A DNA stretch of 64,000 nucleotides from Dehalococcoidia bacterium. Lineage in GTDB: Bacteria > Chloroflexota > Dehalococcoidia > DSTF01 > WHTK01. Each line of letters opens with the position of its first letter. Within the stretch, counting starts at the first letter, position 1. Location of the stretch: the NCBI GenBank assembly GCA_009377745.1, contig WHTK01000011.1, positions 18,527 to 82,526 on the forward strand, written 5' to 3'. A model generated the notes under the pieces. The model was not told the DNA's origin, did no database searches, and worked only from the letters and a program-made list of their open reading frames with translations. Below, one piece after another: positions 1 through 64,000 of this stretch. The translations under genes and the position numbers were made by a program.

Positions 1-100
1 CCCAACCGAAACCTTTGTGGAGAACAGAATCGACTCCTCCTCCGCAAGCTAACGTCGATTTAGCTAGAATTCAGCGCGTGCGCAGGATAAGGAGGACGAG

Positions 101-524
101 ATGAATATCCTGAAAGATCTCTTCGGCGGCAAGAAGAAGCGCCAAGAGCCGATGAGAGGCTTGGAAACAAGGCAGAGTGAGGAGGAGCAAAGCTCGACTC
201 GCGTCGCATGGAGGCGGAGATGGTAGCAAGCCGCGAACAGCGCTCCGCTGGCAGTTCCCCTGCCACCCCCAGTGGAGGGCCAATGACTCCTTCAGAACGG
301 GAGCACGCCATCTTTGTCTTGGTGACGCAGGCCTTCCCGGGCGCGACTTGCAGGTGTCCACTGTTGATGTTCAGAAACTCGAGGGCGGGACCGAGTCAAC
401 CTTGCGTTTCACCCTCGATAGCAGTGCATCGACGGATCTTGAGACGGCCAGAATCGTCGGTGGAGAAGAACCCAGAGAAGTATTGGCGAGTGCCGTGGTC
501 GATGAGCTTAGGAGTCAGACCTAA
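101..524 (+). pseudogene. Hypothetical protein, apparently split by two frameshifts
   Basis: RBS AAGGAGGA precedes ATG 101 (MNILKDLFGGKKK). Plausible reading continues through the 208 frame and then the 177 frame to stop 524. No family recognised. Confidence 0.3.
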
Positions 525-558
525 ACGGGCGCGTAGAACGGGCGCCGTTAAATTCACG

Positions 559-776
559 ATGACAGATCTTGTCGACTGCCGGACGTGTCACAATCGAGGC
601 TGGGTACTCGACGCCAATGATCCCGAGGTCGCCTACTTGTTCCTATTCCTTGCCCTGCTCCTGAATGCCAGCACTCGGGAAAGTCATTAGAGTGGCTCGA
701 CGTGAAGGAGGCGCAATTCCACGACGTGAAAAAGGACGGGGATATCGTCACGCGACTGTCAAAGTATGTGAGCTAG
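559..776 (+). pseudogene. Small putative zinc-finger protein, frameshifted
   Basis: MTDLVDCRTCHNRGW... switches frame near 640 to IPCPAPECQHSGK...YVS*, giving CxxC...Cx4C. Confidence 0.3.
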
Positions 777-1117
777 GCCGGCGCGAAGTCCTCCTCCGTC
801 AGCTCCCAACAGTGTCGGCGCCGCGGCTCCACAAGCCCAGCCTCACGCAGCAGCTCCAAGTCCTCCTTGAGAAACCAGACTTCGATAGCCATTGAGTCGA
901 CGCGGTAGGGCCGCACGGCGACTAAGTCGTGCCCTGCAGGTGCTTGAGGGCGTAGCACGGAACATCGAGTTGCTCCAGCGTCTTCGGCCCTTCGGCCAGA
1001 CGTGGCAACACGATGTTCGAGTACAGGTCTAAGGTTGATTTGAATGGCATGCCGTATCAACGGCGGGGCTAGCGAAATCATGCGATAACGTGCGGCGAGG
1101 GGCAACGTTGTTCCCGG

Positions 1118-1199
1118 ACACTGCCTCGAAATAGCAGGCCAGCTATTTCGTTCACGGTTGTGGCGCACACGCGCCATGGATAACTATGACCAAATCGTG
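1118..1199. repeat. ~80-bp dispersed repeat copy 1 (IS-end/MITE-like)
   Basis: Near-identical to 7812-7891. Contains the palindrome CGAAATAGC-aggcca-GCTATTTCG. Confidence 0.9.
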
Positions 1200-1244
1200 T
1201 GCTGTCTCGGGACGTAGCTGCCTAATGCTAGAGTTCTCGCTACG

Positions 1245-2507
1245 ATGCCTTCGCGAATTCTCGGCCTCCTCATTCCTGCGGGAGCTACGGCGGATGCACG
1301 GCGGCTGGTCCTTGCTCGAGGTCTGCGTGGTCTCGTCGATGGCGCGGTTAGCGTCCTCCTCGCAAGCTACCTGAGAGACTTAGGATTCTCGCCGAGCGAG
1401 ATCGGCGTCCTAATCACGGGGACTTTGCTCGGCTCGGCCGCGCTGACACTGGGTGTCGGACTCTTCGGCCAGCGAATAAACCCACGGCGCATCCTCCTCG
1501 TCGCTTGCGGTCTCATGCTGGCCACGGGTCTTGGCTTCGCCGGCGTCACGTCATTCTGGCCCCTGTTGCTCATCGCGATTGCTGGCACCCTGAACCCGTC
1601 GGCCGGGGACGTGAGTGTCTTCCTACCCACAGAGCAGGCGCTCCTGACGCGGACAGTGACGCCGTCGAGCCGGACGGCCTTGTTTGCGCGCTACAACCTG
1701 GCCGGCATCTTCTGCGGGGCCTGCGGCGCCCTACTCAGCGGCCTGCCGATCGTAATTGCTAAGACCCAGGATCTTGACCTGCTCGACGCGCAGCGCAGCG
1801 GCTTTGTGCTGTACGCGCTGGCTGCGATACTCATTGCCTTCCTCTACCGCGGCCTGTCGCCCGAACTCGACGTGGACAAGACGCAGGTCTCAGGGCCGCT
1901 ATCGAAGTCACGCGGCATCGTCTTGCGTCTGGCTGCACTATTTAGCATCGACGCGTTCGGTGGCGGCTTCGTTGTCCAGTCTCTACTTGCGCTCTGGCTT
2001 TTTGAGCGCTACTCGCTCTCAGTCGAGACAGCAGGCGCCATCTTCTTCGCCGCCGGCCTGCTCTCCGCCTTCTCGCAGCTGGTTTCGGCCTGGCTGGCAG
2101 CGCGCATCGGCCTCATCCGGACGATGGTCTATACGCACCTACCCTCAAACTTGTTCCTCGTGCTTGCAGCTTTCATGCCAACCGCGCCTTTGGCGGTCGC
2201 GTTTCTGCTTGCGCGGATGGCGCTATCCCAGATGGACGTGCCGGCACGCCAGTCCTACGTGATGGCAATGGTGCCGCCTGAGGAAAGGGTGGCCGCAGCG
2301 AGCGTCACGAATGTCCCCCGGAGTCTTGCCTCAGCTCTGGCACCAGCGGTGGGTGGCTATTTGCTAAGCCTGAGTTCCTTCGGCTGGCCGCTCCTACTCG
2401 CTGGCGTCATCAAGGCTCTTTACGATCTGCTTCTAATGCTCCAGTTCCGTAACCAGCGCCCGGAGGAAGAAGAGAGATTCACGACCAGCCAGACAACAGC
2501 CCGCTGA
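1245..2507 (+). CDS. MFS transporter
   Basis: 420 aa with ~12 hydrophobic segments. Motifs GTLNPSAGDVSVFLPTEQA and SQMDVPARQSY. Confidence 0.9.
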   Translation: MPSRILGLLIPAGATADARRLVLARGLRGLVDGAVSVLLASYLRDLGFSPSEIGVLITGTLLGSAALTLGVGLFGQRINPRRILLVACGLMLATGLGFAGVTSFWPLLLIAIAGTLNPSAGDVSVFLPTEQALLTRTVTPSSRTALFARYNLAGIFCGACGALLSGLPIVIAKTQDLDLLDAQRSGFVLYALAAILIAFLYRGLSPELDVDKTQVSGPLSKSRGIVLRLAALFSIDAFGGGFVVQSLLALWLFERYSLSVETAGAIFFAAGLLSAFSQLVSAWLAARIGLIRTMVYTHLPSNLFLVLAAFMPTAPLAVAFLLARMALSQMDVPARQSYVMAMVPPEERVAAASVTNVPRSLASALAPAVGGYLLSLSSFGWPLLLAGVIKALYDLLLMLQFRNQRPEEEERFTTSQTTAR

Positions 2508-2581
2508 CCCTATGACCATATAGTCCTGCGAAGGCCGCGTTCTCCTCGAGGTGCAATGGGACCAATTGCGGGATTGGCCGC

Positions 2582-3923
2582 TCAGTCTCTCACAAATTTG
2601 ACGATGCCCGTAGAGCCATCGACCTCCAAATCGTCACCATCGGCTATGAGGCGCGTGGCAATGTACGTGCCGACAACAGCGGGAAGCTGATACTCGCGCG
2701 CGACAACGGCGCAGTGCGAGAGCATCCCGCCCGAATCTGTAACGATGGCTGCAGCGTTGAGAAAGAGCGGCGTCCAGGCGCTGGTAGTCGAGCGCGTGAC
2801 GAGGATTTCGCCGGGCTGCAAACGATCGCCATCGGTAAGATGCAGGATTACCCGGGCCCTGCCGCGAGCGCTACCTCTGCTAGCGCCCACGCCCTTGAGC
2901 TCGCTAACGTCATCGGAAGCCTCAGGACTCTGTCCCCCGATCGTGTGCGGCGGCAAAAGTTCACGCCACAGCTCGTAATCTGCCCGGCGCGCCTGTATGC
3001 GGGCGTCGAGGTCCTCGCGCTCACCCCGTCCAGCAGCCTCGATCTCCGAGAACGTAAGAAAGAAGACGTCGTCCACCTGTTTGATCGCCCCGATTGCGAC
3101 GAGCTTGCGGCCGGCAGCCAGACACGGCGCGCGTAGTGAAGCACGCGACAAGCTCATCACGGAGTTGCGACTCCGACCTCCTTCGTCGATACCTCCCGCT
3201 CCAGAAGGGCCAGAGTGTCTTTCGCGAATATGTAGCTATCCGGCGTCACGCTGCCAGAGACGATAGCTTCGCCTAGCCCCCACGTGGCGTTGATCAAAAC
3301 CTGGTCGAGGGCGCCGGTTATCGGGTTAGCTGTGAACGCGACGCCTGAGATCGCTGCCGGGACCATTTGCATGACAACAACCGCCATATCACCCACCGTG
3401 CTCTTGCCGCTCCGGGCCGTGTAGCTATGTACTCGCTCTGACCAGACGGACGCGTAGCAGCGGCGCAGGGCGTCGATAAGCGCCTCCGGACCTGCTACGT
3501 TCAGATACGTATCGAAGAGTCCGGCGAAGGATTGCCGGGCGCCGTCCTCACCGGTCGCAGATGAGGGACCGCGACAGCTGCTATGCCTTTTCGCTGCAGC
3601 TCAGCGTAGGCAGCAAGCACTTCATCTCGTAGATCTAGAGGCACGACTGCTTCGAGGGCCTTCGTGTGCAGCGCCGACGCGGCAGCCACCTGCTTGTTCC
3701 GATCGTATACAGCGGGTGACGGGAGTAGGCGAGTAGTTTCGTTGGCCAATCCAGTCTCGGCTACAAAGTGCTGAAACGCGATGGTGTTAATTACAAAGCC
3801 TTGAGGGACGGCAAAGCCTCCCGCAACAAGCCGCGAGAGCGCTGCGCCTTTGCCACCCGCTCGTGCAGCCTCGTGAGGTCCCGCATCCAACCGGTCGATG
3901 AAGCCTATGTCGCCTCGAGCCAT
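2582..3923 (-). pseudogene. PEP synthase/rifampin phosphotransferase-like enzyme, frameshifted with central domain missing
   Basis: N-terminal ATP-grasp pieces (GGKGAAL, SGVAFTANP, WGLGEAIVSG) are joined at ~3150 directly to the His swivel domain (GGMLSHCAVVARE). Spread over 3 ORF fragments. Confidence 0.85.
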
Positions 3924-4132
3924 TTGGGCACAATTGTAAGCACGCGGGTACTAGCAACGCGGTTCAGAGCTCGAGTACTTAGAAGAAGCTGCCCCAGACG
4001 AACACTATGAGATGGGATGAGAAGGCCGGTTTCCCGCGGGCTCACGTAAGGTGTCCCAAAGGCAGCGCTAGATGCGCAGAAAGGGATGACCAGCGTGAAG
4101 ACACCACGGCACCGGAGATTTCTTGGAGGGGA

Positions 4133-5155
4133 TTGACGGTTGGACTCGACGTTTCGGACAGGTCCAGCAGCCTCTGCTTCTTGGACGAGCGGGGTGAGGT
4201 CGTTGAGGAGGGCAAGGTGCGGACCCACCCAAGCTGTCCTTGAGCAGCGCTTCAGCCCCACTACCACGAAGTCGCGTTATTCTCGAGGTCGGCACCCATT
4301 CTCCTTGGATGAGCCGCTTACTAGAGGACCTTGGGCACGACGTCGTCGTGGCTAATCCCGGCAGGGTTCGCCTGATTGCTGAAAGCGTGCGCAAGACCGA
4401 TCGCTCTGATGCTGAGACCCTTGCCCGATTAGGCAGGGCCGACGTTCACCTGCTGAGCCCGATAACTCACAGGACGGCCCAGGCCCAGGCCGACTTTATC
4501 GCTCATCAGGGCACGGAGCGCTCTTGTCGCCTCTCGGACACTCCTGATCAATCATGTTCGAGGTGCAGTGAAGTCGAGTGGAGCCAGACTTCCCACCTGC
4601 GACGCTTACATGTTCCATACGAAGGTTGGGCCGTCTATCCCGGACGTACTTGCGCCGGCACTAAAGCCGCTTCTTGAGGCCATAGCGCACCTGACTCAGC
4701 AGATTTCGCAGATCGACAAGAGCATCGAAGGTCTCATTCTGGAACGCTACCCGGAGGCGCAAGTCCTTCAGCAGGTACCTGGGGTCGGGCCATTGATTTC
4801 CCTGACCTTCATCCTCACGATCGGGGACCCGCAGCGATTCAAGAAGAGCCGTCAGATAGGCCCTTACCTAGGTCTGGTACCGCGCCAGCGCGAGTCCGGC
4901 GAACGCAATCCGCAGCTGGGGATCTCCAAGTCGGGCAATCAGTACCTACGCCAGCTCCTGGTCAACGGTTCCCAGTACATTCTAGGCTTCCGGGGCTCCG
5001 ATACGGATCTTCGTCGCTGGGGCCTAGCTAAGGCAGGCATTGGCAACAGGAGCGCCAGGAAACGAGCAGTCGTCGCCGTCGCTCGAAGACTAGCAGTGTT
5101 GTTGCACAGGCTCTGGGTGACCGGGGAGGTCTACATCCCTCTCCGGGCAGCTTAG
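4133..5155 (+). pseudogene. IS110 transposase (DEDD + Tnp20 domains), two frameshifts
   Basis: Continuous homology across ORFs 4007..4243, 4240..4677 and 4568..5155. Start position uncertain. Confidence 0.9.
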
Positions 5156-5360
5156 GGCAGGAGGAAGCCGCGTACCGGGCGACTCGCACGATCGGCTGGA
5201 CCGCCGAGTGTCCGTCTATGAGATTGCAGCGCCAGGGCAAACGTACCCCAGTGGGCACCGGGTCAACGACTCATGCAGAGTGCGGATGGAAGCGGGGCAA
5301 ATGCCCAGACGCGGCGGAGAGAGAGCAACGGGCCACCCCACGTTGGCCTTGACGGGGTTA
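5156..5360 (+). ncRNA. Putative bridge RNA/seekRNA of the IS1111 element
   Basis: Non-coding 3' end. 5187-5197 is the reverse complement of right flank 5375-5385. 5216-5224 is identical to left junction 4005-4013. ATGGAAGC 5286-5293 matches right end 5370-5377. Confidence 0.75.
5349..5354 (+). promoter_or_regulatory. Outward-facing -35 (TTGACG) of the predicted circle-junction promoter
   Basis: TTGACG lies just inside the right IR, as is typical for IS1111. Joining the ends would create a weak -10-like GAAGAT 18 bp downstream. Confidence 0.5.
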
Positions 5361-5435
5361 GGCCTTCTCATGGAAGCCGATCGTGGGCTAACGCATGGTG
5401 GATCCAGGCCGCGTGAGCCGAAGAATGATGACGAG

Positions 5436-6683
5436 CTAGGGAGCAATCTCCACACGCGCTCCTCGGTCATACAACTTCGCCCTCATGGCCTCGAACCAGT
5501 TGACGTTCGTGGGTAGAGTCGCCTGGTAGCCGCGGACTTTGTAATAGGTCGGGGCTACTCCAGGTGGCTCGCCCCCGTCCTGCACGGTCCTTACGGCCTT
5601 TAGCAGGGCCCGCCGAGCATGGATGATTGCCCTGTCGGTGGTCCCCAGGCGCTCAAGCGTACGATCTGCAATTCCACCCATGCTCTCCTGGATCGCGCGA
5701 TCTTGCGTATTAGTTCCTGGTATGCCGCTGTACGTCTGAGTCCTCTGAAGCTCACGGTCGATCAAATAACGATTGTCAGCGTTTCTTGTGGATCGGAAGT
5801 TCCTCGTCACGTCAACGTCGACGCCAAATTCGTTCCCGTTGCCCACGGGGAGACGTGCGTCCCGCAGCCAGAGCGCAGCGTCTGGTCCGTCAGTGACTCG
5901 TGGGGCCTCGGCCTCCTGCTGTCCACCTTGCCACCGCGGGGCGCCCAACGACGCCTCTTCAGGCGGGTCTTTGAAGAGAGCGCTACGGTTGTAGCCCATC
6001 GTGTTTTCGTCGTCCATTGGGACCCACATATGGCCGCCGTTGCCGCCATTCTCACCATACGCGAGGAAGCTGTGGAAAGGCATGATCCAGTGATAGGCCC
6101 GGACATCCCGGGTGCTTGTGTCCGCGATCTCGCGGATGCCTCCGTAACAGAAGCCGTAGTCGGTGGGTACGACCTCGACCGTCGGCGACAGTGAGAGGTC
6201 GCGCTCGGGACGACCTGCGGCCCTATCAGCAGCGCGCAAGAGCGGCGGCCGGCCGCTGTGGAGGAATGCGGTGTGTGCTGTGTCGATGCCGCCCTCTAGT
6301 GCCTGGAGCCAGTTGCATTGCTGCCAGACTTTCGACATGGCGCGCTGCTCCGGTGGGACTTGGGTCCAGGCGAAGAGCGGCGGCGCCGGCTTCTTGTCCA
6401 GCGGGCCCAGGTAGGCCCAGACCACGCCGCCAACTTCATAAGTCGGGTAGGCTGGGATGCGCACTTTGTCCTTGAAGTTACTCTCCTCCGGTTCAGAGGG
6501 CATGTCTATGCAGTGCCCTTGGCAATCGAACTTCCAGCCGTGGTAAACGCAGCGGATACCGTTCTCCTCGTTGCGTCCCCAGAAGAGGTGGGCTCGGCGA
6601 TGAGCGCAACGGGCTCCGACGACGCCGACTTTGCCATCGGTCTGACGAAAGGCGACGAGCTCCTCACCAAGAAGCTTGATCGC
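5436..6683 (-). pseudogene. Rieske non-heme iron oxygenase alpha subunit (phthalate 4,5-dioxygenase/LigXa-like), 5'-truncated
   Basis: CAHRRAHL...CVYHGWKF Rieske motif and EGGIDTAHTAFLH Fe site. The reading frame starts at AIKLLGEELVAFR, fused to IS110 sequence, so ~40 N-terminal codons are missing. Confidence 0.9.
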
Positions 6684-7452
6684 CGATCGTCAGTATGAAG
6701 GCCAACGAGATCAGAGGCCCGACGCCAGCCACTTGCTGCAGGTTCAGAGCTTCTGGGTATCGAGTCTCGATCAAGTCGAGCACTCTGCCGTCGGCAGCCT
6801 TGATCTCCGTCGTGAGCTTCTCGATAGCGTCGAGCAGAGATCCCATCGAAAGACCTAAGCACTCCGGCAATGCCGGGCGCGCCTTTCGATGGAAGCTGGT
6901 GGAGTCACAACTGGCGAGCTGGCCTCCCACAGACTTCACTGCTCCACGAACGTGGTTGATGAGCACCGTTCGTGCCGAGATCAGGGCATTGCGACTGCGA
7001 ATCAGCGCGAGATCGGCCTGAGCCTGCGCGCTTCGGTGAATGACAGGAGTCAGGAGCCCGGGGGTCCACACGACCCAGACGAGCCAACGTCTCGGCGTCC
7101 GTCTTGTCATTCTTCCGCGTCGACTGAGCGATCAGCTGTACTCTTCGCGGATTCGCAACGACGACTTCGTTACCAGCCTCGGCGAACAACCTGCTAATCC
7201 AGGGCGAATGAGTTCCTGCTTCCAGGACGACTCTCCCGTCAAAGTCAGCAAATCGCTTGCGCAGACTGCTCTCGGTCGTCCGGAGCCTGCCCTCTTCAAG
7301 GACCGCTCCACTGCTATCTAAGTGGCAGTAGTTCGTGTACTGGTCCGAGACGTCCAGTCCCAAAGTCGCCATGCCAGCCATCCTCCTTGCCCGAAGGCTC
7401 GTGCTCCGGTCACTGTACGACCGGATGGCTGACAGGCCTTCTCATCCCATCT
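6678..7452 (-). mobile_element. Second IS1111-group element, 3' half deleted, transposase frameshifted
   Basis: Same left end AGATGGGATGAGAAGGCC (7435-7452, minus strand). LGLDVSD, VLEAGTH and KNDKTDA motifs. Sequence ends at LTIGD. Confidence 0.9.
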
Positions 7453-7811
7453 TCATTGTGCCTAGTGGGTCCAACCATCAGGCGCCGCGGTGTTGGATCC
7501 AGCTGCCGTAAACAAGCAAGAAGCTGGCCAGGACGATGTGGAACGGGACCGGAAGAATTGCCTTGCGTTGCCGATCTGCCATGAGGTATCGGATGGTTCG
7601 CGCGACCTTGGCAGCGCCGTAGGCAGACCCGGGAGCTCGTTTACAAGTCGCCCGACAACCGCCGGTAGTACATATCTTGACGCCTGTCTTACACTTGCCA
7701 GGCCGATTGTTGACCAGTAGCAGCGACCGGCTCTCCCCTCGAGCGAGGCCGAGCCACAAACGGCTCGGCCTCGTCCCTTAGAAATCACCGACTCGCCTCC
7801 ATTGGCGCGTA

Positions 7812-7891
7812 ACACTGCCTCGAAATAGCAGGCCAGCTATTTCGTTCACGGTTGTGGCGCCTGCGCCATGGTTAACTATGACTGAATCGTG
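7812..7891. repeat. ~80-bp dispersed repeat copy 2
   Basis: Direct repeat of 1118-1199. Confidence 0.9.
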
Positions 7892-7940
7892 GCGGTTGGC
7901 TGAGTTGCACAGCCATCTTCCCAGCCCACCGCGGAGTATC

Positions 7941-8315
7941 TCAGCTAGGCTGAACAGACAGCTCTAGGCGATTACCGCTTGGATCCACGACATACACGGA
8001 ATAGCCAATCCCTTCACGGTCTTTCCGAACTGTCTCTACAGTGATCCCCTTCGCTTCCAGTTCCCTCGTCATCTCGTCTGGGTCTGCAGGCCCCTCGCAG
8101 GCGAAGGTATGGTGGGGGATGCCAGGCCGGGGGCCAGCGGAGGAGTCGAACACGCCAATCCCTTGCGCCCCGGCACGCAGACGTACAACTTCGGCACCAC
8201 CGATGGTTTGACGTCCGGATTCTTCGATACCCAGCTTGTCTCTATAAAAGCTCAACATTGCGTCAAGCTCATCCGCATTAAGGTTTCAGGACCGGAGACC
8301 GGTAACTTTAAACAT
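7941..8315 (-). pseudogene. VOC/glyoxalase family protein with in-frame TGA at codon 10
   Basis: RBS GGAGG, then MFKVTGLRS*NLNADELDAMLSFYRDKLG...YVVDPSGNRLEL. Confidence 0.75.
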
Positions 8316-8351
8316 TCTGATGCATCCTCCAACTTATCCGGTTTGGCCATA

Positions 8352-8594
8352 CATCGGCCCCTGGGCATTCTGGTATTTAGCCCGAGCCATCCTCGTCCGT
8401 CGCTAGTTATCGCGGCGCGATCATCCCGCTAGCCGGCCGGACTGTCAAAGAGCCTTTCAGCGCATGGACACTATGGTAAGTTGCCAGCTTCGCAGCCTCC
8501 TTCGGCCGGCCAGCTATTGGATGCTAGAATCTCGTCGGCCCGACTCTTGGCGGACTAACTTCCCTGCGCGGCGCAGGGGGTCGTTGGAGACTGA
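8352..8594. repeat. ~240-bp non-coding duplicated segment copy 1
   Basis: Near-identical to 19556-19798. Confidence 0.92.
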
Positions 8595-8607
8595 AAGTGG
8601 TTGTCAG

Positions 8608-9075
8608 ATGCTGCGGCGGAAGAAACTAAGTCTGGACGAGGCGACGGCCGTGATCAACGCGGTCTTCGCCCATGCTAAGGCCCACAGTCAACCCGGCGTC
8701 GCATGTGTTGTCGTGGACGGAAACGGCGACATCATCGCTGGCGCCACGATGGATGGCCGGGCCGCCCGCGTCTACAAATCAGCCCATCGAAAGGCTTACG
8801 CCGCTGTCAAGTTCGAGCATGACACTTCGTGGATCCTGGAGCTCCATGCCCGGATGGAGGCTAATGGTCACCGAGGGCCACATGACTGGAACGACCCAAT
8901 GTTTACTACGCTGGCCGGCGGCTACGTCGTTGTGGATGAGGACGAGAACGTGTTGGGCGGTATCGGCGTGGGCGGTGGAAGCCGTGGTGACTTCTCTGAC
9001 TGGTCCTTCGTAAAGATCGGCCTCGCGAGCCTGGGCGAGGCTTACCATCACCGCCCTGGCAAGCACGAGCAATAG
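8608..9075 (+). CDS. GlcG/HbpS family heme-binding protein
   Basis: VVVDGNG...MDG...AHRKAYAA...GGIGVGG motifs. ATG 8608 chosen because the upstream part of the ORF lies in the repeat. Confidence 0.8.
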   Translation: MLRRKKLSLDEATAVINAVFAHAKAHSQPGVACVVVDGNGDIIAGATMDGRAARVYKSAHRKAYAAVKFEHDTSWILELHARMEANGHRGPHDWNDPMFTTLAGGYVVVDEDENVLGGIGVGGGSRGDFSDWSFVKIGLASLGEAYHHRPGKHEQ

Positions 9076-9276
9076 GGGCTTTGTCACGCGCACACATGGC
9101 ACTTCTTCGACCTGGCTCCGGCATTTGGCCGGCCTGATAAGCGCCTCGATGACGCAATAGTGACACTTTCAGGATAACGCGGCACTTCACGCCGTCCTTC
9201 GATTCAATTATTCTTGGTGCGCTCGCGCTCCGGGAGCAAATGGGGGCACGAAAGCTAGCTTAGGCAGGCGGTTCAG

Positions 9277-10646
9277 ATGACGAATATCGCTATCGATGAA
9301 AAGGCTGTCGAGACGCTCCGTAGCGCACTCCGAGGCGAACTCATAACACCAGACCATGCGGAGTACGAAGACTCGCGGAAGGTTTGGAACGGCTTGATAG
9401 ACCGACCTCGGCGCTCATCGCGCGCTGCGCCGGCGCCGCTGATGCTGTTGCCTGCGTCAATTTCGCCCGGAATCACGACGTGCTTCTCTCTATGCGCGGT
9501 GGCGCCCACAATCTGCTGCGCGGTAACGCTGTCTGCGATGACGGCCTCGTGGTCGACTTCTCGCGAATGAAAGCGATCCGCGTCGATGCTGCCAACCGAA
9601 CCGCCCGTGCGGAACCGGGCGTCAAATGGATTGACTTCGACCGCGAGGTCCAGGCCTTTGGCCTGGCAATGACCAGTGGCACATTCTCGGATACAGGTAT
9701 TTCCGGACTAACACTCGGCGGAGCTATCGGCTGGCTTGGCGGCATGTTTGGTCTCGTCAGCGACAACGTGATCTCCTTCGATGTGATCACTGCTGATGGA
9801 GAGCTTCGCCGGGCTAACGAGGATGAGAACCCCGAGCTCTTTTGGGCACTGCGCGGCGGCGGCGGCAACTTTGGTGTCGTTACGTCCTTTGAATACCGTC
9901 TCTATCCGGTCGGCATGCTTTTGGCCGGCCTGGCCATCCATCCATTCGAGCGAGCGCGCGAAGCCCTCCGTTTTTACCGTGACTTCTCCTCCAACATGCC
10001 GGATGAGCTCACAACTGGCTTCGGTTTCCTCACCACACCGGAGGGCATGCCTGCTGTCGGCATAGTGGTCTGCTATAACGGTTCGCTTGAGGAAGGCGAG
10101 AAGGTTATTCGACCTGTTAGGGAGTTCGGGCCGTCTATCGCCGACCACATCCAGCCGATGCCATACAACGCTGTTCAAACAATGTTCGACCCGCTCGCTC
10201 CGACAGGGCGGAACTACTACGTCAAGGCGCCATTCTTGCGTGAGATTAAAGATGGTGCGATCGAGGCCATGGTTACTCGGTTTGCCGAAGTGCCTTCGCC
10301 GTTTACGGTGATTTTCATCCAGCAAAAGTCGGGGGCTATGGCGCGTGGCGAGCCAGACAGGACCGCCTTCGGCCACAGGGCCGACCAATACTCAGCCGTC
10401 GTCCTTTCGGGCTGGGACGATCCGAATCAGAGTGAAGCAAACATTGCCTGGACTCGGCAGCTTGGCGCCGAAATCGAGGCCTTTGGCTCCGGAGGCGAGT
10501 ACATTGACGAGCTTGGCCCGGCCGACTCCGAGGACCGCATTCGGGCATCATTCGGAGTCAATTACGAGCGCCTCGTGGAGCTGAAAAACAAATACGGCCC
10601 GAATAACCTCCTTCGCCACACTCAGAATCTAGGGCGCAGAACCTGA
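9277..10646 (+). pseudogene. FAD-binding oxidoreductase (BBE/6-hydroxy-D-nicotine oxidase-like), frameshift ~9405
   Basis: WNGLIDR|P..IARC, RGGAH (covalent FAD His), LFWALRGGGGNFGVVT, and a BBE-like C-terminus. Confidence 0.88.
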
Positions 10647-10885
10647 GCTGCCGCATTATGGCTAAGGAATTCAATCGTATACGTGGGCGACTTGGGCGCA
10701 TATCTGGCGCACTTGAGTCGAGGCTCGCTTTCATCCTCGACATGCTCGGACTTAACTGGGCCATAGCGGGCGAGCAGTCTTACCGGCCAGGACAGAACAC
10801 TATCGCCGGATAGTGCACTCTCCCACGCGGTATTGAAGGCGCATCTTTGGTCGGCTAGCCTTAATCAAATACGTAGGGAGGCGAC

Positions 10886-12681
10886 ATGAGCTACTGGGAC
10901 ACTTACAGGTCATCACGCATCGGCCGACGACGAGCGCTCGCACTGGGCGGCAGCGCTGCCATCGGGGCAGGTCTGCTAGCCGCCTGCGGTGGCGAGAGCA
11001 CCGACGACGGCGGGCAGAGCAAGCAAGTCACGCAGCCCGAGGACACGACCGCGCAAGCAAAGCGCGGCGGCACTCAGCGCTGGGCGATCGATGAAGATAC
11101 GGCGCACTTCGATATCTTCCTGCAGAACTCGCCTCTGACCAGTTTTAAGAACCATCTGCACAGCAAGTTCCTTCGTATGAAGCCCGGCTACAAGGGGCCT
11201 CAGGAGTTCCTGGAGGTCGAGGGTGACGCGGCGGAGTCGTGGGAATACGCGCCGGACTTGATGCAGCTCACCCTTAAGCTGCGGCCTAACGCCAAGTGGC
11301 ACAACAAGCCGCCGGTGAATGGCCGCGCCTTCGATTCTTCCGACGTGATGGCGAGCTGGGATCGCTTCCGCCGGATGGGTCTGTTGCGCGCCGCCTACTC
11401 GAACGAAGTTAACGCGGACGCGCCAATCCTCTCGATGACGGCGCCCGACGGCCGCACGATCGTCATCAAGCTCAAAGAGCCCACGATCTATATGCTGCAT
11501 GTCCTGGCCAATCCACTGAACGGCCACTTCGGGCTCCTGCCCAAGGAAGCCGACAACGGCTACGACGTGCGCCGGGGCATCATCGGCCTCGGGCCCTACG
11601 TGATGGAGAGCTACGAGCAGTCCTCCGGCATGGTGTGGAAGCGCAATCCCGACTACTGGGAGAAGGACACCCCTTACTTCGACACCATCGAGGTGCCTAT
11701 TATCACCGAGTACGCCACAGGACTGAGCCAGTTCCGAGCCGGCGCGCTTCCATACTTCGACGTGCGCAGCCACGATATTCTGGCTACGAAAAAAGACATC
11801 CCCGAATTGCTCATGTACGAGCGCCCAACCCCCGCGGCGTTCCCCGGCAGCGGCATCGCGTTTGGCTGGCAACCCCACGGTCAATCGCCTTATCGAGACG
11901 AGCGCGTCCGGCAGGCAGTCTCCATGGCCATCGACCGCGACCTTTACCTCGATGTCCTGGGCGACCGGGAGGCTTACGAGCGGGAAGGATTCACGATCGA
12001 CACCATGTGGACCTCGGCCGGACTGCGTGGCGGCCCCTTCTGGCTTGACCCCAAGGGCAGCGAGTTCGGGGCCAATGCCAAGTACTACAAGCACGACATC
12101 GCCGAGGCGAAGCGGCTCATGGCGGCGGCGGCCACGCTAACGGCATCGACGTCGTTTCTAACTTCGGGACGATCTACGGGCCGCGCGAGTCGGAAATCTC
12201 GGACAACATGATCGCTGAGGCGGGCTTCCGAATCACCCGCAAGCAGATGGACACCCAGCTCGACTACCCCAAGTTTCGCGACGGTAATGGACAGTTCGAG
12301 AACTGGGCGTACATCGTGGGCGGGCCTCTCGCCAGTGAGCCGGTCGCCGCGTTCGTGTGGCGACACACGAAGACAGGCGGTGCAGGCTTCCTCGGCTATG
12401 ACGCCGCCGGCAAGGGCGACCAGTCGGGTGATCCCGAGGTCATCTCTATGATCGCCCGAGCTGGACGCGAGACGGACGTGAACCGGCGAAAGGCGATCGT
12501 CCAGGACATTCAGCGCTATCTCGGCAAGGCGCAGTATCAGGTAATGGTGCCGGGTGGCTTCTCTCGCTTCGACCTCGCGTGGCCGGGGCTCAAGAACTTC
12601 CAGGTCTACAACGGCGACCAGCGAGGCCCTAACCACACTTGGTGGCACGACAGGACTCTCCCACCCTTTAACCGAGCGTAA
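10886..12681 (+). pseudogene. ABC family-5 solute-binding lipoprotein (Tat signal), frameshifted ~12130-12210
   Basis: GRRRAL...LLAAC Tat lipobox. KWHNKPPVNGR, DERVRQAVSMAIDR and AEAKRLMAAA. Continues in ORF 12208..12681. Confidence 0.88.
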
Positions 12682-12736
12682 CTAGGGCAGATCATACGAC
12701 CTGCCCTTGGCGCTTTGAGGCAGCAAGGGAGAAAAC

Positions 12737-12875
12737 ATGCCGGATGAGCTTGACGCTCTGAAGCACAAAGTCGCGCTATCCTGCCGCATGCTCGCTATGA
12801 TGGGCATAGTCAAAGCTTTTTGGGTCACGTGAGCGCCCGCATTCCCGGTACTGAGGAGATGTTCATTCGATGCCT
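12737..12875 (+). pseudogene. Class II aldolase/adducin N-terminal fragment
   Basis: MPDELDALKHKVALSCRMLAMMG...GHVSARIPG resembles the N-terminus of 39629..40357, then breaks off. Confidence 0.7.
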
Positions 12876-13020
12876 CCTGGGATATTTGCAGCTATCATGA
12901 GTGCAGAACGAAGGGAGATCGCTGCAGCGATTGGCTTGACTGCTGTCGCAGGTGTGGCCGAGGTCCTGACGCTCTCCTGCTCGTACTAACATTGACCTCA
13001 CTGATTATCAATACGGAATC

Positions 13021-13470
13021 GTGGCAGGCATGACTGTCTACGCCATGCCGCAGGTTGTCGCGGCTGCCTTTTCCGTCAGTCAAGTGAGTGGTGAAGTGGC
13101 CATTTTGGTAAAGCTTGGACGTGTCATGTTCATTGGTCCGGTGGTCCTCTTAACAGGTCTGTACATGCGGTTGTCGGGAGATCGAACTCAGGAAATCAAC
13201 CGCTCGCAGCTCTTGCCCTGGTTCGTGATCGGGTTCTTTCTCGTCCTATCGCTGCGCAGTGCGAACGTCATACCCGGTTCGTTCGTTGAGCCGATCGGCG
13301 ACGTAGCGAGGATACCGACCATTTGGTCGATGGCAGGCTAGGCCTGGGCGTGGCCCTGAAGTCAGTGAGGCCCGTTGGGCCCCAGAGTCGGTGCGGCCTC
13401 TGTCCTCTCCGATGTCCCTCCTTGTAATGGCTCAGCCTGTCCTCGCCGCCATGTTCGGGTTCGATTAGGA
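13021..13470 (+). pseudogene. YeiH/putative sulfate exporter family C-terminal fragment
   Basis: GMTVYAMPQVVAAAF, LVKLGRV and LPWFVIGF. N-terminus absent, frameshifts after ~13330. Confidence 0.75.
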
Positions 13471-13884
13471 GAGGTAAGCTCCAATGACAAGCGGCTTGGC
13501 AGGGGCTCACTGGCTCCATATTCAACTAAGTCAGAGGGGTCTAGGCTTGCGGTCATCATTGAGTGCTGATGGAACGCTCTGCACGCCTTTGACGCTTCTG
13601 AGATCTCATGAGTCCTCTTAGACCTATCGGGATTTAGTAAGGGCTTTTCGAAGAGTTTTGACGACGGTTTCTCCTTGGCGCTCATGAAGGGAATGCTTAG
13701 CCACACCGCGTCGATCGATCGCGGACGTGCACTTAGCGAGCTTAACGAGTCAGTTAGTAGCCGGACCGCTGATTGATGCTTAGCCTTCGTCAGAATAAGC
13801 TGCGCCAAGGTAATAAGGATCGAGAACGTTCGGGTTTCGTGGTGGTTGATCCGCCACGTGGCCAGAAGAACACGCTAAGGGAAG

Positions 13885-15216
13885 ATGGACAAGCAAAGTC
13901 AACGTGGTTGGCGCCTCCCCGGTGCTGCCGCTCTACGCCATCGAGACTACCGGCTCTTCTGGTCCGGCTATGTGACGGAGGTCGCCGGCCAACAGATGCT
14001 CTGGGTCGCCCAGGGCTGGCTGATCTACGAGCTGAGCGGCTCGGCGGTACTCCTCGGAGCAGCGGGGCTCGCGAGGGCGATCCCGGGGACCATTCTGAGC
14101 TTCGTCGGCGGCGCGCTGGCAGACAAGCTGGACCAACGACGATTGCTGATTGCCGTGCAGGTAATGCAGATGGCGTTACTGGCGGGCCTCGGTACACTGA
14201 CTATCACGGGCGGTGTCGAGGTCTGGCATCTGCTGGTGATCGTCTCGGCTTCGGCCGCGGCGCAGTCGTTCGAAAACCCGGCGCGCCAGGCGATCTTTCC
14301 CAAGCTTGTCCCTCGCGCCGACTTGATGGACGCGGTGGCGCTCAATGCGACAATTCACCCGGGTACACGCTTCGCGGGACCATTTCTCGGCGGTTTGCTG
14401 ATGGCGCAAGTGCGCCTGATTAGCGGCGAACCGCTCCTAGGCGCAGCCACGCTCTTCTACCTGACGGCTTTCGGGTACGTGCTGAACGCCTGCCTTCTCT
14501 ATTTCATCCAGCTCGCTGCCGTGGCGGCGGAACGTAAGAAGACATCGATGTTCGCCGACATGGGCGAGGGTGTGAAGTTCATCACGCGAAACCCCATCTT
14601 CCTCGGCCTGATTCTGGTCACATACTGCACCCAGTTCTTCGGCTGGTCGTTCCAGAGCCTCTTCCCTGTCTTCGTGAAGGACATCTTCCAAGGCGGCGAA
14701 TTCGAGCTGGGGCTTATGGGGTCAGCGCTCGGGGCGGGCAGCCTTCTCGGGGCGACCACGGCTTCAAACCTTTCGTCGGTTCGTAGGCGAGGGCTGCTCG
14801 TTATCGGCGGGTTTATGACTCCGGCCGCTCTGATCATTCTTTTCAGCGCCGCGCCTTACTTCACGCTGGCATTGGGACTGCTCTTCTTCATCGGCTGTAC
14901 GCAGGCAATCTTCAATGTAACCGCCCAGAGCACGCTGCAGTATCTCGTCCCCAACGACTATCGGGGCCGCGTCATGGGCATCTGGGGTATGACGCATACC
15001 GCCGTCCAGCCGATGGGACAGCTCCAGATGGGCGTACTGGCTGGGCTACTGTCGGCGCCCATCGCGGTGGCCTTTGGCGGCGTGGCCATGCTCGCGTTTG
15101 CGGTGCTGGTCGTGATACCGAACCGCCGCATTCGGAGGCTGACGCTTGAGATGGACCAGCACGGCGAAGAAGAGATCAAAACTCAACTGCGTGAGCTGGC
15201 CGGTCCGCGGCACTGA
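13885..15216 (+). CDS. MFS transporter (DHA3/EntS-like)
   Basis: ALRHRDYRLFW, GGALADKLDQRR, FENPARQA and YRGRVMG. Confidence 0.92.
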   Translation: MDKQSQRGWRLPGAAALRHRDYRLFWSGYVTEVAGQQMLWVAQGWLIYELSGSAVLLGAAGLARAIPGTILSFVGGALADKLDQRRLLIAVQVMQMALLAGLGTLTITGGVEVWHLLVIVSASAAAQSFENPARQAIFPKLVPRADLMDAVALNATIHPGTRFAGPFLGGLLMAQVRLISGEPLLGAATLFYLTAFGYVLNACLLYFIQLAAVAAERKKTSMFADMGEGVKFITRNPIFLGLILVTYCTQFFGWSFQSLFPVFVKDIFQGGEFELGLMGSALGAGSLLGATTASNLSSVRRRGLLVIGGFMTPAALIILFSAAPYFTLALGLLFFIGCTQAIFNVTAQSTLQYLVPNDYRGRVMGIWGMTHTAVQPMGQLQMGVLAGLLSAPIAVAFGGVAMLAFAVLVVIPNRRIRRLTLEMDQHGEEEIKTQLRELAGPRH

Positions 15217-15350
15217 GTGAGGCCGCTTGGGCTACCTAATTGGACGCAGCCGCAAACCGTATTGCAATCCCTACAGCCAAGCTTCATGCACCGACGGCGG
15301 CCGCGGCGAAGAGGTCAATCGTGCCAACACATGAGGGCCACCATGGATCG

Positions 15351-15908
15351 TCAAAGTAGGCCTGGGATCCATCGCTTCACCTTGAGGCAGTATTCACGGT
15401 ACTGCGCGCCAAATACCTTCTCAAGTCGTTCCTCGTCCTTGGCAACTCTAAGCTGAAAATAGATGATTCTAGTTGACGCCAGTACAACCGCAACCGGTGA
15501 CCGGAAAGCCAGGACGACGCCTAGAGAGTAGATGAGGTGGCCTAAATACATAGGGTTGCGCGTCAAGCGATAAGGGCCAGATGTGACGAGACTGTCAGGA
15601 TTCCCTGTCATGCCTCTAGAACCACCGCCGAGCCGCGAGCGAAACTTGCTCACAAAGTGGTATTGCAAATAGCCCCAGGCGAGCAAAGGACTGAACCTCA
15701 GGTCGGGTAGCGCAAGGCGTCGCCGCCGAATCGTCTCCAGAAGGAAGACTGTAAGAGGAATGACTAAGAACGTTGTCCGTGGAGAAGACCAATACAAACT
15801 CTTGGCTTCGGTCCTGGCCCGCTCTATCGATTGAGCCAGCGCTCTCAATCGCAATCCCGTCGCATCCGACTGCCACCAACGATCGTCTTTCGCCATACGA
15901 CCCCTCAT
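15351..15908 (-). CDS. Isoprenylcysteine carboxylmethyltransferase/PEMT family membrane protein
   Basis: LVTSGPYRLTRNPMYLG and EERLEKVFGAQYREYCLKVKRWIP. Start uncertain. Confidence 0.85.
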   Translation of the reverse strand: MRGRMAKDDRWWQSDATGLRLRALAQSIERARTEAKSLYWSSPRTTFLVIPLTVFLLETIRRRRLALPDLRFSPLLAWGYLQYHFVSKFRSRLGGGSRGMTGNPDSLVTSGPYRLTRNPMYLGHLIYSLGVVLAFRSPVAVVLASTRIIYFQLRVAKDEERLEKVFGAQYREYCLKVKRWIPGLL

Positions 15909-15926
15909 AAGCTACTTGAGCACTAG

Positions 15927-16802
15927 CTATTTCAGTGCGGTGCGAAGGCCCTGGAAGCCACGCGAGGGAAAACCTTGATTCAGTTGCTCTCTAGGATCGT
16001 CTTCGGCGAGGAGGATTTCCGCCAAAGCCTTGACGCCTGCAAGCGCTTGGTTGAAGAAAGATGCGCCGTAGCTCACTCGCGCTAGACCGATTTCCTCAAG
16101 TTCTGCTGGTGGGGGCGAGTCTGGCCCGGCCAAGATCGAGATCGGAGCCTTCACCTCACGTGCCAATATCCGAATGGTCTCAGTCCCGCCGGCGCGCGTG
16201 AATAATATGCAATCGGCGCCTAGCGCGGCGTACTCGTTGCCCCTGACGATCGCCTCGTTCAACGCGCTGCTGTGGTCGTCGGAGGCAAGGAAGGCATCGA
16301 CACGGGCGTTGAGGAAGAGCTTACTACCGAGCGAGCGCCGTTTCGCCATAAAAGCTTCTATCTTTGCCTTTGCGAGGTCGAGCGCGATCAGCCGCGCTGC
16401 TCCACCGCCTCGGCGATAGTCGCCGTCCTCAAGGTTTATGCCAGCTGCGCCTACAGCGACGAGGCGCTCAACGGTTACTGCAACGTCCTCAGGACCGCCA
16501 TAGCCCTTCTCGCCATCGGCGTTCACTGGGACCTGTACCGCCTCGACCATGCGCCGATACACTTCGACCATCATCTCACGACTGATGACCTCGCCATCTT
16601 GATAGCCGAGGGCGCCAGCGATGCCGCCGCTAGTCCCTTGGATGGCTTGGAATCCCATCGCTTCGAATAGCTGAGCAGTCACCGTGTCGTAGGCGCCGGG
16701 CATGATCAGAATACCTGGCGCACTGATGAGCTCTCGCAGACGATCGGCATCTCGATTAGAGCGCTCCAATGCTTCAGCGGAGACGGGAAGAGTGTCGCTC
16801 AT
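15927..16802 (-). CDS. Isocitrate lyase/PEP mutase family protein
   Basis: MPGAYD, PVNADGEKGYG, GINLED, NARVDAF and RVSYG. Confidence 0.9.
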   Translation of the reverse strand: MSDTLPVSAEALERSNRDADRLRELISAPGILIMPGAYDTVTAQLFEAMGFQAIQGTSGGIAGALGYQDGEVISREMMVEVYRRMVEAVQVPVNADGEKGYGGPEDVAVTVERLVAVGAAGINLEDGDYRRGGGAARLIALDLAKAKIEAFMAKRRSLGSKLFLNARVDAFLASDDHSSALNEAIVRGNEYAALGADCILFTRAGGTETIRILAREVKAPISILAGPDSPPPAELEEIGLARVSYGASFFNQALAGVKALAEILLAEDDPREQLNQGFPSRGFQGLRTALK

Positions 16803-17771
16803 CGGGTTTTCCGTCTTTCTTTTGGCATTGCCTCAGCGATCGCCGCTGTTGGCGAGGCTGGTTTGCCTCCGCGATCATCGCGAAGACCGCAGACTCGTCG
16901 AGGTCGCCTGTGGGGAGTGCGTGAGCAATCACCTCGGAAACGCCATCACCCACGAGTTTGCTCAAGCGATGTACAACGTCAGACTGCGTGCCGTAGATGA
17001 CCAAGTTGTCGATCAACTCGTCGCTCATCTCACCTTTAACGTTTGGATAGCCAGCTTCTTCAAACAAGCCCGCATAGGTGGATCGGCGCGCAGAAGAGCC
17101 GAACTGTTTGCGAGTAGCTTGCCTAACTACTTCGACGTCGTCCGTCAGACAGAAGGGGGCATGGAGGACTAGTGGGGGCGGGGCTCGGCCGGCTTTTGCT
17201 GCGCCGGCTCGCAGAGCCTGAAGGCTCATAAGACGTATGTGTTCAACTGGCGTGAGCCAAGAGATCGCCCCATCGGCCAGCTCTCCTGCGAGATGGTAGG
17301 CCGTCTTGCGCAGCGTGGCGGCAAGGATAGGTACCTCGACAGGCGCTTCGATCCGCGCACGCGCCGTAAACCACTGACCCTCATATTCAATCGCGCCGGT
17401 CTGCAGGAGCGTCTTCAGGATGTGAATGTACTCTCGAAGATGCGCAAGAGGCGCTTCCCACTTGACGCCGAGCAAATCTTTATGGCCTCATTAGCGACAC
17501 CTAGTCCGATACGCAGGCGGCCCGGCGCGAGGCTGGCAACGACCTGGGCTTGCTGAGCGACCGCAATGGGATGGCGCGGCCAGGTTGGCAGGATGGAGGC
17601 GCCCAGCTTTACATTCGCGGTACGCATGGCGGCCGCGGCGAATACCGTGAGCGCATCGCGACCCGAGCCTGCTGTCGTGAGCCACACCGCCGGGACACCC
17701 GCTGCCTCCGCCTCGACGATTTGCTCGATGAGATGTGGAATCTTTGGCTCTCTGAGGACAATGCCAATCAC
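16774..17771 (-). pseudogene. LLM class flavin-dependent oxidoreductase, frameshift ~17475
   Basis: GASILPTWPRHP, GRLRIGLGV and LAGELADGAISW, split over ORFs 17415..17771 and 16774..17475. Confidence 0.85.
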
Positions 17772-18162
17772 CGCGCCTTAACCTCCAAACTCGATATGCC
17801 CGACTCAACAGATGTTGAGGACAGGCAGATGTTCATCTTGCAACTCTGCCCTCACTGAATCCAGGGGGGCCCACAGCCTCACCTTGGTGCATCCTCCTGC
17901 TGTTGTGCGTCCGACCGATCCTACAGTGGATGTTCATAATTCGCGGACCAGACCAGCCTAGCCTAGACCAGTGGCGCTGGCCTCTTGAGGCGGCCGACGG
18001 GCGGATCACGGCAGCCTCGTGGGCCGTCCGCCATTGACGACGTACTTCGCTCGTCCAGGCAGCGGGTAGAGCATGGGAGAGTTTCCGCTTGGCAGAAGGG
18101 GCTTGACGTTGGGAGCGATAATGCCAGCAGACGAAAACGTCGCATGGCGGAGGTCCTTCCAG

Positions 18163-19449
18163 ATGTTGCCGAAAGAAGAGAACGAACTAGTCACGCGAGT
18201 TGGTCCGGGTACACCCATGGGCGAACTAATGCGGAAATATTGGCTACCGGCGCTCCTCTCTTGGGAGCTGCCGTCACCGGACTGCCCGCCAATCCGCCTC
18301 AAGCTGCTGGGCGAGCAGCTGGTTGCCTTCCGCGACACGAATGGCAATGTTGGCGTCATCGACGAGTTCTGCGCCCATCGCCGCGCCTCTCTCTGGTTGG
18401 GGCGTAACGAGGAGGGTGGCCTGCGCTGCGTCTTCCACGGCTGGAAGTACGACGTCACCGGGCAGTGTGTCGACCAGATGAATGAGCCCGAGAGCTTCAA
18501 GGACAAGATCAAGCTAGCGTCTTACGCTACCAGTGAGAGAGGCGGAGTCATCTGGACGTACATGGGCCGGGGCACGCCGCCACCGCCGCCCGACTTCGAG
18601 TACACACGGGTTTCCGAGAGGCACCGCGAGGTGAACCGCGTCTGGCAGGAGTCGAATTGGCTCCAGGCCCTTGAAGGCGGCCTCGACACCTCACACGCGC
18701 CGATCCTCCATCGCGCGATGAAGGCGGGCGCGGGAATCACAATGGATACTGCCTTCGTCCGTGGTGGCGCCCCCTCGCTCGAGGTGGACATCACCGATTA
18801 CGGCTACCGTTACGCTGGCGTCCGGCCGCTAGTTGAGGATCAGCAATACGTGCGTGGCTACCACTTCGTCATGCCATTCACGCAAATCCGTCCGAGCCAG
18901 AACGCCGGCCGCGGCCAGGAGCGGACGGTCATCTCGGGACACCATTGGGTGCCGATTGACGACGAGAACTGCATGGTCTGGAACTGGGACTACAGCTACG
19001 GTTCTGAGGAATTGTCGGAAAGCGAGCGTGGAGGCGGCGGCAATGGCGGCGGCAACGGACCCCAGTATGTTGATTACGCGAACGAGTTCAGGGCAAAGGG
19101 CAATCCTCGCAACAACTGGCTGATTGATCGCGAGATGCAGCGCACGGTCAACTTCACCGGCATCAGAGGTATAAACGCTCAGGACAGGGCCGTTCAGGAG
19201 AGTATGGGCCCGATCGTCGACCGGTCGCTCGAGCACTTGGGGCCTGCCGACAAGGCGATCATTGCCATGCGGCGACTAATGCTCGAGGCGATAAAAGTCG
19301 TCGAGGACGGCGGCACACCGAGGGGTGTTGCTGCCAGCTACTACGACCTTCGTGCGTATGAAAAGGTCTTGCCGCGTACGCTTCCGTGGCGGGACGTGCT
19401 CGATCCCGAGATGTACCAAAAGGGGGCGACTGCATCTAGGCTCACATGA
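18163..19449 (+). CDS. Rieske oxygenase alpha subunit (phthalate 4,5-dioxygenase/LigXa-like)
   Basis: RBS GGAGG, GPGTPMG, CAHR...CVFHGW, EGGLDTSHAPILH and QDRAVQESMG. Confidence 0.93.
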   Translation: MLPKEENELVTRVGPGTPMGELMRKYWLPALLSWELPSPDCPPIRLKLLGEQLVAFRDTNGNVGVIDEFCAHRRASLWLGRNEEGGLRCVFHGWKYDVTGQCVDQMNEPESFKDKIKLASYATSERGGVIWTYMGRGTPPPPPDFEYTRVSERHREVNRVWQESNWLQALEGGLDTSHAPILHRAMKAGAGITMDTAFVRGGAPSLEVDITDYGYRYAGVRPLVEDQQYVRGYHFVMPFTQIRPSQNAGRGQERTVISGHHWVPIDDENCMVWNWDYSYGSEELSESERGGGGNGGGNGPQYVDYANEFRAKGNPRNNWLIDREMQRTVNFTGIRGINAQDRAVQESMGPIVDRSLEHLGPADKAIIAMRRLMLEAIKVVEDGGTPRGVAASYYDLRAYEKVLPRTLPWRDVLDPEMYQKGATASRLT

Positions 19450-19555
19450 AGCGCCTCAGCGCATACCGTGCCTTAGCAGGGCGATTTCTGGTAGACCGAG
19501 ACACGAGGGTAACTCACGCAGTATGGAGACTAAGTAGAAAACACTAACCCTGAAG

Positions 19556-19798
19556 CATGGCCCCCTGGGCATTCTGGTATTTAGCCGAGCCGTCCTCGTC
19601 CGTCGCTAGTTATCGCGGCGCGATCATCGCGCTAGCCGGCCGGACTGTCAAAGAGCCTTTCAGCGCATGGACACTATGGTAAGTTGCCAGCTTCGCAGCC
19701 TCCTTCGGCCGGCCAGCCTATTGGATGCTAGAATCTCGTCGGCCCGACTCTCTGGCGGACTAACTTCCCTGCGCGGCTCAGGGGTTGTTGGTGACTGA
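19556..19798. repeat. ~240-bp non-coding duplicated segment copy 2
   Basis: Direct repeat of 8352-8594. Confidence 0.92.
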
Positions 19799-20074
19799 CG
19801 ATCCAGCCATGGTCGCGGGCTCGTGAGTTCATCTCATCATGAGGTAGCAAGCTGCCCAGAACGAGCCCTAGCACTATCGCCGATAGTGTGCGCATGTGCT
19901 GCACCGTGTACTACCGCCCCCGCTTCTACGCATCGCTCGCCGGCCGACCTTCAATTGACAGGGCGGGCAAGGCGGACGTACTTTTCAGTCGGCGAAAGCG
20001 CCAATCGGCTTTGGGTGGCTTATGACAAATGTCGGACAGAGTCGCCGGACAAATCAATAACAGGAGAGGTTATT

Positions 20075-20497
20075 ATGGGCGTCTTCCTTGACCACACCAT
20101 CGTTCCAGTACGTGACAACGAGATAGCTGCGAAGTTTTTCGCCAGCATGTTCGGCCTTGAGTACGCGGGGCCCTGGGGCCACTTCGCACCCGTTAAGGTC
20201 AATGGCGGCACCTTGAGCCTCGATTTTGACAGCCGCGAGAACTTCGAGCGCCACCACTACGCCTTCCTCGTCACAGACGGAGAGTTTGACGCGATCCTCT
20301 CACGCGTGAAGACGGCCGGGCGCAAGTTCGGCAGCGGCCCGGGCTCCCAAGAGGATATGGAGATCAACCACCACCATATGGGCCGCGGCTTCTACTTCCG
20401 CTGTGACGATGGTCACAGCTGGGAGGTTATCACGCACACGTACACGACTCCCACCTCTGCCGGGACAGCCCGCGCTTCAGCCGGCGCAGCCCGGTGA
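20075..20497 (+). CDS. VOC family protein
   Basis: RBS GGAG, LDHTIV, HYAFLV and GRGFYF...GHSWEVIT. Confidence 0.9.
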   Translation: MGVFLDHTIVPVRDNEIAAKFFASMFGLEYAGPWGHFAPVKVNGGTLSLDFDSRENFERHHYAFLVTDGEFDAILSRVKTAGRKFGSGPGSQEDMEINHHHMGRGFYFRCDDGHSWEVITHTYTTPTSAGTARASAGAAR

Positions 20498-20697
20498 CTT
20501 ATCCAGCACCGCTTGTCGGCTCGGCTGCAGTCGGGACCGGCCATGGCGATGCCTGACCGATGGCCTGGGAGAAACCTTCGCTGCTCTTGGCCGCGCGTCC
20601 TCGTGCGGTTTCATCTCCGCCGGCGCTACCGCGACGGCGCTTTGTCGGTTGCTCTCGCGACATAGCGAAAAAGGCGTTTTGAAGAGGAGACCCGACG

Positions 20698-21396
20698 ATG
20701 AATAATCTAGCGAACTACCGGCATGAGATCGTGGAGGCGGCAGACCAGATCGCACGATCCGGCATCATGACCAAGAGCCTGCACGGAAACCTGAGCCAGC
20801 GCGTGCCGAATACCGACACCTTCCTCCTAACCGCCGGCGGCTCTCTTGCCAGTATGAAGCCGGAGAACATCGCCCTCTTTGACCTCGGGGGCAATCTGCT
20901 CGAAGGCACTGTGATGCCGGTGGGCGCTGAGATCATCCAAATGCATGCAGTCGTTTACCGGACCCGGCCCGAATTCACGGGCGTCGTCCACACGCACTCG
21001 CCCTTTGCGACTGGCTTCGCTTGCGCCGGTCAGGCCATACCTGCCGCGTACGAGGCGCTCGTGCGGATCGGTGCGATCGACGGCGTGCCAGTCGCACTTT
21101 ACGGGCCGCGTGGCTCGGAGCAGTCAGCCAACAACATCGCCGCAGTGCTGAAGGCCCATCAGGCAATTAGCTCGCTGCTCCTGGAAAACCACGGCGTCCT
21201 CGCCTTCGGCGAGGGCGTAAGTGGCGCCGTGCGCGCCAACATGGTCGCCGAAGAGGCAGCGGAGATCCTGCTCTACTCGGCCTCTCTCGGTGGGGCGAAG
21301 AAGATTCTCGCGCAGATGATCCAGGCAACACGAGAGCGCGCAGCCTCCTTCGCGGCGGCTGGCAGCTATAGTAGCGAGCCAGCGCAGGCAGATTAA
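20698..21396 (+). CDS. Class II aldolase/adducin family protein
   Basis: GNLSQR, EIIQMH, VHTHSPFAT and LLENHG. Confidence 0.9.
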   Translation: MNNLANYRHEIVEAADQIARSGIMTKSLHGNLSQRVPNTDTFLLTAGGSLASMKPENIALFDLGGNLLEGTVMPVGAEIIQMHAVVYRTRPEFTGVVHTHSPFATGFACAGQAIPAAYEALVRIGAIDGVPVALYGPRGSEQSANNIAAVLKAHQAISSLLLENHGVLAFGEGVSGAVRANMVAEEAAEILLYSASLGGAKKILAQMIQATRERAASFAAAGSYSSEPAQAD

Positions 21397-21562
21397 TTCG
21401 TCAGACGTATCGTCAACGCGCTGGGCAATCTTTGTTAGGGAGCGCGATACCTTCGAACCCTGGCCCCCGCCTTGACATTACCGCGTGTCGCGCCTTCTTG
21501 GGGCGCGACACGAACGGAGGCACCAATTGATTAGAGATACCTCGGAGACACGATTCAGAGCT

Positions 21563-22634
21563 GTGAGCGCTCAGCCGCCGCCAGATAACGATGCCTTCTA
21601 TCGCGAAGAAATTCAGCTCGCGCTGAGGAACCGAGGGATGCCCCTGGAGGCGCTCCGTTACCCCATTTCGCCGACGGGACTCCACTACCTCCTGACTCAC
21701 TTCGATACCCCTTACGTAGAGGAGAGCAACTGGTCCCTCAAGATACATGGCTTGGTCGAAACGCCGCTCGACCTTTCCTTGAGAGCGATCAAGGACTTCC
21801 CATCGCGAACTCTGACCGTCACGCTCGAGTGCGCCGGGAACGGGCGGGCCTTGATGAAGCCGCGACCGATCAGCCAGCCCTGGCTCCATGAGGCCGTCAG
21901 CACCGCCGAATGGAAGGGCGCTCCGCTGCACGTCGTTTTGCAGAAAGCCGGCGTCAGCCCGAAAGCGGCCGAAGCCGTCCTAACCGGCCTTGACCAGGGT
22001 GTCCAGGGCGAGGAGGTGCAGTATTACCAGCGGAGCCTCTCCGTAGCCGAAGCGATGCGAGAGGAGGTCTTGCTCGCCTATGAGATGAACGGCGGGCCGC
22101 TGCCGCCGCAGCACGGCTACCCCCCTGCGGCTGGTGGTTCCCGGCTGGTACGGCATGACGAGCGTCAAGTGGCTCGAAAGCATTGAGTTCGTGGAGCGTC
22201 CCTTTACGGGCTACCAGATGGCGCACTGCTACAGGTACTCCCAGACCAAGGAGGAACCGGGTGCGCCGGTAGACCTTGTGAGGGTTAACGCGCTGATGAC
22301 CCCGCCTGGGATCCCTGACTTTCTCACGCGCGAAAGGCTCGTGAAGCAAGGCGCCGTGCTCCTGCGTGGCCGGGCGTGGGCCGGGCGGCTCCGCGTAATT
22401 CGCGTCGAGGTGAGCAGCGACGCCGGCTCTACCTGGGCCGATGCGTCGCTTGAAGAGCCCGTGTCCGAGTTCGCCTGGCGTGGCTGGTCGTTCCTGTGGC
22501 AGGCTTCGCAGGGGAGACACGAGCTGCGGGTGCGGGCCACGGATGAGAGCAGCGCGAAGCAGCCTGACGCGGAATGGAACTACCACGGCATGGGCAACAA
22601 CGCGGTCCAGCGCGTGGCGGTGCTGGTTGAATAA
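21563..22634 (+). pseudogene. Sulfite oxidase-like molybdoenzyme, +1 frameshift in C-run ~22120
   Basis: LECAGNGR (Mo-binding Cys), HGYP|LRLVVPGWYG and a dimerisation domain. Likely intact in vivo if the extra C is a read error. Confidence 0.88.
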
Positions 22635-22817
22635 CCCTAGCTGAGGTGCACCGAGTTACACGCGCAGCGAAGGATCCAGGTCCGTGAAGCCAATCTCGAT
22701 AGTGCGTACCTACCGGCGTTGACAGGGAGCGACCACGAAAACAGCGTCCGCTTTAATGGCGCACTAGCAAGTCACAGGCTCGAACGAAAGGACCTTAAAG
22801 CCTAGAAAGGGCAAAAG

Positions 22818-23321
22818 ATGGAAGCTCTCACTCTCCTCAAACAGCAAATCGCAGACGCCCGCCACGAGTTCCAGGGCGTCATGCAGGATGTCGACCAGAC
22901 GATGGCGCACTGGCAGCCGCCGGGTGTCGCCAACCCCATAGATGACCTTCTTATCCATACCGTGCTTGGCCAGGACCGCCAGGTCTCCAGGCTTACCGGC
23001 AAGCCGGCTGTATTTGAAGACTGGGCCGCCAAACTCAACCTCGCAGCTGACTGGAGGCAAACGCCTGAGACCTCCCGCAACCTCGACGCCAGCATCGAAG
23101 TGCTTATGCAGTACGCTGACGCCGTGTACAGCGCCGTCGACGCTTACCTGGCTGGCCTCAACGATGCTGACCTGGAGAAGCCGGTCGATGCTTTCGGTAG
23201 CCAAGTGTCCGTGGCCTCGCAGATATCCAGGAACCTTGTGGTCCATATCTACGAGCACACGGGCGAGATCTCGACGATCAAGGGCCTACAAGGCGCCAAG
23301 GGTTACGCAACACGCACCTGA
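22818..23321 (+). CDS. DinB family protein
   Basis: NPIDDLLIH and HIYEHTGEI His pattern. Confidence 0.85.
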   Translation: MEALTLLKQQIADARHEFQGVMQDVDQTMAHWQPPGVANPIDDLLIHTVLGQDRQVSRLTGKPAVFEDWAAKLNLAADWRQTPETSRNLDASIEVLMQYADAVYSAVDAYLAGLNDADLEKPVDAFGSQVSVASQISRNLVVHIYEHTGEISTIKGLQGAKGYATRT

Positions 23322-23382
23322 AGGAGCCAGCGGATACTTCCTTCCATAGCCTTAGCGGAAGTTCCTAGAAGGGGAGGCGAAT

Positions 23383-23622
23383 ATGGATATCAAGGTGTAC
23401 GGGACGCAGTGGTGCCCTGACTGCAAGCGATCGAAACAAATTACTCGACGAACGCCACGTCGATACGAGTGGACCGACATCAGCGAGGATGAAGCCGCAG
23501 CCGACCTAGTCCGGTCCATGAATAATGGCCGGCGCACTACACCTACGATCGTCTTCCAAGACGGATCTTGGCTCGCCGAGCCCAGCAACGATGACCTCGT
23601 GCGCAAGCTCCGCCTCCCATAA
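23383..23622 (+). CDS. Glutaredoxin/mycoredoxin-like protein
   Basis: YGTQWCPDC, NNGRRTTPTI and EPSN. Confidence 0.85.
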   Translation: MDIKVYGTQWCPDCKRSKQITRRTPRRYEWTDISEDEAAADLVRSMNNGRRTTPTIVFQDGSWLAEPSNDDLVRKLRLP

Positions 23623-23726
23623 ATGAGGGCAGACACAGGCTGCCGACTGATGATGCGCGCCAGGAGGGTGAAGGAGTAGCAGTAACAACTACGCGCTCCG
23701 CCCGCTGTTAGTTCTCCTTACGCTCA

Positions 23727-23755
23727 TTGACGTTTGCGTTAATGGTAAATATAGT
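23727..23755 (+). promoter_or_regulatory. Sigma70 promoter with overlapping dyad, probably giving a leaderless transcript
   Basis: TTGACG-N17-TATAGT ends 8 bp before ATG 23764. Dyad TTGACG-tttg-CGTTAA. Confidence 0.65.
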
Positions 23756-23763
23756 CGCTCTGG

Positions 23764-24246
23764 ATGGCAGAGAAGCGCGCTCGCACCCAGGACGAGCCTT
23801 GCATCCAGATCGGTGAGGCCGCTGACCGCACCGGAGTCACCCAGCGCACCCTACGCTTCTACGAGGAACGCGGCCTGTTGAAGCCGCCGACACGCATGGA
23901 AGGCGGGTTCCGCCTCTACTCCCAGGACGACGTCGACCGCGTGGAGCAGATCAAGCGCCTGCAGAGCCTGCTGGGCCTCACGCTCGCCGAGATTAAGGAT
24001 ATGGTCGAGGCGGAAGAGGTGAAGGAGGAGCTGCGGGCTACCGCGAGGTCAGATCTTTCCATCCCCGAGCGCATCAGTCGCATTAAGAAGCGCATCGAAG
24101 TGACCCAGCGCCAGCACGACATCATCAGTCACAAACTGGCAGCGATGGAAGAGATGAAGCAGGACCTGGAAGGACGCCTCGAACACAATCGCGCCACCCT
24201 GGCCGAGCTCGATGGCCAGCGGGAGGAAGTCGCACCGGCTCCTTGA
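23764..24246 (+). CDS. MerR family transcriptional regulator
   Basis: IGEAADRTGVTQRTLRFYEERGLL...GGFRLY plus a coiled coil. Confidence 0.93.
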   Translation: MAEKRARTQDEPCIQIGEAADRTGVTQRTLRFYEERGLLKPPTRMEGGFRLYSQDDVDRVEQIKRLQSLLGLTLAEIKDMVEAEEVKEELRATARSDLSIPERISRIKKRIEVTQRQHDIISHKLAAMEEMKQDLEGRLEHNRATLAELDGQREEVAPAP

Positions 24247-24506
24247 GGTTCTGCACCTGCGGATCGAATCGGTGACTGTTGTGGTAGGTGAAAGGAGTTC
24301 TTGGGCGCCGTCGAACTCCCCGGAGACATGTGGAAAGGTGACCCACGCCGGGCACGCGTCCTCGCCCAGCCATGCCGAACGGCTCACGGCGTCTAGCCAT
24401 GGCCAGCTGAGAAGAACGCGATATTCTCGTAGATGCCTTCTAGGCTCCATGCTTGAGATAATCGCCCGGCGGTACGAATGGGAGGAATCAGACTACACTC
24501 ACTGTT

Positions 24507-25442
24507 GTGGCGAAAAGTGTCCTTGACCTGATCGGAAAGACGCCGGTCGTTGAACTCCGATCGCTGAGTCCACGGCGCGCTATACGCCTCTTTGCGAAGC
24601 TGGAAGGCCAAAATCCCAGCGGCTCGATTAAGGACAGAATCGTCGCATACATGCTCCAGCGGGCACGCGACGATGGCCGGCTAAGACCCGGCCAGGAGAT
24701 TGTCGAGGCCACGACCGGCAACACAGGGATCGCCTTGGCCCTGCTTGGCCGACAGCTCGGCCATCCCGTGAAAGTCGTGGTCCCAGACAACGCCTTCGGC
24801 GACGTTGTCCAGGCCCTCAAAGCGTTGGAAGCGGAGATTGAATCAGTTCCTGCCACACTGGGGATCAAGAGCGCGATTGATGTGGCACAGGAGATCGCCC
24901 GGCGCGACGCGGCCTTTCTTCTCGATCAGTTCGGCTCAAGCGACAACCCGCGCTGCCACTACGAAACCACGGCACCCGAGCTGCTCTCTCAGCTACCGGA
25001 CCTCGATGCCTTCGTCTGTGGGCTCGGCACCGGCGGCACGGCCATGGGCATTGGCCGCCGGCTTAAGGAGCAAAACCCGGCCGTGAAGGTGATCGTCGCG
25101 GAGCCGCACCCGGGTCATAACCTCCAGGGCATGAGGAGCCTTGCCGAGGGCAATATACCGCCGATCCTCGACCTGCGCGGGCTTGATGCGAAGATCGTGG
25201 TCTCCAGTGCCAACGCTTTTAGAGGCGTACGCGAGCTCTTGCGTCGCGAAGGAATTCTCGCCGGCCTCTCGTCTGGTGCCGTGCTCTACGCCGCGCTGAA
25301 ATGGGCGCAGCGAATAGAGCGTGGCAGAATCGTCATGCTATTCGCTGATTCCGGCTGGAAGTACCTTAACTCTCCGGCGTATAGCCTCGACCGTTCTCTT
25401 GAAGACGAGGCCCACACCTTCGACGAAGTGCTCTGGTGGTAG
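24507..25442 (+). CDS. PLP-dependent cysteine synthase family (CysM-like)
   Basis: KLEGQNPSGSIKDR, TTGNTG, GLGTGGT and ADSGWKYL. Confidence 0.9.
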   Translation: MAKSVLDLIGKTPVVELRSLSPRRAIRLFAKLEGQNPSGSIKDRIVAYMLQRARDDGRLRPGQEIVEATTGNTGIALALLGRQLGHPVKVVVPDNAFGDVVQALKALEAEIESVPATLGIKSAIDVAQEIARRDAAFLLDQFGSSDNPRCHYETTAPELLSQLPDLDAFVCGLGTGGTAMGIGRRLKEQNPAVKVIVAEPHPGHNLQGMRSLAEGNIPPILDLRGLDAKIVVSSANAFRGVRELLRREGILAGLSSGAVLYAALKWAQRIERGRIVMLFADSGWKYLNSPAYSLDRSLEDEAHTFDEVLWW

Positions 25443-25715
25443 GAGGGCGCACCGCCACACGAGCAGGACTGAGGACGTGGAGGAGCTGAGCTGGCTCACG
25501 CGACCCATCAGGATGCGGGAGACGGCATAACGAGGTGCGTCCTGCCGCGAACGTCAGTCGACTCGGAGCGCCAGCTTGGTCGAGGGCAACGATAAGGGCG
25601 AAAGCTGGGCAGCGGACTGGGCGGAGGTGCAGATTGACAACCGAGGCGGCTCAGTCTACTTTTGCACTCGTCTTGCGCGACGCAGTTAGCTTATGGGAAT
25701 GTCGGGAAGCAGAGC

Positions 25716-26546
25716 ATGACCGCAGCCGAAGCGTACGTGGCGCGCATGGATGCCAGGTTGGCTCAGCAGACTCGGGTATTGGGGGAGGAGCCACGGACCG
25801 GCCAGGGTGGCGGCGCCGCGCAGCGCCTGCGCGCCGACCCACACCGGGAGCCCAGTCCCGTCCTGGCGTTCCTGTTCTCCCTTGTCGGACCTGACGACAC
25901 GGTCTTGGACGTGGGCGGTGGCGCTGGTCGCTATGGCCTGTCCCTGGCGTTGCGGTGCAGGGAGGTCATTAACGTCGACCCGGCACTAGCCATGGGTGAG
26001 CAGTTCCAGGCCTCCGCGGCCGAGGCAGGCATCGGCAATGCCAGATTTATCCACAGCGATTGGTTGCAAGCGCAGGGCTTGGAAGGCGACGTCGTGCTTG
26101 TGACTCAGGTAACCTTCTTCATCCGGGACATAGAGCCTTTCCTCAGGAAGCTCCGCGCCGCTGCCCGGAGGCGGGTTGTCATTTCGCTCCAGGCGGTACC
26201 GCCACCGAATCATTACTGGGCGTTCTTCCGGCTGGTATACGGCGAGGACCAGGTGGAGGCTCCGGGCTACCGAGAACTGTTGCCGGTCCTTTGGGAGCTG
26301 GGCATCCTGCCCGATGTCCGTATCCTTTCCGCTGACTTCCCACGCAGGCCCGACACGCAGGAAGGGGCACTGGAAGCTGCGCTCACCGGTAACTGGCTGC
26401 GATCCGAAGACCGGGAGCGCGCGCGCCCTCTCATCGAAGCCCACTTCGACGAACTCTTCGTCCGTACTCCCCGAGGCTATGAGCCCAGGGAAGCAAGCCC
26501 CTCAAAGGACGTGCTCGTCACTTGGGAAACAACCGAAGCGAGTTAA
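25716..26546 (+). CDS. Class I SAM-dependent methyltransferase
   Basis: VLDVGGGAGR motif I. Confidence 0.85.
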   Translation: MTAAEAYVARMDARLAQQTRVLGEEPRTGQGGGAAQRLRADPHREPSPVLAFLFSLVGPDDTVLDVGGGAGRYGLSLALRCREVINVDPALAMGEQFQASAAEAGIGNARFIHSDWLQAQGLEGDVVLVTQVTFFIRDIEPFLRKLRAAARRRVVISLQAVPPPNHYWAFFRLVYGEDQVEAPGYRELLPVLWELGILPDVRILSADFPRRPDTQEGALEAALTGNWLRSEDRERARPLIEAHFDELFVRTPRGYEPREASPSKDVLVTWETTEAS

Positions 26547-26766
26547 GCCCACCCCGTCCCTGAGCCGCAAGTCACGATTGACGGCTTATTCTTGGCCGAG
26601 CTAACACGACGCAAAGGCACCGGGTGCATCCTCTCTTGTCGCTTCGTTCCTACGACGTCCCAGCTGCGGCGACTAGGGGTTAGGGGCAGAGTTGAGAGAG
26701 GGATAGCGAATGACACCAGGCTCTAGTGAGCCATCAATTGGCCCTGTGCTTCCGGAGCCCTTGATC

Positions 26767-27663
26767 TCAGCCAGCCGCGATCTTCGTGTCTACGAGGTCC
26801 TCGTAGCAGGCTGACTCCGGTACGAGTCCCCAGCTGAGCATCCAGCGCCTTGTCCTCTCAAACTCGTCCTCTGGATAGGGCCGCGGATAGACGTAGTGCA
26901 AGCGAGCAAGCCGGAAGTCTGAAGGTCTGACGAGTCCCCGGAGTTCGTCCGGAAGGTCGTCGATAAGGTATCGAACGTAGCGAGCTTTGTCGGCGTTGAT
27001 CCGGTCGACGGCAGCGCAGACGGCGCGGTTGATTGCCTGGTTCGTCTCCTCGTCTACATCGGGTGCCGAGATTTCTGAGCCCGCGTAGTAGCCTTCGATG
27101 ATCGGACGGCAGCCCTGACTCTCGGCGAGTGCAGTGTACGGCTCCATCAGAGTTGCAGCGTCGACAGTCCCGTCCATCAAGGCCTGGTAGCGAAGTCGCG
27201 CCTGCCCGAGGTGCACCGGCTTGATTTCGTCACGTGCCATAAAGCCTTCGAGGAGCTGGAGCGTCAGATAATGAGAGCCTGCATGGAAGTTTACGGCGAT
27301 GGTCTTTTCGCGGAGCATCTGCGGATGGGTAATCGGCGAGTCACCCCGAACGAAGATCACCTGGTTCCCCATCGCCGCGCGGAGCATCACGATGCGGCCG
27401 CCGACCTCACTGTCATTCGATCGCCGGATCTGGCCCCACTCACAAGCATTGAAGAACTCCGCTGCACTTTCCTCGAAGGGCTTGTGGCGCCAGAACGGGT
27501 CTACCTGAACCGGGTCAGTGATTACAGGCCTTGTAGCATCCCAACCGGGCGAACGGACAAACTGAACCTCAATGCCTTCCTTCGCGAAGAGTCCCTCGTC
27601 CTGGGCAACCAACCAGGGTAGATTGAAGACTACTTGGCTGTACTCGCTTGTAATCTTCTTCAT
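26767..27663 (-). CDS. ABC substrate-binding protein (NMT1/THI5/SsuA-like)
   Basis: LPWLVAQDEGLFAKEGIEV and GTVDAATLMEP. No obvious signal peptide. Confidence 0.8.
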   Translation of the reverse strand: MKKITSEYSQVVFNLPWLVAQDEGLFAKEGIEVQFVRSPGWDATRPVITDPVQVDPFWRHKPFEESAAEFFNACEWGQIRRSNDSEVGGRIVMLRAAMGNQVIFVRGDSPITHPQMLREKTIAVNFHAGSHYLTLQLLEGFMARDEIKPVHLGQARLRYQALMDGTVDAATLMEPYTALAESQGCRPIIEGYYAGSEISAPDVDEETNQAINRAVCAAVDRINADKARYVRYLIDDLPDELRGLVRPSDFRLARLHYVYPRPYPEDEFERTRRWMLSWGLVPESACYEDLVDTKIAAG

Positions 27664-27749
27664 CGTTAGGCTCCCAGTCTCCCATTAGAGCAGTTGCGTC
27701 ACCAGCAGCAGTGCGATGTTAGCACGGAATCAGAAGTGGGCGAAGGCGA

Positions 27750-28140
27750 TGTACTCGTCCGGTAGATGCTTCATACCACCTCCTTTCCGGGGCTCTGTAG
27801 GCGCCATTGCGTTACATACTTCTGGGGAGTGAGATATCCGAGGGACTGATGTGGCCGAATAGTGTTGTAGACGTTCTCCCAACTGAGGAGGTCCGGGCGT
27901 ACGCCGGCCGCGGTCCAGTCGAGATCATGGACGTCGTAAAACTCCTCGCGATGGGTACCATTGCCGGGCTCGACGCAGCCGTTGAGCTTGGGTGAGGGCG
28001 GCGGCAGGACGAACAGGGGGATGCCTCGTTCCTGACAGAGGGTCTCGAAGTCAGCCTTGCACTCGGAGCCGCCGTCCACCTGGATCGCCTTCACATCGTT
28101 GGGTGTGCGCTCCAGAATTGCGTCCAGGAAAGTAGTACGA
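27750..28140 (-). mobile_element. IS481-like transposase C-terminal (integrase core) remnant
   Basis: IQVDGGSE, SPKLNGCVE and YNTIRPHQSLGYLTP. TGT terminus at 27750. Confidence 0.8.
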
Positions 28141-28325
28141 AGGCGGGACCGACGACCCGCGCCACCCTGCGCCAAAGGCAGGTCGTCGCGGGACTGGCCA
28201 AACCGATAGACTCTCTACCGCAAGAGCTCGTTCTCAACGGCGAATAGAACGGCTCCTGCCCGACTTGAAACACCGACCTTCTCATATATGCTTTCTAAGT
28301 GATGCCGGGCCGTGTGAGTATGCGG

Positions 28326-28673
28326 TTAGCGAGCGCTTTCTCCGAGGCCGATCTTGATGTCGATGACCTTGTTCAGCTCCTGGACTGCTTCGGGAATCTT
28401 CTCCAAACCGACCAAGTCATGAGCATCGAAGATGAGTTGTCGTACACGTTCGAGCTGCGATACGGTTTCGCGTTCTGACCCGGCGTGGACCGCCAGGCGG
28501 CAGTCGGCGTCCGCTTGTCGGTACGCATCATCCATCTCTGCCTCTCGAAAGAAGAACTGCGCGCCTTTCGTCTCGCGCAGACGATCTATCAAAGAAACGA
28601 GCGTCGCGACCGAGAGATCATCGACCCAGACGACCCGATCGACGTCCCTGTCGCTTCCGCCAGTTAGTTCCAT
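28326..28673 (-). CDS. Hypothetical protein
   Basis: RBS GAGG, and a 115-aa ORF with protein-like helical composition. Confidence 0.6.
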   Translation of the reverse strand: MELTGGSDRDVDRVVWVDDLSVATLVSLIDRLRETKGAQFFFREAEMDDAYRQADADCRLAVHAGSERETVSQLERVRQLIFDAHDLVGLEKIPEAVQELNKVIDIKIGLGESAR

Positions 28674-28802
28674 CCTCGTCCTCGAGACATCAATCCAATC
28701 GCAGTGACTACTAACGACATAACGATAGCTGAAAATCCCAAGGCTCTCACATGGATGATTGGCTAGTCATGTCTTGGGCCCCGGTCCGTATCAGTAAGGG
28801 TA

Positions 28803-30143
28803 CTACGCCCGCGCTCGTGCCGGCCAGGCATCCATGGCCCGCGGCGCTGCGAAGAATCGTTGAGCGGCTTCAACCCAGCTCTCTTCTCTAGGGAGTGTGA
28901 TCCCAGCCGCCGTGTATCGGAAGACCGCCGGGTCTTGAGTCCCGGGCGGGGCAATGTTATCGTCGCGGAGTTTTCTGGCCGCTCTTAGAAGAATGCGGCG
29001 CGCCGCAATGACACCGCTGTCTGAGGTCCCCAGGTGCTCGAGGGTGCGGTCGAGGACCGGGCCCACGTTCTCCGTCATCATCGTCTCGGTCATAGCCTGA
29101 TCCTGAGTGCCGATGCCTACGATGCCCGTGTAGGACTGGGCACGCTGAAGCTCCCGGTCGAGCATGTAGTCGTTATCCTTGTTCCTCATGCCGTAGAAGG
29201 CACCGCCCGGGCGCTGTGTGGCTGGGAGGTATTCCTCTGAACCAAGATCAATTCCGCCCTGCTGGTGGCATTGCGCTCGTTCTTCGGGTGTGAGCGGCCG
29301 TTCCGGGTTGAAGTAGATGTTCCAGCGCATCAGCGTGAAATCATCCATGGGCTCCCACGCGGTCAGCCTCGTGGCTGGACCAATACACCCTGGAGGTGCG
29401 GTCCAAAACGGAAGCATGAAGATATTGATACGCCAGTAGTACTGGTTGTCCGGGGCGTTCCGTTGAGCCGCGATGAGAACGCCAGCGGGGATCTCCATCA
29501 GCTCAAATCTCGGTGCCCTGTCCTCACGCGTCAGGCTCTGGGCACAGGGGTCAGGATTCCGAGCCTGACGCTGCCCAGCCTCGTTGTGGAGAAAGGCGAC
29601 ATGGCTCGAATCAATGCCGCCTTCCAGGCTCTGCATCCAGTTGTTCTCGATGACGCGCTTTGAAACCTCGACGTGGTCTTCGGGCACGAGATTCCAGGGA
29701 TATTCCGGGAAAGCAGGCTTGAGAGCGCGGGGTCCCATGTACGCCCACACCATGCCGGCCTTTTCGACACAGGGGTAAGCGATGTGGCGGAACTTGTCCT
29801 TGAAGTTGCTTGTCTCAGGCTCGTTCGGCTGGTCAAGGCACCGGCCCTCTACATCGTATTTCCAGCCGTGGTATACGCAGCGCAGGCCACCCTCTTCGTT
29901 CCGGCCGAAGAACAAAGATGCTCCGCGATGCGGACACCTGTCTGCTATCAGGCCGACTTGGCCGCTGGTGTCGCGGAAGGCAACAAGGTTCTCGCCGAGG
30001 AGCTTAACCCTTATCGGGTTGCAATCCGGGGCCGGAAGTTCGGACGATAGCAGGACGGGATTCCAATACCTGCGGAGCAGGTCGCCCATGGGAGTACCGA
30101 AACCTACTCTCGTTAACATCTGAGTGTCTTGAGCAGATAGCAT
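28803..30143 (-). CDS. Rieske oxygenase alpha subunit (phthalate 4,5-dioxygenase/LigXa-like)
   Basis: RBS AAGGAGG, CPHRGAS...CVYHGW and EGGIDSSHVAFLH. Confidence 0.93.
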   Translation of the reverse strand: MLSAQDTQMLTRVGFGTPMGDLLRRYWNPVLLSSELPAPDCNPIRVKLLGENLVAFRDTSGQVGLIADRCPHRGASLFFGRNEEGGLRCVYHGWKYDVEGRCLDQPNEPETSNFKDKFRHIAYPCVEKAGMVWAYMGPRALKPAFPEYPWNLVPEDHVEVSKRVIENNWMQSLEGGIDSSHVAFLHNEAGQRQARNPDPCAQSLTREDRAPRFELMEIPAGVLIAAQRNAPDNQYYWRINIFMLPFWTAPPGCIGPATRLTAWEPMDDFTLMRWNIYFNPERPLTPEERAQCHQQGGIDLGSEEYLPATQRPGGAFYGMRNKDNDYMLDRELQRAQSYTGIVGIGTQDQAMTETMMTENVGPVLDRTLEHLGTSDSGVIAARRILLRAARKLRDDNIAPPGTQDPAVFRYTAAGITLPREESWVEAAQRFFAAPRAMDAWPARARA

Positions 30144-30953
30144 GTTATCCTCCTTGGCTCTCTCTCGGACGGCTCTTGTCACGCATACATTAATGTAAAG
30201 AACCGGATGATGCCTGAACTTGCAGTGCTCAAGCGTGAGTCTGAGTCGTATAGTGGCGCCTCCGAGCGTCTCGACAAGGCAGCGACGAGGTCTCGCATTT
30301 GACAGAACGACTGGGAGAGATCGCTATGGGCATGAAGTCGGCGGTCGACAAACTCAATGAGATAGGTATGCCCGCCTTGCTGAGGTGCAACAGCATCTGT
30401 TGGCTGGCATGAACGAAGCTAAGGCTCGAGCTGAGGTGCACGATGTGCGGATTGGCTCCTTGCAGCGGACGGTCATGATCGGCATAGCCACCACTGTCGG
30501 GCTGTTTGGCCTGGTTGCCGTTCTTGTGTTACTTCGATAGAAAGCAGCGGACTAAGGGGTGTTTTGCCGTTCTGAGGCGTCGCGTCTCTGGATGACGCCG
30601 TTCCGGCCCCGATCTCAAGTGATTAAGACGTTGTCGGCAGGCCGGCCACGTCCGCTGCATGAGGTCGGCGATTCGCTTTCGGCGGGAGGTTCGCGATTGC
30701 GGTTAGCCGCGCGTCATCGTCGTCATTCCACGCTACGCCGCGGCGTCTTCTCATTCCCGTCCCGCGCGGCGGCGCCATCACGCTGCCTCCGGCGGGCGGT
30801 CGTCAGTGGAATCGCGCTGGAGATACGGCGCGAGCAGGTCCATGAACCAGAGACGTCGACCTTTTGGAAGCCTTCGAGGCCGAGGGTCGCGCGTGACTGT
30901 GGCTGCCCGGGTGATCCGCAGGTTGCGGTGGCCAAGGGGCGTAGGACTAGCAT

Positions 30954-31451
30954 TTACCGGCGTAACCCTGCCTCGTCTCGAACCGCGCCTTTAATAATCA
31001 TTTGCGTAGCCGTTGAAAGCGATATTCGGACACGCGGGAAACTCGCCTTCAACTTTGACGCCTCAATGCTGGCAGTTCATCCATACGTGCTGACGTCATC
31101 AACCAACAGAAGCTTTTCAAAACGCTCTTCAGTTTCAACCACGCTCAGCGCTGCCGCATACTTCCGTTCAAACTGCGCATAGGTATAACCGGCACTCTGG
31201 AACCGGCGCTTTGACACCGCCTGGTTCAGCACGAGAAGCTCCCTAACCGGTACATCCATTAGTCGCGCGAGAGTTCCTCCGCCAAAGACTTGGTTCTGTG
31301 CAATTCGCTGAACGATGAAGTGATGGTTAGCGTGAAAGGCGCCTACCTTCTGGAAGTAGTCGCCGATCAGTTGCTTGCCGCCGTCGGGAAAGAGCCGGCG
31401 CAGCTTCGGGTTGTTGCGGGTGCTGGTCTGCGTCGGCGCAGCGTACGTCAC
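30954..31451 (-). pseudogene. Phosphoribosyltransferase-like (ComF-type) remnant with internal stop
   Basis: LLLVDDVSTYG*TA PRPP-binding motif. The frame continues ~40 codons past the TGA. Confidence 0.55.
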
Positions 31452-31549
31452 GTTCGTGCGTCGCGATGCCTAGGCGAAGGGTGCGCTCGTTTGAGCGATG
31501 AGCAACCTCGTTCGCATCGGCGAAAACTAACGACACTGGATTAACCTGA

Positions 31550-31587
31550 AGTAGAGGCCCTCGCAGAGCATTGCGAGGGCCTCTACT
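31550..31587. other. Perfect 16-bp inverted repeat
   Basis: AGTAGAGGCCCTCGCA-gagcat-TGCGAGGGCCTCTACT. Confidence 0.85.
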
Positions 31588-31944
31588 GCTTCGAGGCCTA
31601 CCGGCGGTACTGCCTTTGGGGCACTGTGTGGCGGGGGCAGATCATTCTGCTGACCTTTTATTGGAGCTCGACCTTCGGGTTTGATTCTCGAGGGTCGTGC
31701 ACACTTCCCGGGCTCGGCGACCCCCTCAACTTCCACAGATCTGGTGTTCAGCCTACCCGTACGCGATATTAGCCAGAAGGTTCGTCGGGCGACTCCGCGT
31801 TCACGCATCGACCAGCACGTCCGAGATACTCACAGCCTAGCTGGAGAGGCATAAGAAGCGAGAGTCCCTTGCCGGTCGCTGGTCGCCACGGCCGAGGTCA
31901 TATCTGCTGCGGGCTGCTCAGCACCCTACACCCGTCCGAGCCCC

Positions 31945-32586
31945 TCACGCTCCGCCCTTTAGAAGGTCAGCTCTCCGCGACCGTACTGGCACCGCAGGGC
32001 CCGTTGATGTGTCGCCGACGAAGGACACTGGCAGCTGGTGCACCAGGGAGCGGCAAGGGTCAAGCCGGACGTCTCGAGCTAGTTCGACCCAGCGCAAGGC
32101 GTAAGCGGCGTCTTCGAGCCGGCGCAGCTCGGGGCGGCCCTGTCCGCCACGCCCGCATCGCTCGGCAATGGTGCCGGCCCAGTCACCGTCGTGTTCGCAG
32201 TAGCTTCGGCGCAGCGACGCTGTTGATGTGACCGCCTGCAAATCGCCCAGGATCGCCGCCACCACGCCGCCGACCGTCTCCCGCATTGGCCGCTCTCGCG
32301 AGGCCCGCCGGTACCAACGGCCACTCCGTTCCCAGGACCCAGGCAGGCCGTGACCGGCGATGGCGGCTGCTCGCAGTTCGGGCCATCGCCGTCCCTCAAG
32401 AAGCTCGACGAGGCGCTCGCGACGGATGCCGTCGGGGACGGTCGTACCGCGCTCCCACTGGGCGACCGCCGAGGGCCCGGCGGCGCCGACAGATCGGGCG
32501 ATTTCCGTCTGTGTCACCCCGTAGAGAAACCGGAAGTCTCGAAGCCGCTGTCCGAGCTCCTGCCAATGGCTGCGGAAGCGGTGCAC
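31945..32586 (-). CDS. XRE-family HTH protein at island border
   Basis: LGQRLRDFR...TQTEIARSVG...SAVAQWERGTTVP. Confidence 0.75.
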   Translation of the reverse strand: MHRFRSHWQELGQRLRDFRFLYGVTQTEIARSVGAAGPSAVAQWERGTTVPDGIRRERLVELLEGRRWPELRAAAIAGHGLPGSWERSGRWYRRASRERPMRETVGGVVAAILGDLQAVTSTASLRRSYCEHDGDWAGTIAERCGRGGQGRPELRRLEDAAYALRWVELARDVRLDPCRSLVHQLPVSFVGDTSTGPAVPVRSRRADLLKGGA

Positions 32587-32659
32587 CTTCGTCCGACCGT
32601 CGACCGGCTGGCCCTTTTCATACGCAAGTGTGACCGTGATGACAAGTTCCCGCGCGGCT

Positions 32660-33748
32660 TTAGTGGGAACTATGGCATTTGCGAATGCATGCGCACGGGT
32701 TCATGGCCGCGACGAGCATGAAGTTCGCCGGGAAGGTGACGCTGCCCTGGGCGCGGCTGATCGTCACGAGGTGGTCCTCGAGCGGCTGACGCAGCACTTC
32801 CAGCGTTTGCTGTCCGAACTCGGGCAGCTCATCCAGAAAGAGTACGCCCCGATGCGACAGGCTGATCTCTCCCGGCCGCGGCTGCCTTCCACCCCCGACC
32901 AGGCCCGCCTGTGAGATCGTGTGATGTGGCGCCCGGAAGGGCCGCTGGCGGATCAGGGGTGTATCGCGCGGCAGCAGCCCGGCGACGCTGTAGATACGCG
33001 TCACCGTCAGCGCCTCTTCGGGAGTCAGGGATGGCAGCACCGAGGGCAGCGCCCGGGCCAGTAGCGTCTTGCCCGCTCCGGCCGGCCCGACCATCAGCAG
33101 GTTGTGACCGCCCGCCGCCGCGACTTCCAGCGCCCGCTTGACGTGCTCCTGGCCCCGCACCTCGGCGAAGTCAGTGCCCTCATAGGCGAGCGGCGCCTCA
33201 CTTAATGGCTGGCCCTGGCGCACGTAGGGCGCAATCGGCTCTTCGCCGCTGAGGTGCTTGATCAGGGCCGCAAACGACTCGACCGGGTAGACTTCGACGC
33301 CCTCGACCAGCGCCGCCTCGGCCGCGTCCGAGGCGGGGACGAAGACCTCGCGCAGGCCGCGGTCGCGCGCCAGGCTGACCATCGGCAGCACGCCGTGGGT
33401 GGGCCGCAGCCGTCCGTCCAGCGATAGCTCACCCAGGAATAGCGACTGGCTGGTGTCCGCGATCACCTGCTCCGAAGCGATGACGACGCCAACCGCGATC
33501 GGCAGGTCGAAGCTCGGGCCCTCTTTCTTGATGTCGGCGGGCGCCAGGGCGACGGTGATGCGCTTGGTAGGGAAGAAGCAGCCGGAGTTGCGGACGGCGG
33601 AGCGCACGCGCTCCTTGGCCTCCGAGACGGCCGCGTCCGGCAGGCCGACCACGTTCACGGCCGGCAACCCCGGCAGCAGGTCGACCTCGACCTCGATCAG
33701 CTCACCCTCGAGCCCAACCACCGCCGCCGAGTAGACTTTCGCAAGCAT
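32660..33748 (-). pseudogene. comM: ComM/YifB Mg-chelatase-like AAA+ ATPase, 3'-truncated by insertion
   Basis: [35 protein letters not shown] and LFLDELPEF. Ends AAMNPC|[10 protein letters not shown] instead of NPCPCG plus the usual C-terminal region. Confidence 0.93.
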
Positions 33749-34120
33749 GTTCGCATCGGATTATAGGGCGTCGCGGGCGGGATGCAAGAGCAATCGATGT
33801 CTGGGGCAAGACCGCAGGCTACCCGATGGAGTGCGTCAAGGTGAAGAAAGGGCCAGCCTGGCGCTCCTGATGAGGCCGCCCGCTCTGTACTGAGTGCGCA
33901 TTGTACGAGGCAGCCCTGATCCGTCACTGTCGATTGAAGACTTCGACCGACCTGCGATTCAGGTAGGGCATGACTTGGAGGCTCACGCCTTCACGGGCAC
34001 GCGCTTTTCACGGGTTTTGGTATTGCCTTCTGACTTTAGGCGACCTAGCATTGGGGCAAATTCCGCGCATAGACCTGCAGGGTAACGCATTCATTGCGGA
34101 TTTCGGAAGGGAGACTCGAA

Positions 34121-35953
34121 GTGACGGCGAATTTGCAGTCGTGGCTTGCGAGCTACACGAGAAGAACTATCAGCCGGAGAAGATTCCTGGGCACTACGGC
34201 TGCCGGGGCGGGTGCCGCGGCGCTGATCGCTTGCGGCGGCAGCGATGGCGGCGACGGCGGCGGCGTGACCTTCAGCACCAGCGACGCCCGCAAGCCCGGC
34301 TCTGTCTGGCTGGGGGCCAACGACTGGAAACTGCCGGACGAGACGAAAGACGCCGTCCGTGGCGGCATCTACCGTAATTACATAGAGGAGGACGAACAGC
34401 AGAGCTACGACGCTCTAATCCTGGCGCCCTCGCAGTCGGCTTTCTCGGGCCACGTCCACGAGTACCTCATGGCCAAGAACCGCGGACCCGGCATCGACCC
34501 TTCAACACCCGAAGCGGACGTCCCGGTCCCGGCCCTTGCCCAGAGCTTTGAGGTGTCCAATGACGGTACGACCGTCACCTTTACCCTGCGCCCGAACGTC
34601 AAGTTCCACCCGGTCGCGCCGGTCAACAGCCGCGTCATGGACATGGACGACTGGAAGACGACCTTGGAGCGCTTCCTGGCCACCAGCGCCCAGCGCGAGC
34701 CGCTGACGTCGGTCCTGGACAAGGCCGAGTACCCGGACGCCACCCACATGGTCTGGCGGCTCAAATTCCCTTACAAGCCACTCCTCACCCGCATCCACAA
34801 CGAGCGGTTTGCCTTCCAGGTGATCCCGAAAGAGATCAACATGGACAGCTCGTTGCACGGCACGGTGGCCGCGGGCACCGGCTACAAGATCCTCGACAAG
34901 CACCAGCCGTCGGTCACGATGGAGTACCGGAAGCACGCGGAGTACTGGGGCGGCGACCCCTTCATCGACCGCTGGCACTACCCGGTCATCCCCGAGTACG
35001 CGAACCGTTACTCGCAGTTCGTGACGGGCAACATGGTTGAGTTTGCACCGAGTGCGCGCGACATCCTCACGCTGATGCGGGACGCCCCCGGCGCCGTGGT
35101 GGTTGCCAACGCGCTGGTGAACGACGAGTTGGCGCGCGTCATCTTCGGCCGCATTAACGCCACAACTCAGCCCTGGAAGGACCCTCGTGTCCGCATCGCC
35201 ATCCGGCGCGCGGGCAACTTCCGCGGCATCGGCGAGTTTCGCGCCAACAAGCAGCAATTCGAAGCCGCCGGCGTCCCCGTCGAGGTGGTGTCCCGGACTC
35301 ACGCGACGTACGGGCTTACCTACTTCCTTGACCCTGAGAAGGGTGAGCTCGGCGATCTGTCGGCGAACTATCTTCACGACATCGCCGAAGCCAAGAAGCT
35401 GACGGCCGCTGCCGGTTTCCCGGACGCGATTGAAATCGGCTTCAGGACCTACCCCGTCGCCGGTGAGGTGCCGGAACAGGATGCCCTGATCAGCGACAGC
35501 CTGAACCAGTCAGGCGTATTCAAGGTAAACGTCGAGAACTCCACCAACACCGTGGAGCACCGCAACTGCCGCTCGCTGCGCCAGTGCGACGGCCTCGTTA
35601 CGTCTGACACCAACCAGGACATGGACTACGCGATGCGCGAGTACCACAGCGAGGGGCCGAGGCCTGGCGGTGAGCCGGCATACAGCGACCCGGAGCTCGA
35701 CCGCATCGCCGACGCGTACCGGCGTGAGCTGGACCCGCAGAAGAGCATCGCGATCCTGCACGAACACCAGAAGGCCGCGGCGCGGTTTTTCCCCACGGTG
35801 CCAAGGGAGCACGAGTACACCATCTTCCAGATCCGCTGGCCCTGGCTGCACAATACCAACCACGGTTACAACGGGGTTGCGTTGGATGGCCGACCGATTA
35901 TCGGCGGGCACAAGCAGTGGCTGGACGCCGATATGCCGAGGCGCAACGGCTAG
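34121..35953 (+). CDS. ABC family-5 solute-binding lipoprotein (Tat)
   Basis: SRRRFL...LIAC, KFHPVAPVNSR and DPRVRIAI. Confidence 0.9.
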   Translation: MTANLQSWLASYTRRTISRRRFLGTTAAGAGAAALIACGGSDGGDGGGVTFSTSDARKPGSVWLGANDWKLPDETKDAVRGGIYRNYIEEDEQQSYDALILAPSQSAFSGHVHEYLMAKNRGPGIDPSTPEADVPVPALAQSFEVSNDGTTVTFTLRPNVKFHPVAPVNSRVMDMDDWKTTLERFLATSAQREPLTSVLDKAEYPDATHMVWRLKFPYKPLLTRIHNERFAFQVIPKEINMDSSLHGTVAAGTGYKILDKHQPSVTMEYRKHAEYWGGDPFIDRWHYPVIPEYANRYSQFVTGNMVEFAPSARDILTLMRDAPGAVVVANALVNDELARVIFGRINATTQPWKDPRVRIAIRRAGNFRGIGEFRANKQQFEAAGVPVEVVSRTHATYGLTYFLDPEKGELGDLSANYLHDIAEAKKLTAAAGFPDAIEIGFRTYPVAGEVPEQDALISDSLNQSGVFKVNVENSTNTVEHRNCRSLRQCDGLVTSDTNQDMDYAMREYHSEGPRPGGEPAYSDPELDRIADAYRRELDPQKSIAILHEHQKAAARFFPTVPREHEYTIFQIRWPWLHNTNHGYNGVALDGRPIIGGHKQWLDADMPRRNG

Positions 35954-36252
35954 TCACTCATCCTTGATCAAAGGGCGTCGGGGCCCTCTCTTTTGGCGCC
36001 GCCACTTCGGCCTTAGTCCCTACGAATTGGCGCTGGTTTCCATTGAGCGATTGCCTAGCCACGCCCGAACAGGACGACGGAATTAGCGACCACGCGGGCG
36101 TTGGTGGTGGACCCTTGGCTGTCCGACCGAAGGAACGCCTCAGGCTAGCCAACACCTAATTCATTGCTTTGCGCCAGCCGTTGGCAGTCGCTTCTGGCTC
36201 GGTACAGAACCAGCGTGCACCTGCGGCAGCAGGTGCACAACGACACGCAATC

Positions 36253-37173
36253 CTAGATCACCTCGTCCTCTAGATACTCGACGCCGAACTCGTTTAGGAA
36301 GGTGCCGGCGGGCAGGAAGAGGCCGCCGCTGAGGTCTCGCATCGCTTCCGCAACCGAGTCCGATGGCTCCATGAAGGCCAGCATCGAGGCGTCGCGGCGG
36401 TCGGAGAGGGCGATGAGGCCGGTCGCCGGGATGTACTCGATTTCGAGCAGACGTCGCGATGTCCGTTTTAGCTCCGTCGCCGTGAAGACCGGCGAGACGC
36501 TGATCACGCGGTTCAGCGGCATGTCCACTCCCTCCGCCGCCAGGGTCTCCTGCGCCAGCGCGATCATTGCGACCAGCGCCCGCCTCCAGGCCGAGCGAGT
36601 GCGCTCCGCCGGACGGATGATCGCCTCGACCCGCTCAGCCAGGCCCCAGGTCACGGCGTAGTTGGCCTCGACGTGCTGTCTAACCGCGGTCGCGTCATAG
36701 GGCGAGCTGACAATGTGCTCCGCCACGACAGCCGCGTTCTGAAAGCGGACGGTCGGGCTTTCCGATTCCGGCTGGTCCCAGGCGAGGATATTGGCCTCCA
36801 TCCGCCTCCAGTATTCCTGCCGCTGGAAGCCGCGCTTCGTCATCTCCGCGTGCACGTAGGGATGGCTGACTCTGATCTCGATCAGGTCTCGCAGCACCGG
36901 GAAGCCGCCCGTGGCGCTCTCCGGTAGCCCTAGATAGGGACAACCCATCCGATAGAAGAGGTCGTGCAGCAGCTCGTGGTAGATGACCTCATCGTCGGCG
37001 CCCGGCCTCAAGTGGACATAAGAAACACCGTCGAGGCCGCGCGCATGGGCGCCATCGGTCGCCAGCTCCGGGTTCTCGACGAACTCGATCCGGCTACCGG
37101 GCCAGCGCGAGATGATCTCCTCGTGAAGCGACTCAATCTCAGCCGAAGCCGGTCTGCCTAAGATCTCCACCAC
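36253..37173 (-). CDS. Hypothetical protein with HExxH (zincin-like) motif
   Basis: RBS GGAGG and VIYHELLHDL. Confidence 0.65.
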   Translation of the reverse strand: MVEILGRPASAEIESLHEEIISRWPGSRIEFVENPELATDGAHARGLDGVSYVHLRPGADDEVIYHELLHDLFYRMGCPYLGLPESATGGFPVLRDLIEIRVSHPYVHAEMTKRGFQRQEYWRRMEANILAWDQPESESPTVRFQNAAVVAEHIVSSPYDATAVRQHVEANYAVTWGLAERVEAIIRPAERTRSAWRRALVAMIALAQETLAAEGVDMPLNRVISVSPVFTATELKRTSRRLLEIEYIPATGLIALSDRRDASMLAFMEPSDSVAEAMRDLSGGLFLPAGTFLNEFGVEYLEDEVI

Positions 37174-37294
37174 GTCGCCTCCGCCTATGAATATCGCAAT
37201 TGCAGCGGATTATAGGCGTTCGCGCGGCGCGGCGGCATAGTTCGCTGTCCGAATGGCAGGGCGCTATTCGACATAACGAATACGTCGAGTGACC

Positions 37295-38113
37295 TCAGGC
37301 CTGCGCCACCGCGATCCAGAGCAGGAAGATCACCATGACCGCGGCCTGCGCGTGCATGACCAGCCACTTCTGGCCGATGCGCGCCAGCAGCCGCTCCCAG
37401 GCCGGATTGCCGTGCAGAGTCAGCAGCGCTGTCTGGTAGGCGTAGGCCGCTCCGGCGACGAAAAAGGCAACGACGGCGAAGTGTAGCGGCTGATCCTCGC
37501 TGGGCCAGAGGTCGCCCCAGACCTCCTCAGCCAGCCAGCGATAGGCCAGCGCCAGGCTGAAGCCGACCGGCACCAGCGCGAAACAGCCGATGGGGTTCGT
37601 CGTCGTGTGGCGGTAAACGTGCATGCTGAGCCGCAGCGAGCCCAGGATCATCGCCGAGAGCAGGACCCAGGTCAGAGTGCCGGCGAAGTCGGTGAAGTCG
37701 ATCGCCAGCAGCAGCAATCGCAGGCCCAGCCAGCTGATCGCGATGCCAATGTAGAAGGTCGCGTTCGCCATCATGTAGCTGAGGTGCTGGTCACTCAGGT
37801 ACTGGGTGGAGACCTCACCGCCGAGGTTGGGCGTCGTCGCGAACTGCATCGTCGAGGCGATCAACACCAGGAAGGCGAGGATGAACATCCCGACCGCGGC
37901 CTCCAATTCGACCGAGCCTCGCGTGACGTTGGCGATGAAGACCGCCGAGGCGACCGTGAAACCGGCGAGCGACCCGACGATGGTCGTATAGCTACCGGCG
38001 ACCCGCGGGATGTCCCAGAGAGGCATCGCCGGCGCCGGCCGTTGGCGCCATGACAGCGTCAGCGACACAGCCCCGCCGGCCACGAACAGCAGCAAAACTC
38101 CGGCGACCCACAT
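37295..38113 (-). CDS. Hypothetical multi-pass membrane protein
   Basis: About 8 hydrophobic segments. Confidence 0.75.
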   Translation of the reverse strand: MWVAGVLLLFVAGGAVSLTLSWRQRPAPAMPLWDIPRVAGSYTTIVGSLAGFTVASAVFIANVTRGSVELEAAVGMFILAFLVLIASTMQFATTPNLGGEVSTQYLSDQHLSYMMANATFYIGIAISWLGLRLLLLAIDFTDFAGTLTWVLLSAMILGSLRLSMHVYRHTTTNPIGCFALVPVGFSLALAYRWLAEEVWGDLWPSEDQPLHFAVVAFFVAGAAYAYQTALLTLHGNPAWERLLARIGQKWLVMHAQAAVMVIFLLWIAVAQA

Positions 38114-38187
38114 CGTCCGTAATTATGCAGGCCGCTATCGTTAGCGTCTTGCGTTGGAGAGCCGGTGTGGTTACTCGCGAGGCCGCC

Positions 38188-39171
38188 TCAGCCTCGCGAC
38201 CTGCCTTTCGCCCGGGCAGCCAGATATTTGCCTGCCCGCGTCATCGCGAAAGCCGCGCGGACAGTGGCCCCGAAGAGCATCCCCGGCGCGAGCGTCGCCG
38301 GCGCCCCTACCGACCTTGCCACTGCCGCCATCGCTGCCAGTCCGCCTATCGACCCGATCAGTCCGGTAGCGATGAAGAGCCGCGGCTTCGTCACCAGCAT
38401 TACCGCCGCGGCTATCAGCCCCGCCGCGATCGCCAGGCAGTAGCCCAGGCGGTAGTAGCCCGGCCCGCGGCTCACGTCGATAGACCGCAGCGCGCGCTGG
38501 TGGAGCCAGACCTCTCGGCCCAGCCCGTGCGCCCCGTCGTAAAGATACGCGCCCGCCTCATAGCGGATCCGGAGTCCACGCCGCCGCGCCCGTGTTACGA
38601 AGCCGGCCGGGCTATGGATGTCCAGGCCGCTACCGGGGTCGAAGCCGCCGAGATCGAAGTAGACCGATCGCCGGCAAGCCATGGCGGCGATGTTGATCGC
38701 GATCTTGCGATCCATGCCTCGCTTGAGCGCGAGGTCGAGGTAGCGCAGTGAACGAGCCATGTAAGAGTCGTCCTCCAGCGGGAACTGAGGGAATCCCAGG
38801 ATGCCAGCATCATCCGTCTCGACCCGCTTGATCAGCCAAGACACGAAGCCGGGAGGCACAACGGCGTCCTCATCGAGGAGGAGCAGCCAGTCGCCAAGAG
38901 CTGCCTCGGCCCCGGCGGCGTAGCCTTCCAGAAAGCCCTCGACGCCCGTGTTGAGGCAGCGAAACGCCTCGCGCTGCTGCGCCGGCAGCCGTCTTCGGAC
39001 CTCAGACTCCTGGCCGGCGGGCAGCAAGCCGCCGACGATCACCTCAATCTCCGGGGCGGCGGCTTGAGGCAGCACCGATTCCAGGCAACGGGCGAGGTCG
39101 TCGACCCCGCCAATAGTCGAGATGAGGATGGATATCCGCGGCGGCGAGACGCTCTGCACGCTTAGCAGCAT
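38188..39171 (-). CDS. Glycosyltransferase family 2 with C-terminal TM helices
   Basis: ISILIST...LARCLESV, LLLDEDA and LGGFD. Confidence 0.85.
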   Translation of the reverse strand: MLLSVQSVSPPRISILISTIGGVDDLARCLESVLPQAAAPEIEVIVGGLLPAGQESEVRRRLPAQQREAFRCLNTGVEGFLEGYAAGAEAALGDWLLLLDEDAVVPPGFVSWLIKRVETDDAGILGFPQFPLEDDSYMARSLRYLDLALKRGMDRKIAINIAAMACRRSVYFDLGGFDPGSGLDIHSPAGFVTRARRRGLRIRYEAGAYLYDGAHGLGREVWLHQRALRSIDVSRGPGYYRLGYCLAIAAGLIAAAVMLVTKPRLFIATGLIGSIGGLAAMAAVARSVGAPATLAPGMLFGATVRAAFAMTRAGKYLAARAKGRSRG

Positions 39172-39180
39172 AAACCAGGG

Positions 39181-39528
39181 CTAGCGCGGGTCGATTGTCT
39201 GGTCGAGGTGAAGCCAGATGACCCGTGAAAAGCGCAGGAAGATCGGCACGCTGATCAGGGTCTGCAGCACCATCCAGGTCAGGGCCAGCGCCAGCGGCCA
39301 GTCGAGGATCAGGACCAGCGCCGTGGTCCCGGGCAGGATTGTGATTACGCCAAGGCCGTAGCTGATGTACATTGCGCCCAGGAAATAGCCGGTCTCGCGC
39401 AGGAAGCGCAGGCCACAGACCGGACACTCGTCATTCATCAAGCCGATGATCCCGGCGAGTCCCGGCTTGAAGATCTGCCCCTCACGGCAGCGCGGGCAAA
39501 GTCCCCGGATGATCGCCTCGATGCTCAC
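39181..39528 (-). CDS. DUF983 family membrane protein
   Basis: CPRCREGQIF...CPVCGLRF.RETGYFLGAMY plus 2 TM segments. Confidence 0.85.
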   Translation of the reverse strand: MSIEAIIRGLCPRCREGQIFKPGLAGIIGLMNDECPVCGLRFLRETGYFLGAMYISYGLGVITILPGTTALVLILDWPLALALTWMVLQTLISVPIFLRFSRVIWLHLDQTIDPR

Positions 39529-39628
39529 GCCGCTAGCATACGCGGGCGCTCGTCGCTGGTTGACGTCGCTCCGATCCATACGTAGCATCCGGGCAGTCTC
39601 GAATAGCCAAACGCCGGAGGTGAACACG

Positions 39629-40357
39629 ATGCCCGACCTCAACGAGCTGCGCCGCCAGGTGGCCCTTTCCTGCCGGATGCTGGGCCGCCTTAACCTCACG
39701 CGAGAGCCGGCCGGCCACGTCAGCGCCCGCATCCCGGAGGGCGATCTGGTCCTGATCAAGGGTCGCGGCCCGGACGAAGCGCCGCTCAGCTATACCCGGC
39801 CGGAAGACCTGATCGTCGTCGACATGGCCGGCAAGATGGTCGAAGGCCGCGACGGGCTCGCCGCGCCCAATGAGGTCTTCATCCACACCTGGCTCTATCG
39901 GCTGCGAGCCGACGTCAACTCCGTGATCCACGTCCATCCACCGACGATCGTCGCGTTCACCATCGCCGGCCGCGACCTGGTCCCCTGCGTCGGCGCCTAC
40001 AGCCCCGCCGCACTTAGCTTTGCCCTGGAAGAGGTGCCCACCTTCGATAGCGGCGTCCTGATCAACAGCGAGGAGCGCGGCGAGGCCCTGGCGAAGACCG
40101 TGGGCGAAGGCCGCGCCTGCCTGATGCGCGGCCACGGTATCGCCGCCGCCGGCTCGACCGTCGAAGAGGCGACACTGACGACGATCAACCTCAACGAGCT
40201 GGCCGAGATCAACTACAAGGCGGCGCTGCTCGGCGAAGTGCGACCCCTGCCCGACGCCGACCTGGCGGAGTTCCGCCGTAGCGGCCCCCGCAGGCCTGCC
40301 GGGCCGCGACCGCCCAGCTCGGAGTGGCGCTACTACGAGAAGCTGATCGAGGGCTAA
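39629..40357 (+). CDS. Class II aldolase/adducin family protein
   Basis: RBS GGAGG, GHVSAR, EVFIH, IHVHP and LMRGHG. Confidence 0.92.
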   Translation: MPDLNELRRQVALSCRMLGRLNLTREPAGHVSARIPEGDLVLIKGRGPDEAPLSYTRPEDLIVVDMAGKMVEGRDGLAAPNEVFIHTWLYRLRADVNSVIHVHPPTIVAFTIAGRDLVPCVGAYSPAALSFALEEVPTFDSGVLINSEERGEALAKTVGEGRACLMRGHGIAAAGSTVEEATLTTINLNELAEINYKAALLGEVRPLPDADLAEFRRSGPRRPAGPRPPSSEWRYYEKLIEG

Positions 40358-40417
40358 CCAGCCAGCACGGCTCAGGCGTATACTGGCGCCGGCTCTAGCA
40401 CGCCTGGGGGGAACAGG

Positions 40418-41692
40418 ATGCAGGAGACGGAAAAGCCCTATCGGGGACCGGCGTTCGCGGCCTCGCTGCGACACCGGACTTTTCGTGTCTTCTACGGCGG
40501 GCTAGTCCTCTCGAGCTTCGGCGGCAACTTTACTCAGATCGCGATCTCCTGGCAGATGTATGAGCTCACGGGCTCGGCGCTGCATCTCGGCCTGCTGGGC
40601 CTGTCGCGCGCCGCCTCCCTGATCCCCTTCCTGCTGGTCGGCGGCATGCTGGCGGACGCCGTCGACAGGCGCAAGCTCCTGATGTTCACCCAGGCAGGGC
40701 ATCTCGTGATCACGGCGGGGCTGCTTGTCCTGACGGCGTCCGAGCTGATCTCGCCCGGCATCTTCTACATAGCGGCGATTGTCGGCAGCGTCTTCACGGC
40801 GTTGGAAAACCCGGCGCGGCAGGCCATTGTCCCCAACCTGGTGCCGGAAGCCGACCTGACGAACGCGATCGCGCTCAACGCCTCGCAGCGCAGCGTCTCC
40901 TCGATAGCCGGCCCGCCGATCGCGGGTATCATCCTCGGCTTCCTCGGGCCGGTCGCCAACTACAGCGTCACGGTCTTCTCCTTCGCGGTGATGATCGTGA
41001 TCCTGGCGCTGATCCGGCCGCTGCGCGCTCAGGAGTCGCGCGGACGGCGCTCCGTCTCGCTGCAATCGCTGGCGCAGGGCTTCGCCCACGTCCGCGCCAA
41101 CCCGATCCTCTTCGTGATGATGCTGCTCGATTTCTGCCAGAACTTCCTCGGCGCCGCCCGCGCCCTGCTGCCGATTTACGCCAGCGACATCCTCAACGCC
41201 GGGCCGCAGGGCTTCGGGCTGCTCTCCGGCGCCTCGGCCGTCGGCTCGATCACGGGCGGCGTTGTCATGGGGACGCTGGGCCGCGTCCGCCGAGCCGGCA
41301 TCGGCGTCCTCATCGGCATCACGATCTTCGGTGTCTGCACGGTGCTCTTCGCTTACAACACCAGCTTCGTGCTGGCCTACGTGTTGATCTTCGGCGAGGG
41401 CTTCGGCGACACCGTGAGCCACGTCCTGCGCAGCACGATCCTCCAGCTCAACGTCCCGGACGAGCTGCGGGGCCGCGTGACTTCGCTAAACCAGGTGTTC
41501 GTGAATGGCGGCGGGCCACTGGGTTCATTCCGGGCCGGCGGGATGGCCGCCCTCTTCGGGCCGGAGCTGGCGGTGCTCAGCGGCGGCGTCATTGTCTTGA
41601 TGATCGTCGCCTTCGTGGCGACCTGCGTGCCGAGCGTGCGCCGCTACACGCTGGAGAGCGATAGGCCCGTGCCCGCCGGCCATCAAACATGA
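40418..41692 (+). CDS. MFS transporter (DHA3/EntS-like)
   Basis: GGMLADAVDRRK, ENPARQA and ELRGRV. Confidence 0.92.
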   Translation: MQETEKPYRGPAFAASLRHRTFRVFYGGLVLSSFGGNFTQIAISWQMYELTGSALHLGLLGLSRAASLIPFLLVGGMLADAVDRRKLLMFTQAGHLVITAGLLVLTASELISPGIFYIAAIVGSVFTALENPARQAIVPNLVPEADLTNAIALNASQRSVSSIAGPPIAGIILGFLGPVANYSVTVFSFAVMIVILALIRPLRAQESRGRRSVSLQSLAQGFAHVRANPILFVMMLLDFCQNFLGAARALLPIYASDILNAGPQGFGLLSGASAVGSITGGVVMGTLGRVRRAGIGVLIGITIFGVCTVLFAYNTSFVLAYVLIFGEGFGDTVSHVLRSTILQLNVPDELRGRVTSLNQVFVNGGGPLGSFRAGGMAALFGPELAVLSGGVIVLMIVAFVATCVPSVRRYTLESDRPVPAGHQT

Positions 41693-41693
41693 C

Positions 41694-41832
41694 GGCGAGG
41701 CTGGAAAGCCTCGCCTACAAAGTCACATACGTTTTTGCGTCTTGGGTTTGCGTGGCCAGGGTTGGAAGCCCGCCATGAAGTTACACCCGTTCGCGTCTGG
41801 ATTTGAGTAGCCGAGGCTGAAAGCCTCGGCTA
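41694..41832. repeat. REP-like palindrome cluster (3 units, ~57-bp period)
   Basis: GGCGAGGCTGGAAAGCCTCGCC, a degenerate middle unit, and TAGCCGAGGCTGAAAGCCTCGGCTA, between convergent genes. Confidence 0.75.
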
Positions 41833-41838
41833 GTCCGC

Positions 41839-43284
41839 TCAATCCCGCGCCACGCCATCGATGTCCGTGGCCGGCTGCTTGCCGAGTAGCCGCAGTACGG
41901 TCGGGAAGACGTCGGCCGTGCGGAAGTAGTCTGCCTGCAGGGGATGGCTGATGATCACCGGGACGTGCATCTGCGCCGGGATGATCGCGCCGTGGGTCGA
42001 GTGGTGCTCCGGTATCTCCCAGCGCGCCCGCAGGTCATAGCCCTGCCGGGCGCTAATCAGCAGGTCGCCGCAGCGCTCTGCCCGAAACAGCTGCGCCAGC
42101 TGCATGCAGGCGTCCGGCCGCGCCGACTCGAAGGTCATTTGCAGCACCTTCTCCGCGTCCAGCCCGGTGAAGCGGCCGCAGCTCAGCGGGTCCTGTCCCT
42201 CGAAGTCGTAGCTGCAGAGCCCGTCGCGCCAGGCGATCGTCGCGGAGCCCGCCTTAGTGCGCAGATTGACGCGTCCGTCCGCAGTCTGCCCCGCGACCAG
42301 GTCGATGCCCTCAATCGAGAGCAGCGCTTCCGGCGTCTGCCGCGCTTCGATCTCCTCCCAGGGCGTACGCTCGCGCCAACCGGCGCCGTTGCGGAAGTAG
42401 ACCTGGGTCATGCCGTTGCCGGAGACCATCTCGGCGCAGTGGGCGTCCTGCCGCCACAGGCGGGGGAAGTAGAGGGTTGGGAAGCCCAGCCCGTCCAGCG
42501 TCCTGGCCATATCGATGTGGGTGTGCGTGGCCGAGTGGCCGTGGTCGCTGCCGATGACCCACAGCGTCTCTTCGTCGCGCCCCAGCGATTTCAGCTCCCT
42601 TCGCGCCGCCGCGATTGCTCTGTCGATGGTCCGGTAGGACTCGATGACCTTTGGCGCCCGCGAGTCGCGCTCGTGCGAGTGGCCGTCGACGCCGTTGAAG
42701 GCGCAGGCGATCAGCTCCGGCCCCTGCCTAACCGCATCGACCAGCGCCCCGGCCGCGACCCTGTCCGCCAGCTGCCACCGGTGCAGGTAATGGCCGATGG
42801 CGTAGACGAAAGGCTTTATCCGCCGTGTCAGGTTGTCTTCCGGGTCACAGCCTTTGGTCAAGAGATTAAGGATGTTCTTGCTGGAGCCAAAGTAGTCGAA
42901 CCAGGTCGGCCGTTGCGGCAGGTCGAGGTCGAAGCCCAGCGCCTCGCGGCCGCTATAGCTCGCCAGGCCCGGCCGCGTCCACTTCGACCCCGCCTCGTCA
43001 TAGCCGGCGCGCGAGAGCCAGCGGTAGCCGGGTACGTTGGCGGTGCCGGGGAACAGGCCCATGAAGTAGGGGATGTAAGCCGGGCCCGTGGTGGAAGGGA
43101 AGCAGGTGACGGCCTTCTTGACGCCGCCGCCGAGCTCGGCCAGCGACGCGAGCGCCGGCAGGTCACCGGCCGCGATCAGCTCGCGCAGCACGTCGTAGGC
43201 CGCGCCATCGATCATGATGAAGATCAGCCGCCGGTACGGGCTCCCGGCCGTCGTAAGCCATGAGTCCGGCTCGGCAGCGCGCAT
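41839..43284 (-). CDS. Alkaline phosphatase superfamily (nucleotide pyrophosphatase/phosphodiesterase-like)
   Basis: IMIDGA, FPSTTGP, DGHSH, SDHGH and THG. Confidence 0.9.
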   Translation of the reverse strand: MRAAEPDSWLTTAGSPYRRLIFIMIDGAAYDVLRELIAAGDLPALASLAELGGGVKKAVTCFPSTTGPAYIPYFMGLFPGTANVPGYRWLSRAGYDEAGSKWTRPGLASYSGREALGFDLDLPQRPTWFDYFGSSKNILNLLTKGCDPEDNLTRRIKPFVYAIGHYLHRWQLADRVAAGALVDAVRQGPELIACAFNGVDGHSHERDSRAPKVIESYRTIDRAIAAARRELKSLGRDEETLWVIGSDHGHSATHTHIDMARTLDGLGFPTLYFPRLWRQDAHCAEMVSGNGMTQVYFRNGAGWRERTPWEEIEARQTPEALLSIEGIDLVAGQTADGRVNLRTKAGSATIAWRDGLCSYDFEGQDPLSCGRFTGLDAEKVLQMTFESARPDACMQLAQLFRAERCGDLLISARQGYDLRARWEIPEHHSTHGAIIPAQMHVPVIISHPLQADYFRTADVFPTVLRLLGKQPATDIDGVARD

Positions 43285-43506
43285 GCAGGGAGAGTAGCCG
43301 CTTCCCCCCTTCCGCGCGAGGCTCTATGAGTTGGATACCGGGACTGATGCCACGGCGTACAGATGGCGGATTGAGGGACAAGGATGCCGTAAGGCGTTTT
43401 CACGTTGGACGCGGAAAGATCTGTGGTTGGGGAGTTTTATCCTCGCGGTTAGTCGCTGAGGATGGCAGGGGATGGGGATGAACCGAAGCGTTGTGAGGAG
43501 GGTGAT

Positions 43507-43917
43507 TTAGCTCTCGTCCACCAGCTTGTGCAACGACTCTACCAGCACCTCGGGGTCGAATGGCTTGTTCAGGGATGCCTCCGCGCCCAACTCCCGCCGC
43601 GCCTCCTCCGCCTGGTAGGCGGATAGCACCAGCACCGGCGTCGAGTAGCCGCTGCCGCGCATCTCTTTGTAGAAGGTGCGGCCGTCCATCACCGGCATCT
43701 GCAGGTCCAGGACAATGGCGTCAAAGTTGCCGTCCTGCTGCATCTGATCGAGTCCCTCCTGGCCGTGTCGCGCGGTGGTCACGTCAAAGCCGTCCGAGAT
43801 CAGAGACAGCCGCAGCATGCGCAGCAAAGAGGAATCGTCATCGATCACCAGTACACGCGCTGCCGGCACTGCTTCGGCCGTCTCCTTAATACTTATATCG
43901 TCTAACACCTTTACCAT
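43507..43917 (-). CDS. Single-domain response regulator (CheY-like)
   Basis: VLVIDDD, LDLQMPVMDG and KPF. Confidence 0.92.
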   Translation of the reverse strand: MVKVLDDISIKETAEAVPAARVLVIDDDSSLLRMLRLSLISDGFDVTTARHGQEGLDQMQQDGNFDAIVLDLQMPVMDGRTFYKEMRGSGYSTPVLVLSAYQAEEARRELGAEASLNKPFDPEVLVESLHKLVDES

Positions 43918-44109
43918 TTCTTATTAAACTAGAAAAGCCCTATCGGAAACGCATAGACCTGGACATAAAGATTTCGCCCTTATGGTGAAGCAGATTAGCA
44001 GCCCGGCCCCCCGTGGGCCATATCGGCGCCGTTTTAGTTTCATAGCGGCCGCGTGACGTTCCTGCCCTCAGGCCCTAACATAGGCGCCAATGCAAGGATC
44101 GGCAGCGAG

Positions 44110-44271
44110 ATGAAATCCCGTATACTCATCGGCTTCATCGGCCTGGCGCTGATTGCCGGCGCGCTGCTGATCTTCCTCCTCCTTCAGGACGGCTCCTCCG
44201 GCGCTGACGGCGGCACCGAGGGCATACCCTCATCCGCAACCTTGCCACCATCCATCATCAGCGCGCTCTAG
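44110..44271 (+). CDS. Small single-TM protein
   Basis: MKSRILIGFIGLALIAGALLIFLLL followed by a short tail. Confidence 0.5.
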   Translation: MKSRILIGFIGLALIAGALLIFLLLQDGSSGADGGTEGIPSSATLPPSIISAL

Positions 44272-44494
44272 CTCCATCGGGGTTTTCCCTAAGTTTTGGC
44301 GACGGAAGCGATTAGTCGCGTCCGCTATATAGATGATTTTTGCCGCTTTGTTTACGGATTCGTTATGTGTGTGTTACTGTCTCTGACGATGTAACAGCGG
44401 CATCGCAGGGACGTTGTTATAGCGAAGGCCCAAGAAGGGCAAGGACTTTGCCAGGACTCGGACGCCCTGGCCCAGCAAGCAAGGAGGCATCTCT

Positions 44495-45139
44495 ATGCGA
44501 AGGAGCGTCTTATTCTCTCTGCTGATCATCGGCGCTGCGATCAGCGTTGTGGTCGGCGCCGGCACCTTCGGTGCGTTCTCTGACGAGGAGAACATCGACG
44601 GTACCGTCACCTCAGCCATCGTCGACTTCGAGCTCTCGGGCGATGGCGCCAGCACCGGGACCACGGAAAACCCAGTCGATGAGACTCTGGAGATCAGCTT
44701 TGATGCTCTGGGCGTCACGTGTGGCTTCGCGTTCTTCGCCCCCGGCAGCAGCTGCGAGCTGGAAATTGACCTAACACGGGCCAACATCCTTCAGCAACTC
44801 GCTGTTGACCTGAGCGTCACGGCCTTCACCGTTGAAGGCGTGGGCGACACCAACGCCGCCCCTGACCTCGACGTTGCAGCTCAATCCATCGGCATTGACT
44901 GCGATAGCGTGGCCGGGGCCGACTGGCACATCTCCTGGGACTGGTTCGACGACGGCGGTGATGACGACGAATTTATGCCGGCCGCAAACGACGACACCGG
45001 CCAGCGTATTGACGTGACTGTTTCTCTGGACGGCGACGCCCAGAACGGCTGCCAGAACAGCGAGATCGACCCGATCCTGATCACCATTCAGGCGTTGCAG
45101 GCCACGCCTGACCCGCACAAGGCCAACGACCTGCCTTAA
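44495..45139 (+). CDS. TasA/CalY-like protein with SipW-type signal peptide
   Basis: RBS AAGGAGG, GAGTFGAFSDEE cleavage motif, FAPG and AQNGCQN. Confidence 0.8.
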   Translation: MRRSVLFSLLIIGAAISVVVGAGTFGAFSDEENIDGTVTSAIVDFELSGDGASTGTTENPVDETLEISFDALGVTCGFAFFAPGSSCELEIDLTRANILQQLAVDLSVTAFTVEGVGDTNAAPDLDVAAQSIGIDCDSVAGADWHISWDWFDDGGDDDEFMPAANDDTGQRIDVTVSLDGDAQNGCQNSEIDPILITIQALQATPDPHKANDLP

Positions 45140-45194
45140 GGTCTCGGAACGGATTTAGCGGGTAATCAGGTAGTAGCTAAGGTACGGATAGCGG

Positions 45195-46022
45195 ATGAAG
45201 TCACTTTTTCGCCTCTCGTTCTTGCTTGCATCGCTGACTCTGGTGGGGTTCATGGGCCTTAATGGGGCCCTGGACCCCGCCGGGGTCGCCCGCGTGCAAG
45301 CGCACACCATCACCATCGAAGCGACGAGTGACGGGAACGATACCCTCACCTTCGGCATCACCGCTGCCTGCGATGCCCAGGCCCTGGCCCCCGGCGACCA
45401 GTGCGTGGCCACGGTCGCCGTCGAGAACACCGGCGCGGCCACGGTAGAAATCAGCGACCCCGCCCTCCAGACCAGCGGCACGCTCACCACCTGCGATGGC
45501 GGCGGCTGGCTCCAGGTCTCGCTAACGGACTACAACCCCAACACCAACACCCTCGATGTCGGCGACACGGTGGAGTTCGACGTACTGGTCGACTTCGGCG
45601 ACGCCGGCAACCCCTGTCAGGACCAGACCGCCCTGATCCAGATCACCATCGTGGCGGACTGCGTCTTCGCCGCCGATGACCCGGAGTGCGGCGGCGAGGA
45701 ACCCCCGGACGAGGATGAGCAACCGCCTGACGAGGATGAGGATGAAGACGAGGATGAGGACGAAAGTCCCACGGTCGTCGTTGTCCCACCCCCGGTAAGC
45801 GAGGTCGGCGGCGCCACCACGGCTCCGCCAGCCCAGCCCCAGACCACCTTCACGGCCGAGGTCCAGCCCTCCCGCTTCCCGACCACGGGCAGCGGCGGCT
45901 ACCTCAGCGATGACCTGCGCTCCGCCTCGCGCCTGGTCCTGATCGGCACCGGCAGCGTGGCTGCCACCCTCTTCGCCATCTCCCTCCTGATCTGGTTCAA
46001 CCGCAGAGAGGAAGAACGATGA
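45195..46022 (+). CDS. TasA-like domain protein with sortase sorting signal
   Basis: Signal peptide, LAPGDQC...VENTG, AGNPCQD, an acidic/Pro linker, then FPTTG + TM + RR. Confidence 0.8.
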   Translation: MKSLFRLSFLLASLTLVGFMGLNGALDPAGVARVQAHTITIEATSDGNDTLTFGITAACDAQALAPGDQCVATVAVENTGAATVEISDPALQTSGTLTTCDGGGWLQVSLTDYNPNTNTLDVGDTVEFDVLVDFGDAGNPCQDQTALIQITIVADCVFAADDPECGGEEPPDEDEQPPDEDEDEDEDEDESPTVVVVPPPVSEVGGATTAPPAQPQTTFTAEVQPSRFPTTGSGGYLSDDLRSASRLVLIGTGSVAATLFAISLLIWFNRREEER

Positions 46023-46645
46023 CGGCCCCCGAGTGGATCGAGGACGAAATGACGTCTCAAACGCAAGAGCAGCGCCCGGCGCGCCGGCCCCTGGCTCTCC
46101 GGCTGGGAAAGCTGCTGTTCAGCTTTACCGCCTGGACCGCCAGCATCGCCGCCGCCCTGATGCTGCTCACGATAATCATCTTTCTGGCCGCGCCCCGGGT
46201 CATGGGACTCGAAGGCCTGGTTGTCCTCACGGGCAGCATGGAGCCTGAGATCCCCGTCGGCGGCATGGTCTTCATCAAGGACGTCGATCCCAACTCGATC
46301 CACACCGGCGACGTCATCACCTACGGCGAAGCCAGCATCAGCACCACCCACCGCGTTGTGGAGGTAGTCAACGACCCGGTCGACGGCCTTCTCTTCCGCA
46401 CCAAGGGCGACAACAACGACGCGGTCGATACATTGCCCGTACTCGCCGCTTCGGTCCGCGGCAAGGCCAGCTTTACCCTGCCCCAGGTAGGCTACCTGGT
46501 CGATGCGCTCAAGGACCGCGGCAACTTCTATCTATTCATCGGCCTGCCGGCGGCGCTGCTCGTCCTGAACGAGCTGGTCAACATCGCTAGAGACATGCGC
46601 AACCCCGGCACAGCCCGCAGCACGCGCAAGGAGGCATCAGCGTGA
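46019..46645 (+). CDS. sipW: Signal peptidase I, SipW/ER-type
   Basis: VLTGSMEP (Ser), THRVV (His) and TKGDNN. Confidence 0.9.
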   Translation: MTAPEWIEDEMTSQTQEQRPARRPLALRLGKLLFSFTAWTASIAAALMLLTIIIFLAAPRVMGLEGLVVLTGSMEPEIPVGGMVFIKDVDPNSIHTGDVITYGEASISTTHRVVEVVNDPVDGLLFRTKGDNNDAVDTLPVLAASVRGKASFTLPQVGYLVDALKDRGNFYLFIGLPAALLVLNELVNIARDMRNPGTARSTRKEASA

Positions 46646-49185
46646 AGATGCGCTTTCCGCTCCTCGTACTCCTTCTAGTCGCCGGCTGCGTGCTTGTCAC
46701 GCCTGGCATGGCGCATTTCGGCGCCAGCTACACGGCATTTTCAGACACAGAAAATATCAGCGCCTCGGCCGAGTCTGGCGTCTGGCTTGGCACGATCAAG
46801 ATCATTAAGGTCGCCACGCCCTCAGATGGCACCGACTTTGCCTTCACGGGCGCCGGCGGCGACTTGCCGGCCAGCTTCACCCTGGACGACGATAACGATT
46901 CGAACGCCACCCACGACGATGAGGTGGAGTTCCTGCTCACCGCCGACGAGGGTCCCTTCACGATTAGTGAGGATGGGCCCCTGCCTGCCGGTTGGCAGCT
47001 CGCCGGCATCGATTGCGTAGTGGTGGGCACATCAACCTATTCCATCGACGGAAACGTCGACGATGGCGACTTTGACGCCGGGGATGACTCGGTCGAAATC
47101 GATCTCGTCGCGGGCGATACTGTCACCTGTACCTTTAACAATGTCAGGGACGGCTCGATCACCATCATCAAGGACGTCAACCCTGAGCCAGACACGACGG
47201 ACTTCTCCTTCACGGCCACCGGCGCCGGCATGACGCCGTCACCGTTCAGCCTGGATGACGACGCCGACCTGGGCCTCTCCAACACCCGCGTCTTCGCCGA
47301 CCTGGCCAACGGTGGCTCGCGCAGCGTCACAGAGGACACCGAGACCGGCTACACCGTCACGAACATCGTCTGCACCGGCGACACGGCCTCTACCGTGACG
47401 ATCGGCGCCGCCGGTGACTTCAATGACGGCGATACCGGTGTGACCATCGTCCTGGCGGATGGTGAGGACATTACCTGTACCTTCACCAACACGCTGGACA
47501 CCGGCACCATCCGCATCATCAAGGATGTGGCCGGCGGCACGGACCCGCAGGACTTCAGCTTCACGGACAACATCCCGGCGCCTTGCGTCATCGACGAAAT
47601 CGACGACGACGGCGTGGGCAACAACTATATCGAGTGCACGAGTGTCCCAACCTCGTCCTATACGGTTGCTGAGACGGGCGAGACAGGCTGGACATTTACG
47701 GGTCTAGCGTGTGTCGATAGCGTGACTGACAACAGCAGTGAAGCCGGCTCGACCGCGACCATCGTCCTGGACAAGGACGAGACGGTCACCTGTACCTTCA
47801 CCAACACGCGTGACACCGGCACCATCCGCATCATCAAGGACGTGGCCGGCGGCACCGACGCGCAGGACTTCAGCTTCACGGACAATATCCCGGCGCCCTG
47901 TGTCATCGACGAAATCGACGACGATGGCGTTGGCAACAACTACATCGAGTGCACCGGCGTCCCGACCGCCACCTACACGGTCACGGAGACGGGCGAGGAC
48001 GGCTGGTTGCTGACCAACCTCGACTGCGTCGATAGCGTGACGAGCAATAGCAGCGACACCGGATCGACAGCGACCATCGTCCTGGACAAGGACGAGACGG
48101 TGACCTGTACCTTCACCAACACCAAGCAGACCGGCACCGTGATCATCATCAAGGACGTCACCGGCTCGACGACGGAGCCGCAAGACTTTACGTTCACGGA
48201 AGCCATCCCGAACTGCACCATCCCAACCCTGGACGACGACACGGGCAGCAACCCCACGCCGCCGAACGGCGTCACCTGCACCGAGGTGCCTGTTGGCGGC
48301 CCCTACGCGGTAACTGAGGACGCCCTTGCAGGGTGGTCTGTAACGGTCAACTGCGTCGATACCGTGACGAACAACAGCACCGAGAACAACGCCACCCGCA
48401 CCGGCAGCATCAATCTGGAGTCCGGCGAGACGGTCACCTGTACCTTCACCAACACCAAGGTCGGCACGATCACGATTATCAAGGATGTGCGTGACTCAGA
48501 GGGTGATACGACCAGCTCGACGTCCTTCGCATTCACCAGCAACATCACCGGCACGTGTACGCCGGATACAACGCCCGCGGCCTTCTCCCTAGCCGATGGC
48601 GGCGCGGGCGGCGGCTCTGCCAGCGAAACCTGCAGCGTGGCACCCGGCACCTACACGGTTACCGAAACGCTGCCAACCGCCGGTTGGGGCTTCGTCCCCC
48701 AAAGCTGTGTTGACCTGACGAACAACAGCGCTATCACCCACACGACAGGTAGCGATACCGCGACAGCCACGATTGTCGTGAACGGCACGGAGAACATCAC
48801 CTGCACGTTCATCAACTTCATCATCCCGTCCGCCTGTCTGGCAGACGGCTTCGACAACGCCACCGTGGTAATCATGCCGCCAGACCTGCTCAACTACACG
48901 GGCGGGAACTTCCTGCAGATCATCGTTGGCAATGCCTTGAACAACACGATCACGGGTGACAATGCCAAGGATTGCATCCTCGGCGGTCCTGGCAATGACA
49001 CCCTCAATGGCGGCAACGGCAGTGACGTCCTCATCGGCGGCAGTGGCAACGACACCCTCAACGGTGGTAATAGCCCGGATAAGCTCTTTGGTGACGACGG
49101 TGACGACACTCTGGATGGCGGATCGAGCAATGATGTTATTTGTAACGGTGGTACTGGCACCAACACGCTTATCGATTGCCCCTAA
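46642..49185 (+). CDS. Large secreted adhesin-like protein: SipW-type signal, six prealbumin/CnaB-like repeats, RTX-like tail
   Basis: YTAFSDTE motif, six GTIxIIK...TCTFxN units, and GGxGND nonapeptides. Confidence 0.85.
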   Translation: MKMRFPLLVLLLVAGCVLVTPGMAHFGASYTAFSDTENISASAESGVWLGTIKIIKVATPSDGTDFAFTGAGGDLPASFTLDDDNDSNATHDDEVEFLLTADEGPFTISEDGPLPAGWQLAGIDCVVVGTSTYSIDGNVDDGDFDAGDDSVEIDLVAGDTVTCTFNNVRDGSITIIKDVNPEPDTTDFSFTATGAGMTPSPFSLDDDADLGLSNTRVFADLANGGSRSVTEDTETGYTVTNIVCTGDTASTVTIGAAGDFNDGDTGVTIVLADGEDITCTFTNTLDTGTIRIIKDVAGGTDPQDFSFTDNIPAPCVIDEIDDDGVGNNYIECTSVPTSSYTVAETGETGWTFTGLACVDSVTDNSSEAGSTATIVLDKDETVTCTFTNTRDTGTIRIIKDVAGGTDAQDFSFTDNIPAPCVIDEIDDDGVGNNYIECTGVPTATYTVTETGEDGWLLTNLDCVDSVTSNSSDTGSTATIVLDKDETVTCTFTNTKQTGTVIIIKDVTGSTTEPQDFTFTEAIPNCTIPTLDDDTGSNPTPPNGVTCTEVPVGGPYAVTEDALAGWSVTVNCVDTVTNNSTENNATRTGSINLESGETVTCTFTNTKVGTITIIKDVRDSEGDTTSSTSFAFTSNITGTCTPDTTPAAFSLADGGAGGGSASETCSVAPGTYTVTETLPTAGWGFVPQSCVDLTNNSAITHTTGSDTATATIVVNGTENITCTFINFIIPSACLADGFDNATVVIMPPDLLNYTGGNFLQIIVGNALNNTITGDNAKDCILGGPGNDTLNGGNGSDVLIGGSGNDTLNGGNSPDKLFGDDGDDTLDGGSSNDVICNGGTGTNTLIDCP
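47497..48126 (+). repeat. Intragenic tandem duplication, 2 x 315 bp
   Basis: Repeats 3 and 4 (47497-47811, 47812-48126) are near-identical. Confidence 0.9.
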
Positions 49186-49232
49186 GCCGGTTAATTCGGA
49201 CCAGCGTGCTTATTGACAGCGCGAGATAGGAC

Positions 49233-49262
49233 ATAGAGGGGCCTTTTCAAGGGCCCCTCTAT
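49233..49262. other. Hairpin between adhesin and sortase genes
   Basis: ATAGAGGGGCC-ttttcaag-GGCCCCTCTAT, with TTGACA at 49213. Confidence 0.55.
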
Positions 49263-49271
49263 GATTAAGGC

Positions 49272-49895
49272 ATGAATCGTAGACGCATCCTCCCCCTCGT
49301 CCTGGCCGTGATAGCCCTGGCTACGGTGCTGGGCATCGTGGCGGGCGGGTTGCTGCGGGATGGCGCCGCGCCGGGGCCGGTCGCGGTTGCGCCCACGGCT
49401 GTCGCGCCATCGCCAACAGCCACGCCCGCGCCGAGCAGCGCCGCCATCGTCCGGCTGCAGGTGCCGCGTATTGGCATCGACGCCGGCGTCGTCAGCCTGG
49501 GCGTCGACCCGGACGGGACCATGCAGTCGCCGGCGAAGCCGATGGACGTGGGCTGGTATCGCTTCGCGTCGCTGCCGGGGCACGGCGGCAACGTCGTCAT
49601 GTCGGGCCACGTCGACTACGTCAACTTCGGGGCGGCCGTCTTCTATCGGTTGAAGGAGCTGCAGCCGGGCGACCGGATCATCGTCGGCCTCGAAGATGGC
49701 CTCAGCTTCGCCTACGAGGTCGAGAGCCTGACCACCTACAACGCCAACGACCCGGTGCAGGAGGCCGTGGGGCCGACGGCGGCGGAGAGCGTCACCCTGA
49801 TCACCTGCACCGGCGCCTTCGACGCCGCCTCGCGGGAGTACGACAAGCGGCTCGTCGTGCGCGGCAGGCTGGTCGAGACGGCCAGCGCGCGCTGA
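49272..49895 (+). CDS. Class F sortase
   Basis: N-terminal TM, GWY...PG..GN...GHVDY, LITC and a downstream R. Confidence 0.92.
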   Translation: MNRRRILPLVLAVIALATVLGIVAGGLLRDGAAPGPVAVAPTAVAPSPTATPAPSSAAIVRLQVPRIGIDAGVVSLGVDPDGTMQSPAKPMDVGWYRFASLPGHGGNVVMSGHVDYVNFGAAVFYRLKELQPGDRIIVGLEDGLSFAYEVESLTTYNANDPVQEAVGPTAAESVTLITCTGAFDAASREYDKRLVVRGRLVETASAR

Positions 49896-49947
49896 GGGCC
49901 GGATCGCGCCCGCGAAGCATCTGGATCATGGGTATCGATACCTCGCG

Positions 49948-49964
49948 TCGATAGGAGTAGAATC
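49948..49964 (+). promoter_or_regulatory. Conserved promoter motif upstream of cupin 1
   Basis: TCGATAGGAGTAGAATC is identical at 52736-52752 and contains a -10-like TAGAAT. Confidence 0.65.
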
Positions 49965-50009
49965 ACGCGGGGCGCTGCCCATCGGCGGCGTTTATTGAGG
50001 AGGGAAACA

Positions 50010-51236
50010 ATGACGGCACCGAAGTACACCGAGCCGACCGGCGATCAGAAGGCAGGCTATCTGCATTATAAGCGCCCGGCTTCGCCCTGGGAGCTCTTCC
50101 AGAAGGAAGAAGGCATCCCGGTCTATCGAGGCATCGGCATGCGCGACTCGCGTGACCTGCCGCGCGAGCCCTGGGCGCGCCAGGGCGGCAAGGCGACCTA
50201 CATCCAGCTCATCGGCACCAACAATGCCACGGGTATGTACTGCTGGGAGCTGCCGGGCCGCGGCGCCTCCGAGCCGATCCATCACTTCTACGAAGAGCGA
50301 TTTATCGTGCTCAACGGACGCGGCTCCACCGAGGTCTGGAAAGACGGCTCCAGCGCCAAGAGCACGTTCGAGTGGCAGCCCTGGAGCGTCTTCTCGATCC
50401 CGCTCAACGCCCACTTCCGCGTCGTCAACGCGTCTTCGACGCCGGCCATCCTGCTGGGAGTGAACACGGCGCCGCGGATCATCAACATGTTCCAGAGCAA
50501 GTCCTTCACCTTCAACAATCCCTACAACTTCGAGGACCGCTTCGGCGGCAACCTGGAGGACTACTGGAAGCCGGCCGAAGACTACGAGGCGCACCCGGTC
50601 CAGGGCCGCGCCCAGCTGTCGACCAACCTGTTCCCGGACGCCCAGAGCTGCTACCTGCCGCTCGATAACAACCGGGCGCCGGGCTTTCGTTGGGTCTACC
50701 CGCAGATGGTCGGCAACACCGTCCTCGGCGGCTTCATCGCCGAGTATCCTCCAGGCCGCTACGCCAAGGCGCACCACCACGGCTCCGGCGCGGTGCTGGT
50801 CTGCATGCGCGGCAAGGGCTACAGCATCACCTGGCCGAGCAAGGAAGGCGGCCTGACGCCCTTCCAGGACGGCAAGGGCGACCTGGTGCTCTGGCAAGAG
50901 TACTGGGAAGGCGGCATGATCAGCGCCGCCCCGACCGGCAACCCGAACGAGACCTGGTTCCACCAGCACTTCGCAATCAGCGACGGCCCCTTCCGCGTCT
51001 TCAACTACACCGGCGGCAGCGCCTTCGGTACCGCTACCGGTGGCAGCGAGGGCGAAATGGTCGCCGGCGTCGGCGCCGAGATAACGGACGGCGGCCGGGC
51101 CATCCCCTACCACATGGAAGACCCGTTCCTGCGCAAGCACTTCACGGAGCGGCTCAAGGAAAACAACGCCCGCTTCGACATGCCGGAGGAGGTCTACACC
51201 GAGGCCGGCGCCAACATCAAGGTGATGTCAGACTAA
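50010..51236 (+). CDS. Bicupin protein paralogue A1 (408 aa)
   Basis: HHFYEE...FEWQ..S.FSIP and YAKAHHHGSGA...WFHQHF. Confidence 0.9.
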   Translation: MTAPKYTEPTGDQKAGYLHYKRPASPWELFQKEEGIPVYRGIGMRDSRDLPREPWARQGGKATYIQLIGTNNATGMYCWELPGRGASEPIHHFYEERFIVLNGRGSTEVWKDGSSAKSTFEWQPWSVFSIPLNAHFRVVNASSTPAILLGVNTAPRIINMFQSKSFTFNNPYNFEDRFGGNLEDYWKPAEDYEAHPVQGRAQLSTNLFPDAQSCYLPLDNNRAPGFRWVYPQMVGNTVLGGFIAEYPPGRYAKAHHHGSGAVLVCMRGKGYSITWPSKEGGLTPFQDGKGDLVLWQEYWEGGMISAAPTGNPNETWFHQHFAISDGPFRVFNYTGGSAFGTATGGSEGEMVAGVGAEITDGGRAIPYHMEDPFLRKHFTERLKENNARFDMPEEVYTEAGANIKVMSD

Positions 51237-51248
51237 GAACCTCAGTCA

Positions 51249-51285
51249 GACAACGAAGGGGGCCCGCCGGCCCCTTTCGTTTGTC
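51249..51285 (+). terminator. Intrinsic terminator
   Basis: ACGAAGGGGGCC-cgcc-GGCCCCTTTCGTTT. Confidence 0.75.
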
Positions 51286-51364
51286 CGGAAACCGCGCTCC
51301 GCTGAGACCAAAATGCAGTAAAATCTGCCAGACATCGTTCAAGATTCACGCTAAGGAGACGTCG

Positions 51365-52591
51365 ATGACCGCACCGAAATATGTAGAACCATCAGGCGAT
51401 CAAAAGGCAGGCTACCTGCACTACAAGCGCCCTGCTTCCCCGTGGGAGATCTTCCTCAAGGAAGAGGGCATTCCGGTTTATCATGGCATCGGCATGCGCG
51501 ACTCGCGTGACCTGCCGCGCGCGCCCTGGGCGCGTCAGGGCGGCAAAGCTACCTACATCCAGCTCATCGGCACCAACAACGACACCGGCATGTACTGCTG
51601 GGAGCTCCCCGGCCGCGGCTCATCCGAGGTCATCCACCACTTCTACGAGGAGCGCTTCATCGTCCTCAACGGCCGCGGCTCCACCGAGGTCTGGAAGGAA
51701 GGCAGCAGCGCCAAGACGACCTTCGAGTGGCAGCCCTGGAGCGTATTCTCGATCCCGCTCAACGCCTACTTCCGCGTCGTCAACGCCTCCTCCGGCCCCG
51801 CGATCATCCTCGCCGTGAACACGGCGCCGCGGATCGTCAACATGTTCCAGAGCAAGTCGTTCACCTTCAACAACCCCTACAACTTCGAAGATCGCTTCGG
51901 CGGCAACCTGGAGGACTACTGGAAGCCGGCCGAGGATTACGAAGCGCACCCCGTCCAGGGCCGCGCCCAACTGACGACCAACCTCTTCCCGGACGCGCAG
52001 AACTGCTACCTGCCGCTCGACAACAACCGGGCGCCCGGCTTCCGCTGGGTCTACCCGCAGATGGTCGGCAACACGGTGCTGGGCGGCTTCATCGCCGAGT
52101 ACCCGCCCGGCCGCTACGCCAAGGCGCATCACCACGGCTCCGGCGCCGTCCTGGTCTGCATGCGCGGCAAGGGCTATAGCATCACCTGGCCCAGCAAGGA
52201 AGGCGGCCTGACGCCCTTCCAGGACGGCAAGGGCGACCTCGTCCTCTGGCAGGAGTACTGGGAGGGCGGTATGATCAGCGCCGCCCCCACCGGCAACCCG
52301 AACGAGACCTGGTTCCACCAGCACTTCGCGATCAGCAGCGGCCCCTTCCGCGTCTTCAACTACACCGGTGGCAGCGCCTTCGGGGTGGCGGGGCCCGGCC
52401 AGGAAGGCGACATGGTCGCCGGCATCGGCGCTGAGATCACGGACGGCGGCCGGGCCATCCCCTACCACATGGAAGACCCGTTCCTGCGCAAGCACTTTGA
52501 GGAGCGCCTCAAGGAGAACAGCGGCAGCTTCGACATGCCGGAAGAGGTTTACACCGAAGCCGGCGCCAGCATCAGGGTGATGTCTGACTAG
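51365..52591 (+). CDS. Bicupin protein paralogue A2 (408 aa)
   Basis: RBS AAGGAG. Nearly identical to A1. Confidence 0.9.
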   Translation: MTAPKYVEPSGDQKAGYLHYKRPASPWEIFLKEEGIPVYHGIGMRDSRDLPRAPWARQGGKATYIQLIGTNNDTGMYCWELPGRGSSEVIHHFYEERFIVLNGRGSTEVWKEGSSAKTTFEWQPWSVFSIPLNAYFRVVNASSGPAIILAVNTAPRIVNMFQSKSFTFNNPYNFEDRFGGNLEDYWKPAEDYEAHPVQGRAQLTTNLFPDAQNCYLPLDNNRAPGFRWVYPQMVGNTVLGGFIAEYPPGRYAKAHHHGSGAVLVCMRGKGYSITWPSKEGGLTPFQDGKGDLVLWQEYWEGGMISAAPTGNPNETWFHQHFAISSGPFRVFNYTGGSAFGVAGPGQEGDMVAGIGAEITDGGRAIPYHMEDPFLRKHFEERLKENSGSFDMPEEVYTEAGASIRVMSD

Positions 52592-52610
52592 CAACGTCAA
52601 AGGAACTACA

Positions 52611-52642
52611 GAAAGGGGGCCGTTACCGGCCCCCTTTTCTTG
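52611..52642 (+). terminator. Intrinsic terminator
   Basis: GAAAGGGGGCCG-ttac-CGGCCCCCTTTTCTT. Confidence 0.8.
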
Positions 52643-52735
52643 CCTTGCCAGCCTGTCGCTGTAAGCCGTACGGCTGGCGCTCCCAATCTAATCAGCCGGT
52701 TTCATAACGCCGGCCGGGGCAGGTGATATCTTGCT

Positions 52736-52752
52736 TCGATAGGAGTAGAATC
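52736..52752 (+). promoter_or_regulatory. Conserved promoter motif upstream of cupin 3
   Basis: Identical to 49948-49964. Confidence 0.65.
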
Positions 52753-52798
52753 GCGCCAGACCCCGCATCGCGCATCCCCTTTCGAAGGAGTTACCGAC

Positions 52799-54025
52799 GT
52801 GACGGCAAAGTACGTAGAACCTTCCGGCGATCAAAAGGCTGGCTACCTGCATTACCGGCGTCCCGCATCGCCCTGGGAGCTCTTCCAGAAGGAGGAGGGT
52901 CTCCCGGTCTTCAAAGGCATCGGCATGAAGAACTCCCGCGACCTGCCGCGCCAGCCCTACGAGCGCATCGGCGGTCTCGGCACTTACATCCAGCTCTACG
53001 GCACCAACAATTCCACCGGCATGTTCCTCTGGGAGCTTCCCGGCCGCTCCGCCTCTAAGGACATCAAGCACTTCTGGGAGGAGCGCTACATAGTCATCGA
53101 AGGGCGTGGCTCTACCGAGGTCTGGAAAGAAGGCAGCAGCGCCAGGACCTCCTTCGAATGGCAGCCCTGGAGCGTTTTCTCCATCCCGATGAACGCCTCG
53201 TTCAAGGTCGTCAACGCCAGCTCCAGCCCGGCGATCCTGCTGGCCGTCAACACGGCGCCGCAGATGATCAACATGTTCCAGAGCAAGTCCTTCATCTTCA
53301 GCAACCCCTACAACTTCGAAGACCGCTTCGGCGGCAACCTGGAGGACTACTGGAAGCCGGCCGAGGACCTGGAATCCCACCCGACTCAGGGTCGCGCCAT
53401 GCTGCGCACCAACCTGTTCCCGGACGCCCAGAGCTGCTATCTGCCGCTCGATAACAATCGCGGGCCCGGCTACCGCTGGATATCGCCCAACATGGTCGGC
53501 AACACCAACCTCTCCGGCTTCATCGCCGAGTACCCCAGCGGCCGCTATGCCAAGGCGCACCACCACGGCTCTGGCGCCGTCCTGGTCTGCATGCGCGGCT
53601 TCGGATACAGCTACACCTGGCCCTCCAAGGAGGGCGGCCTCACACCCTGGAAGGACGGCAAGGGCGACCTCGTGATGCAGCAGGACTATGAGGAAGGCGG
53701 CATGATCAGCGCCGCTCCCACCCCTGTCGCCGGCGAGACCTGGTTCCACGAGCACTTCGCCGTTAGCAAGTCGCCGTTCCGTATCTTCAACTACACGGGC
53801 AACGGCGGCTTCGTTGGCGGCGGCGCCGGCACCAGCGAAGGGGAGATGGTCGCAGGCGTCGGCGCTGAGATCGGCGATGGCGGTATCGCCATCCCCTACC
53901 ACATGGAAGACCCGTACGTGCGCAAGTACTTCGAGTCCCGCCTCAAGGAGTCCGGCGCCACGTTCACGATGCCGGAGGAGGTCTACACCCCCGGCGGCAT
54001 CACCATCAACATCAACTACGCCTGA
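52799..54025 (+). CDS. Bicupin protein paralogue A3 (408 aa)
   Basis: RBS AAGGAG, GTG start, KHFWEE and AKAHHHG...WFHEHF. Confidence 0.9.
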   Translation: MTAKYVEPSGDQKAGYLHYRRPASPWELFQKEEGLPVFKGIGMKNSRDLPRQPYERIGGLGTYIQLYGTNNSTGMFLWELPGRSASKDIKHFWEERYIVIEGRGSTEVWKEGSSARTSFEWQPWSVFSIPMNASFKVVNASSSPAILLAVNTAPQMINMFQSKSFIFSNPYNFEDRFGGNLEDYWKPAEDLESHPTQGRAMLRTNLFPDAQSCYLPLDNNRGPGYRWISPNMVGNTNLSGFIAEYPSGRYAKAHHHGSGAVLVCMRGFGYSYTWPSKEGGLTPWKDGKGDLVMQQDYEEGGMISAAPTPVAGETWFHEHFAVSKSPFRIFNYTGNGGFVGGGAGTSEGEMVAGVGAEIGDGGIAIPYHMEDPYVRKYFESRLKESGATFTMPEEVYTPGGITININYA

Positions 54026-54050
54026 ACCCCAATCAGAGAGGATCACCCTA

Positions 54051-55157
54051 TTGGAAACTACCGAGAAATTGGCGCAAGACCCATTCCAGGCCTACATGGA
54101 GAGCACCGGCCTGCCGATCTATCGCGGCCACCACGTTGCCGACCTGCGCACCGTAGAGCTGGCCTGGTGGCCGGAGCGCGAATGCAACGCCGCCTTCACG
54201 GAACTGGCCGGCCAGGAGGGCATCACCGAGGGCCGTATCACCGAGATACCGGCCGGCAAGTCGCTGCCGCCTTTCCGCTCCGCCGTCGACGAACTGGTCT
54301 ACGTGGTCAGCGGCCAGGGTATCGCCACGGTGGCTACGGATGGCCGGCCCAAGAAGACGTTCGAGTGGCAGAAGTTCAGCCTCTTCCTGCTGCCCGGCGG
54401 CGTCACCTACCAGCTCGCCAACATGCAGGGCGATCAACCGGCCCGGCTCCTCCACTACAGCTACATGCCGCTGGCGATGAGCCTGGTGATGGACCACGAG
54501 CTGCTCTTCAACCCGCCGCACGAGACGCCCGACCGCATCTACAACGAGGACAACCCCTACGCCGAAGCCCAGCTCAAGCTCGGCCGCGGCTGGGGCTCCC
54601 GTAACATGCGCCAGGTCTGGACCGGTAACTTCTTCCCGGACATGCGCGGCTGGGACAAGCTAAACAACCTCTCCGGCCGCGGCGCCGGTGGCGCGTCCGT
54701 GATGATGCGCTACCCTGGCTCCGAGGTTAGCTCCCACATGTCCGTCTTCCCGCCCGGCACCTACAAGAAGGGCCACCGCCACGGACCCGGACGCATCATC
54801 GTCATCCCCGGCGGCGAAGGCTTCTCGATCATGTGGGAAGAGGGCCACGAGAAGGTCATTGTCCCCTGGCAGGAAGCCAGCATGTTCGTGCCGCCGGACC
54901 GGTGGTTCCACCAGCACTTCAACCTCGGCGGCACCCAGGCACGCTACCTGGCGCTGCACCCGCCGCCGCAGTTCTACGGCCGCAGCGAGCAGGTCGAGGA
55001 CCGCGAACGCGACCAGATCGAGTACCCGGATGAGGACCCATTCGTCCGCAACTACTTCGAGGAAGAGCTGGCGAAGCGCGGACTCAAGACCCTCATGCCA
55101 GAGGAGTGCTACAAGGACTACAACTATACCTTCGCCGCCGCCATTGCCGGCGACTAG
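54051..55157 (+). CDS. Divergent bicupin protein (type B)
   Basis: TTG start after GAGAGGA, FEWQKFSLF and YKKGHRHGPG...WFHQHFN. Confidence 0.88.
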   Translation: METTEKLAQDPFQAYMESTGLPIYRGHHVADLRTVELAWWPERECNAAFTELAGQEGITEGRITEIPAGKSLPPFRSAVDELVYVVSGQGIATVATDGRPKKTFEWQKFSLFLLPGGVTYQLANMQGDQPARLLHYSYMPLAMSLVMDHELLFNPPHETPDRIYNEDNPYAEAQLKLGRGWGSRNMRQVWTGNFFPDMRGWDKLNNLSGRGAGGASVMMRYPGSEVSSHMSVFPPGTYKKGHRHGPGRIIVIPGGEGFSIMWEEGHEKVIVPWQEASMFVPPDRWFHQHFNLGGTQARYLALHPPPQFYGRSEQVEDRERDQIEYPDEDPFVRNYFEEELAKRGLKTLMPEECYKDYNYTFAAAIAGD

Positions 55158-55190
55158 GTTGAGCCCCTCCTACGCTACGTCCGTCTTAGC

Positions 55191-55234
55191 TCCCCCTCTC
55201 CGTCCACGGAGAGGGGGACTGAGGGGGGAGAGGT
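55191..55234. repeat. CCCCTCTCC..GGAGAGGGG palindromic REP-like element
   Basis: Second copy at 56855-56904. Confidence 0.7.
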
Positions 55235-55242
55235 CGTAGCTC

Positions 55243-56700
55243 ATGGCTTTTAGCGACGAGCTGGAAGGCCTGGAGAGGATCACCCTCACCAGCGTCGGCA
55301 TCGACATCGGCTCCTCCACGTCGCATATCATCTTCTCCCGCCTCACCCTGCGCCGCGAGGGCGGCCTTTCGGGCCGCTTCCGGGTCGCCGAGCGGCGCGT
55401 CCTCTACGAGTCGCCGATCATGCTCACGCCCTACGTCTCGCAGTTCCAGCTCGACGCGGCCAAGCTTCAGGAGTTCATCACCCGCTGCTACGCTGACGCC
55501 AAGATCGACGCCTCTAAGGTCGATACCGGCGCGGTCATCCTGACGGGTGAGGCGCTCAAGAAGGAGAACGCCCAGCCGATCTCCGAGTTCTTTGCCGCCC
55601 AGTCCGGTAAGTTCATCTGCGCCTCGGCCGGCCCCAACCACGAATGCGTCCTCGCCGCCCACGGCTCCGGCGCCTTCCAGGCCTCGGCGGCGGAAGGCAC
55701 GACGGTGCTCAACGTCGATATGGGCGGCGGCACAACCAAGTTCACCGTGATCCGCGACGGCGTCATCACGGAGCTCGCCTCGGTCAACATCGGCGCCCGC
55801 CTGATCGCCATCGATGAGGAGGGCGTCATCCAGCGCCTCGAAGACGCCGGCCGCATCGTCGCAGCCGACATCGGCCGCGATGTCGATCTGGGTACGCACC
55901 TCGATCACCCTGCCCTCGAAGCGCTGGCCGCCCGCATGGCCGAGGTCCTCTTCGACGTGATGCAGCAGGGATCGGACTTGAGTGGCCTGGCGTCTGAGCT
56001 GATGATCACGCCGCCGCTGCAGACCCGTCTTGAAGCCATCGACAGCATCTTCTTCTCCGGCGGCGTCTCCGAGTATGTCTACGACCGCGAAGCCACCAAC
56101 TACGGCGACCTCGGCCGGCTGCTGGGAGTGGGCGTCCGCGCCAAGCTCGCCAGCCTCGGCATCGAGGACCGCGTGCGCACGCCGATCGCCGGCATCCGTG
56201 CGACCGTCATCGGCGCCGGCGAGTACACGGTGCAGGCCAGCGGCACGACCTGCTACTTTTCCAACACCGATGCCCTGCCCGTCATGGGACTCAAGGTCTT
56301 GCGCGCCCTCGATTCAGCCAACCTCGTGAGCGAGATCCGGCGCCAGTTCCTCAAATTCGATATCGAGCGCTATGGCCCTGGCCTGGCGCTGTCCGTGCAG
56401 TTGCCCGAGGTCCTCAACTACCCCGTCCTGCGCGACGTCGCGGAGCAGATCACGGAGATCGTCTCCGAAGACAGCGATCTCTCGCCCGTTTATCTGATGC
56501 TGGACGCCGATGTCGCCAAGAGCCTCGGCCGCATCCTGAAGGAAGAGCTGGCACTGCCACAGGAGGTCATCGTCATCGACGGCATCGAAGTCGAGGGTGA
56601 CCTCGACTACGTCGACATCGGCAAACCGCTGGGCATCACCGAGGTCGTCCCAGTCACCGTCAAGAGCCTCGTGTTCCCGACGGCCGCGCCCGCCGACTGA
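55243..56700 (+). CDS. eutA: EutA-like reactivating factor (ASKHA ATPase)
   Basis: SVGIDIGSSTS, GAVILTGE, SAGP..E..LAAHGSGA, NVDMGGGTT, IRATVIGA, DYVDIG and VPVTVKSLVF. Confidence 0.88.
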   Translation: MAFSDELEGLERITLTSVGIDIGSSTSHIIFSRLTLRREGGLSGRFRVAERRVLYESPIMLTPYVSQFQLDAAKLQEFITRCYADAKIDASKVDTGAVILTGEALKKENAQPISEFFAAQSGKFICASAGPNHECVLAAHGSGAFQASAAEGTTVLNVDMGGGTTKFTVIRDGVITELASVNIGARLIAIDEEGVIQRLEDAGRIVAADIGRDVDLGTHLDHPALEALAARMAEVLFDVMQQGSDLSGLASELMITPPLQTRLEAIDSIFFSGGVSEYVYDREATNYGDLGRLLGVGVRAKLASLGIEDRVRTPIAGIRATVIGAGEYTVQASGTTCYFSNTDALPVMGLKVLRALDSANLVSEIRRQFLKFDIERYGPGLALSVQLPEVLNYPVLRDVAEQITEIVSEDSDLSPVYLMLDADVAKSLGRILKEELALPQEVIVIDGIEVEGDLDYVDIGKPLGITEVVPVTVKSLVFPTAAPAD

Positions 56701-56854
56701 TCGGCTGGGACCGCTCTTAAATTCGCCGCGTTTGCGTCCTTTGACAGACTCAGGATGCCTCTAGTGGCATCTTCTCTCGGAGATAGTGCTGCTCGAAGCT
56801 CGGTTGCGTAGACCTCTCCCAGATTGTCCTGTCTCGTAGCGCTATCGAACCTTC

Positions 56855-56904
56855 GCCCCTCTCCGTCGACGGAGAGGGGCTGCCGACAGGCAGGGGGAGA
56901 GGCC
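56855..56904. repeat. CCCCTCTCC..GGAGAGGGG palindromic REP-like element
   Basis: Matches 55191-55234. Confidence 0.7.
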
Positions 56905-56920
56905 TCCACGCCTACTCAAG

Positions 56921-56954
56921 AAAGGGGGCCGGTCGATGAGACCGGCCCCCCTTT
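56921..56954. terminator. Bidirectional intrinsic terminator
   Basis: AAAGGGGGCCGGTC-gatga-GACCGGCCCCCCTTT between convergent genes. Confidence 0.75.
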
Positions 56955-56980
56955 AACGTTTAGCTATTTCGCAAACAGCG

Positions 56981-58294
56981 CTAGTCCATACCTCCGCCGC
57001 CACGGCGTCCCACCGCCATGCGCGTCTCCAGCATCGTTAGGCCGAACAAGCCGTCCTTCATCGCCTCGAACCACTGCGTGCCCTTTGGGAGCACCGTCTC
57101 CAGCGAGCGCAGCTTGTAGTACGTCGGCGCAACGCCGGGCGGGTGGCCACCATCTTCGACACTCTTGATCGCCTTGAGCAGGGTGCGGCGAGCGTTGATG
57201 ATCGCCCGGTCCGTCGTGCCCAGGCGCTCCAGCGTGCGGTCGGCGATGGCGCCCATGCTTTCCTGGATCGCCCGGTCCTGAGTGTTGGTCCCCAGAATGC
57301 CGGTGTAAGTCTCGTTCTTCTGCAGCTCCCGGTCGATCTCGTACCTATTGTCCATGTTGCGCACGGACCGGAAGTTGTTCTCCACGTTGATGTCGACATA
57401 AAGCTCGTTGCCGGAGCCCGTCAGCTTCTTCTGGCGCTCGGACAGCGGCTCCTTGCCCCAGTCCCAGTGCAGGTTGAAGACCATCGTGTTCTCGTCGTCC
57501 ATCGGCACCCAGATGTGGCCGTTGCTGCCGGATGTGCCGCCGGGCCGGATCTGGTACCACGGCATGATCCAGTGATAAGCGCGGACGTAGTCGCCCTCGT
57601 CGCCCATCGTGCGGATGCCGGCATAGCTATAGCCGTAGTCGGTCGGGACAACCTCGATGACCGGCGCCAGCGACAGGTTGCGCGCGCGCCCGCCGACCGT
57701 GTTGTCATCGAACGTCTGGCCCGGAGGCTTGCCGCCGTGGAGGAAGTTGGTGTGAGAGCTGTCGATGCCGCCCTCGAGGGCCTGCAGCCAGTTGCTCTGC
57801 TGCCAGATCTTCGAGATACCCAGGTTAGCGTCCGGCAGCTGCGTCCACTCGAAGTGCGGCGGCGCCGGCTTCTTCTCCGGCGGGCCCATGTAGGCCCAGA
57901 CGACGCTGCCGGCCTCGACGGTTGGGTAGGCCGGGATGCGGACTTTGTCCTTGAAGTTGGACTCCTCCGGCTCCGAGGGCATGTCTACACAGTGGCCTTC
58001 ACAGTCGAACTTCCAGCCGTGGTATACGCAGCGCAGGCCGTTCTCCTCATTGCGGCCCCAGAAGAGGTGGGCGCGGCGATGAGCGCAGCGGGCGCCGACA
58101 ATGCCAACGCGGCCGTCGGTCTGGCGGAAGGCGACCAGCTCTTCGCTGAGCAGCTTGATCGTGATCGGTGGGCTGTCGGGCTCCGGCACCTCCCACGAAA
58201 GTGCCGCCGGTACCCAGTAGCGGCGCATGAGCTCGCCCATGGGCGTGCCCGGCCCGACCCTGCACAGAGTCTCGTTTTGCTCTTGTGTTAGCAT
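56981..58294 (-). CDS. Rieske oxygenase alpha subunit (phthalate 4,5-dioxygenase/LigXa-like)
   Basis: RBS AAGGAGG, CAHRRAH...CVYHGW and EGGIDSSHTNFLH. Confidence 0.93.
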   Translation of the reverse strand: MLTQEQNETLCRVGPGTPMGELMRRYWVPAALSWEVPEPDSPPITIKLLSEELVAFRQTDGRVGIVGARCAHRRAHLFWGRNEENGLRCVYHGWKFDCEGHCVDMPSEPEESNFKDKVRIPAYPTVEAGSVVWAYMGPPEKKPAPPHFEWTQLPDANLGISKIWQQSNWLQALEGGIDSSHTNFLHGGKPPGQTFDDNTVGGRARNLSLAPVIEVVPTDYGYSYAGIRTMGDEGDYVRAYHWIMPWYQIRPGGTSGSNGHIWVPMDDENTMVFNLHWDWGKEPLSERQKKLTGSGNELYVDINVENNFRSVRNMDNRYEIDRELQKNETYTGILGTNTQDRAIQESMGAIADRTLERLGTTDRAIINARRTLLKAIKSVEDGGHPPGVAPTYYKLRSLETVLPKGTQWFEAMKDGLFGLTMLETRMAVGRRGGGGMD

Positions 58295-58556
58295 GTGTCC
58301 TCCTTGGGCAAGCGAAAACGCGAACCGCCGGCGGATACCGGCCTGCCTAGATAATAAGCCGCCCTGTCAATAGGGCTATAGACGTAACTAAATTCCGTCA
58401 AGTAGTCCGCGCCGCGCTGAACGGGTGAGTAGCTGGGCGGGGCTCGCCGGCGCCTGGACCGTTTGTTATGGTATGCGCCTTGATTAGCGCAACGTTGATC
58501 GGCTAAGGTACGCGGGTGCCAAGGGGTGGCAGCCCGGCAATCCTCTGGAGGTCAAA

Positions 58557-59180
58557 ATGAGTGTATTCCGCAACAACCCCAGGCAGAACGATCCCGATTC
58601 CGGCGCCCGCTTCGTTGACCCGCCGGCCCGGCCTGAACCCGTAGACCTGCTGAACCAGGATGCCTCCCGGGAGAGCGCCCGCGCTGCCTCCACCCCAGCG
58701 CCGGACGCGCCCGCGCCGTCATCGTCGTCATTCACGCCCTTCTCCGAGCGCGAGGCCCGCGCCATGCCCACGGAGGCTGACAAGTGCGCCAACGTCATCG
58801 CCGCCGGCTCCAAGTGGAACGGCTCGCTCAACATCGATGACAGCGTCCGCATCGAAGGCCAGCTCTCGGGCGAGGTCAACGCCAAGGGCACCGTCCACAT
58901 CTCCGAGGGCGCCCGCGTCGATGCCAAGATCAAGGCCGCCTTCGTGGTGGTTAGCGGCGCCTTCAAAGGCGAGGTCCGTTGCAGCGAGCGCCTGGAGCTC
59001 ATGCCCAAGAGCCGCATCGAGGGTCAGATCGTGACCAAGGTGCTCAACGTCCACGAAGGCGCCGTCGTTGATGGCACCATCCAGATGACGGAACGGGAAG
59101 CGGCGCGCTCCAAGGAGAACGGCAACGGCGCTGAGTCCACGGAATCGCAGCCCCGTAGCCGCACCGCCTCGACTAACTAA
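58557..59180 (+). CDS. Bactofilin (polymer-forming cytoskeletal protein)
   Basis: Beta-helix repeats VRIEGQLSGEV, VVVSG.FKGEV and GAVVDGTIQM, with a disordered N-terminus. Confidence 0.9.
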   Translation: MSVFRNNPRQNDPDSGARFVDPPARPEPVDLLNQDASRESARAASTPAPDAPAPSSSSFTPFSEREARAMPTEADKCANVIAAGSKWNGSLNIDDSVRIEGQLSGEVNAKGTVHISEGARVDAKIKAAFVVVSGAFKGEVRCSERLELMPKSRIEGQIVTKVLNVHEGAVVDGTIQMTEREAARSKENGNGAESTESQPRSRTASTN

Positions 59181-59547
59181 TCTCAGCCGCGACGATATCG
59201 TCCCGGTCGGCCAGGACCAGGTGGGTCTCACCCCACTGGTCCGGCTGGCCTGCGCTCCATGCCTCGCCGGAGCCCGCCGGCCGTAGCCGGATGCCCCAGT
59301 CGCCACCGTAGATCAGGTAAGCCGCGCCCGCGCCGGAGTCTTCGACCTGCACAGCCCACGCCTCCGCAGGCGACCCATCTGCCTCGCTGGACCAGCCCGC
59401 GACCTCGTACATCGCGCCATCGGGCTGACCATCGAAGATCCGGACTGCTGTCGCTCGAAACGGGTCGGTGAGGTTCTTGAACGCCAGGTTGGCGGACATC
59501 GGACAATTGTCGCTGGGCTCCACTTCCACGCGGGTGTACATGCTCAA
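59173..59547 (-). CDS. Hypothetical protein
   Basis: 124-aa ORF with typical codon usage. Confidence 0.65.
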   Translation of the reverse strand: MSMYTRVEVEPSDNCPMSANLAFKNLTDPFRATAVRIFDGQPDGAMYEVAGWSSEADGSPAEAWAVQVEDSGAGAAYLIYGGDWGIRLRPAGSGEAWSAGQPDQWGETHLVLADRDDIVAAEIS

Positions 59548-59731
59548 ACTCTAGGTCGCGTCCGCCCCGGCAGCAAGCGCATGGTTTTGTAGCGAAATAG
59601 CGTTGGGTGGTCCAATCCTGCGAGTTGAAACCCGCAGCTTGTGATTTTGGAAGTGGTTTGCTGGAGGACGGGCAAGAGTGTGACAGGCTCACGGGGATTC
59701 CTTGCGTTGGTCGCCGTGACTGCCGACACTT

Positions 59732-60214
59732 ATGAAGATGGAGTCTCTATCGAAGTTCTTCCGGCGCGAGCGGGCGGGTCACCGGCTTTATTGGCTGACA
59801 ACGGATATCGCCATTGCCAGGGAGCCGGCCGATGCCGACCTGCCCGGCCTGCATGCAGCCGGCGTCCGAGGCATCCTCGACCTGCGCGCCGAGATGCCGG
59901 AGCGATCCGAGCTGGCCTCTGCCGCGGGCTTGCGCTATCTCCGCGTCCCCGTCGTGGAGGGCGATGCCCCCACGCCGGCTGAGTTGCGTCTCGCCACCGG
60001 CTGGGTCAAGGACCGCATCGCTGCCGAAGGCCCCGTCCTCGTCCACTGCCGCGAAGGCCGCGGTCGCAGCGCCATGGTTGCCTGCGCCACCCTCGTCGGC
60101 CTTGGCATCCCCCTCTTCGACGCCTATCAGGCCCTGCGCCGCGCCCGCCCCGACGTCGCGCTCAACGATGTCCAGGACGAAGCCCTGCGCCTCTTCTCCC
60201 AAAGCCAGTCCTAG
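59732..60214 (+). CDS. Dual-specificity/protein-tyrosine phosphatase family
   Basis: VLVHCREGRGRS (CX5R). Confidence 0.9.
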   Translation: MKMESLSKFFRRERAGHRLYWLTTDIAIAREPADADLPGLHAAGVRGILDLRAEMPERSELASAAGLRYLRVPVVEGDAPTPAELRLATGWVKDRIAAEGPVLVHCREGRGRSAMVACATLVGLGIPLFDAYQALRRARPDVALNDVQDEALRLFSQSQS

Positions 60215-60349
60215 ATATTATTCCGGGCACGGGGAATCTAACCCCACGCTGATTCTCCGGATTCTCGGATGCCGGCGTCTGGAGCAACTCGAAAGAAAGA
60301 GGCCGTACTCCGGCCTCGATGCTCTAAGCCCTATCCCTGCCTGTAACCG

Positions 60350-62308
60350 TCACGACATCCGGTAGACGATCTCAATCTCCCGGTCCGTCCGCAGGTCCGT
60401 AACGATACTCATCCCCTCGACAGCCTCGCCGTCCACCCGCGCCGACTCCAGGCGCGCGCCCTTCGGCAGCACCATGTGGACCTCCAGCGGCAGCGCCTCC
60501 GTCCCGGCTTCCTTCTGCACGTATACGCGGTAGCGGAACAGCCCGTCCGGCCCCTCTTCCACTATCGATGGCGTCTCGTAGAAGAACTGCACGCTAGCGC
60601 TCGCCCCCGGCAGCACCGGGAAGAAGCGCCCGAATACTTTGCGCCCGCGTTCCACATCCACCTGCTCCGCGCCCGCGCTCTTGCCCGCCAGCCGCACGTC
60701 CAGCAGGCGCGCCTGCTCAGAGGCATAAACGCGCAGGTAGCAGCCGTAGACGCCATCCAGCATCAGCGAACGGACGAGCTGGGGGTCGCGGCCTTCTTGC
60801 CAATCCGGGAAGGGATTGCCGATCTCATACGTGAGCAGCGTCCTGGCCTGGCCGTCCGGCATTAGCTGCAGGTCAATGCGCGCCTTCGTGTCCAGGATCA
60901 GGTTCAGCTTGGTGCTGTTTACGCTGGAGTCGGCGATCAGCAGATAGTCGCCTTTGCTATCGCCGATCATGCTGCAGTCGAAGCCGTACTCGTTGCTGAG
61001 CGACTGCAGCCGCTCGTCGTTGAAGTGCAGTTGCAGGTGACGCTCTCGCCCCATCCGGTCGAGCAGCCGCAGCAGGTCTACCCACTGCTCTTTGGGCGCA
61101 GCGAAGACCCGGTTCAGCACGGACGACGCCAGGTACGAAAGAAACGCCTTCTTCGGTGCGCCCGTCGCCACGGCCGGCGCTCCGGGCACGTAGGTGTCGT
61201 CCCGTGTTAGTTCCAGCGTCAGCTCCTCGATGTTCTCCGGTGTCACGGTCACGCTGTAGTCCGGCACCACAACCGGCCCCAGGAGCTCCAGCAGCGCCTT
61301 CATGAACTTCAGGTCGATGGCGATCGTCCCGTCCGTGGAGGGCGCGCCTCCCTTTGCCACAAAGCTGCTTGCCAGCTCCGCGGTGGTCGGGAAGTGCGGG
61401 TACCAACCGGCTTCGCCCAGACCCCAGGAGTAGTCGCGCTTGAGATAGTTCTTCAGCGGACCCGGAGGCTCGATGTACTCCCCCGTCTGATCCTGCCAGC
61501 GGTTGAACAGCGTCCCGAAGTACTCCAGCTCCATGCCCACGAGCCGGCCGCCGTCAAACGTGACGATGCCGTAGCTGGAGATCAGCCCGCCCGAAGGCAG
61601 CAGCTCAGTGTCGTTCTGGGGCAGCACGAGGTAGCGCCGCATGCCGTTGTAGCCCAGCAGGTCCGGTAGCAACGCGTTGGCGCGGCTGTAGCCTTCCACC
61701 AGCCCTTCCAGCTTCTCGAGCGCGCCGTCGAGGTCCGCTGTCGCACTGCCGAGGGGACCTTTGAGGCCGGCGGGCAGCTCCGCCCGAGATGCCTGTAGCC
61801 GCCGCAACCCCGCCTCGATCTCAGACATGGCTGCTTCCTGGCTCGTGAGGAAGGTCAGGGCTTCTTCAATCGATGTGCGGTTGGGGTCGCGCTCGTAGCG
61901 CGTAAAGGCCAGCGCGACGTCTGTAGCCCGAAGGCCTGTCTGGACCGACTCCTCCGCCGCGATTACCAGCGTTTTCAACCCCTGAGCCTGGTCGCCGAGG
62001 AAGGGCAGTGGTTCCAGCAGGAACAGGACCGGGTCCGTCCTGACGAAGCTCTCCGCCGACTTCAGCCGTTCGCCGGCGCTGCGCAACAGCTCCTGCTTGG
62101 CCATCACGTCAGCCTCGGAGTCCTGGAGCTTGGTGACGTCGAGATCGTCTTTGATCGAGAGCAGCGCCTCCTTGCTTGCCGACACGTCGGTGTAGAAGGC
62201 GTAGGCGCGGTAAGCCTCGGCGGCCAGCAGCACGGCCAACACAGCCAGGATCGGCAGGAGCCAGCGGTAGCGTCGCCGGAGATTGCGAAAGGCTTTGTCG
62301 AAAAACAC
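60350..62308 (-). CDS. DUF4012 domain membrane-anchored protein
   Basis: N-terminal TM, YLVLPQNDTELLPSGGLISSYG and PHFPTTA. Confidence 0.85.
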   Translation of the reverse strand: MFFDKAFRNLRRRYRWLLPILAVLAVLLAAEAYRAYAFYTDVSASKEALLSIKDDLDVTKLQDSEADVMAKQELLRSAGERLKSAESFVRTDPVLFLLEPLPFLGDQAQGLKTLVIAAEESVQTGLRATDVALAFTRYERDPNRTSIEEALTFLTSQEAAMSEIEAGLRRLQASRAELPAGLKGPLGSATADLDGALEKLEGLVEGYSRANALLPDLLGYNGMRRYLVLPQNDTELLPSGGLISSYGIVTFDGGRLVGMELEYFGTLFNRWQDQTGEYIEPPGPLKNYLKRDYSWGLGEAGWYPHFPTTAELASSFVAKGGAPSTDGTIAIDLKFMKALLELLGPVVVPDYSVTVTPENIEELTLELTRDDTYVPGAPAVATGAPKKAFLSYLASSVLNRVFAAPKEQWVDLLRLLDRMGRERHLQLHFNDERLQSLSNEYGFDCSMIGDSKGDYLLIADSSVNSTKLNLILDTKARIDLQLMPDGQARTLLTYEIGNPFPDWQEGRDPQLVRSLMLDGVYGCYLRVYASEQARLLDVRLAGKSAGAEQVDVERGRKVFGRFFPVLPGASASVQFFYETPSIVEEGPDGLFRYRVYVQKEAGTEALPLEVHMVLPKGARLESARVDGEAVEGMSIVTDLRTDREIEIVYRMS

Positions 62309-62452
62309 TATGCTTAATTATCGGAAGGGCGCACAGATGACATAGACGCGCCGCTCACCGAGATTCCCTTCTCGACATCTAGAACGCAGCAAGTAGCCTC
62401 ATGATTACGGGCCTTCCGCCGCGCCCATCGCTGCGTCCCGTGTCTCTGGCCG

Positions 62453-64000
62453 TCAGGGCACCAGCACCGTGTGCGCGGCCGAGATGATCTCGCCCTGGTT
62501 CTGGTCCTGCACCACCACGCGGACGCTGTACGTCCCGGGTGGCCATCCCGACGTCGGCAGCACCCCCAGCGTCCCACCCTGCACCGGCGTGCTCCACTGC
62601 CCCAGCGCCGACCAATTCAATGGCGATGAGCCGGAGCCGTACTCCAGCCGGTAATACTGCATCGCGTTGGACCAGGCCCAGCCCTGAATGCTCACCGTCC
62701 CCGCGGCCGCCGTGGTTGGTCCCGTCACGCTGGCTATGGGCGACGGCGGCGGCGCGGCGGCGGCCGTGATCCGTGGCTCCGGCGCCGCCGTTGGCTCCGC
62801 CTGAGCGTTGCTGCTGGCCGGCGGTGCGTTGGCCGGTGTGCTGCCCTTGACGAAGACCTCATTGCGACAGGAGCCGCCACCACCGCACACCCGGCGCTCT
62901 TCGATGTTATCCGGCCTGGCGAACGCGCCCGACGCCCCACCGTGGTAAGTCGCCTGCAGCGTGTCGCGCATCACCCGGAACGAGATCGAAGTGCTGTAGA
63001 TGTTGACGATCGGCGCGTTGTCCGAGTTGCCCGCCCAGACGCCGACGCTGTAGTCCGGCGTATAGCCAAAGGCCCAGGTTTCGCCGATCTTGCCGCCGCC
63101 CGGCCCCCGTGGGTCGAAGGGCTCGCTGGTGCCCGTCTTCACGGCGGCGACTCGCCCCGGGACGCTGATGCCGCCGCAGCCGAAGGTCACGCACTGGGAG
63201 CTGGGGTCGCTGAGGATGCTCGTCACCAGGTAGGCATGCTCGGCCGGCACGACCTGCTGCTCCGCCCTCTGCTCGTTGGCGTCGAAAAGCACTTCGCCCT
63301 TTGCGTCCTCGATGCGCAGGATCGTGATCGGCTCCAGCTCGCGTTCGTCCTCTTCGCGCTCGCCGATTACCGGCTGGCCTACCATCCGGCCGTTGTTCGC
63401 CAGCACGCTGTAGCCGTAGGTCAGGTCGATTGCGCTCAGGTCCACGCCGCCGATCGAGATCGCCGGGCCGTAGTAGCCGTCCAGCGTCGGAACCCCATCG
63501 ACTTTGCCACGTCGACGATGTTGCCCACGCCCAGCCGCAGCGCGATCTTGAAGGCCGGTACGTTGAGCGAGTTACCCAGCGCGTTGCGCAGGCTGATCGG
63601 TCCCAGGTACCGGTTCCGCGTCGGGTTCTGGGGCTGAAAGATAGTCCCGTCCGACTCGCGGTAAGTAACCGGCGAATCATCGATCATCGTCGAGGGGGTC
63701 CAGCCCAGCCTCATGAACGACGTCAGGAAGACGAACGGCTTGAAGGAGGAGCCCGGCGAGTTCAGCGCGATCAGGTTGTTGACGTTGCCCTGGATGTCGT
63801 CACGGAAGTAGTCCCTGCTGCCGATCAGGGTCAGCACCTCACCGCTACGGTTGTCCAGCACCAGCAGCGCCCCGTTGTGGCTGTTCGATATGCCCTCGAA
63901 CTCACTGATCCAGCGTTCGAGGATGTCCAGCGCCTCGTACTGCAGGTTCAGGTCGAGCGTTGTCGTCACCACTAGGCCGTCGCGGTACACCGCATCGCGC
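62453..64000 (-). CDS. Class A penicillin-binding protein, 3' part (frameshift ~63490; 5' end outside window)
   Basis: TTLDL, PGSSFKP (SxxK), SLN, KTGTS and a C-terminal Ig-like domain. Confidence 0.88.

Follow-up and report, generated by a model that had tools for sequence, protein, structure and literature searches.

RESULTS

An IS1111-type element inserted at an AG dinucleotide

The window, which is the whole stretch of DNA analyzed here, comprises 64,000 nt of the forward strand (positions 18,527 to 82,526) of contig WHTK01000011.1 in the Dehalococcoidia bacterium assembly GCA_009377745.1. Positions below are those of the window, and the features of the element all lie on the plus strand. 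An IS1111-family insertion sequence of 1,365 bp occupies positions 4010 to 5374. The left junction reads ...CACTATG|AGATGGGATGAG (in a longer reading, ...GAACACTATG|AGATGGGATGAGAAGGCC...), and the right junction reads ...CTCATGGA|AGCCGATCGTG (longer, ...GGCCTTCTCATGGA|AGCCGATCGTGGGC...).

The element opens with a 7-bp left terminal extension, AGATGGG (4010 to 4016), followed by the left subterminal inverted repeat ATGAGAAGGCC (4017 to 4027). This repeat is a perfect 11-bp reverse complement of the right subterminal repeat GGCCTTCTCAT (5361 to 5371), after which the 3-bp right terminal extension GGA (5372 to 5374) closes the element. The first two bases of the left extension, AG (4010 to 4011), form the core and are repeated at 5375 to 5376. 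The left half of the target, CACTATG (4003 to 4009), is one half of a CAC-N-AT...AT-N-GTG palindrome, and the left target guide described below matches its CTATG (4005 to 4009). The core and the right half of the target, CCGATCGTG, lie at 5375 to 5385. A preliminary description of this DNA had proposed an AG core, and AG is indeed found on both sides of the element, as it is in 53 of 57 distinct insertions of the family.

Between the two ends, the transposase gene (4133 to 5155) is followed by a 219-nt noncoding region (5156 to 5374) that bears the guide RNA module, with a covariance-model match of 38.8 bits. The longer noncoding side is thus downstream of the gene, compared with 123 nt upstream (4010 to 4132). 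A -35-like hexamer, TTGACG (5349 to 5354), lies 20 nt from the right end and is conserved in the family alignment; it may be one half of a promoter completed at a circle junction. In the linear copy, a promoter and terminator scan of positions 3900 to 5500 called neither and found no complete promoter. With its transposase domains, 11-bp subterminal repeats, 7- and 3-bp extensions, and downstream noncoding region, the element belongs to the IS1111 group within the IS110 family, as the preliminary description had assigned it.

The neighborhood of the element was also surveyed. A PPDK-like gene (2582 to 3923) is spread over three frames. On the minus strand, at about 6664 to 7452, lies a second IS1111-type relic, frameshifted and truncated, which adjoins an oxygenase gene missing its N terminus. 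Open reading frames are shorter over the first 8 kb than across most of the window.

The transposase gene and the state of this copy

The gene at 4133 to 5155 encodes a DEDD transposase of the IS110/IS1111 type. Using tblastn against the protein of a related locus (L010) and a DNA alignment, we placed a likely TTG start at 4133 and the stop codon at 5153 to 5155. The transposase is read in three frames because of three single extra bases, which the DNA alignment with six relatives put near 4224, 4254, and 4495. Pfam searches matched PF01548 (DEDD_Tnp_IS110; 5.3e-8) on the middle open reading frame piece and PF02371 (Transposase_20; 2.5e-21) on the C-terminal piece. The C-terminal piece also matched the NCBIfam model NF033542, "IS110 family RNA-guided transposase" (8.4e-40), with 136.9 bits against a whole-protein cutoff of 140; intact siblings scored 203 to 229 bits with the same model. 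The GL-P----S(t)G motif is present as GLVPRQRESG in the open reading frame at 4568 to 5155. Among solved structures, the nearest are the IS621 and ISCro4 transposases (PDB 8wt6 and 9t56; E = 1.2e-8 and 2.8e-8, respectively), and the best plasmid-borne protein relatives are about 36% identical. Intact relatives occur at the L012, L014, L003, and L009 loci.

Damage was found outside the gene as well. The alignment with six relatives showed a 16-nt deletion 5' of the transposase start. The guide scaffold lacks the G of a GACTGCG heptamer that is present in 38 of the 39 other variants (the exception, L092, has AACTGCG), and the basal stem of the target-binding loop carries a G-A mismatch in this copy. 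A covariance model built from 40 sequences found four copies of the module in the genome; this copy belonged to the training set, yet it scored lowest of the four (38.8 bits, compared with 46.1 to 57.3 bits). Given the three frameshifts and the scaffold defects, this copy can probably no longer move by itself. The earlier proposal of a new programmable recombinase orthologue therefore survives in part: the element belongs to the family and has real guides, but with a gene broken by three 1-nt insertions and a defective scaffold this copy is a poor candidate for such use.

The element could instead be an intact, active IS1111 member with a functional recombinase and guide RNA, the three frameshifts being assembly or sequencing errors. 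We consider this unlikely while giving it some weight, because two of the three extra bases touch 3-base homopolymer runs in our reading of the DNA alignment and the shifted segments contain no in-frame stop once the frames are followed. The transposase also keeps all of its catalytic and C-terminal motifs, and both target guides match their own flanks perfectly. However, the contig ends overlap by 126 nt, which points to a short-read de Bruijn assembly, in which indel errors are rare. Open reading frames are long genome-wide (median of 399 amino acids at random positions), and it is the first 8 kb of the window that is locally broken. The scaffold deletion and mismatch and the 16-nt deletion 5' of the start also speak against it. 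A degenerate element remains the preferred reading of this copy.

Guides read against the insertion site of the element

The right target guide, CACGATCGGCT (5187 to 5197), is the exact 11-nt reverse complement of 5375 to 5385 and is therefore complementary to the top strand of the core and right flank. The segment CTATGAGAT at 5216 to 5224 equals positions 4005 to 4013: the left target guide, CTATG plus the core AG (5216 to 5222), is followed by AT (5223 to 5224), the first two bases of the element after the core. The two target guides overlap on AG. A third segment, ATGGAAGC (5286 to 5293), equals positions 5370 to 5377, and within it the donor guide ATGGAAG (5286 to 5292) corresponds to the right end (ATGGA) plus the core (AG).

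These three strings and their positions had been pointed out in the preliminary description, and the first two were exact in every respect. The third string was also exact, and its reading as the right end plus the core holds; its last base had been taken as one base of the flank. The C that follows ATGGAAG (5293) was found in 30 of 35 distinct donor-guide windows, whatever the flank. It is a conserved scaffold base, and the match to the flank is coincidental because the C recurs regardless of the flank.

The strength of the target matches was then judged within the window. Of 20,000 shuffles of the noncoding region, 17 contained an exact match of at least 11 nt to one strand or the other of the 22-nt right flank, and random 22-mers of the window gave a match of at least 11 nt in 12 of 5,000 trials. 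The left match alone is within chance, as a match of at least 7 nt arose in 5,377 of 20,000 shuffles. None of the shuffles gave both the right and the left matches. The window alone thus shows more than chance only in part, and the decisive evidence is comparative.

Guides and flanks change together across the family

Relatives were collected by a scan of species-representative genomes, in which 612 pattern hits yielded 574 loci confirmed by tblastn, of which 78 were kept. Both ends and both scaffold anchors could be parsed in 61 loci, representing 57 distinct insertions. One insertion with a left flank that was cut off was dropped, and the remaining 56 fell into 39 guide-pair groups. The clade occurs in genomes labeled as Chloroflexota classes, Acidobacteriota, Gemmatimonadota, Planctomycetota, Actinomycetes, Deinococcota, and Candidatus Eisenbacteria. 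The element ends are near-invariant across genomes with Chloroflexia, Anaerolinea, Dehalococcoidia, Acidobacteriota, Gemmatimonadota, Planctomycetota, Actinomycetes, and Deinococcota labels. Three other copies of the guide module are present in the genome of this element, along with several contig-end fragments of related elements; contigs C2, C38, and C52 end in the right ends of a multicopy sibling. Six more copies come from two genomes of the genus.

In the comparison, the right guide was taken as the segment after the scaffold word GACTGCG and scored against the reverse complement of the right flank, and the left guide was taken as the 7 nt before AGAT(T/G)GCAGC and scored by identity to the left flank. 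Among the 39 groups, the mean longest exact match of the right guide was 6.74 nt to its own flank and 3.55 nt to the flanks of other groups. The mean identity of the left guide over 7 nt was 4.21 for its own flank and 2.04 for the flanks of other groups. For either guide, none of 10,000 permutations reached the observed mean. The 11-nt right-guide match of the element studied here is the longest of the 39 groups. The match of the right guide to its own flank was weak (2 to 4 nt) in 7 of the 39 groups, and one sibling (C59) lies beside a flank that its guide does not match. Cross-matches of at least 8 nt numbered 17 of 1,482 and are probably due to relatedness between groups whose guides are similar. 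Homologues without such covariation had been named in advance as the finding that would speak against guides; what we found was covariation of both guides with their flanks.

The target site

When the element is removed, the restored site, CACTATG-AG-CCGATCGTG, fits the palindrome type CAC-N-AT...AT-N-GTG. Palindromes of this type number 27 in the genome, compared with 1 to 4 for four scrambled versions. No open reading frame of at least 120 amino acids covers 15 of these 27 sites, whereas the same is true of 6% of 600 random positions. The 27 sites share no extended flanks, and the palindrome itself measures about 18 to 20 bp. Sibling elements in the genome and the genus occupy variants of the same palindrome, with guides that match. 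The target is a short, mostly intergenic, REP-like palindrome.

Searches for an empty site or another copy were negative within their range. In the assembly of this genome, no unoccupied site lies within one mismatch of the target of this copy, and seven lie at two mismatches; exact searches of the same genome found neither an empty site nor a second copy with the same guides. A search for the right flank in 18 genomes of the genus returned only paralogues of the oxygenase gene. Neither a 24-nt stretch of the left flank nor a gapped pattern of both guides had any hit in metagenome scans. When 401 genomes of the phylum were searched at the DNA level, with at most two candidates scored per genome, no hit at E values up to 1e-20 came from outside the element's own genome. 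No circle junction turned up either. Because no empty site was found, the exact insertion position rests on the conserved ends of the family.

Both target guides lie in one internal loop between covarying stems

The RNA structure of the noncoding region was analyzed both alone and in alignment. The single-sequence fold gave no signal (z = +1.22), 181 of 200 shuffles being at least as stable, and a scan of positions 3800 to 5600 with the Rfam covariance models gave 0 matches at E values up to 1. RNAalifold on 40 guide variants returned a basal stem and an apical stem with an internal loop between them, in which the right guide forms the 5' side and the left guide the 3' side. Folding had been suggested as a check on whether the guides sit in an internal loop, and in the alignment of 40 sequences both of them do, in one and the same loop.

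The 5' strand of the basal stem, GGGCG-A-CTC-G (5177 to 5186), pairs with GCAGCGCCA (5226 to 5234), according to RNAalifold and counts of pairs. The apical hairpin predicted by RNAalifold, GGAC-CGCCGAGT-GTCC, spans 5198 to 5213. Of three predicted apical pairs, one formed in 39 of the 40 sequences, and the other two showed compensatory changes in 15 and 20 of the 40. Compensatory changes were seen in 6 of the 12 RNAalifold pairs among the 40 sequences. The covariation score was 0.343, compared with 0.117 in shuffles, and was reached by none of 500 shuffles. Pairing was found in 97.3% of the pairing cells, compared with 86.1% after shuffling and 31 to 58% with the partner slid by 1 to 3 columns, although the scored structure came from the same alignment and is to that extent favored over the slid versions.

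The proposed bridge RNA or long seekRNA would extend over 149 nt (5167 to 5315), an extent suggested by a 7-bp helix between GCCGCGT (5167 to 5173) and ACGCGGC (5309 to 5315). This enclosing helix recurs in relatives with other sequences, with a weak control (own mean of 5.8, compared with a cross mean of 5.1). Long seekRNAs are listed with lengths of 148 to 172 nt in Table 1 of PMC13604230.

A second loop with at least one donor guide

Downstream of the target-binding loop, a GCAC/GTGC stem around a small hairpin (5255 to 5283) forms the apical part of a second loop. RNAalifold on the donor region returned this stem only, because the inner hairpin aligns poorly. In minimum-energy folds the stem formed in 43 of 46 relatives and not in this copy; L090 has a compensatory version, GCGC/GCGC. 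The sequences next to the stem are (G/A)ATGGAAGC on its 3' side and ...CCCCA(A/G)C... on its 5' side.

The donor guide on the 3' side of this stem changes with the right end in some relatives. In L077, where the right end is CTCATAGA, the guide becomes ATAGAAG. In the L024 group, which has the same right-end change as L077, the guide is ATAGGAG, so that it tracks in part. The 5' side of the second loop, ACCCCAGTGG (5245 to 5254), is a weak candidate for a second donor guide, its CCCA being the complement of a TGGG in the left end. When this segment was compared with left-end variants, it covaried in L009, L045/46, L073, and L085 and did not covary in L003, L024, and L084. The preliminary description had noted that a second donor guide is not clearly visible, and with this one candidate and its inconsistent covariation with the left end the statement holds.

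DISCUSSION

A degenerate element with an RNA guide module

We are highly confident that positions 4010 to 5374 hold a degenerate IS1111 member, the 3' noncoding region of which encodes a bridge RNA or seekRNA with target guides and at least one donor guide, and which would once have been mobile as a circle and is now probably immobile. The anatomy of the element, the complementarity between guides and flanks, the covariation of the two across the family, and the structure of the loop are direct observations; family-wide covariation and a covarying loop support the reading of these segments as bridge RNA/seekRNA guides, which had been put forward for the single copy. By analogy with ISEc11 and IS621, we infer that the RNA was made and bound by the recombinase and that a circle was the intermediate. 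In such a mechanism, the 3' noncoding region would encode the guide RNA, whose second loop would carry at least one donor guide (5286 to 5292); excision would have released the element as a circle; and the recombinase, loaded with the RNA, would have inserted it at the AG in the center of the short intergenic palindrome CACTATG-AG-CCGATCGTG. The element is a new, single-copy member of a known RNA-guided class, probably dead, for which no new mechanism is needed.

The guide module of this copy might still be transcribed and loaded onto the transposases of intact siblings in the same genome (the L003 copy, the C70 copy, and possibly the multicopy C28/C59 type). Dead copies would then be a reservoir of alternative guides, either retargeting living recombinases or mobilizing the relic in trans. 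The element ends and RNA scaffolds of the L003, C70, and C28/C59 siblings are near-identical to those of this copy; the C28/C59-type gene is split across two contigs. We regard this idea as improbable. If it were true, the guides of dead copies would redirect living recombinases to other variants of the palindromic repeat of the genome.

Target recognition through DNA, with a single-stranded or cruciform right end pairing with the target and no transcript, is very improbable. The linear copy, in which neither a promoter nor a terminator was called, would be in keeping with it, but the stems with their G-U pairs and compensatory changes fit RNA. Moreover, according to the parts of PMC11187229 and PMC11208160 on ISEc11, ISPa11, ISKpn4, and IS621, an RNA copurifies with the protein and is required. 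It is likewise very improbable that the matches between the noncoding region and the flanks arose by chance or merely follow from the palindromic nature of the target, with no guiding role: in this window a 7-nt left match could arise by chance, and the two target halves resemble each other because the target is an imperfect palindrome, but the 11-nt match is rare and begins exactly at the junction, both guide segments hold fixed positions in a conserved loop, the guides change with the flanks in relatives that include nonpalindromic targets such as that of L009, and experiments with ISEc11 (section 10 of PMC11187229) show that such segments determine the target.

With RNA-guided insertion as the preferred reading, the locus itself adds one more IS1111-type RNA-guided element, in a degraded state. 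The wider value lies in the phylum-spanning AG-core clade, with its near-invariant ends and scaffold and its 39 natural guide variants with insertion sites, which make a data set on how guides of the IS1111 type are tuned. In this clade the right-hand donor guide is not obvious, which bears on how IS1111 elements recognize their own ends.

Comparison with known systems

The closest counterparts are ISEc11, ISPa11, ISKpn4, and ISPst6. In the account of the IS1111 group given by Siddiquee et al. in 2024 (PMC11187229), the elements have subterminal repeats of 11 to 13 bp, extensions of 7 and 3 bp, and a downstream noncoding region. Like these four, the element described here has a DEDD transposase whose C-terminal domain is PF02371 and which carries the GL-P----SG motif, as described there, together with 11-bp subterminal repeats, a 7-bp left and a 3-bp right extension, and the downstream position of the noncoding region. 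It also resembles them in the order of the guides, their overlap at the insertion point, and the length of the RNA (a proposed 149 nt, compared with 148 to 172 nt). In the IS1111 seekRNAs described in section 9 of PMC11187229, the segment that matches the top strand precedes the one that matches the bottom strand, and the two overlap in the target. The placement of the right guide before the left guide, which had been presented as new, is therefore real and the norm of the family, since this order was already published for ISEc11, ISPa11, and ISKpn4. The insertion point and overlap are AG here, whereas Table 1 of the 2026 review (PMC13604230) gives TG*AA for ISEc11, GG*CG for ISPa11, and AA*CG for ISKpn4; the AG core is a different value of the same IS1111 feature. 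The element differs from these four further in its host, which belongs to soil Chloroflexota-type metagenome-assembled genomes, and in its frameshifted transposase.

The likeness to IS621 and ISCro4 is more distant. For 93% of IS1111 elements, Durrant et al. in 2024 (PMC11208160) predicted a bridge RNA, located in the right end. As the bridge RNA is described in that paper, IS621 and ISCro4 share with the present element two internal loops that can each pair with both DNA strands, and a 2-nt core common to the pairings; the protein is distantly related. The IS621 bridge RNA comes from the left end, whereas the RNA module here lies at the right end, 3' of the gene. According to the same source, the bottom strand is the partner of the 5' loop side in IS621, over 8 to 9 nt, whereas here that side pairs with the top strand over 9 to 11 nt. 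The subterminal repeats are also long here in comparison with IS621 and ISCro4, and a second donor guide is not evident. An RNA of the IS621 bridge type is ruled out by the right-end location and by the top-strand pairing of the 5' side of the loop.

Tobes and Pareja reportedly described in 2006 the targeting of REP sequences by the IS110/IS1111 elements IS621, ISPa11, and ISPpu9/ISPpu10. The palindrome used here differs from the targets of those elements in measuring only about 18 to 20 bp and in lacking extended common flanks. The likeness lies in the insertion point: in this element, as in the REP-targeting IS110/IS1111 elements, which include ISPpu9 (PMC12288879), it is the center of a short, mostly intergenic palindromic repeat.

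Broken genes next to the main element

A second IS1111-family relic lies downstream of the main element on the minus strand (window positions 6664-7452). Its left end was found at 7435-7452 as AG|ATGGGATGAGAAGGCC, with a left flank that reads ...GGCACAATGA. In addition to being frameshifted, its transposase gene breaks off within the PF02371 region near position 6672, and the guide-RNA end of this relic is therefore absent. The adjoining LigXa-like Rieske oxygenase gene (5436-6690, minus strand) retains the Rieske motif CAHR...CVYHGW, while its frame has no start codon and continues directly into the second, truncated IS; a deletion appears to have removed the N-terminus. Many paralogues of this oxygenase gene were found elsewhere in the genome. 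On the other side of the main element, a PPDK_N/PEP-utilising enzyme-like gene (2582-3923, minus strand) is split into three ORF pieces, each in a different frame, and is probably a further pseudogene of the same decaying stretch.

Relatives of the main element and their target sites

In the short sites of the form CAC-N-AT...AT-N-GTG we recognize the targets of the IS clade to which the main element belongs. Two such palindromes are present in the window (10798-10815 and 19872-19888), and 25 more were found in the rest of the genome, for example at C2:136403, C52:61023, C64:9439 and C65:10588 of G000, the genome of the window. An identical 18-mer palindrome core (20 nt with the flanking bases) occurs four times. 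The sites are mostly intergenic and are frequently paired, with a few kilobases between partners.

An intact sibling element (L003, G000:C25:3601-4965), located 19 kb upstream of the main element on the same contig, carries AA at its left junction and AC at its right junction in place of AG/AG, and the core position is AA in its left target guide as well as in its donor guide. In another genome (G006), the otherwise intact relative L010 (1632-2924) has a transposase frame of 430 amino acids without a stop codon, which spans the entire guide-RNA region and extends beyond the right end.

Several G000 contigs terminate in a multi-copy sibling IS, copies of which were found at C59:1-404 (L004), at the ends of contigs C2, C38 and C52, and at the start of C25. 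The C59 copy carries a right guide, ACTATTGCC, that matches the right flanks GGCAATAGT at C38 and C2 and nearly matches that at C52, but does not match its own flank, AGCCCCAATT; this mismatch suggests that the C59 junction is rearranged, off-target or an assembly join.

What the first reader, a model, noticed from the sequence alone, without database searches (positions are those of the whole stretch)
50010..56700. Four tandem bicupins plus an orphan EutA-like ATPase: uncharacterised enzyme system
Seen: three exactly 408-aa paralogues (A1 and A2 nearly identical, A3 more distant), a divergent fourth bicupin, then an EutA homologue with both ASKHA phosphate motifs. There is no eutB/eutC or B12 gene in the window. 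A-types keep an H-F-Y/W-EE motif in cupin 1 and HHH...H in cupin 2, while the B-type has lost the N-terminal His (RSAVDE). Known: EutA reactivates AdoCbl ethanolamine ammonia-lyase using ATP, and His-rich bicupins include gentisate-type dioxygenases. Inference: an A/B heteromeric metalloenzyme with an ATP-dependent activase or reactivase repurposed for a non-EutBC client, using interchangeable A subunits. It may act downstream of the convergent Rieske oxygenase.
Basis: partly seen in the sequence, partly recalled or inferred. Interest (0 to 1): 0.78.

Follow-up and report, generated by a model that had tools for sequence, protein, structure and literature searches.

The report
Cupin enzymes with a borrowed EutA ATPase
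A gene cluster in a Chloroflexota genome pairs a metal-binding "double cupin" enzyme with a relative of the ATPase that normally repairs a vitamin-B12 enzyme, although that B12 enzyme is absent, and the same pair recurs in many other bacteria, so the ATPase probably services a new kind of client.

Summary
Three 408-aa bicupins (A1, A2, A3), a divergent bicupin (B, 368 aa) and a 485-aa EutA-family ATPase lie in tandem, convergent with a LigXa-type Rieske oxygenase.

No eutB or eutC was found in this genome (93.6% complete). None was found in 17 related genomes or 5 genomes of other phyla that carry such an EutA.

The conserved unit is B plus EutA-like, not A plus B.
- A bicupin lies next to the EutA-like gene on the same strand in 16 of 24 cases in related genomes, and directly upstream in 27 of 56 metagenome loci.
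- B-like bicupins and EutA co-occur: 16 genomes have both, 2 only EutA, 1 only B-like, 182 neither.
- EutA subclades track bicupin subclades.
- A complex model scores 0.77 against 0.00 for controls. It docks the EutA C-terminal domain on B's metal-less N-terminal cupin.

B's closest solved fold is gentisate or salicylate 1,2-dioxygenase, but its three-histidine site sits in the C-terminal cupin.

My best reading is an ATP-driven activase or repair chaperone for a cupin metalloenzyme. That mechanism is inferred, not shown. The A-types belong to a 22-copy expansion that is often linked to Rieske genes. An A/B heteromer is not supported.

The parts
50010..51236 (+). A1, an A-type bicupin of 408 aa
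   Evidence: ORF and translation. Weak Cupin_2 match. It is one of about 22 paralogues in the genome. In the family alignment H255, H318, H320 and E96 are invariant, and H257 and H92 are nearly so.
51365..52591 (+). A2, an A-type bicupin of 408 aa, 92% identical to A1
52799..54025 (+). A3, an A-type bicupin of 408 aa with a GTG start, 75-77% identical to A1 and A2. It ends 25 nt before B.
54051..55157 (+). B-type bicupin of 368 aa. Its N-terminal cupin has no His ligands. Its C-terminal cupin carries HxH...HQH.
   Evidence: TTG start with a GAGAGGA ribosome-binding site. Cupin_2 at 30.6 bits. Invariant H229, H242, H244, H287, Q288 and H289. AlphaFold2 model with pLDDT 89.4. Best solved folds are gentisate 1,2-dioxygenase 3bu7 (Z 21.6) and salicylate 1,2-dioxygenase 2phd (Z 20.9). 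It is the only B-type gene in the genome.
55193..55216 (.). 24-nt GC-rich palindrome between B and the EutA-like gene
   Evidence: There are 11 copies (up to 3 mismatches) in the genome. No T-run follows it, so the terminator scan did not call it.
55243..56700 (+). EutA-family ASKHA ATPase of 485 aa, the predicted partner of B
   Evidence: PF06277 at 374.6 bits. It scores below all four NCBIfam EutA equivalog cut-offs, for example 311.9 against 598. It is 35% identical to E. coli EutA over the full length. ATP-binding motifs are invariant. AlphaFold2 model with pLDDT 89.6; the ASKHA core spans 13-331 and a C-terminal domain spans about 335-480. Complex model with B: 0.77 against 0.00 for the best control.
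56856..56879 (.). Second copy of the same palindrome, between the EutA-like stop and the Rieske stop
56981..58294 (-). Convergent Rieske non-heme iron oxygenase of the LigXa (O-demethylase-like) type, 437 aa
   Evidence: Rieske at 64.6 bits and LigXa_C at 163.6 bits. It is one of 25 paralogous loci in the genome.

Best explanation
The cluster joins two things.

(1) A1, A2 and A3 are three tandem copies of a lineage-specific expansion of bicupins that resemble gentisate dioxygenase. They probably act on aromatic compounds after LigXa-type Rieske oxygenases.

(2) The core is a conserved two-gene module: a B-type bicupin and a dedicated EutA-family ATPase. The ATPase does not serve ethanolamine ammonia-lyase. 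It docks through its C-terminal domain onto the degenerate, metal-less N-terminal cupin of B. It then uses ATP binding and hydrolysis to activate or repair the three-histidine metal centre in B's C-terminal cupin. It would do this by opening the enzyme so that an oxidised or wrong metal, or a tightly bound dead-end ligand, can be exchanged. This is the cupin counterpart of EutA's ATP-driven exchange of damaged cobalamin.

Shown here: the gene content, the absence of EutBC, conserved linkage, co-occurrence, co-diversification, intact ATPase motifs and a metal motif in the C-terminal cupin.
Predicted: the complex and its interface.
Inferred: ATP-driven reactivation, the identity of the metal, and oxygenase chemistry.
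For: No EutBC:
- EutB and EutC give 0 matches in the own genome.
- EutB is found in 0 of 17 EutA-bearing genomes of the class.
- In the whole class sample EutB is in 1 of 201 genomes, and that genome has no full-length EutA.
- EutB is found in 0 of 5 genomes of other phyla, among them the isolate Pseudonocardia alaniniphila.

Linkage:
- A bicupin lies within 600 nt on the same strand for 16 of 24 EutA-like genes in 20 loci from related genomes.
- In 80 metagenome loci, 56 have enough upstream DNA. Of these, 27 have a bicupin directly upstream (17 B-like, 10 A-like) and 33 have a bicupin somewhere in the locus.
- Of the 20 closest orthologues, 16 have a flanking bicupin.

Co-occurrence in 201 genomes: 16 have both, 2 only EutA, 1 only B-like, 182 neither.

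Co-diversification:
- The identity matrices of 21 EutA/bicupin pairs correlate (r = 0.78). None of 5000 permutations reaches this value.
- EutA subclades match partner type. The window's clade has aLRT 97, and 5 of its 7 rows have a B-type neighbour. A separate clade with support 100 has A-type neighbours.

Binding model: ipSAE 0.77, best of 3 controls 0.00. That mark was reached by 116 of 157 solved complexes and 2 of 215 mismatched pairs. The runs share at least 93% of contacts, and the partner's pLDDT is at least 82. The interface joins EutA 335-336, 389-397 and 422-435 to B 68-71, 89-93, 100-107 and 123-128. No EutA structure was found in the PDB by sequence, so the pass is unlikely to come from memory.

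Intact ATPase: D21, G23, S24, D159, G161-G163, T164, G273 and G274 are invariant in 52 sequences. Interface residue Y393 is nearly invariant.

Metal site: H242, H244, H287 and H289 are invariant in B's C-terminal cupin, and there is no conserved His in the N-terminal cupin.

Other EutA subclades also sit beside metal-related genes. A metallo-beta-lactamase-fold gene lies directly downstream in 4 loci, and a NicO nickel/cobalt transporter upstream in 3, among the 22 cupin-less loci I selected for annotation (gene calls, Pfam).
Against: - No biochemical datum exists for any member, and no RNA data could be found.
- The ASKHA core resembles Ppx/GppA phosphatases (Z 16.7) more than the diol-dehydratase reactivase DdrA (Z 11.1). 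A catalytic rather than chaperone role for the ATPase is therefore open.
- Many bicupins have no EutA next to them. That holds for about 20 of 22 A-types here, and for 9 or more B-likes against 2 EutA genes in G063. The ATPase is therefore either shared among paralogues or not generally needed.
- 23 of 56 metagenome loci show no bicupin.
- One locus (L032) sets the pair between a glycyl-radical enzyme and a radical-SAM protein. That argues against O2-dependent chemistry in at least some members.
- One locus (L019) has a corrinoid protein and a URO-D-type methyltransferase directly downstream of the EutA-like gene. A corrinoid link is therefore not excluded everywhere.
- The co-occurrence and Mantel figures come from related genomes, which are not independent.
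- The complex score is the model's own confidence, obtained with my own alignments.
Confidence: 0.48

Rival explanations
1. Two-component ATP-dependent enzyme. The EutA-like protein is a catalytic subunit: an ASKHA kinase, phosphatase or ATP-dependent substrate activator. It forms a complex with the bicupin, which does the second chemical step (isomerase, lyase, decarboxylase or oxygenase) on a transported small molecule.
For: The ASKHA core is closest in fold to Ppx/GppA phosphohydrolases, and sugar and pantothenate kinases also appear in the list. The pair is often embedded in ABC, MFS or TRAP transporter operons, as catabolic enzymes are. B's second cupin gives weak hits to cupin-type phosphoglucose isomerases (E 0.22). 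The predicted complex fits a holoenzyme as well as it fits a chaperone.
Against: The protein is 35% identical over its whole length, C-terminal domain included, to E. coli EutA, which the E. coli record annotates as the lyase's reactivase. From recall, it acts on a protein client rather than a small molecule. The interface lies on the C-terminal domain, far from the nucleotide motifs, and on the metal-less cupin. Partner types vary (bicupin, monocupins, metallo-beta-lactamase fold), which suits a client-adapting chaperone better than a single reaction.
Confidence: 0.22
2. A-type and B-type bicupins form a heteromeric metalloenzyme with interchangeable A subunits, serviced by the EutA-like activase.
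For: A3 ends only 25 nt before B. Two different bicupin genes beside one EutA-like gene recur: B-EutA-B' in 6 metagenome loci and in L011, and two bicupins upstream in L018 and L030. The up and down copies form separate sister groups.
Against: In those triads both bicupins are B-like, not A-like. Of the five B-partnered loci in the window's EutA clade, four have no A-type gene. A-types have an EutA subclade of their own. There are 22 A-types to one B in this genome. The model places EutA, not a second bicupin, on B's N-terminal cupin. A+B binding was not tested.
Confidence: 0.1
3. Placeholder model, by analogy with DdrA/DdrB. B is a non-catalytic mimic of the clients that occupies the ATPase until ATP releases it. 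The ATPase then binds and repairs the many A-type enzymes by subunit swapping.
For: This genome has a single B next to the ATPase and 22 A-types. A-types keep several B interface positions: R89-G90, T103-F104-E105 and N124.
Against: B keeps every putative metal ligand as an invariant residue. B-likes are themselves multi-copy in other genomes. A-types lack G127 and H229 and have their own EutA subclade.
Confidence: 0.07
4. An ordinary EutA that reactivates an ethanolamine ammonia-lyase encoded elsewhere or on an unassembled part of the genome. On this reading the cupin adjacency is chance.
For: The Pfam family match is strong. Public annotation names the homologues EutA. The genome is 93.6% complete, not closed.
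Against: EutB and EutC were not found here. EutB was found in 0 of 17 and 0 of 5 other carriers, some of them single-contig genomes. The scores are far below the EutA equivalog cut-offs. E. coli EutA is a long outgroup branch to all 32 cupin-context sequences. The linkage statistics also argue against chance.
Confidence: 0.02

Closest known systems
EutA, the ethanolamine ammonia-lyase reactivase (E. coli b2451; Pfam PF06277)
   Same: Same Pfam family over the full length (374.6 bits). 35% identity over 476 aligned residues, including the C-terminal domain and the Y393, D423 and G429 positions that form the predicted interface. Same ASKHA ATP-binding motifs.
   Different: No EutB or EutC in the genome. 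Below all four NCBIfam EutA equivalog cut-offs. The neighbour and predicted partner is a bicupin, not a B12 enzyme. It is phylogenetically separate from E. coli EutA (quick tree with a single canonical sequence).
Gentisate 1,2-dioxygenase and salicylate 1,2-dioxygenase (PDB 3bu7, 2phd, 2d40): 3-His Fe(II) bicupin ring-cleaving dioxygenases
   Same: These are the best structural matches of the B model: Z 21.6, 20.9 and 19.1, with 252-267 aligned residues. 3bu7 is also the best PDB sequence hit for B and one of only two weak hits for A1 (E 0.0056 and 0.27). B has an HxH...H motif without the Glu ligand.
   Different: Only 14-19% identity. Seed-storage bicupins score nearly as high (Z 18.9). The His motif is in the C-terminal cupin, whereas, from recall, the salicylate and gentisate enzymes use the N-terminal cupin. 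There is a conserved extra C-terminal helical tail (IEYPDEDP...). No ATPase partner is known to me for this family (recall).
Diol/glycerol dehydratase reactivases DdrAB and GdrAB
   Same: The ASKHA-fold large subunit resembles the model (2d0o, Z 11.1). From recall, they release a damaged cofactor from a client enzyme using ATP.
   Different: A different Pfam family, a much weaker fold match than Ppx/GppA, and a B12 client. Here no small subunit is present, unless B plays that part (the placeholder rival).
Dedicated repair factors of ring-cleaving dioxygenases (XylT-type ferredoxins) and ASKHA reductive activators of corrinoid proteins (RACo, RamA). All recalled, none tested.
   Same: The idea of a dedicated accessory protein that restores an inactivated metal or cofactor centre. 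RACo-type activators also have an ASKHA fold.
   Different: XylT is a small [2Fe-2S] ferredoxin and uses no ATP. The EutA-like protein has no conserved Cys pair for a cluster; only C126 is nearly invariant.
LigXa-type Rieske O-demethylase oxygenases
   Same: The convergent gene has Rieske and LigXa_C domains.
   Different: It is one of 25 paralogous loci. Its substrate is unknown, and it scores below every NCBIfam equivalog cut-off.

Membership tests
EutA (ethanolamine ammonia-lyase reactivating factor) | Full-length match to Pfam PF06277 | tested here: met
   374.6 bits, profile positions 2-474 of 475.
EutA (ethanolamine ammonia-lyase reactivating factor) | Score above an NCBIfam EutA equivalog cut-off (NF007991-NF007994) | tested here: not met
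   311.9 against 598; 271.3 against 769; 227 against 799; 216.3 against 952.
EutA (ethanolamine ammonia-lyase reactivating factor) | The client EutB/EutC is encoded in the genome or neighbourhood | tested here: not met
   PF06751 and PF05985 give 0 matches in the own genome, which is 93.6% complete. EutB was found in 0 of 17 and 0 of 5 other carriers.
EutA (ethanolamine ammonia-lyase reactivating factor) | ASKHA nucleotide-binding motifs intact | tested here: met
   Invariant D21, G23, S24, D159, G161-G163, T164, G273 and G274. ASKHA fold over residues 13-331.
EutA (ethanolamine ammonia-lyase reactivating factor) | ATP-dependent exchange of damaged cobalamin in the lyase | not testable with these tools
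   Needs biochemistry.
Gentisate/salicylate 1,2-dioxygenase family (3-His bicupin ring-cleaving dioxygenases) | Bicupin fold closest to family members | tested here: met
   3bu7 Z 21.6, 2phd Z 20.9, 2d40 Z 19.1. The next unrelated bicupins reach Z 18.9, so the margin is small.
Gentisate/salicylate 1,2-dioxygenase family (3-His bicupin ring-cleaving dioxygenases) | Significant sequence similarity | tested here: inconclusive
   phmmer against the PDB: E 0.0056 for B and 0.27 for A1, covering only part of the C-terminal cupin.
Gentisate/salicylate 1,2-dioxygenase family (3-His bicupin ring-cleaving dioxygenases) | Catalytic 3-His site in the N-terminal cupin (position recalled from the salicylate and gentisate enzymes) | tested here: not met
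   B has no conserved His in the N-terminal cupin. The A family has only H92 plus E96 there. The HxH...H(Q)H motif is in the C-terminal cupin of both families.
Gentisate/salicylate 1,2-dioxygenase family (3-His bicupin ring-cleaving dioxygenases) | Fe(II)- and O2-dependent ring cleavage | not testable with these tools
   Needs an assay. One related locus lies among anaerobic radical enzymes.
DdrAB/GdrAB-type reactivase | Fold of the large subunit, plus a small subunit that mimics a client subunit | tested here: inconclusive
   2d0o Z 11.1, ranked 37th. No small-subunit gene was seen. B as a mimic is speculation.
LigXa-type Rieske oxygenase (the convergent gene) | Rieske [2Fe-2S] domain plus LigXa_C catalytic domain | tested here: met
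   64.6 and 163.6 bits.

The most novel reading that the evidence does not exclude
The EutA family is not a B12-specific reactivase family. It is a general class of ATP-driven repair or loading chaperones for protein-bound metal centres. Its bicupin-linked clades are found here in members of four phyla, and the homologue lists name further candidate phyla among thousands of environmental sequences. They would be the first dedicated ATP-dependent reactivases of mononuclear non-heme (3-His cupin) enzymes. Each uses the enzyme's own degenerate second cupin as its docking handle.
Probability: 0.35. Interest if true: 0.85.

Novelty: new variant of a known kind. Interest (0 to 1): 0.7.

Why it matters
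Public databases name thousands of environmental proteins "ethanolamine ammonia-lyase reactivating factor EutA" (names). They do so in genomes where no ethanolamine ammonia-lyase was found. The annotation is therefore probably over-propagated.

If the ATPase really services cupin metalloenzymes, it would open a new chapter for reactivases, which so far are known for B12 and a few other cofactors. It would also suggest why a conserved, metal-less second cupin is retained, namely as a docking site.

It would also bear on how Chloroflexota and other soil and ocean bacteria keep large batteries of oxidation-prone enzymes working while they degrade refractory aromatic matter. This genome alone has about 22 bicupins and 25 Rieske oxygenase loci.

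The pair occurs in a cultured actinomycete (Pseudonocardia alaniniphila), so the question is directly testable.

Tried and rejected
- PDB by sequence: no hit for the EutA-like protein at E up to 1. Only marginal hits for the bicupins.
- Foldseek on the B model gave only generic bicupin matches (MncA, oxalate decarboxylase, vicilins; TM about 0.45-0.5). The VIA-align wide search was more informative.
- NCBIfam gave no family for any of the four bicupins.
- ESM Atlas returned only unnamed or generic cupin clusters for B.
- Literature: five searches found no description of a cupin-EutA pair in the held library. The term sets were EutA/cupin/Rieske; EutA/reactivase/homolog/cupin; EutA-like and variants; COG4819/PF06277/IPR009377; and bicupin/ATPase/reactivation/dioxygenase. 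The "EutA" of ectoine papers appears to be an unrelated protein (judged from the search listings and my recall). One SAR202 paper (PMC6123686, passages read) reports many ring-cleaving dioxygenases and demethylating monooxygenases in Arctic Chloroflexi genomes but says nothing about EutA. Subscription journals and supplements were not searched.
- Sequencing runs: none was listed for window 52700-57000, so read laying was not used and I have no expression data.
- The search for related loci with the single protein in genome contigs gave only 5 loci. I used whole-genome searches and a metagenome scan instead.
- I tested whether EutA-adjacent and non-adjacent B-like paralogues differ at the predicted interface. 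They do not, in the 12 usable rows of 15. Three rows were dropped because my script picked an ORF on the wrong strand. This neither supports nor refutes a shared ATPase.
- The careful tree search did not finish in time. The quick IQ-TREE tree with SH-aLRT supports is what I cite.
- My gene calls in the fetched loci come from a crude GC3-based script. Some genes were missed or mis-started (for example the second EutA of L023).
- The promoter and terminator scan gave nothing above shuffles for terminators (6 found, 5.1 expected). It gave three weak promoter-like sites, which I do not rely on.

Full report
**What is there**

The window is part of contig C25 of a 3.53-Mb genome in 73 contigs, 93.6% complete. 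Homologue names place it among Chloroflexota, probably Dehalococcoidia-like.

Five genes lie head to tail on the + strand:
- A1 at 50010-51236, A2 at 51365-52591 and A3 at 52799-54025, each 408 aa.
- B, whose best start is TTG 54051, 8 nt after GAGAGGA, giving 368 aa to 55157.
- An EutA-family gene at 55243-56700 (485 aa).

A1 and A2 are 92% identical. A3 is 75-77% identical to them, and B is 25-28% identical to the A-types. A Rieske/LigXa_C oxygenase gene is convergent at 56981-58294.

Upstream lies an unrelated surface-protein cluster: a SipW-type signal peptidase, a SpaA-like repeat protein with RTX repeats, and a class F sortase. Downstream are bactofilin, a phosphatase and DUF4012. The catabolic unit is therefore A1 to EutA plus the Rieske gene.

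**The EutA homologue is not an ethanolamine-lyase factor**

It matches Pfam EutA over its whole length (374.6 bits) and is 35% identical to E. coli EutA. However, it scores about half the cut-off of each of NCBI's four EutA equivalog models.

EutB and EutC are not found in the genome, yet the genome has four full-length EutA paralogues.

In a sample of 201 genomes of the same class:
- 18 have a full-length EutA.
- Only one has EutB, and it is not one of the 18.
- A direct search of the 17 other carriers found EutB in none.

Five carriers from other phyla also lack EutB. They are a Deltaproteobacteria MAG, Pseudonocardia alaniniphila, Inquilinus, Xanthobacteraceae and an alphaproteobacterial MAG.

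**What it is linked to**

In the own genome three of the four EutA paralogues lie near a bicupin:
- in the window, next to B;
- on contig C2, directly after an A-type;
- on contig C72, 2.6 kb from a bicupin and a Rieske gene.
The fourth, on contig C67, lies next to a methyltransferase and an unknown protein.

In 20 loci fetched from the related carriers, 16 of 24 EutA-like genes have a bicupin within 600 nt on the same strand. These neighbours mostly score better with B than with A1. All five loci from other phyla have a B-like bicupin within 3.5 kb.

In 80 metagenome loci found with an EutA-like profile:
- 56 have at least 1300 nt upstream.
- 27 of those have a bicupin directly upstream (17 B-like, 10 A-like).
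- 33 have a bicupin somewhere in the locus.
- Among the 20 closest orthologues (at least 50% identity), 16 have a flanking bicupin.
- 6 have one on both sides.

Across the 201-genome sample, B-like bicupins (E up to 1e-35) occur in 17 genomes, 16 of which are EutA carriers. The table is 16 both, 2 EutA only, 1 B-like only and 182 neither. These genomes are related, so the figures overstate independence.

The lists of close homologues of B and of the EutA-like protein name the same taxa (Deltaproteobacteria, Binatia, Acidoferrales, Chloroflexota).

**Co-diversification**

For 21 EutA/bicupin neighbour pairs the two identity matrices correlate (Pearson 0.78). None of 5000 permutations reaches this value.

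A quick maximum-likelihood tree of 32 EutA-likes plus E. coli EutA shows:
- E. coli on a long outgroup branch.
- The window's protein in a 7-member clade (SH-aLRT 97), in which 5 members have a B-type neighbour.
- A-type neighbours going with a different clade (support 100) that includes the own C2 and C72 paralogues.
- The C67 paralogue grouping with another cupin-less, methyltransferase-linked sequence.

Paralogous pairs inside one genome thus diverge in parallel, which species phylogeny alone would not produce.

**Predicted binding**

A complex model of the EutA-like protein with B scored 0.77, against 0.00 for the best of three controls.
- That mark was reached by 116 of 157 solved complexes and 2 of 215 mismatched pairs.
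- The runs agree in at least 93% of contacts, and the partner's pLDDT is at least 82.
- The counts hold only roughly, because my own alignments were used.

The interface joins the C-terminal domain of the ATPase (335-336, 389-397, 422-435) to the N-terminal cupin of B (68-71, 89-93, 100-107, 123-128). Several interface residues are conserved: Y393, D421, D423 and G429 in the ATPase, and G69, R89, G90, F104, E105, N124 and G127 in B. Y393, D423 and G429 are also present in E. coli EutA, so this may be the family's general client surface.

The model supports binding but does not show it.

**What the bicupins are**

The A and B families are homologous along their whole length (hhalign probability 100%, 28% identity). 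They share a conserved C-terminal tail.

In both families the C-terminal cupin carries HxH...HQH without the usual Glu. In B, H242, H244, H287 and H289 are invariant. In A, H255, H318 and H320 are invariant and H257 nearly so.

The N-terminal cupin is degenerate. B has no conserved His there, and A has only H92 and E96.

The AlphaFold2 model of B (pLDDT 89.4) is closest to gentisate 1,2-dioxygenase (3bu7, Z 21.6, rmsd 4.5, 267 aligned), salicylate 1,2-dioxygenase (2phd, Z 20.9) and E. coli Z3393 (2d40, Z 19.1). Seed-storage bicupins follow at Z 18.9. Sequence similarity to 3bu7 is marginal.

I therefore call them gentisate-dioxygenase-like 3-His bicupins with the site moved to the C-terminal barrel, not members of that family.

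Neighbouring genes in related loci include:
- LigXa-type Rieske oxygenases
- Amidohydro_2 and UbiD decarboxylase families
- dienelactone hydrolase
- glyoxalase-fold proteins
- molybdenum hydroxylases
- TPP enzymes
- many transporters
This fits the catabolism of aromatic or other small organic compounds. One locus (L032) puts the pair among a glycyl-radical enzyme and a radical-SAM protein, so oxygen-dependent chemistry is not certain for all members.

**The A-type expansion**

The genome has about 22 A-type genes. Several on contigs C38 and C17 are split between frames. It also has 25 LigXa-type Rieske loci.

Only 2 of 20 relatives have any A-like match, and only one of them (G204) has EutA-likes, again next to a bicupin.

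Six of 21 bicupin loci lie within 3 kb of a Rieske paralogue, three of them adjacent on the same strand. Only 37 of 10000 random placements reach six.

**The ATPase and the likely mechanism**

The AlphaFold2 model (pLDDT 89.6) has an ASKHA core at 13-331. Its best matches are Ppx/GppA-type proteins (Z 16.7). The diol dehydratase reactivase DdrA reaches Z 11.1. A C-terminal domain carries the predicted interface. All nucleotide-binding motifs are invariant. No conserved Cys pair for an iron-sulfur cluster is present.

EutA-like subclades without bicupins also sit next to metal-related genes:
- a metallo-beta-lactamase-fold gene directly downstream in 4 loci
- a NicO nickel/cobalt transporter plus IclR upstream in 3 loci
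- a pair of monocupins in 1 locus
Several bicupin pairs lie inside iron(III)-type ABC transporter operons.

Taken together, I think the most likely mechanism is an ATP-driven activase or repair chaperone. It grips the dead N-terminal cupin and opens the enzyme, so that the metal or a blocking ligand in the C-terminal site can be exchanged. I put this at roughly even odds.

The main rival is a true two-component ATP-dependent enzyme.

**Novelty**

I found no description of this pair in five literature searches of the held library, nor in Pfam, NCBIfam or the PDB. Subscription papers and supplements were not searched.

I file it as a new variant of a known kind: an EutA-family reactivase-like ATPase with a non-B12, cupin client. 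The function remains inferred.

Noticed in passing
window 55193-55216 and 56856-56879: The same 24-nt GC-rich palindrome flanks the EutA-like gene on both sides. With up to 3 mismatches it occurs 11 times in the genome, so it looks like a low-copy REP-like element. Its role (mRNA stability, attenuation or mobility) is unknown.
   Followed up: partly
window about 1-32000 against 32000-64000: Base composition changes near 32 kb. GC rises from about 0.59-0.61 to 0.63-0.68, and third-codon-position GC from about 0.70 to 0.85. The genome average is 0.638, so the first half of the window is the atypical part. It could be an island or an assembly join.
   Followed up: partly
window 44495-49895: A Gram-positive-style surface cluster: a protein with a SipW-dependent signal peptide, a SipW-type signal peptidase, an 847-aa protein with six SpaA-like prealbumin-fold repeats and C-terminal RTX calcium-binding repeats, and a class F sortase. 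It is unrelated to the finding.
   Followed up: no
window about 5470-6680 (-), 18160-19440 (+), 28860-30140 (-): Three more LigXa-type Rieske paralogues lie in the same window, at 63%, 50% and 43% identity to the one at 56981-58294. The positions are converted from contig coordinates.
   Followed up: no
own genome contigs C38 (123814-126463, 175218-176478) and C17 (95535-97002; Rieske 94170-95508): Several A-type bicupin copies and one Rieske copy match in two or three pieces in different frames, or with a stop. They are either decaying paralogues or assembly errors.
   Followed up: no
L070, L072, L080, L083; L096, L112, L127; L008 and L035: Other EutA-like subclades have other recurrent neighbours. 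A 200-aa metallo-beta-lactamase-fold protein (Lactamase_B_5) lies directly downstream in 4 loci. A NicO nickel/cobalt transporter plus an IclR regulator lies upstream in 3. A class I methyltransferase lies upstream in the own C67 paralogue and in L035.
   Followed up: partly
L019 (716-4793) and L032 (3051-14657): In L019 the bicupin/EutA-like pair is followed by a corrinoid-binding protein and a URO-D-type methyltransferase. In L032 it lies between a glycyl-radical enzyme and a radical-SAM protein. Both hint at anaerobic contexts, and possibly corrinoid-linked ones, for some members.
   Followed up: no
L053, L054, L056, L059, L061, L062 and L011: In the closest orthologous loci the EutA-like gene is sandwiched between two B-like bicupin genes. 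The upstream and downstream copies form separate sister groups, so a two-bicupin system is conserved in that lineage.
   Followed up: partly
L015 8001-10786: In one alphaproteobacterial MAG both the EutA-like gene and the bicupin after it match only in several short pieces. The pair is either broken there or the assembly is poor.
   Followed up: no
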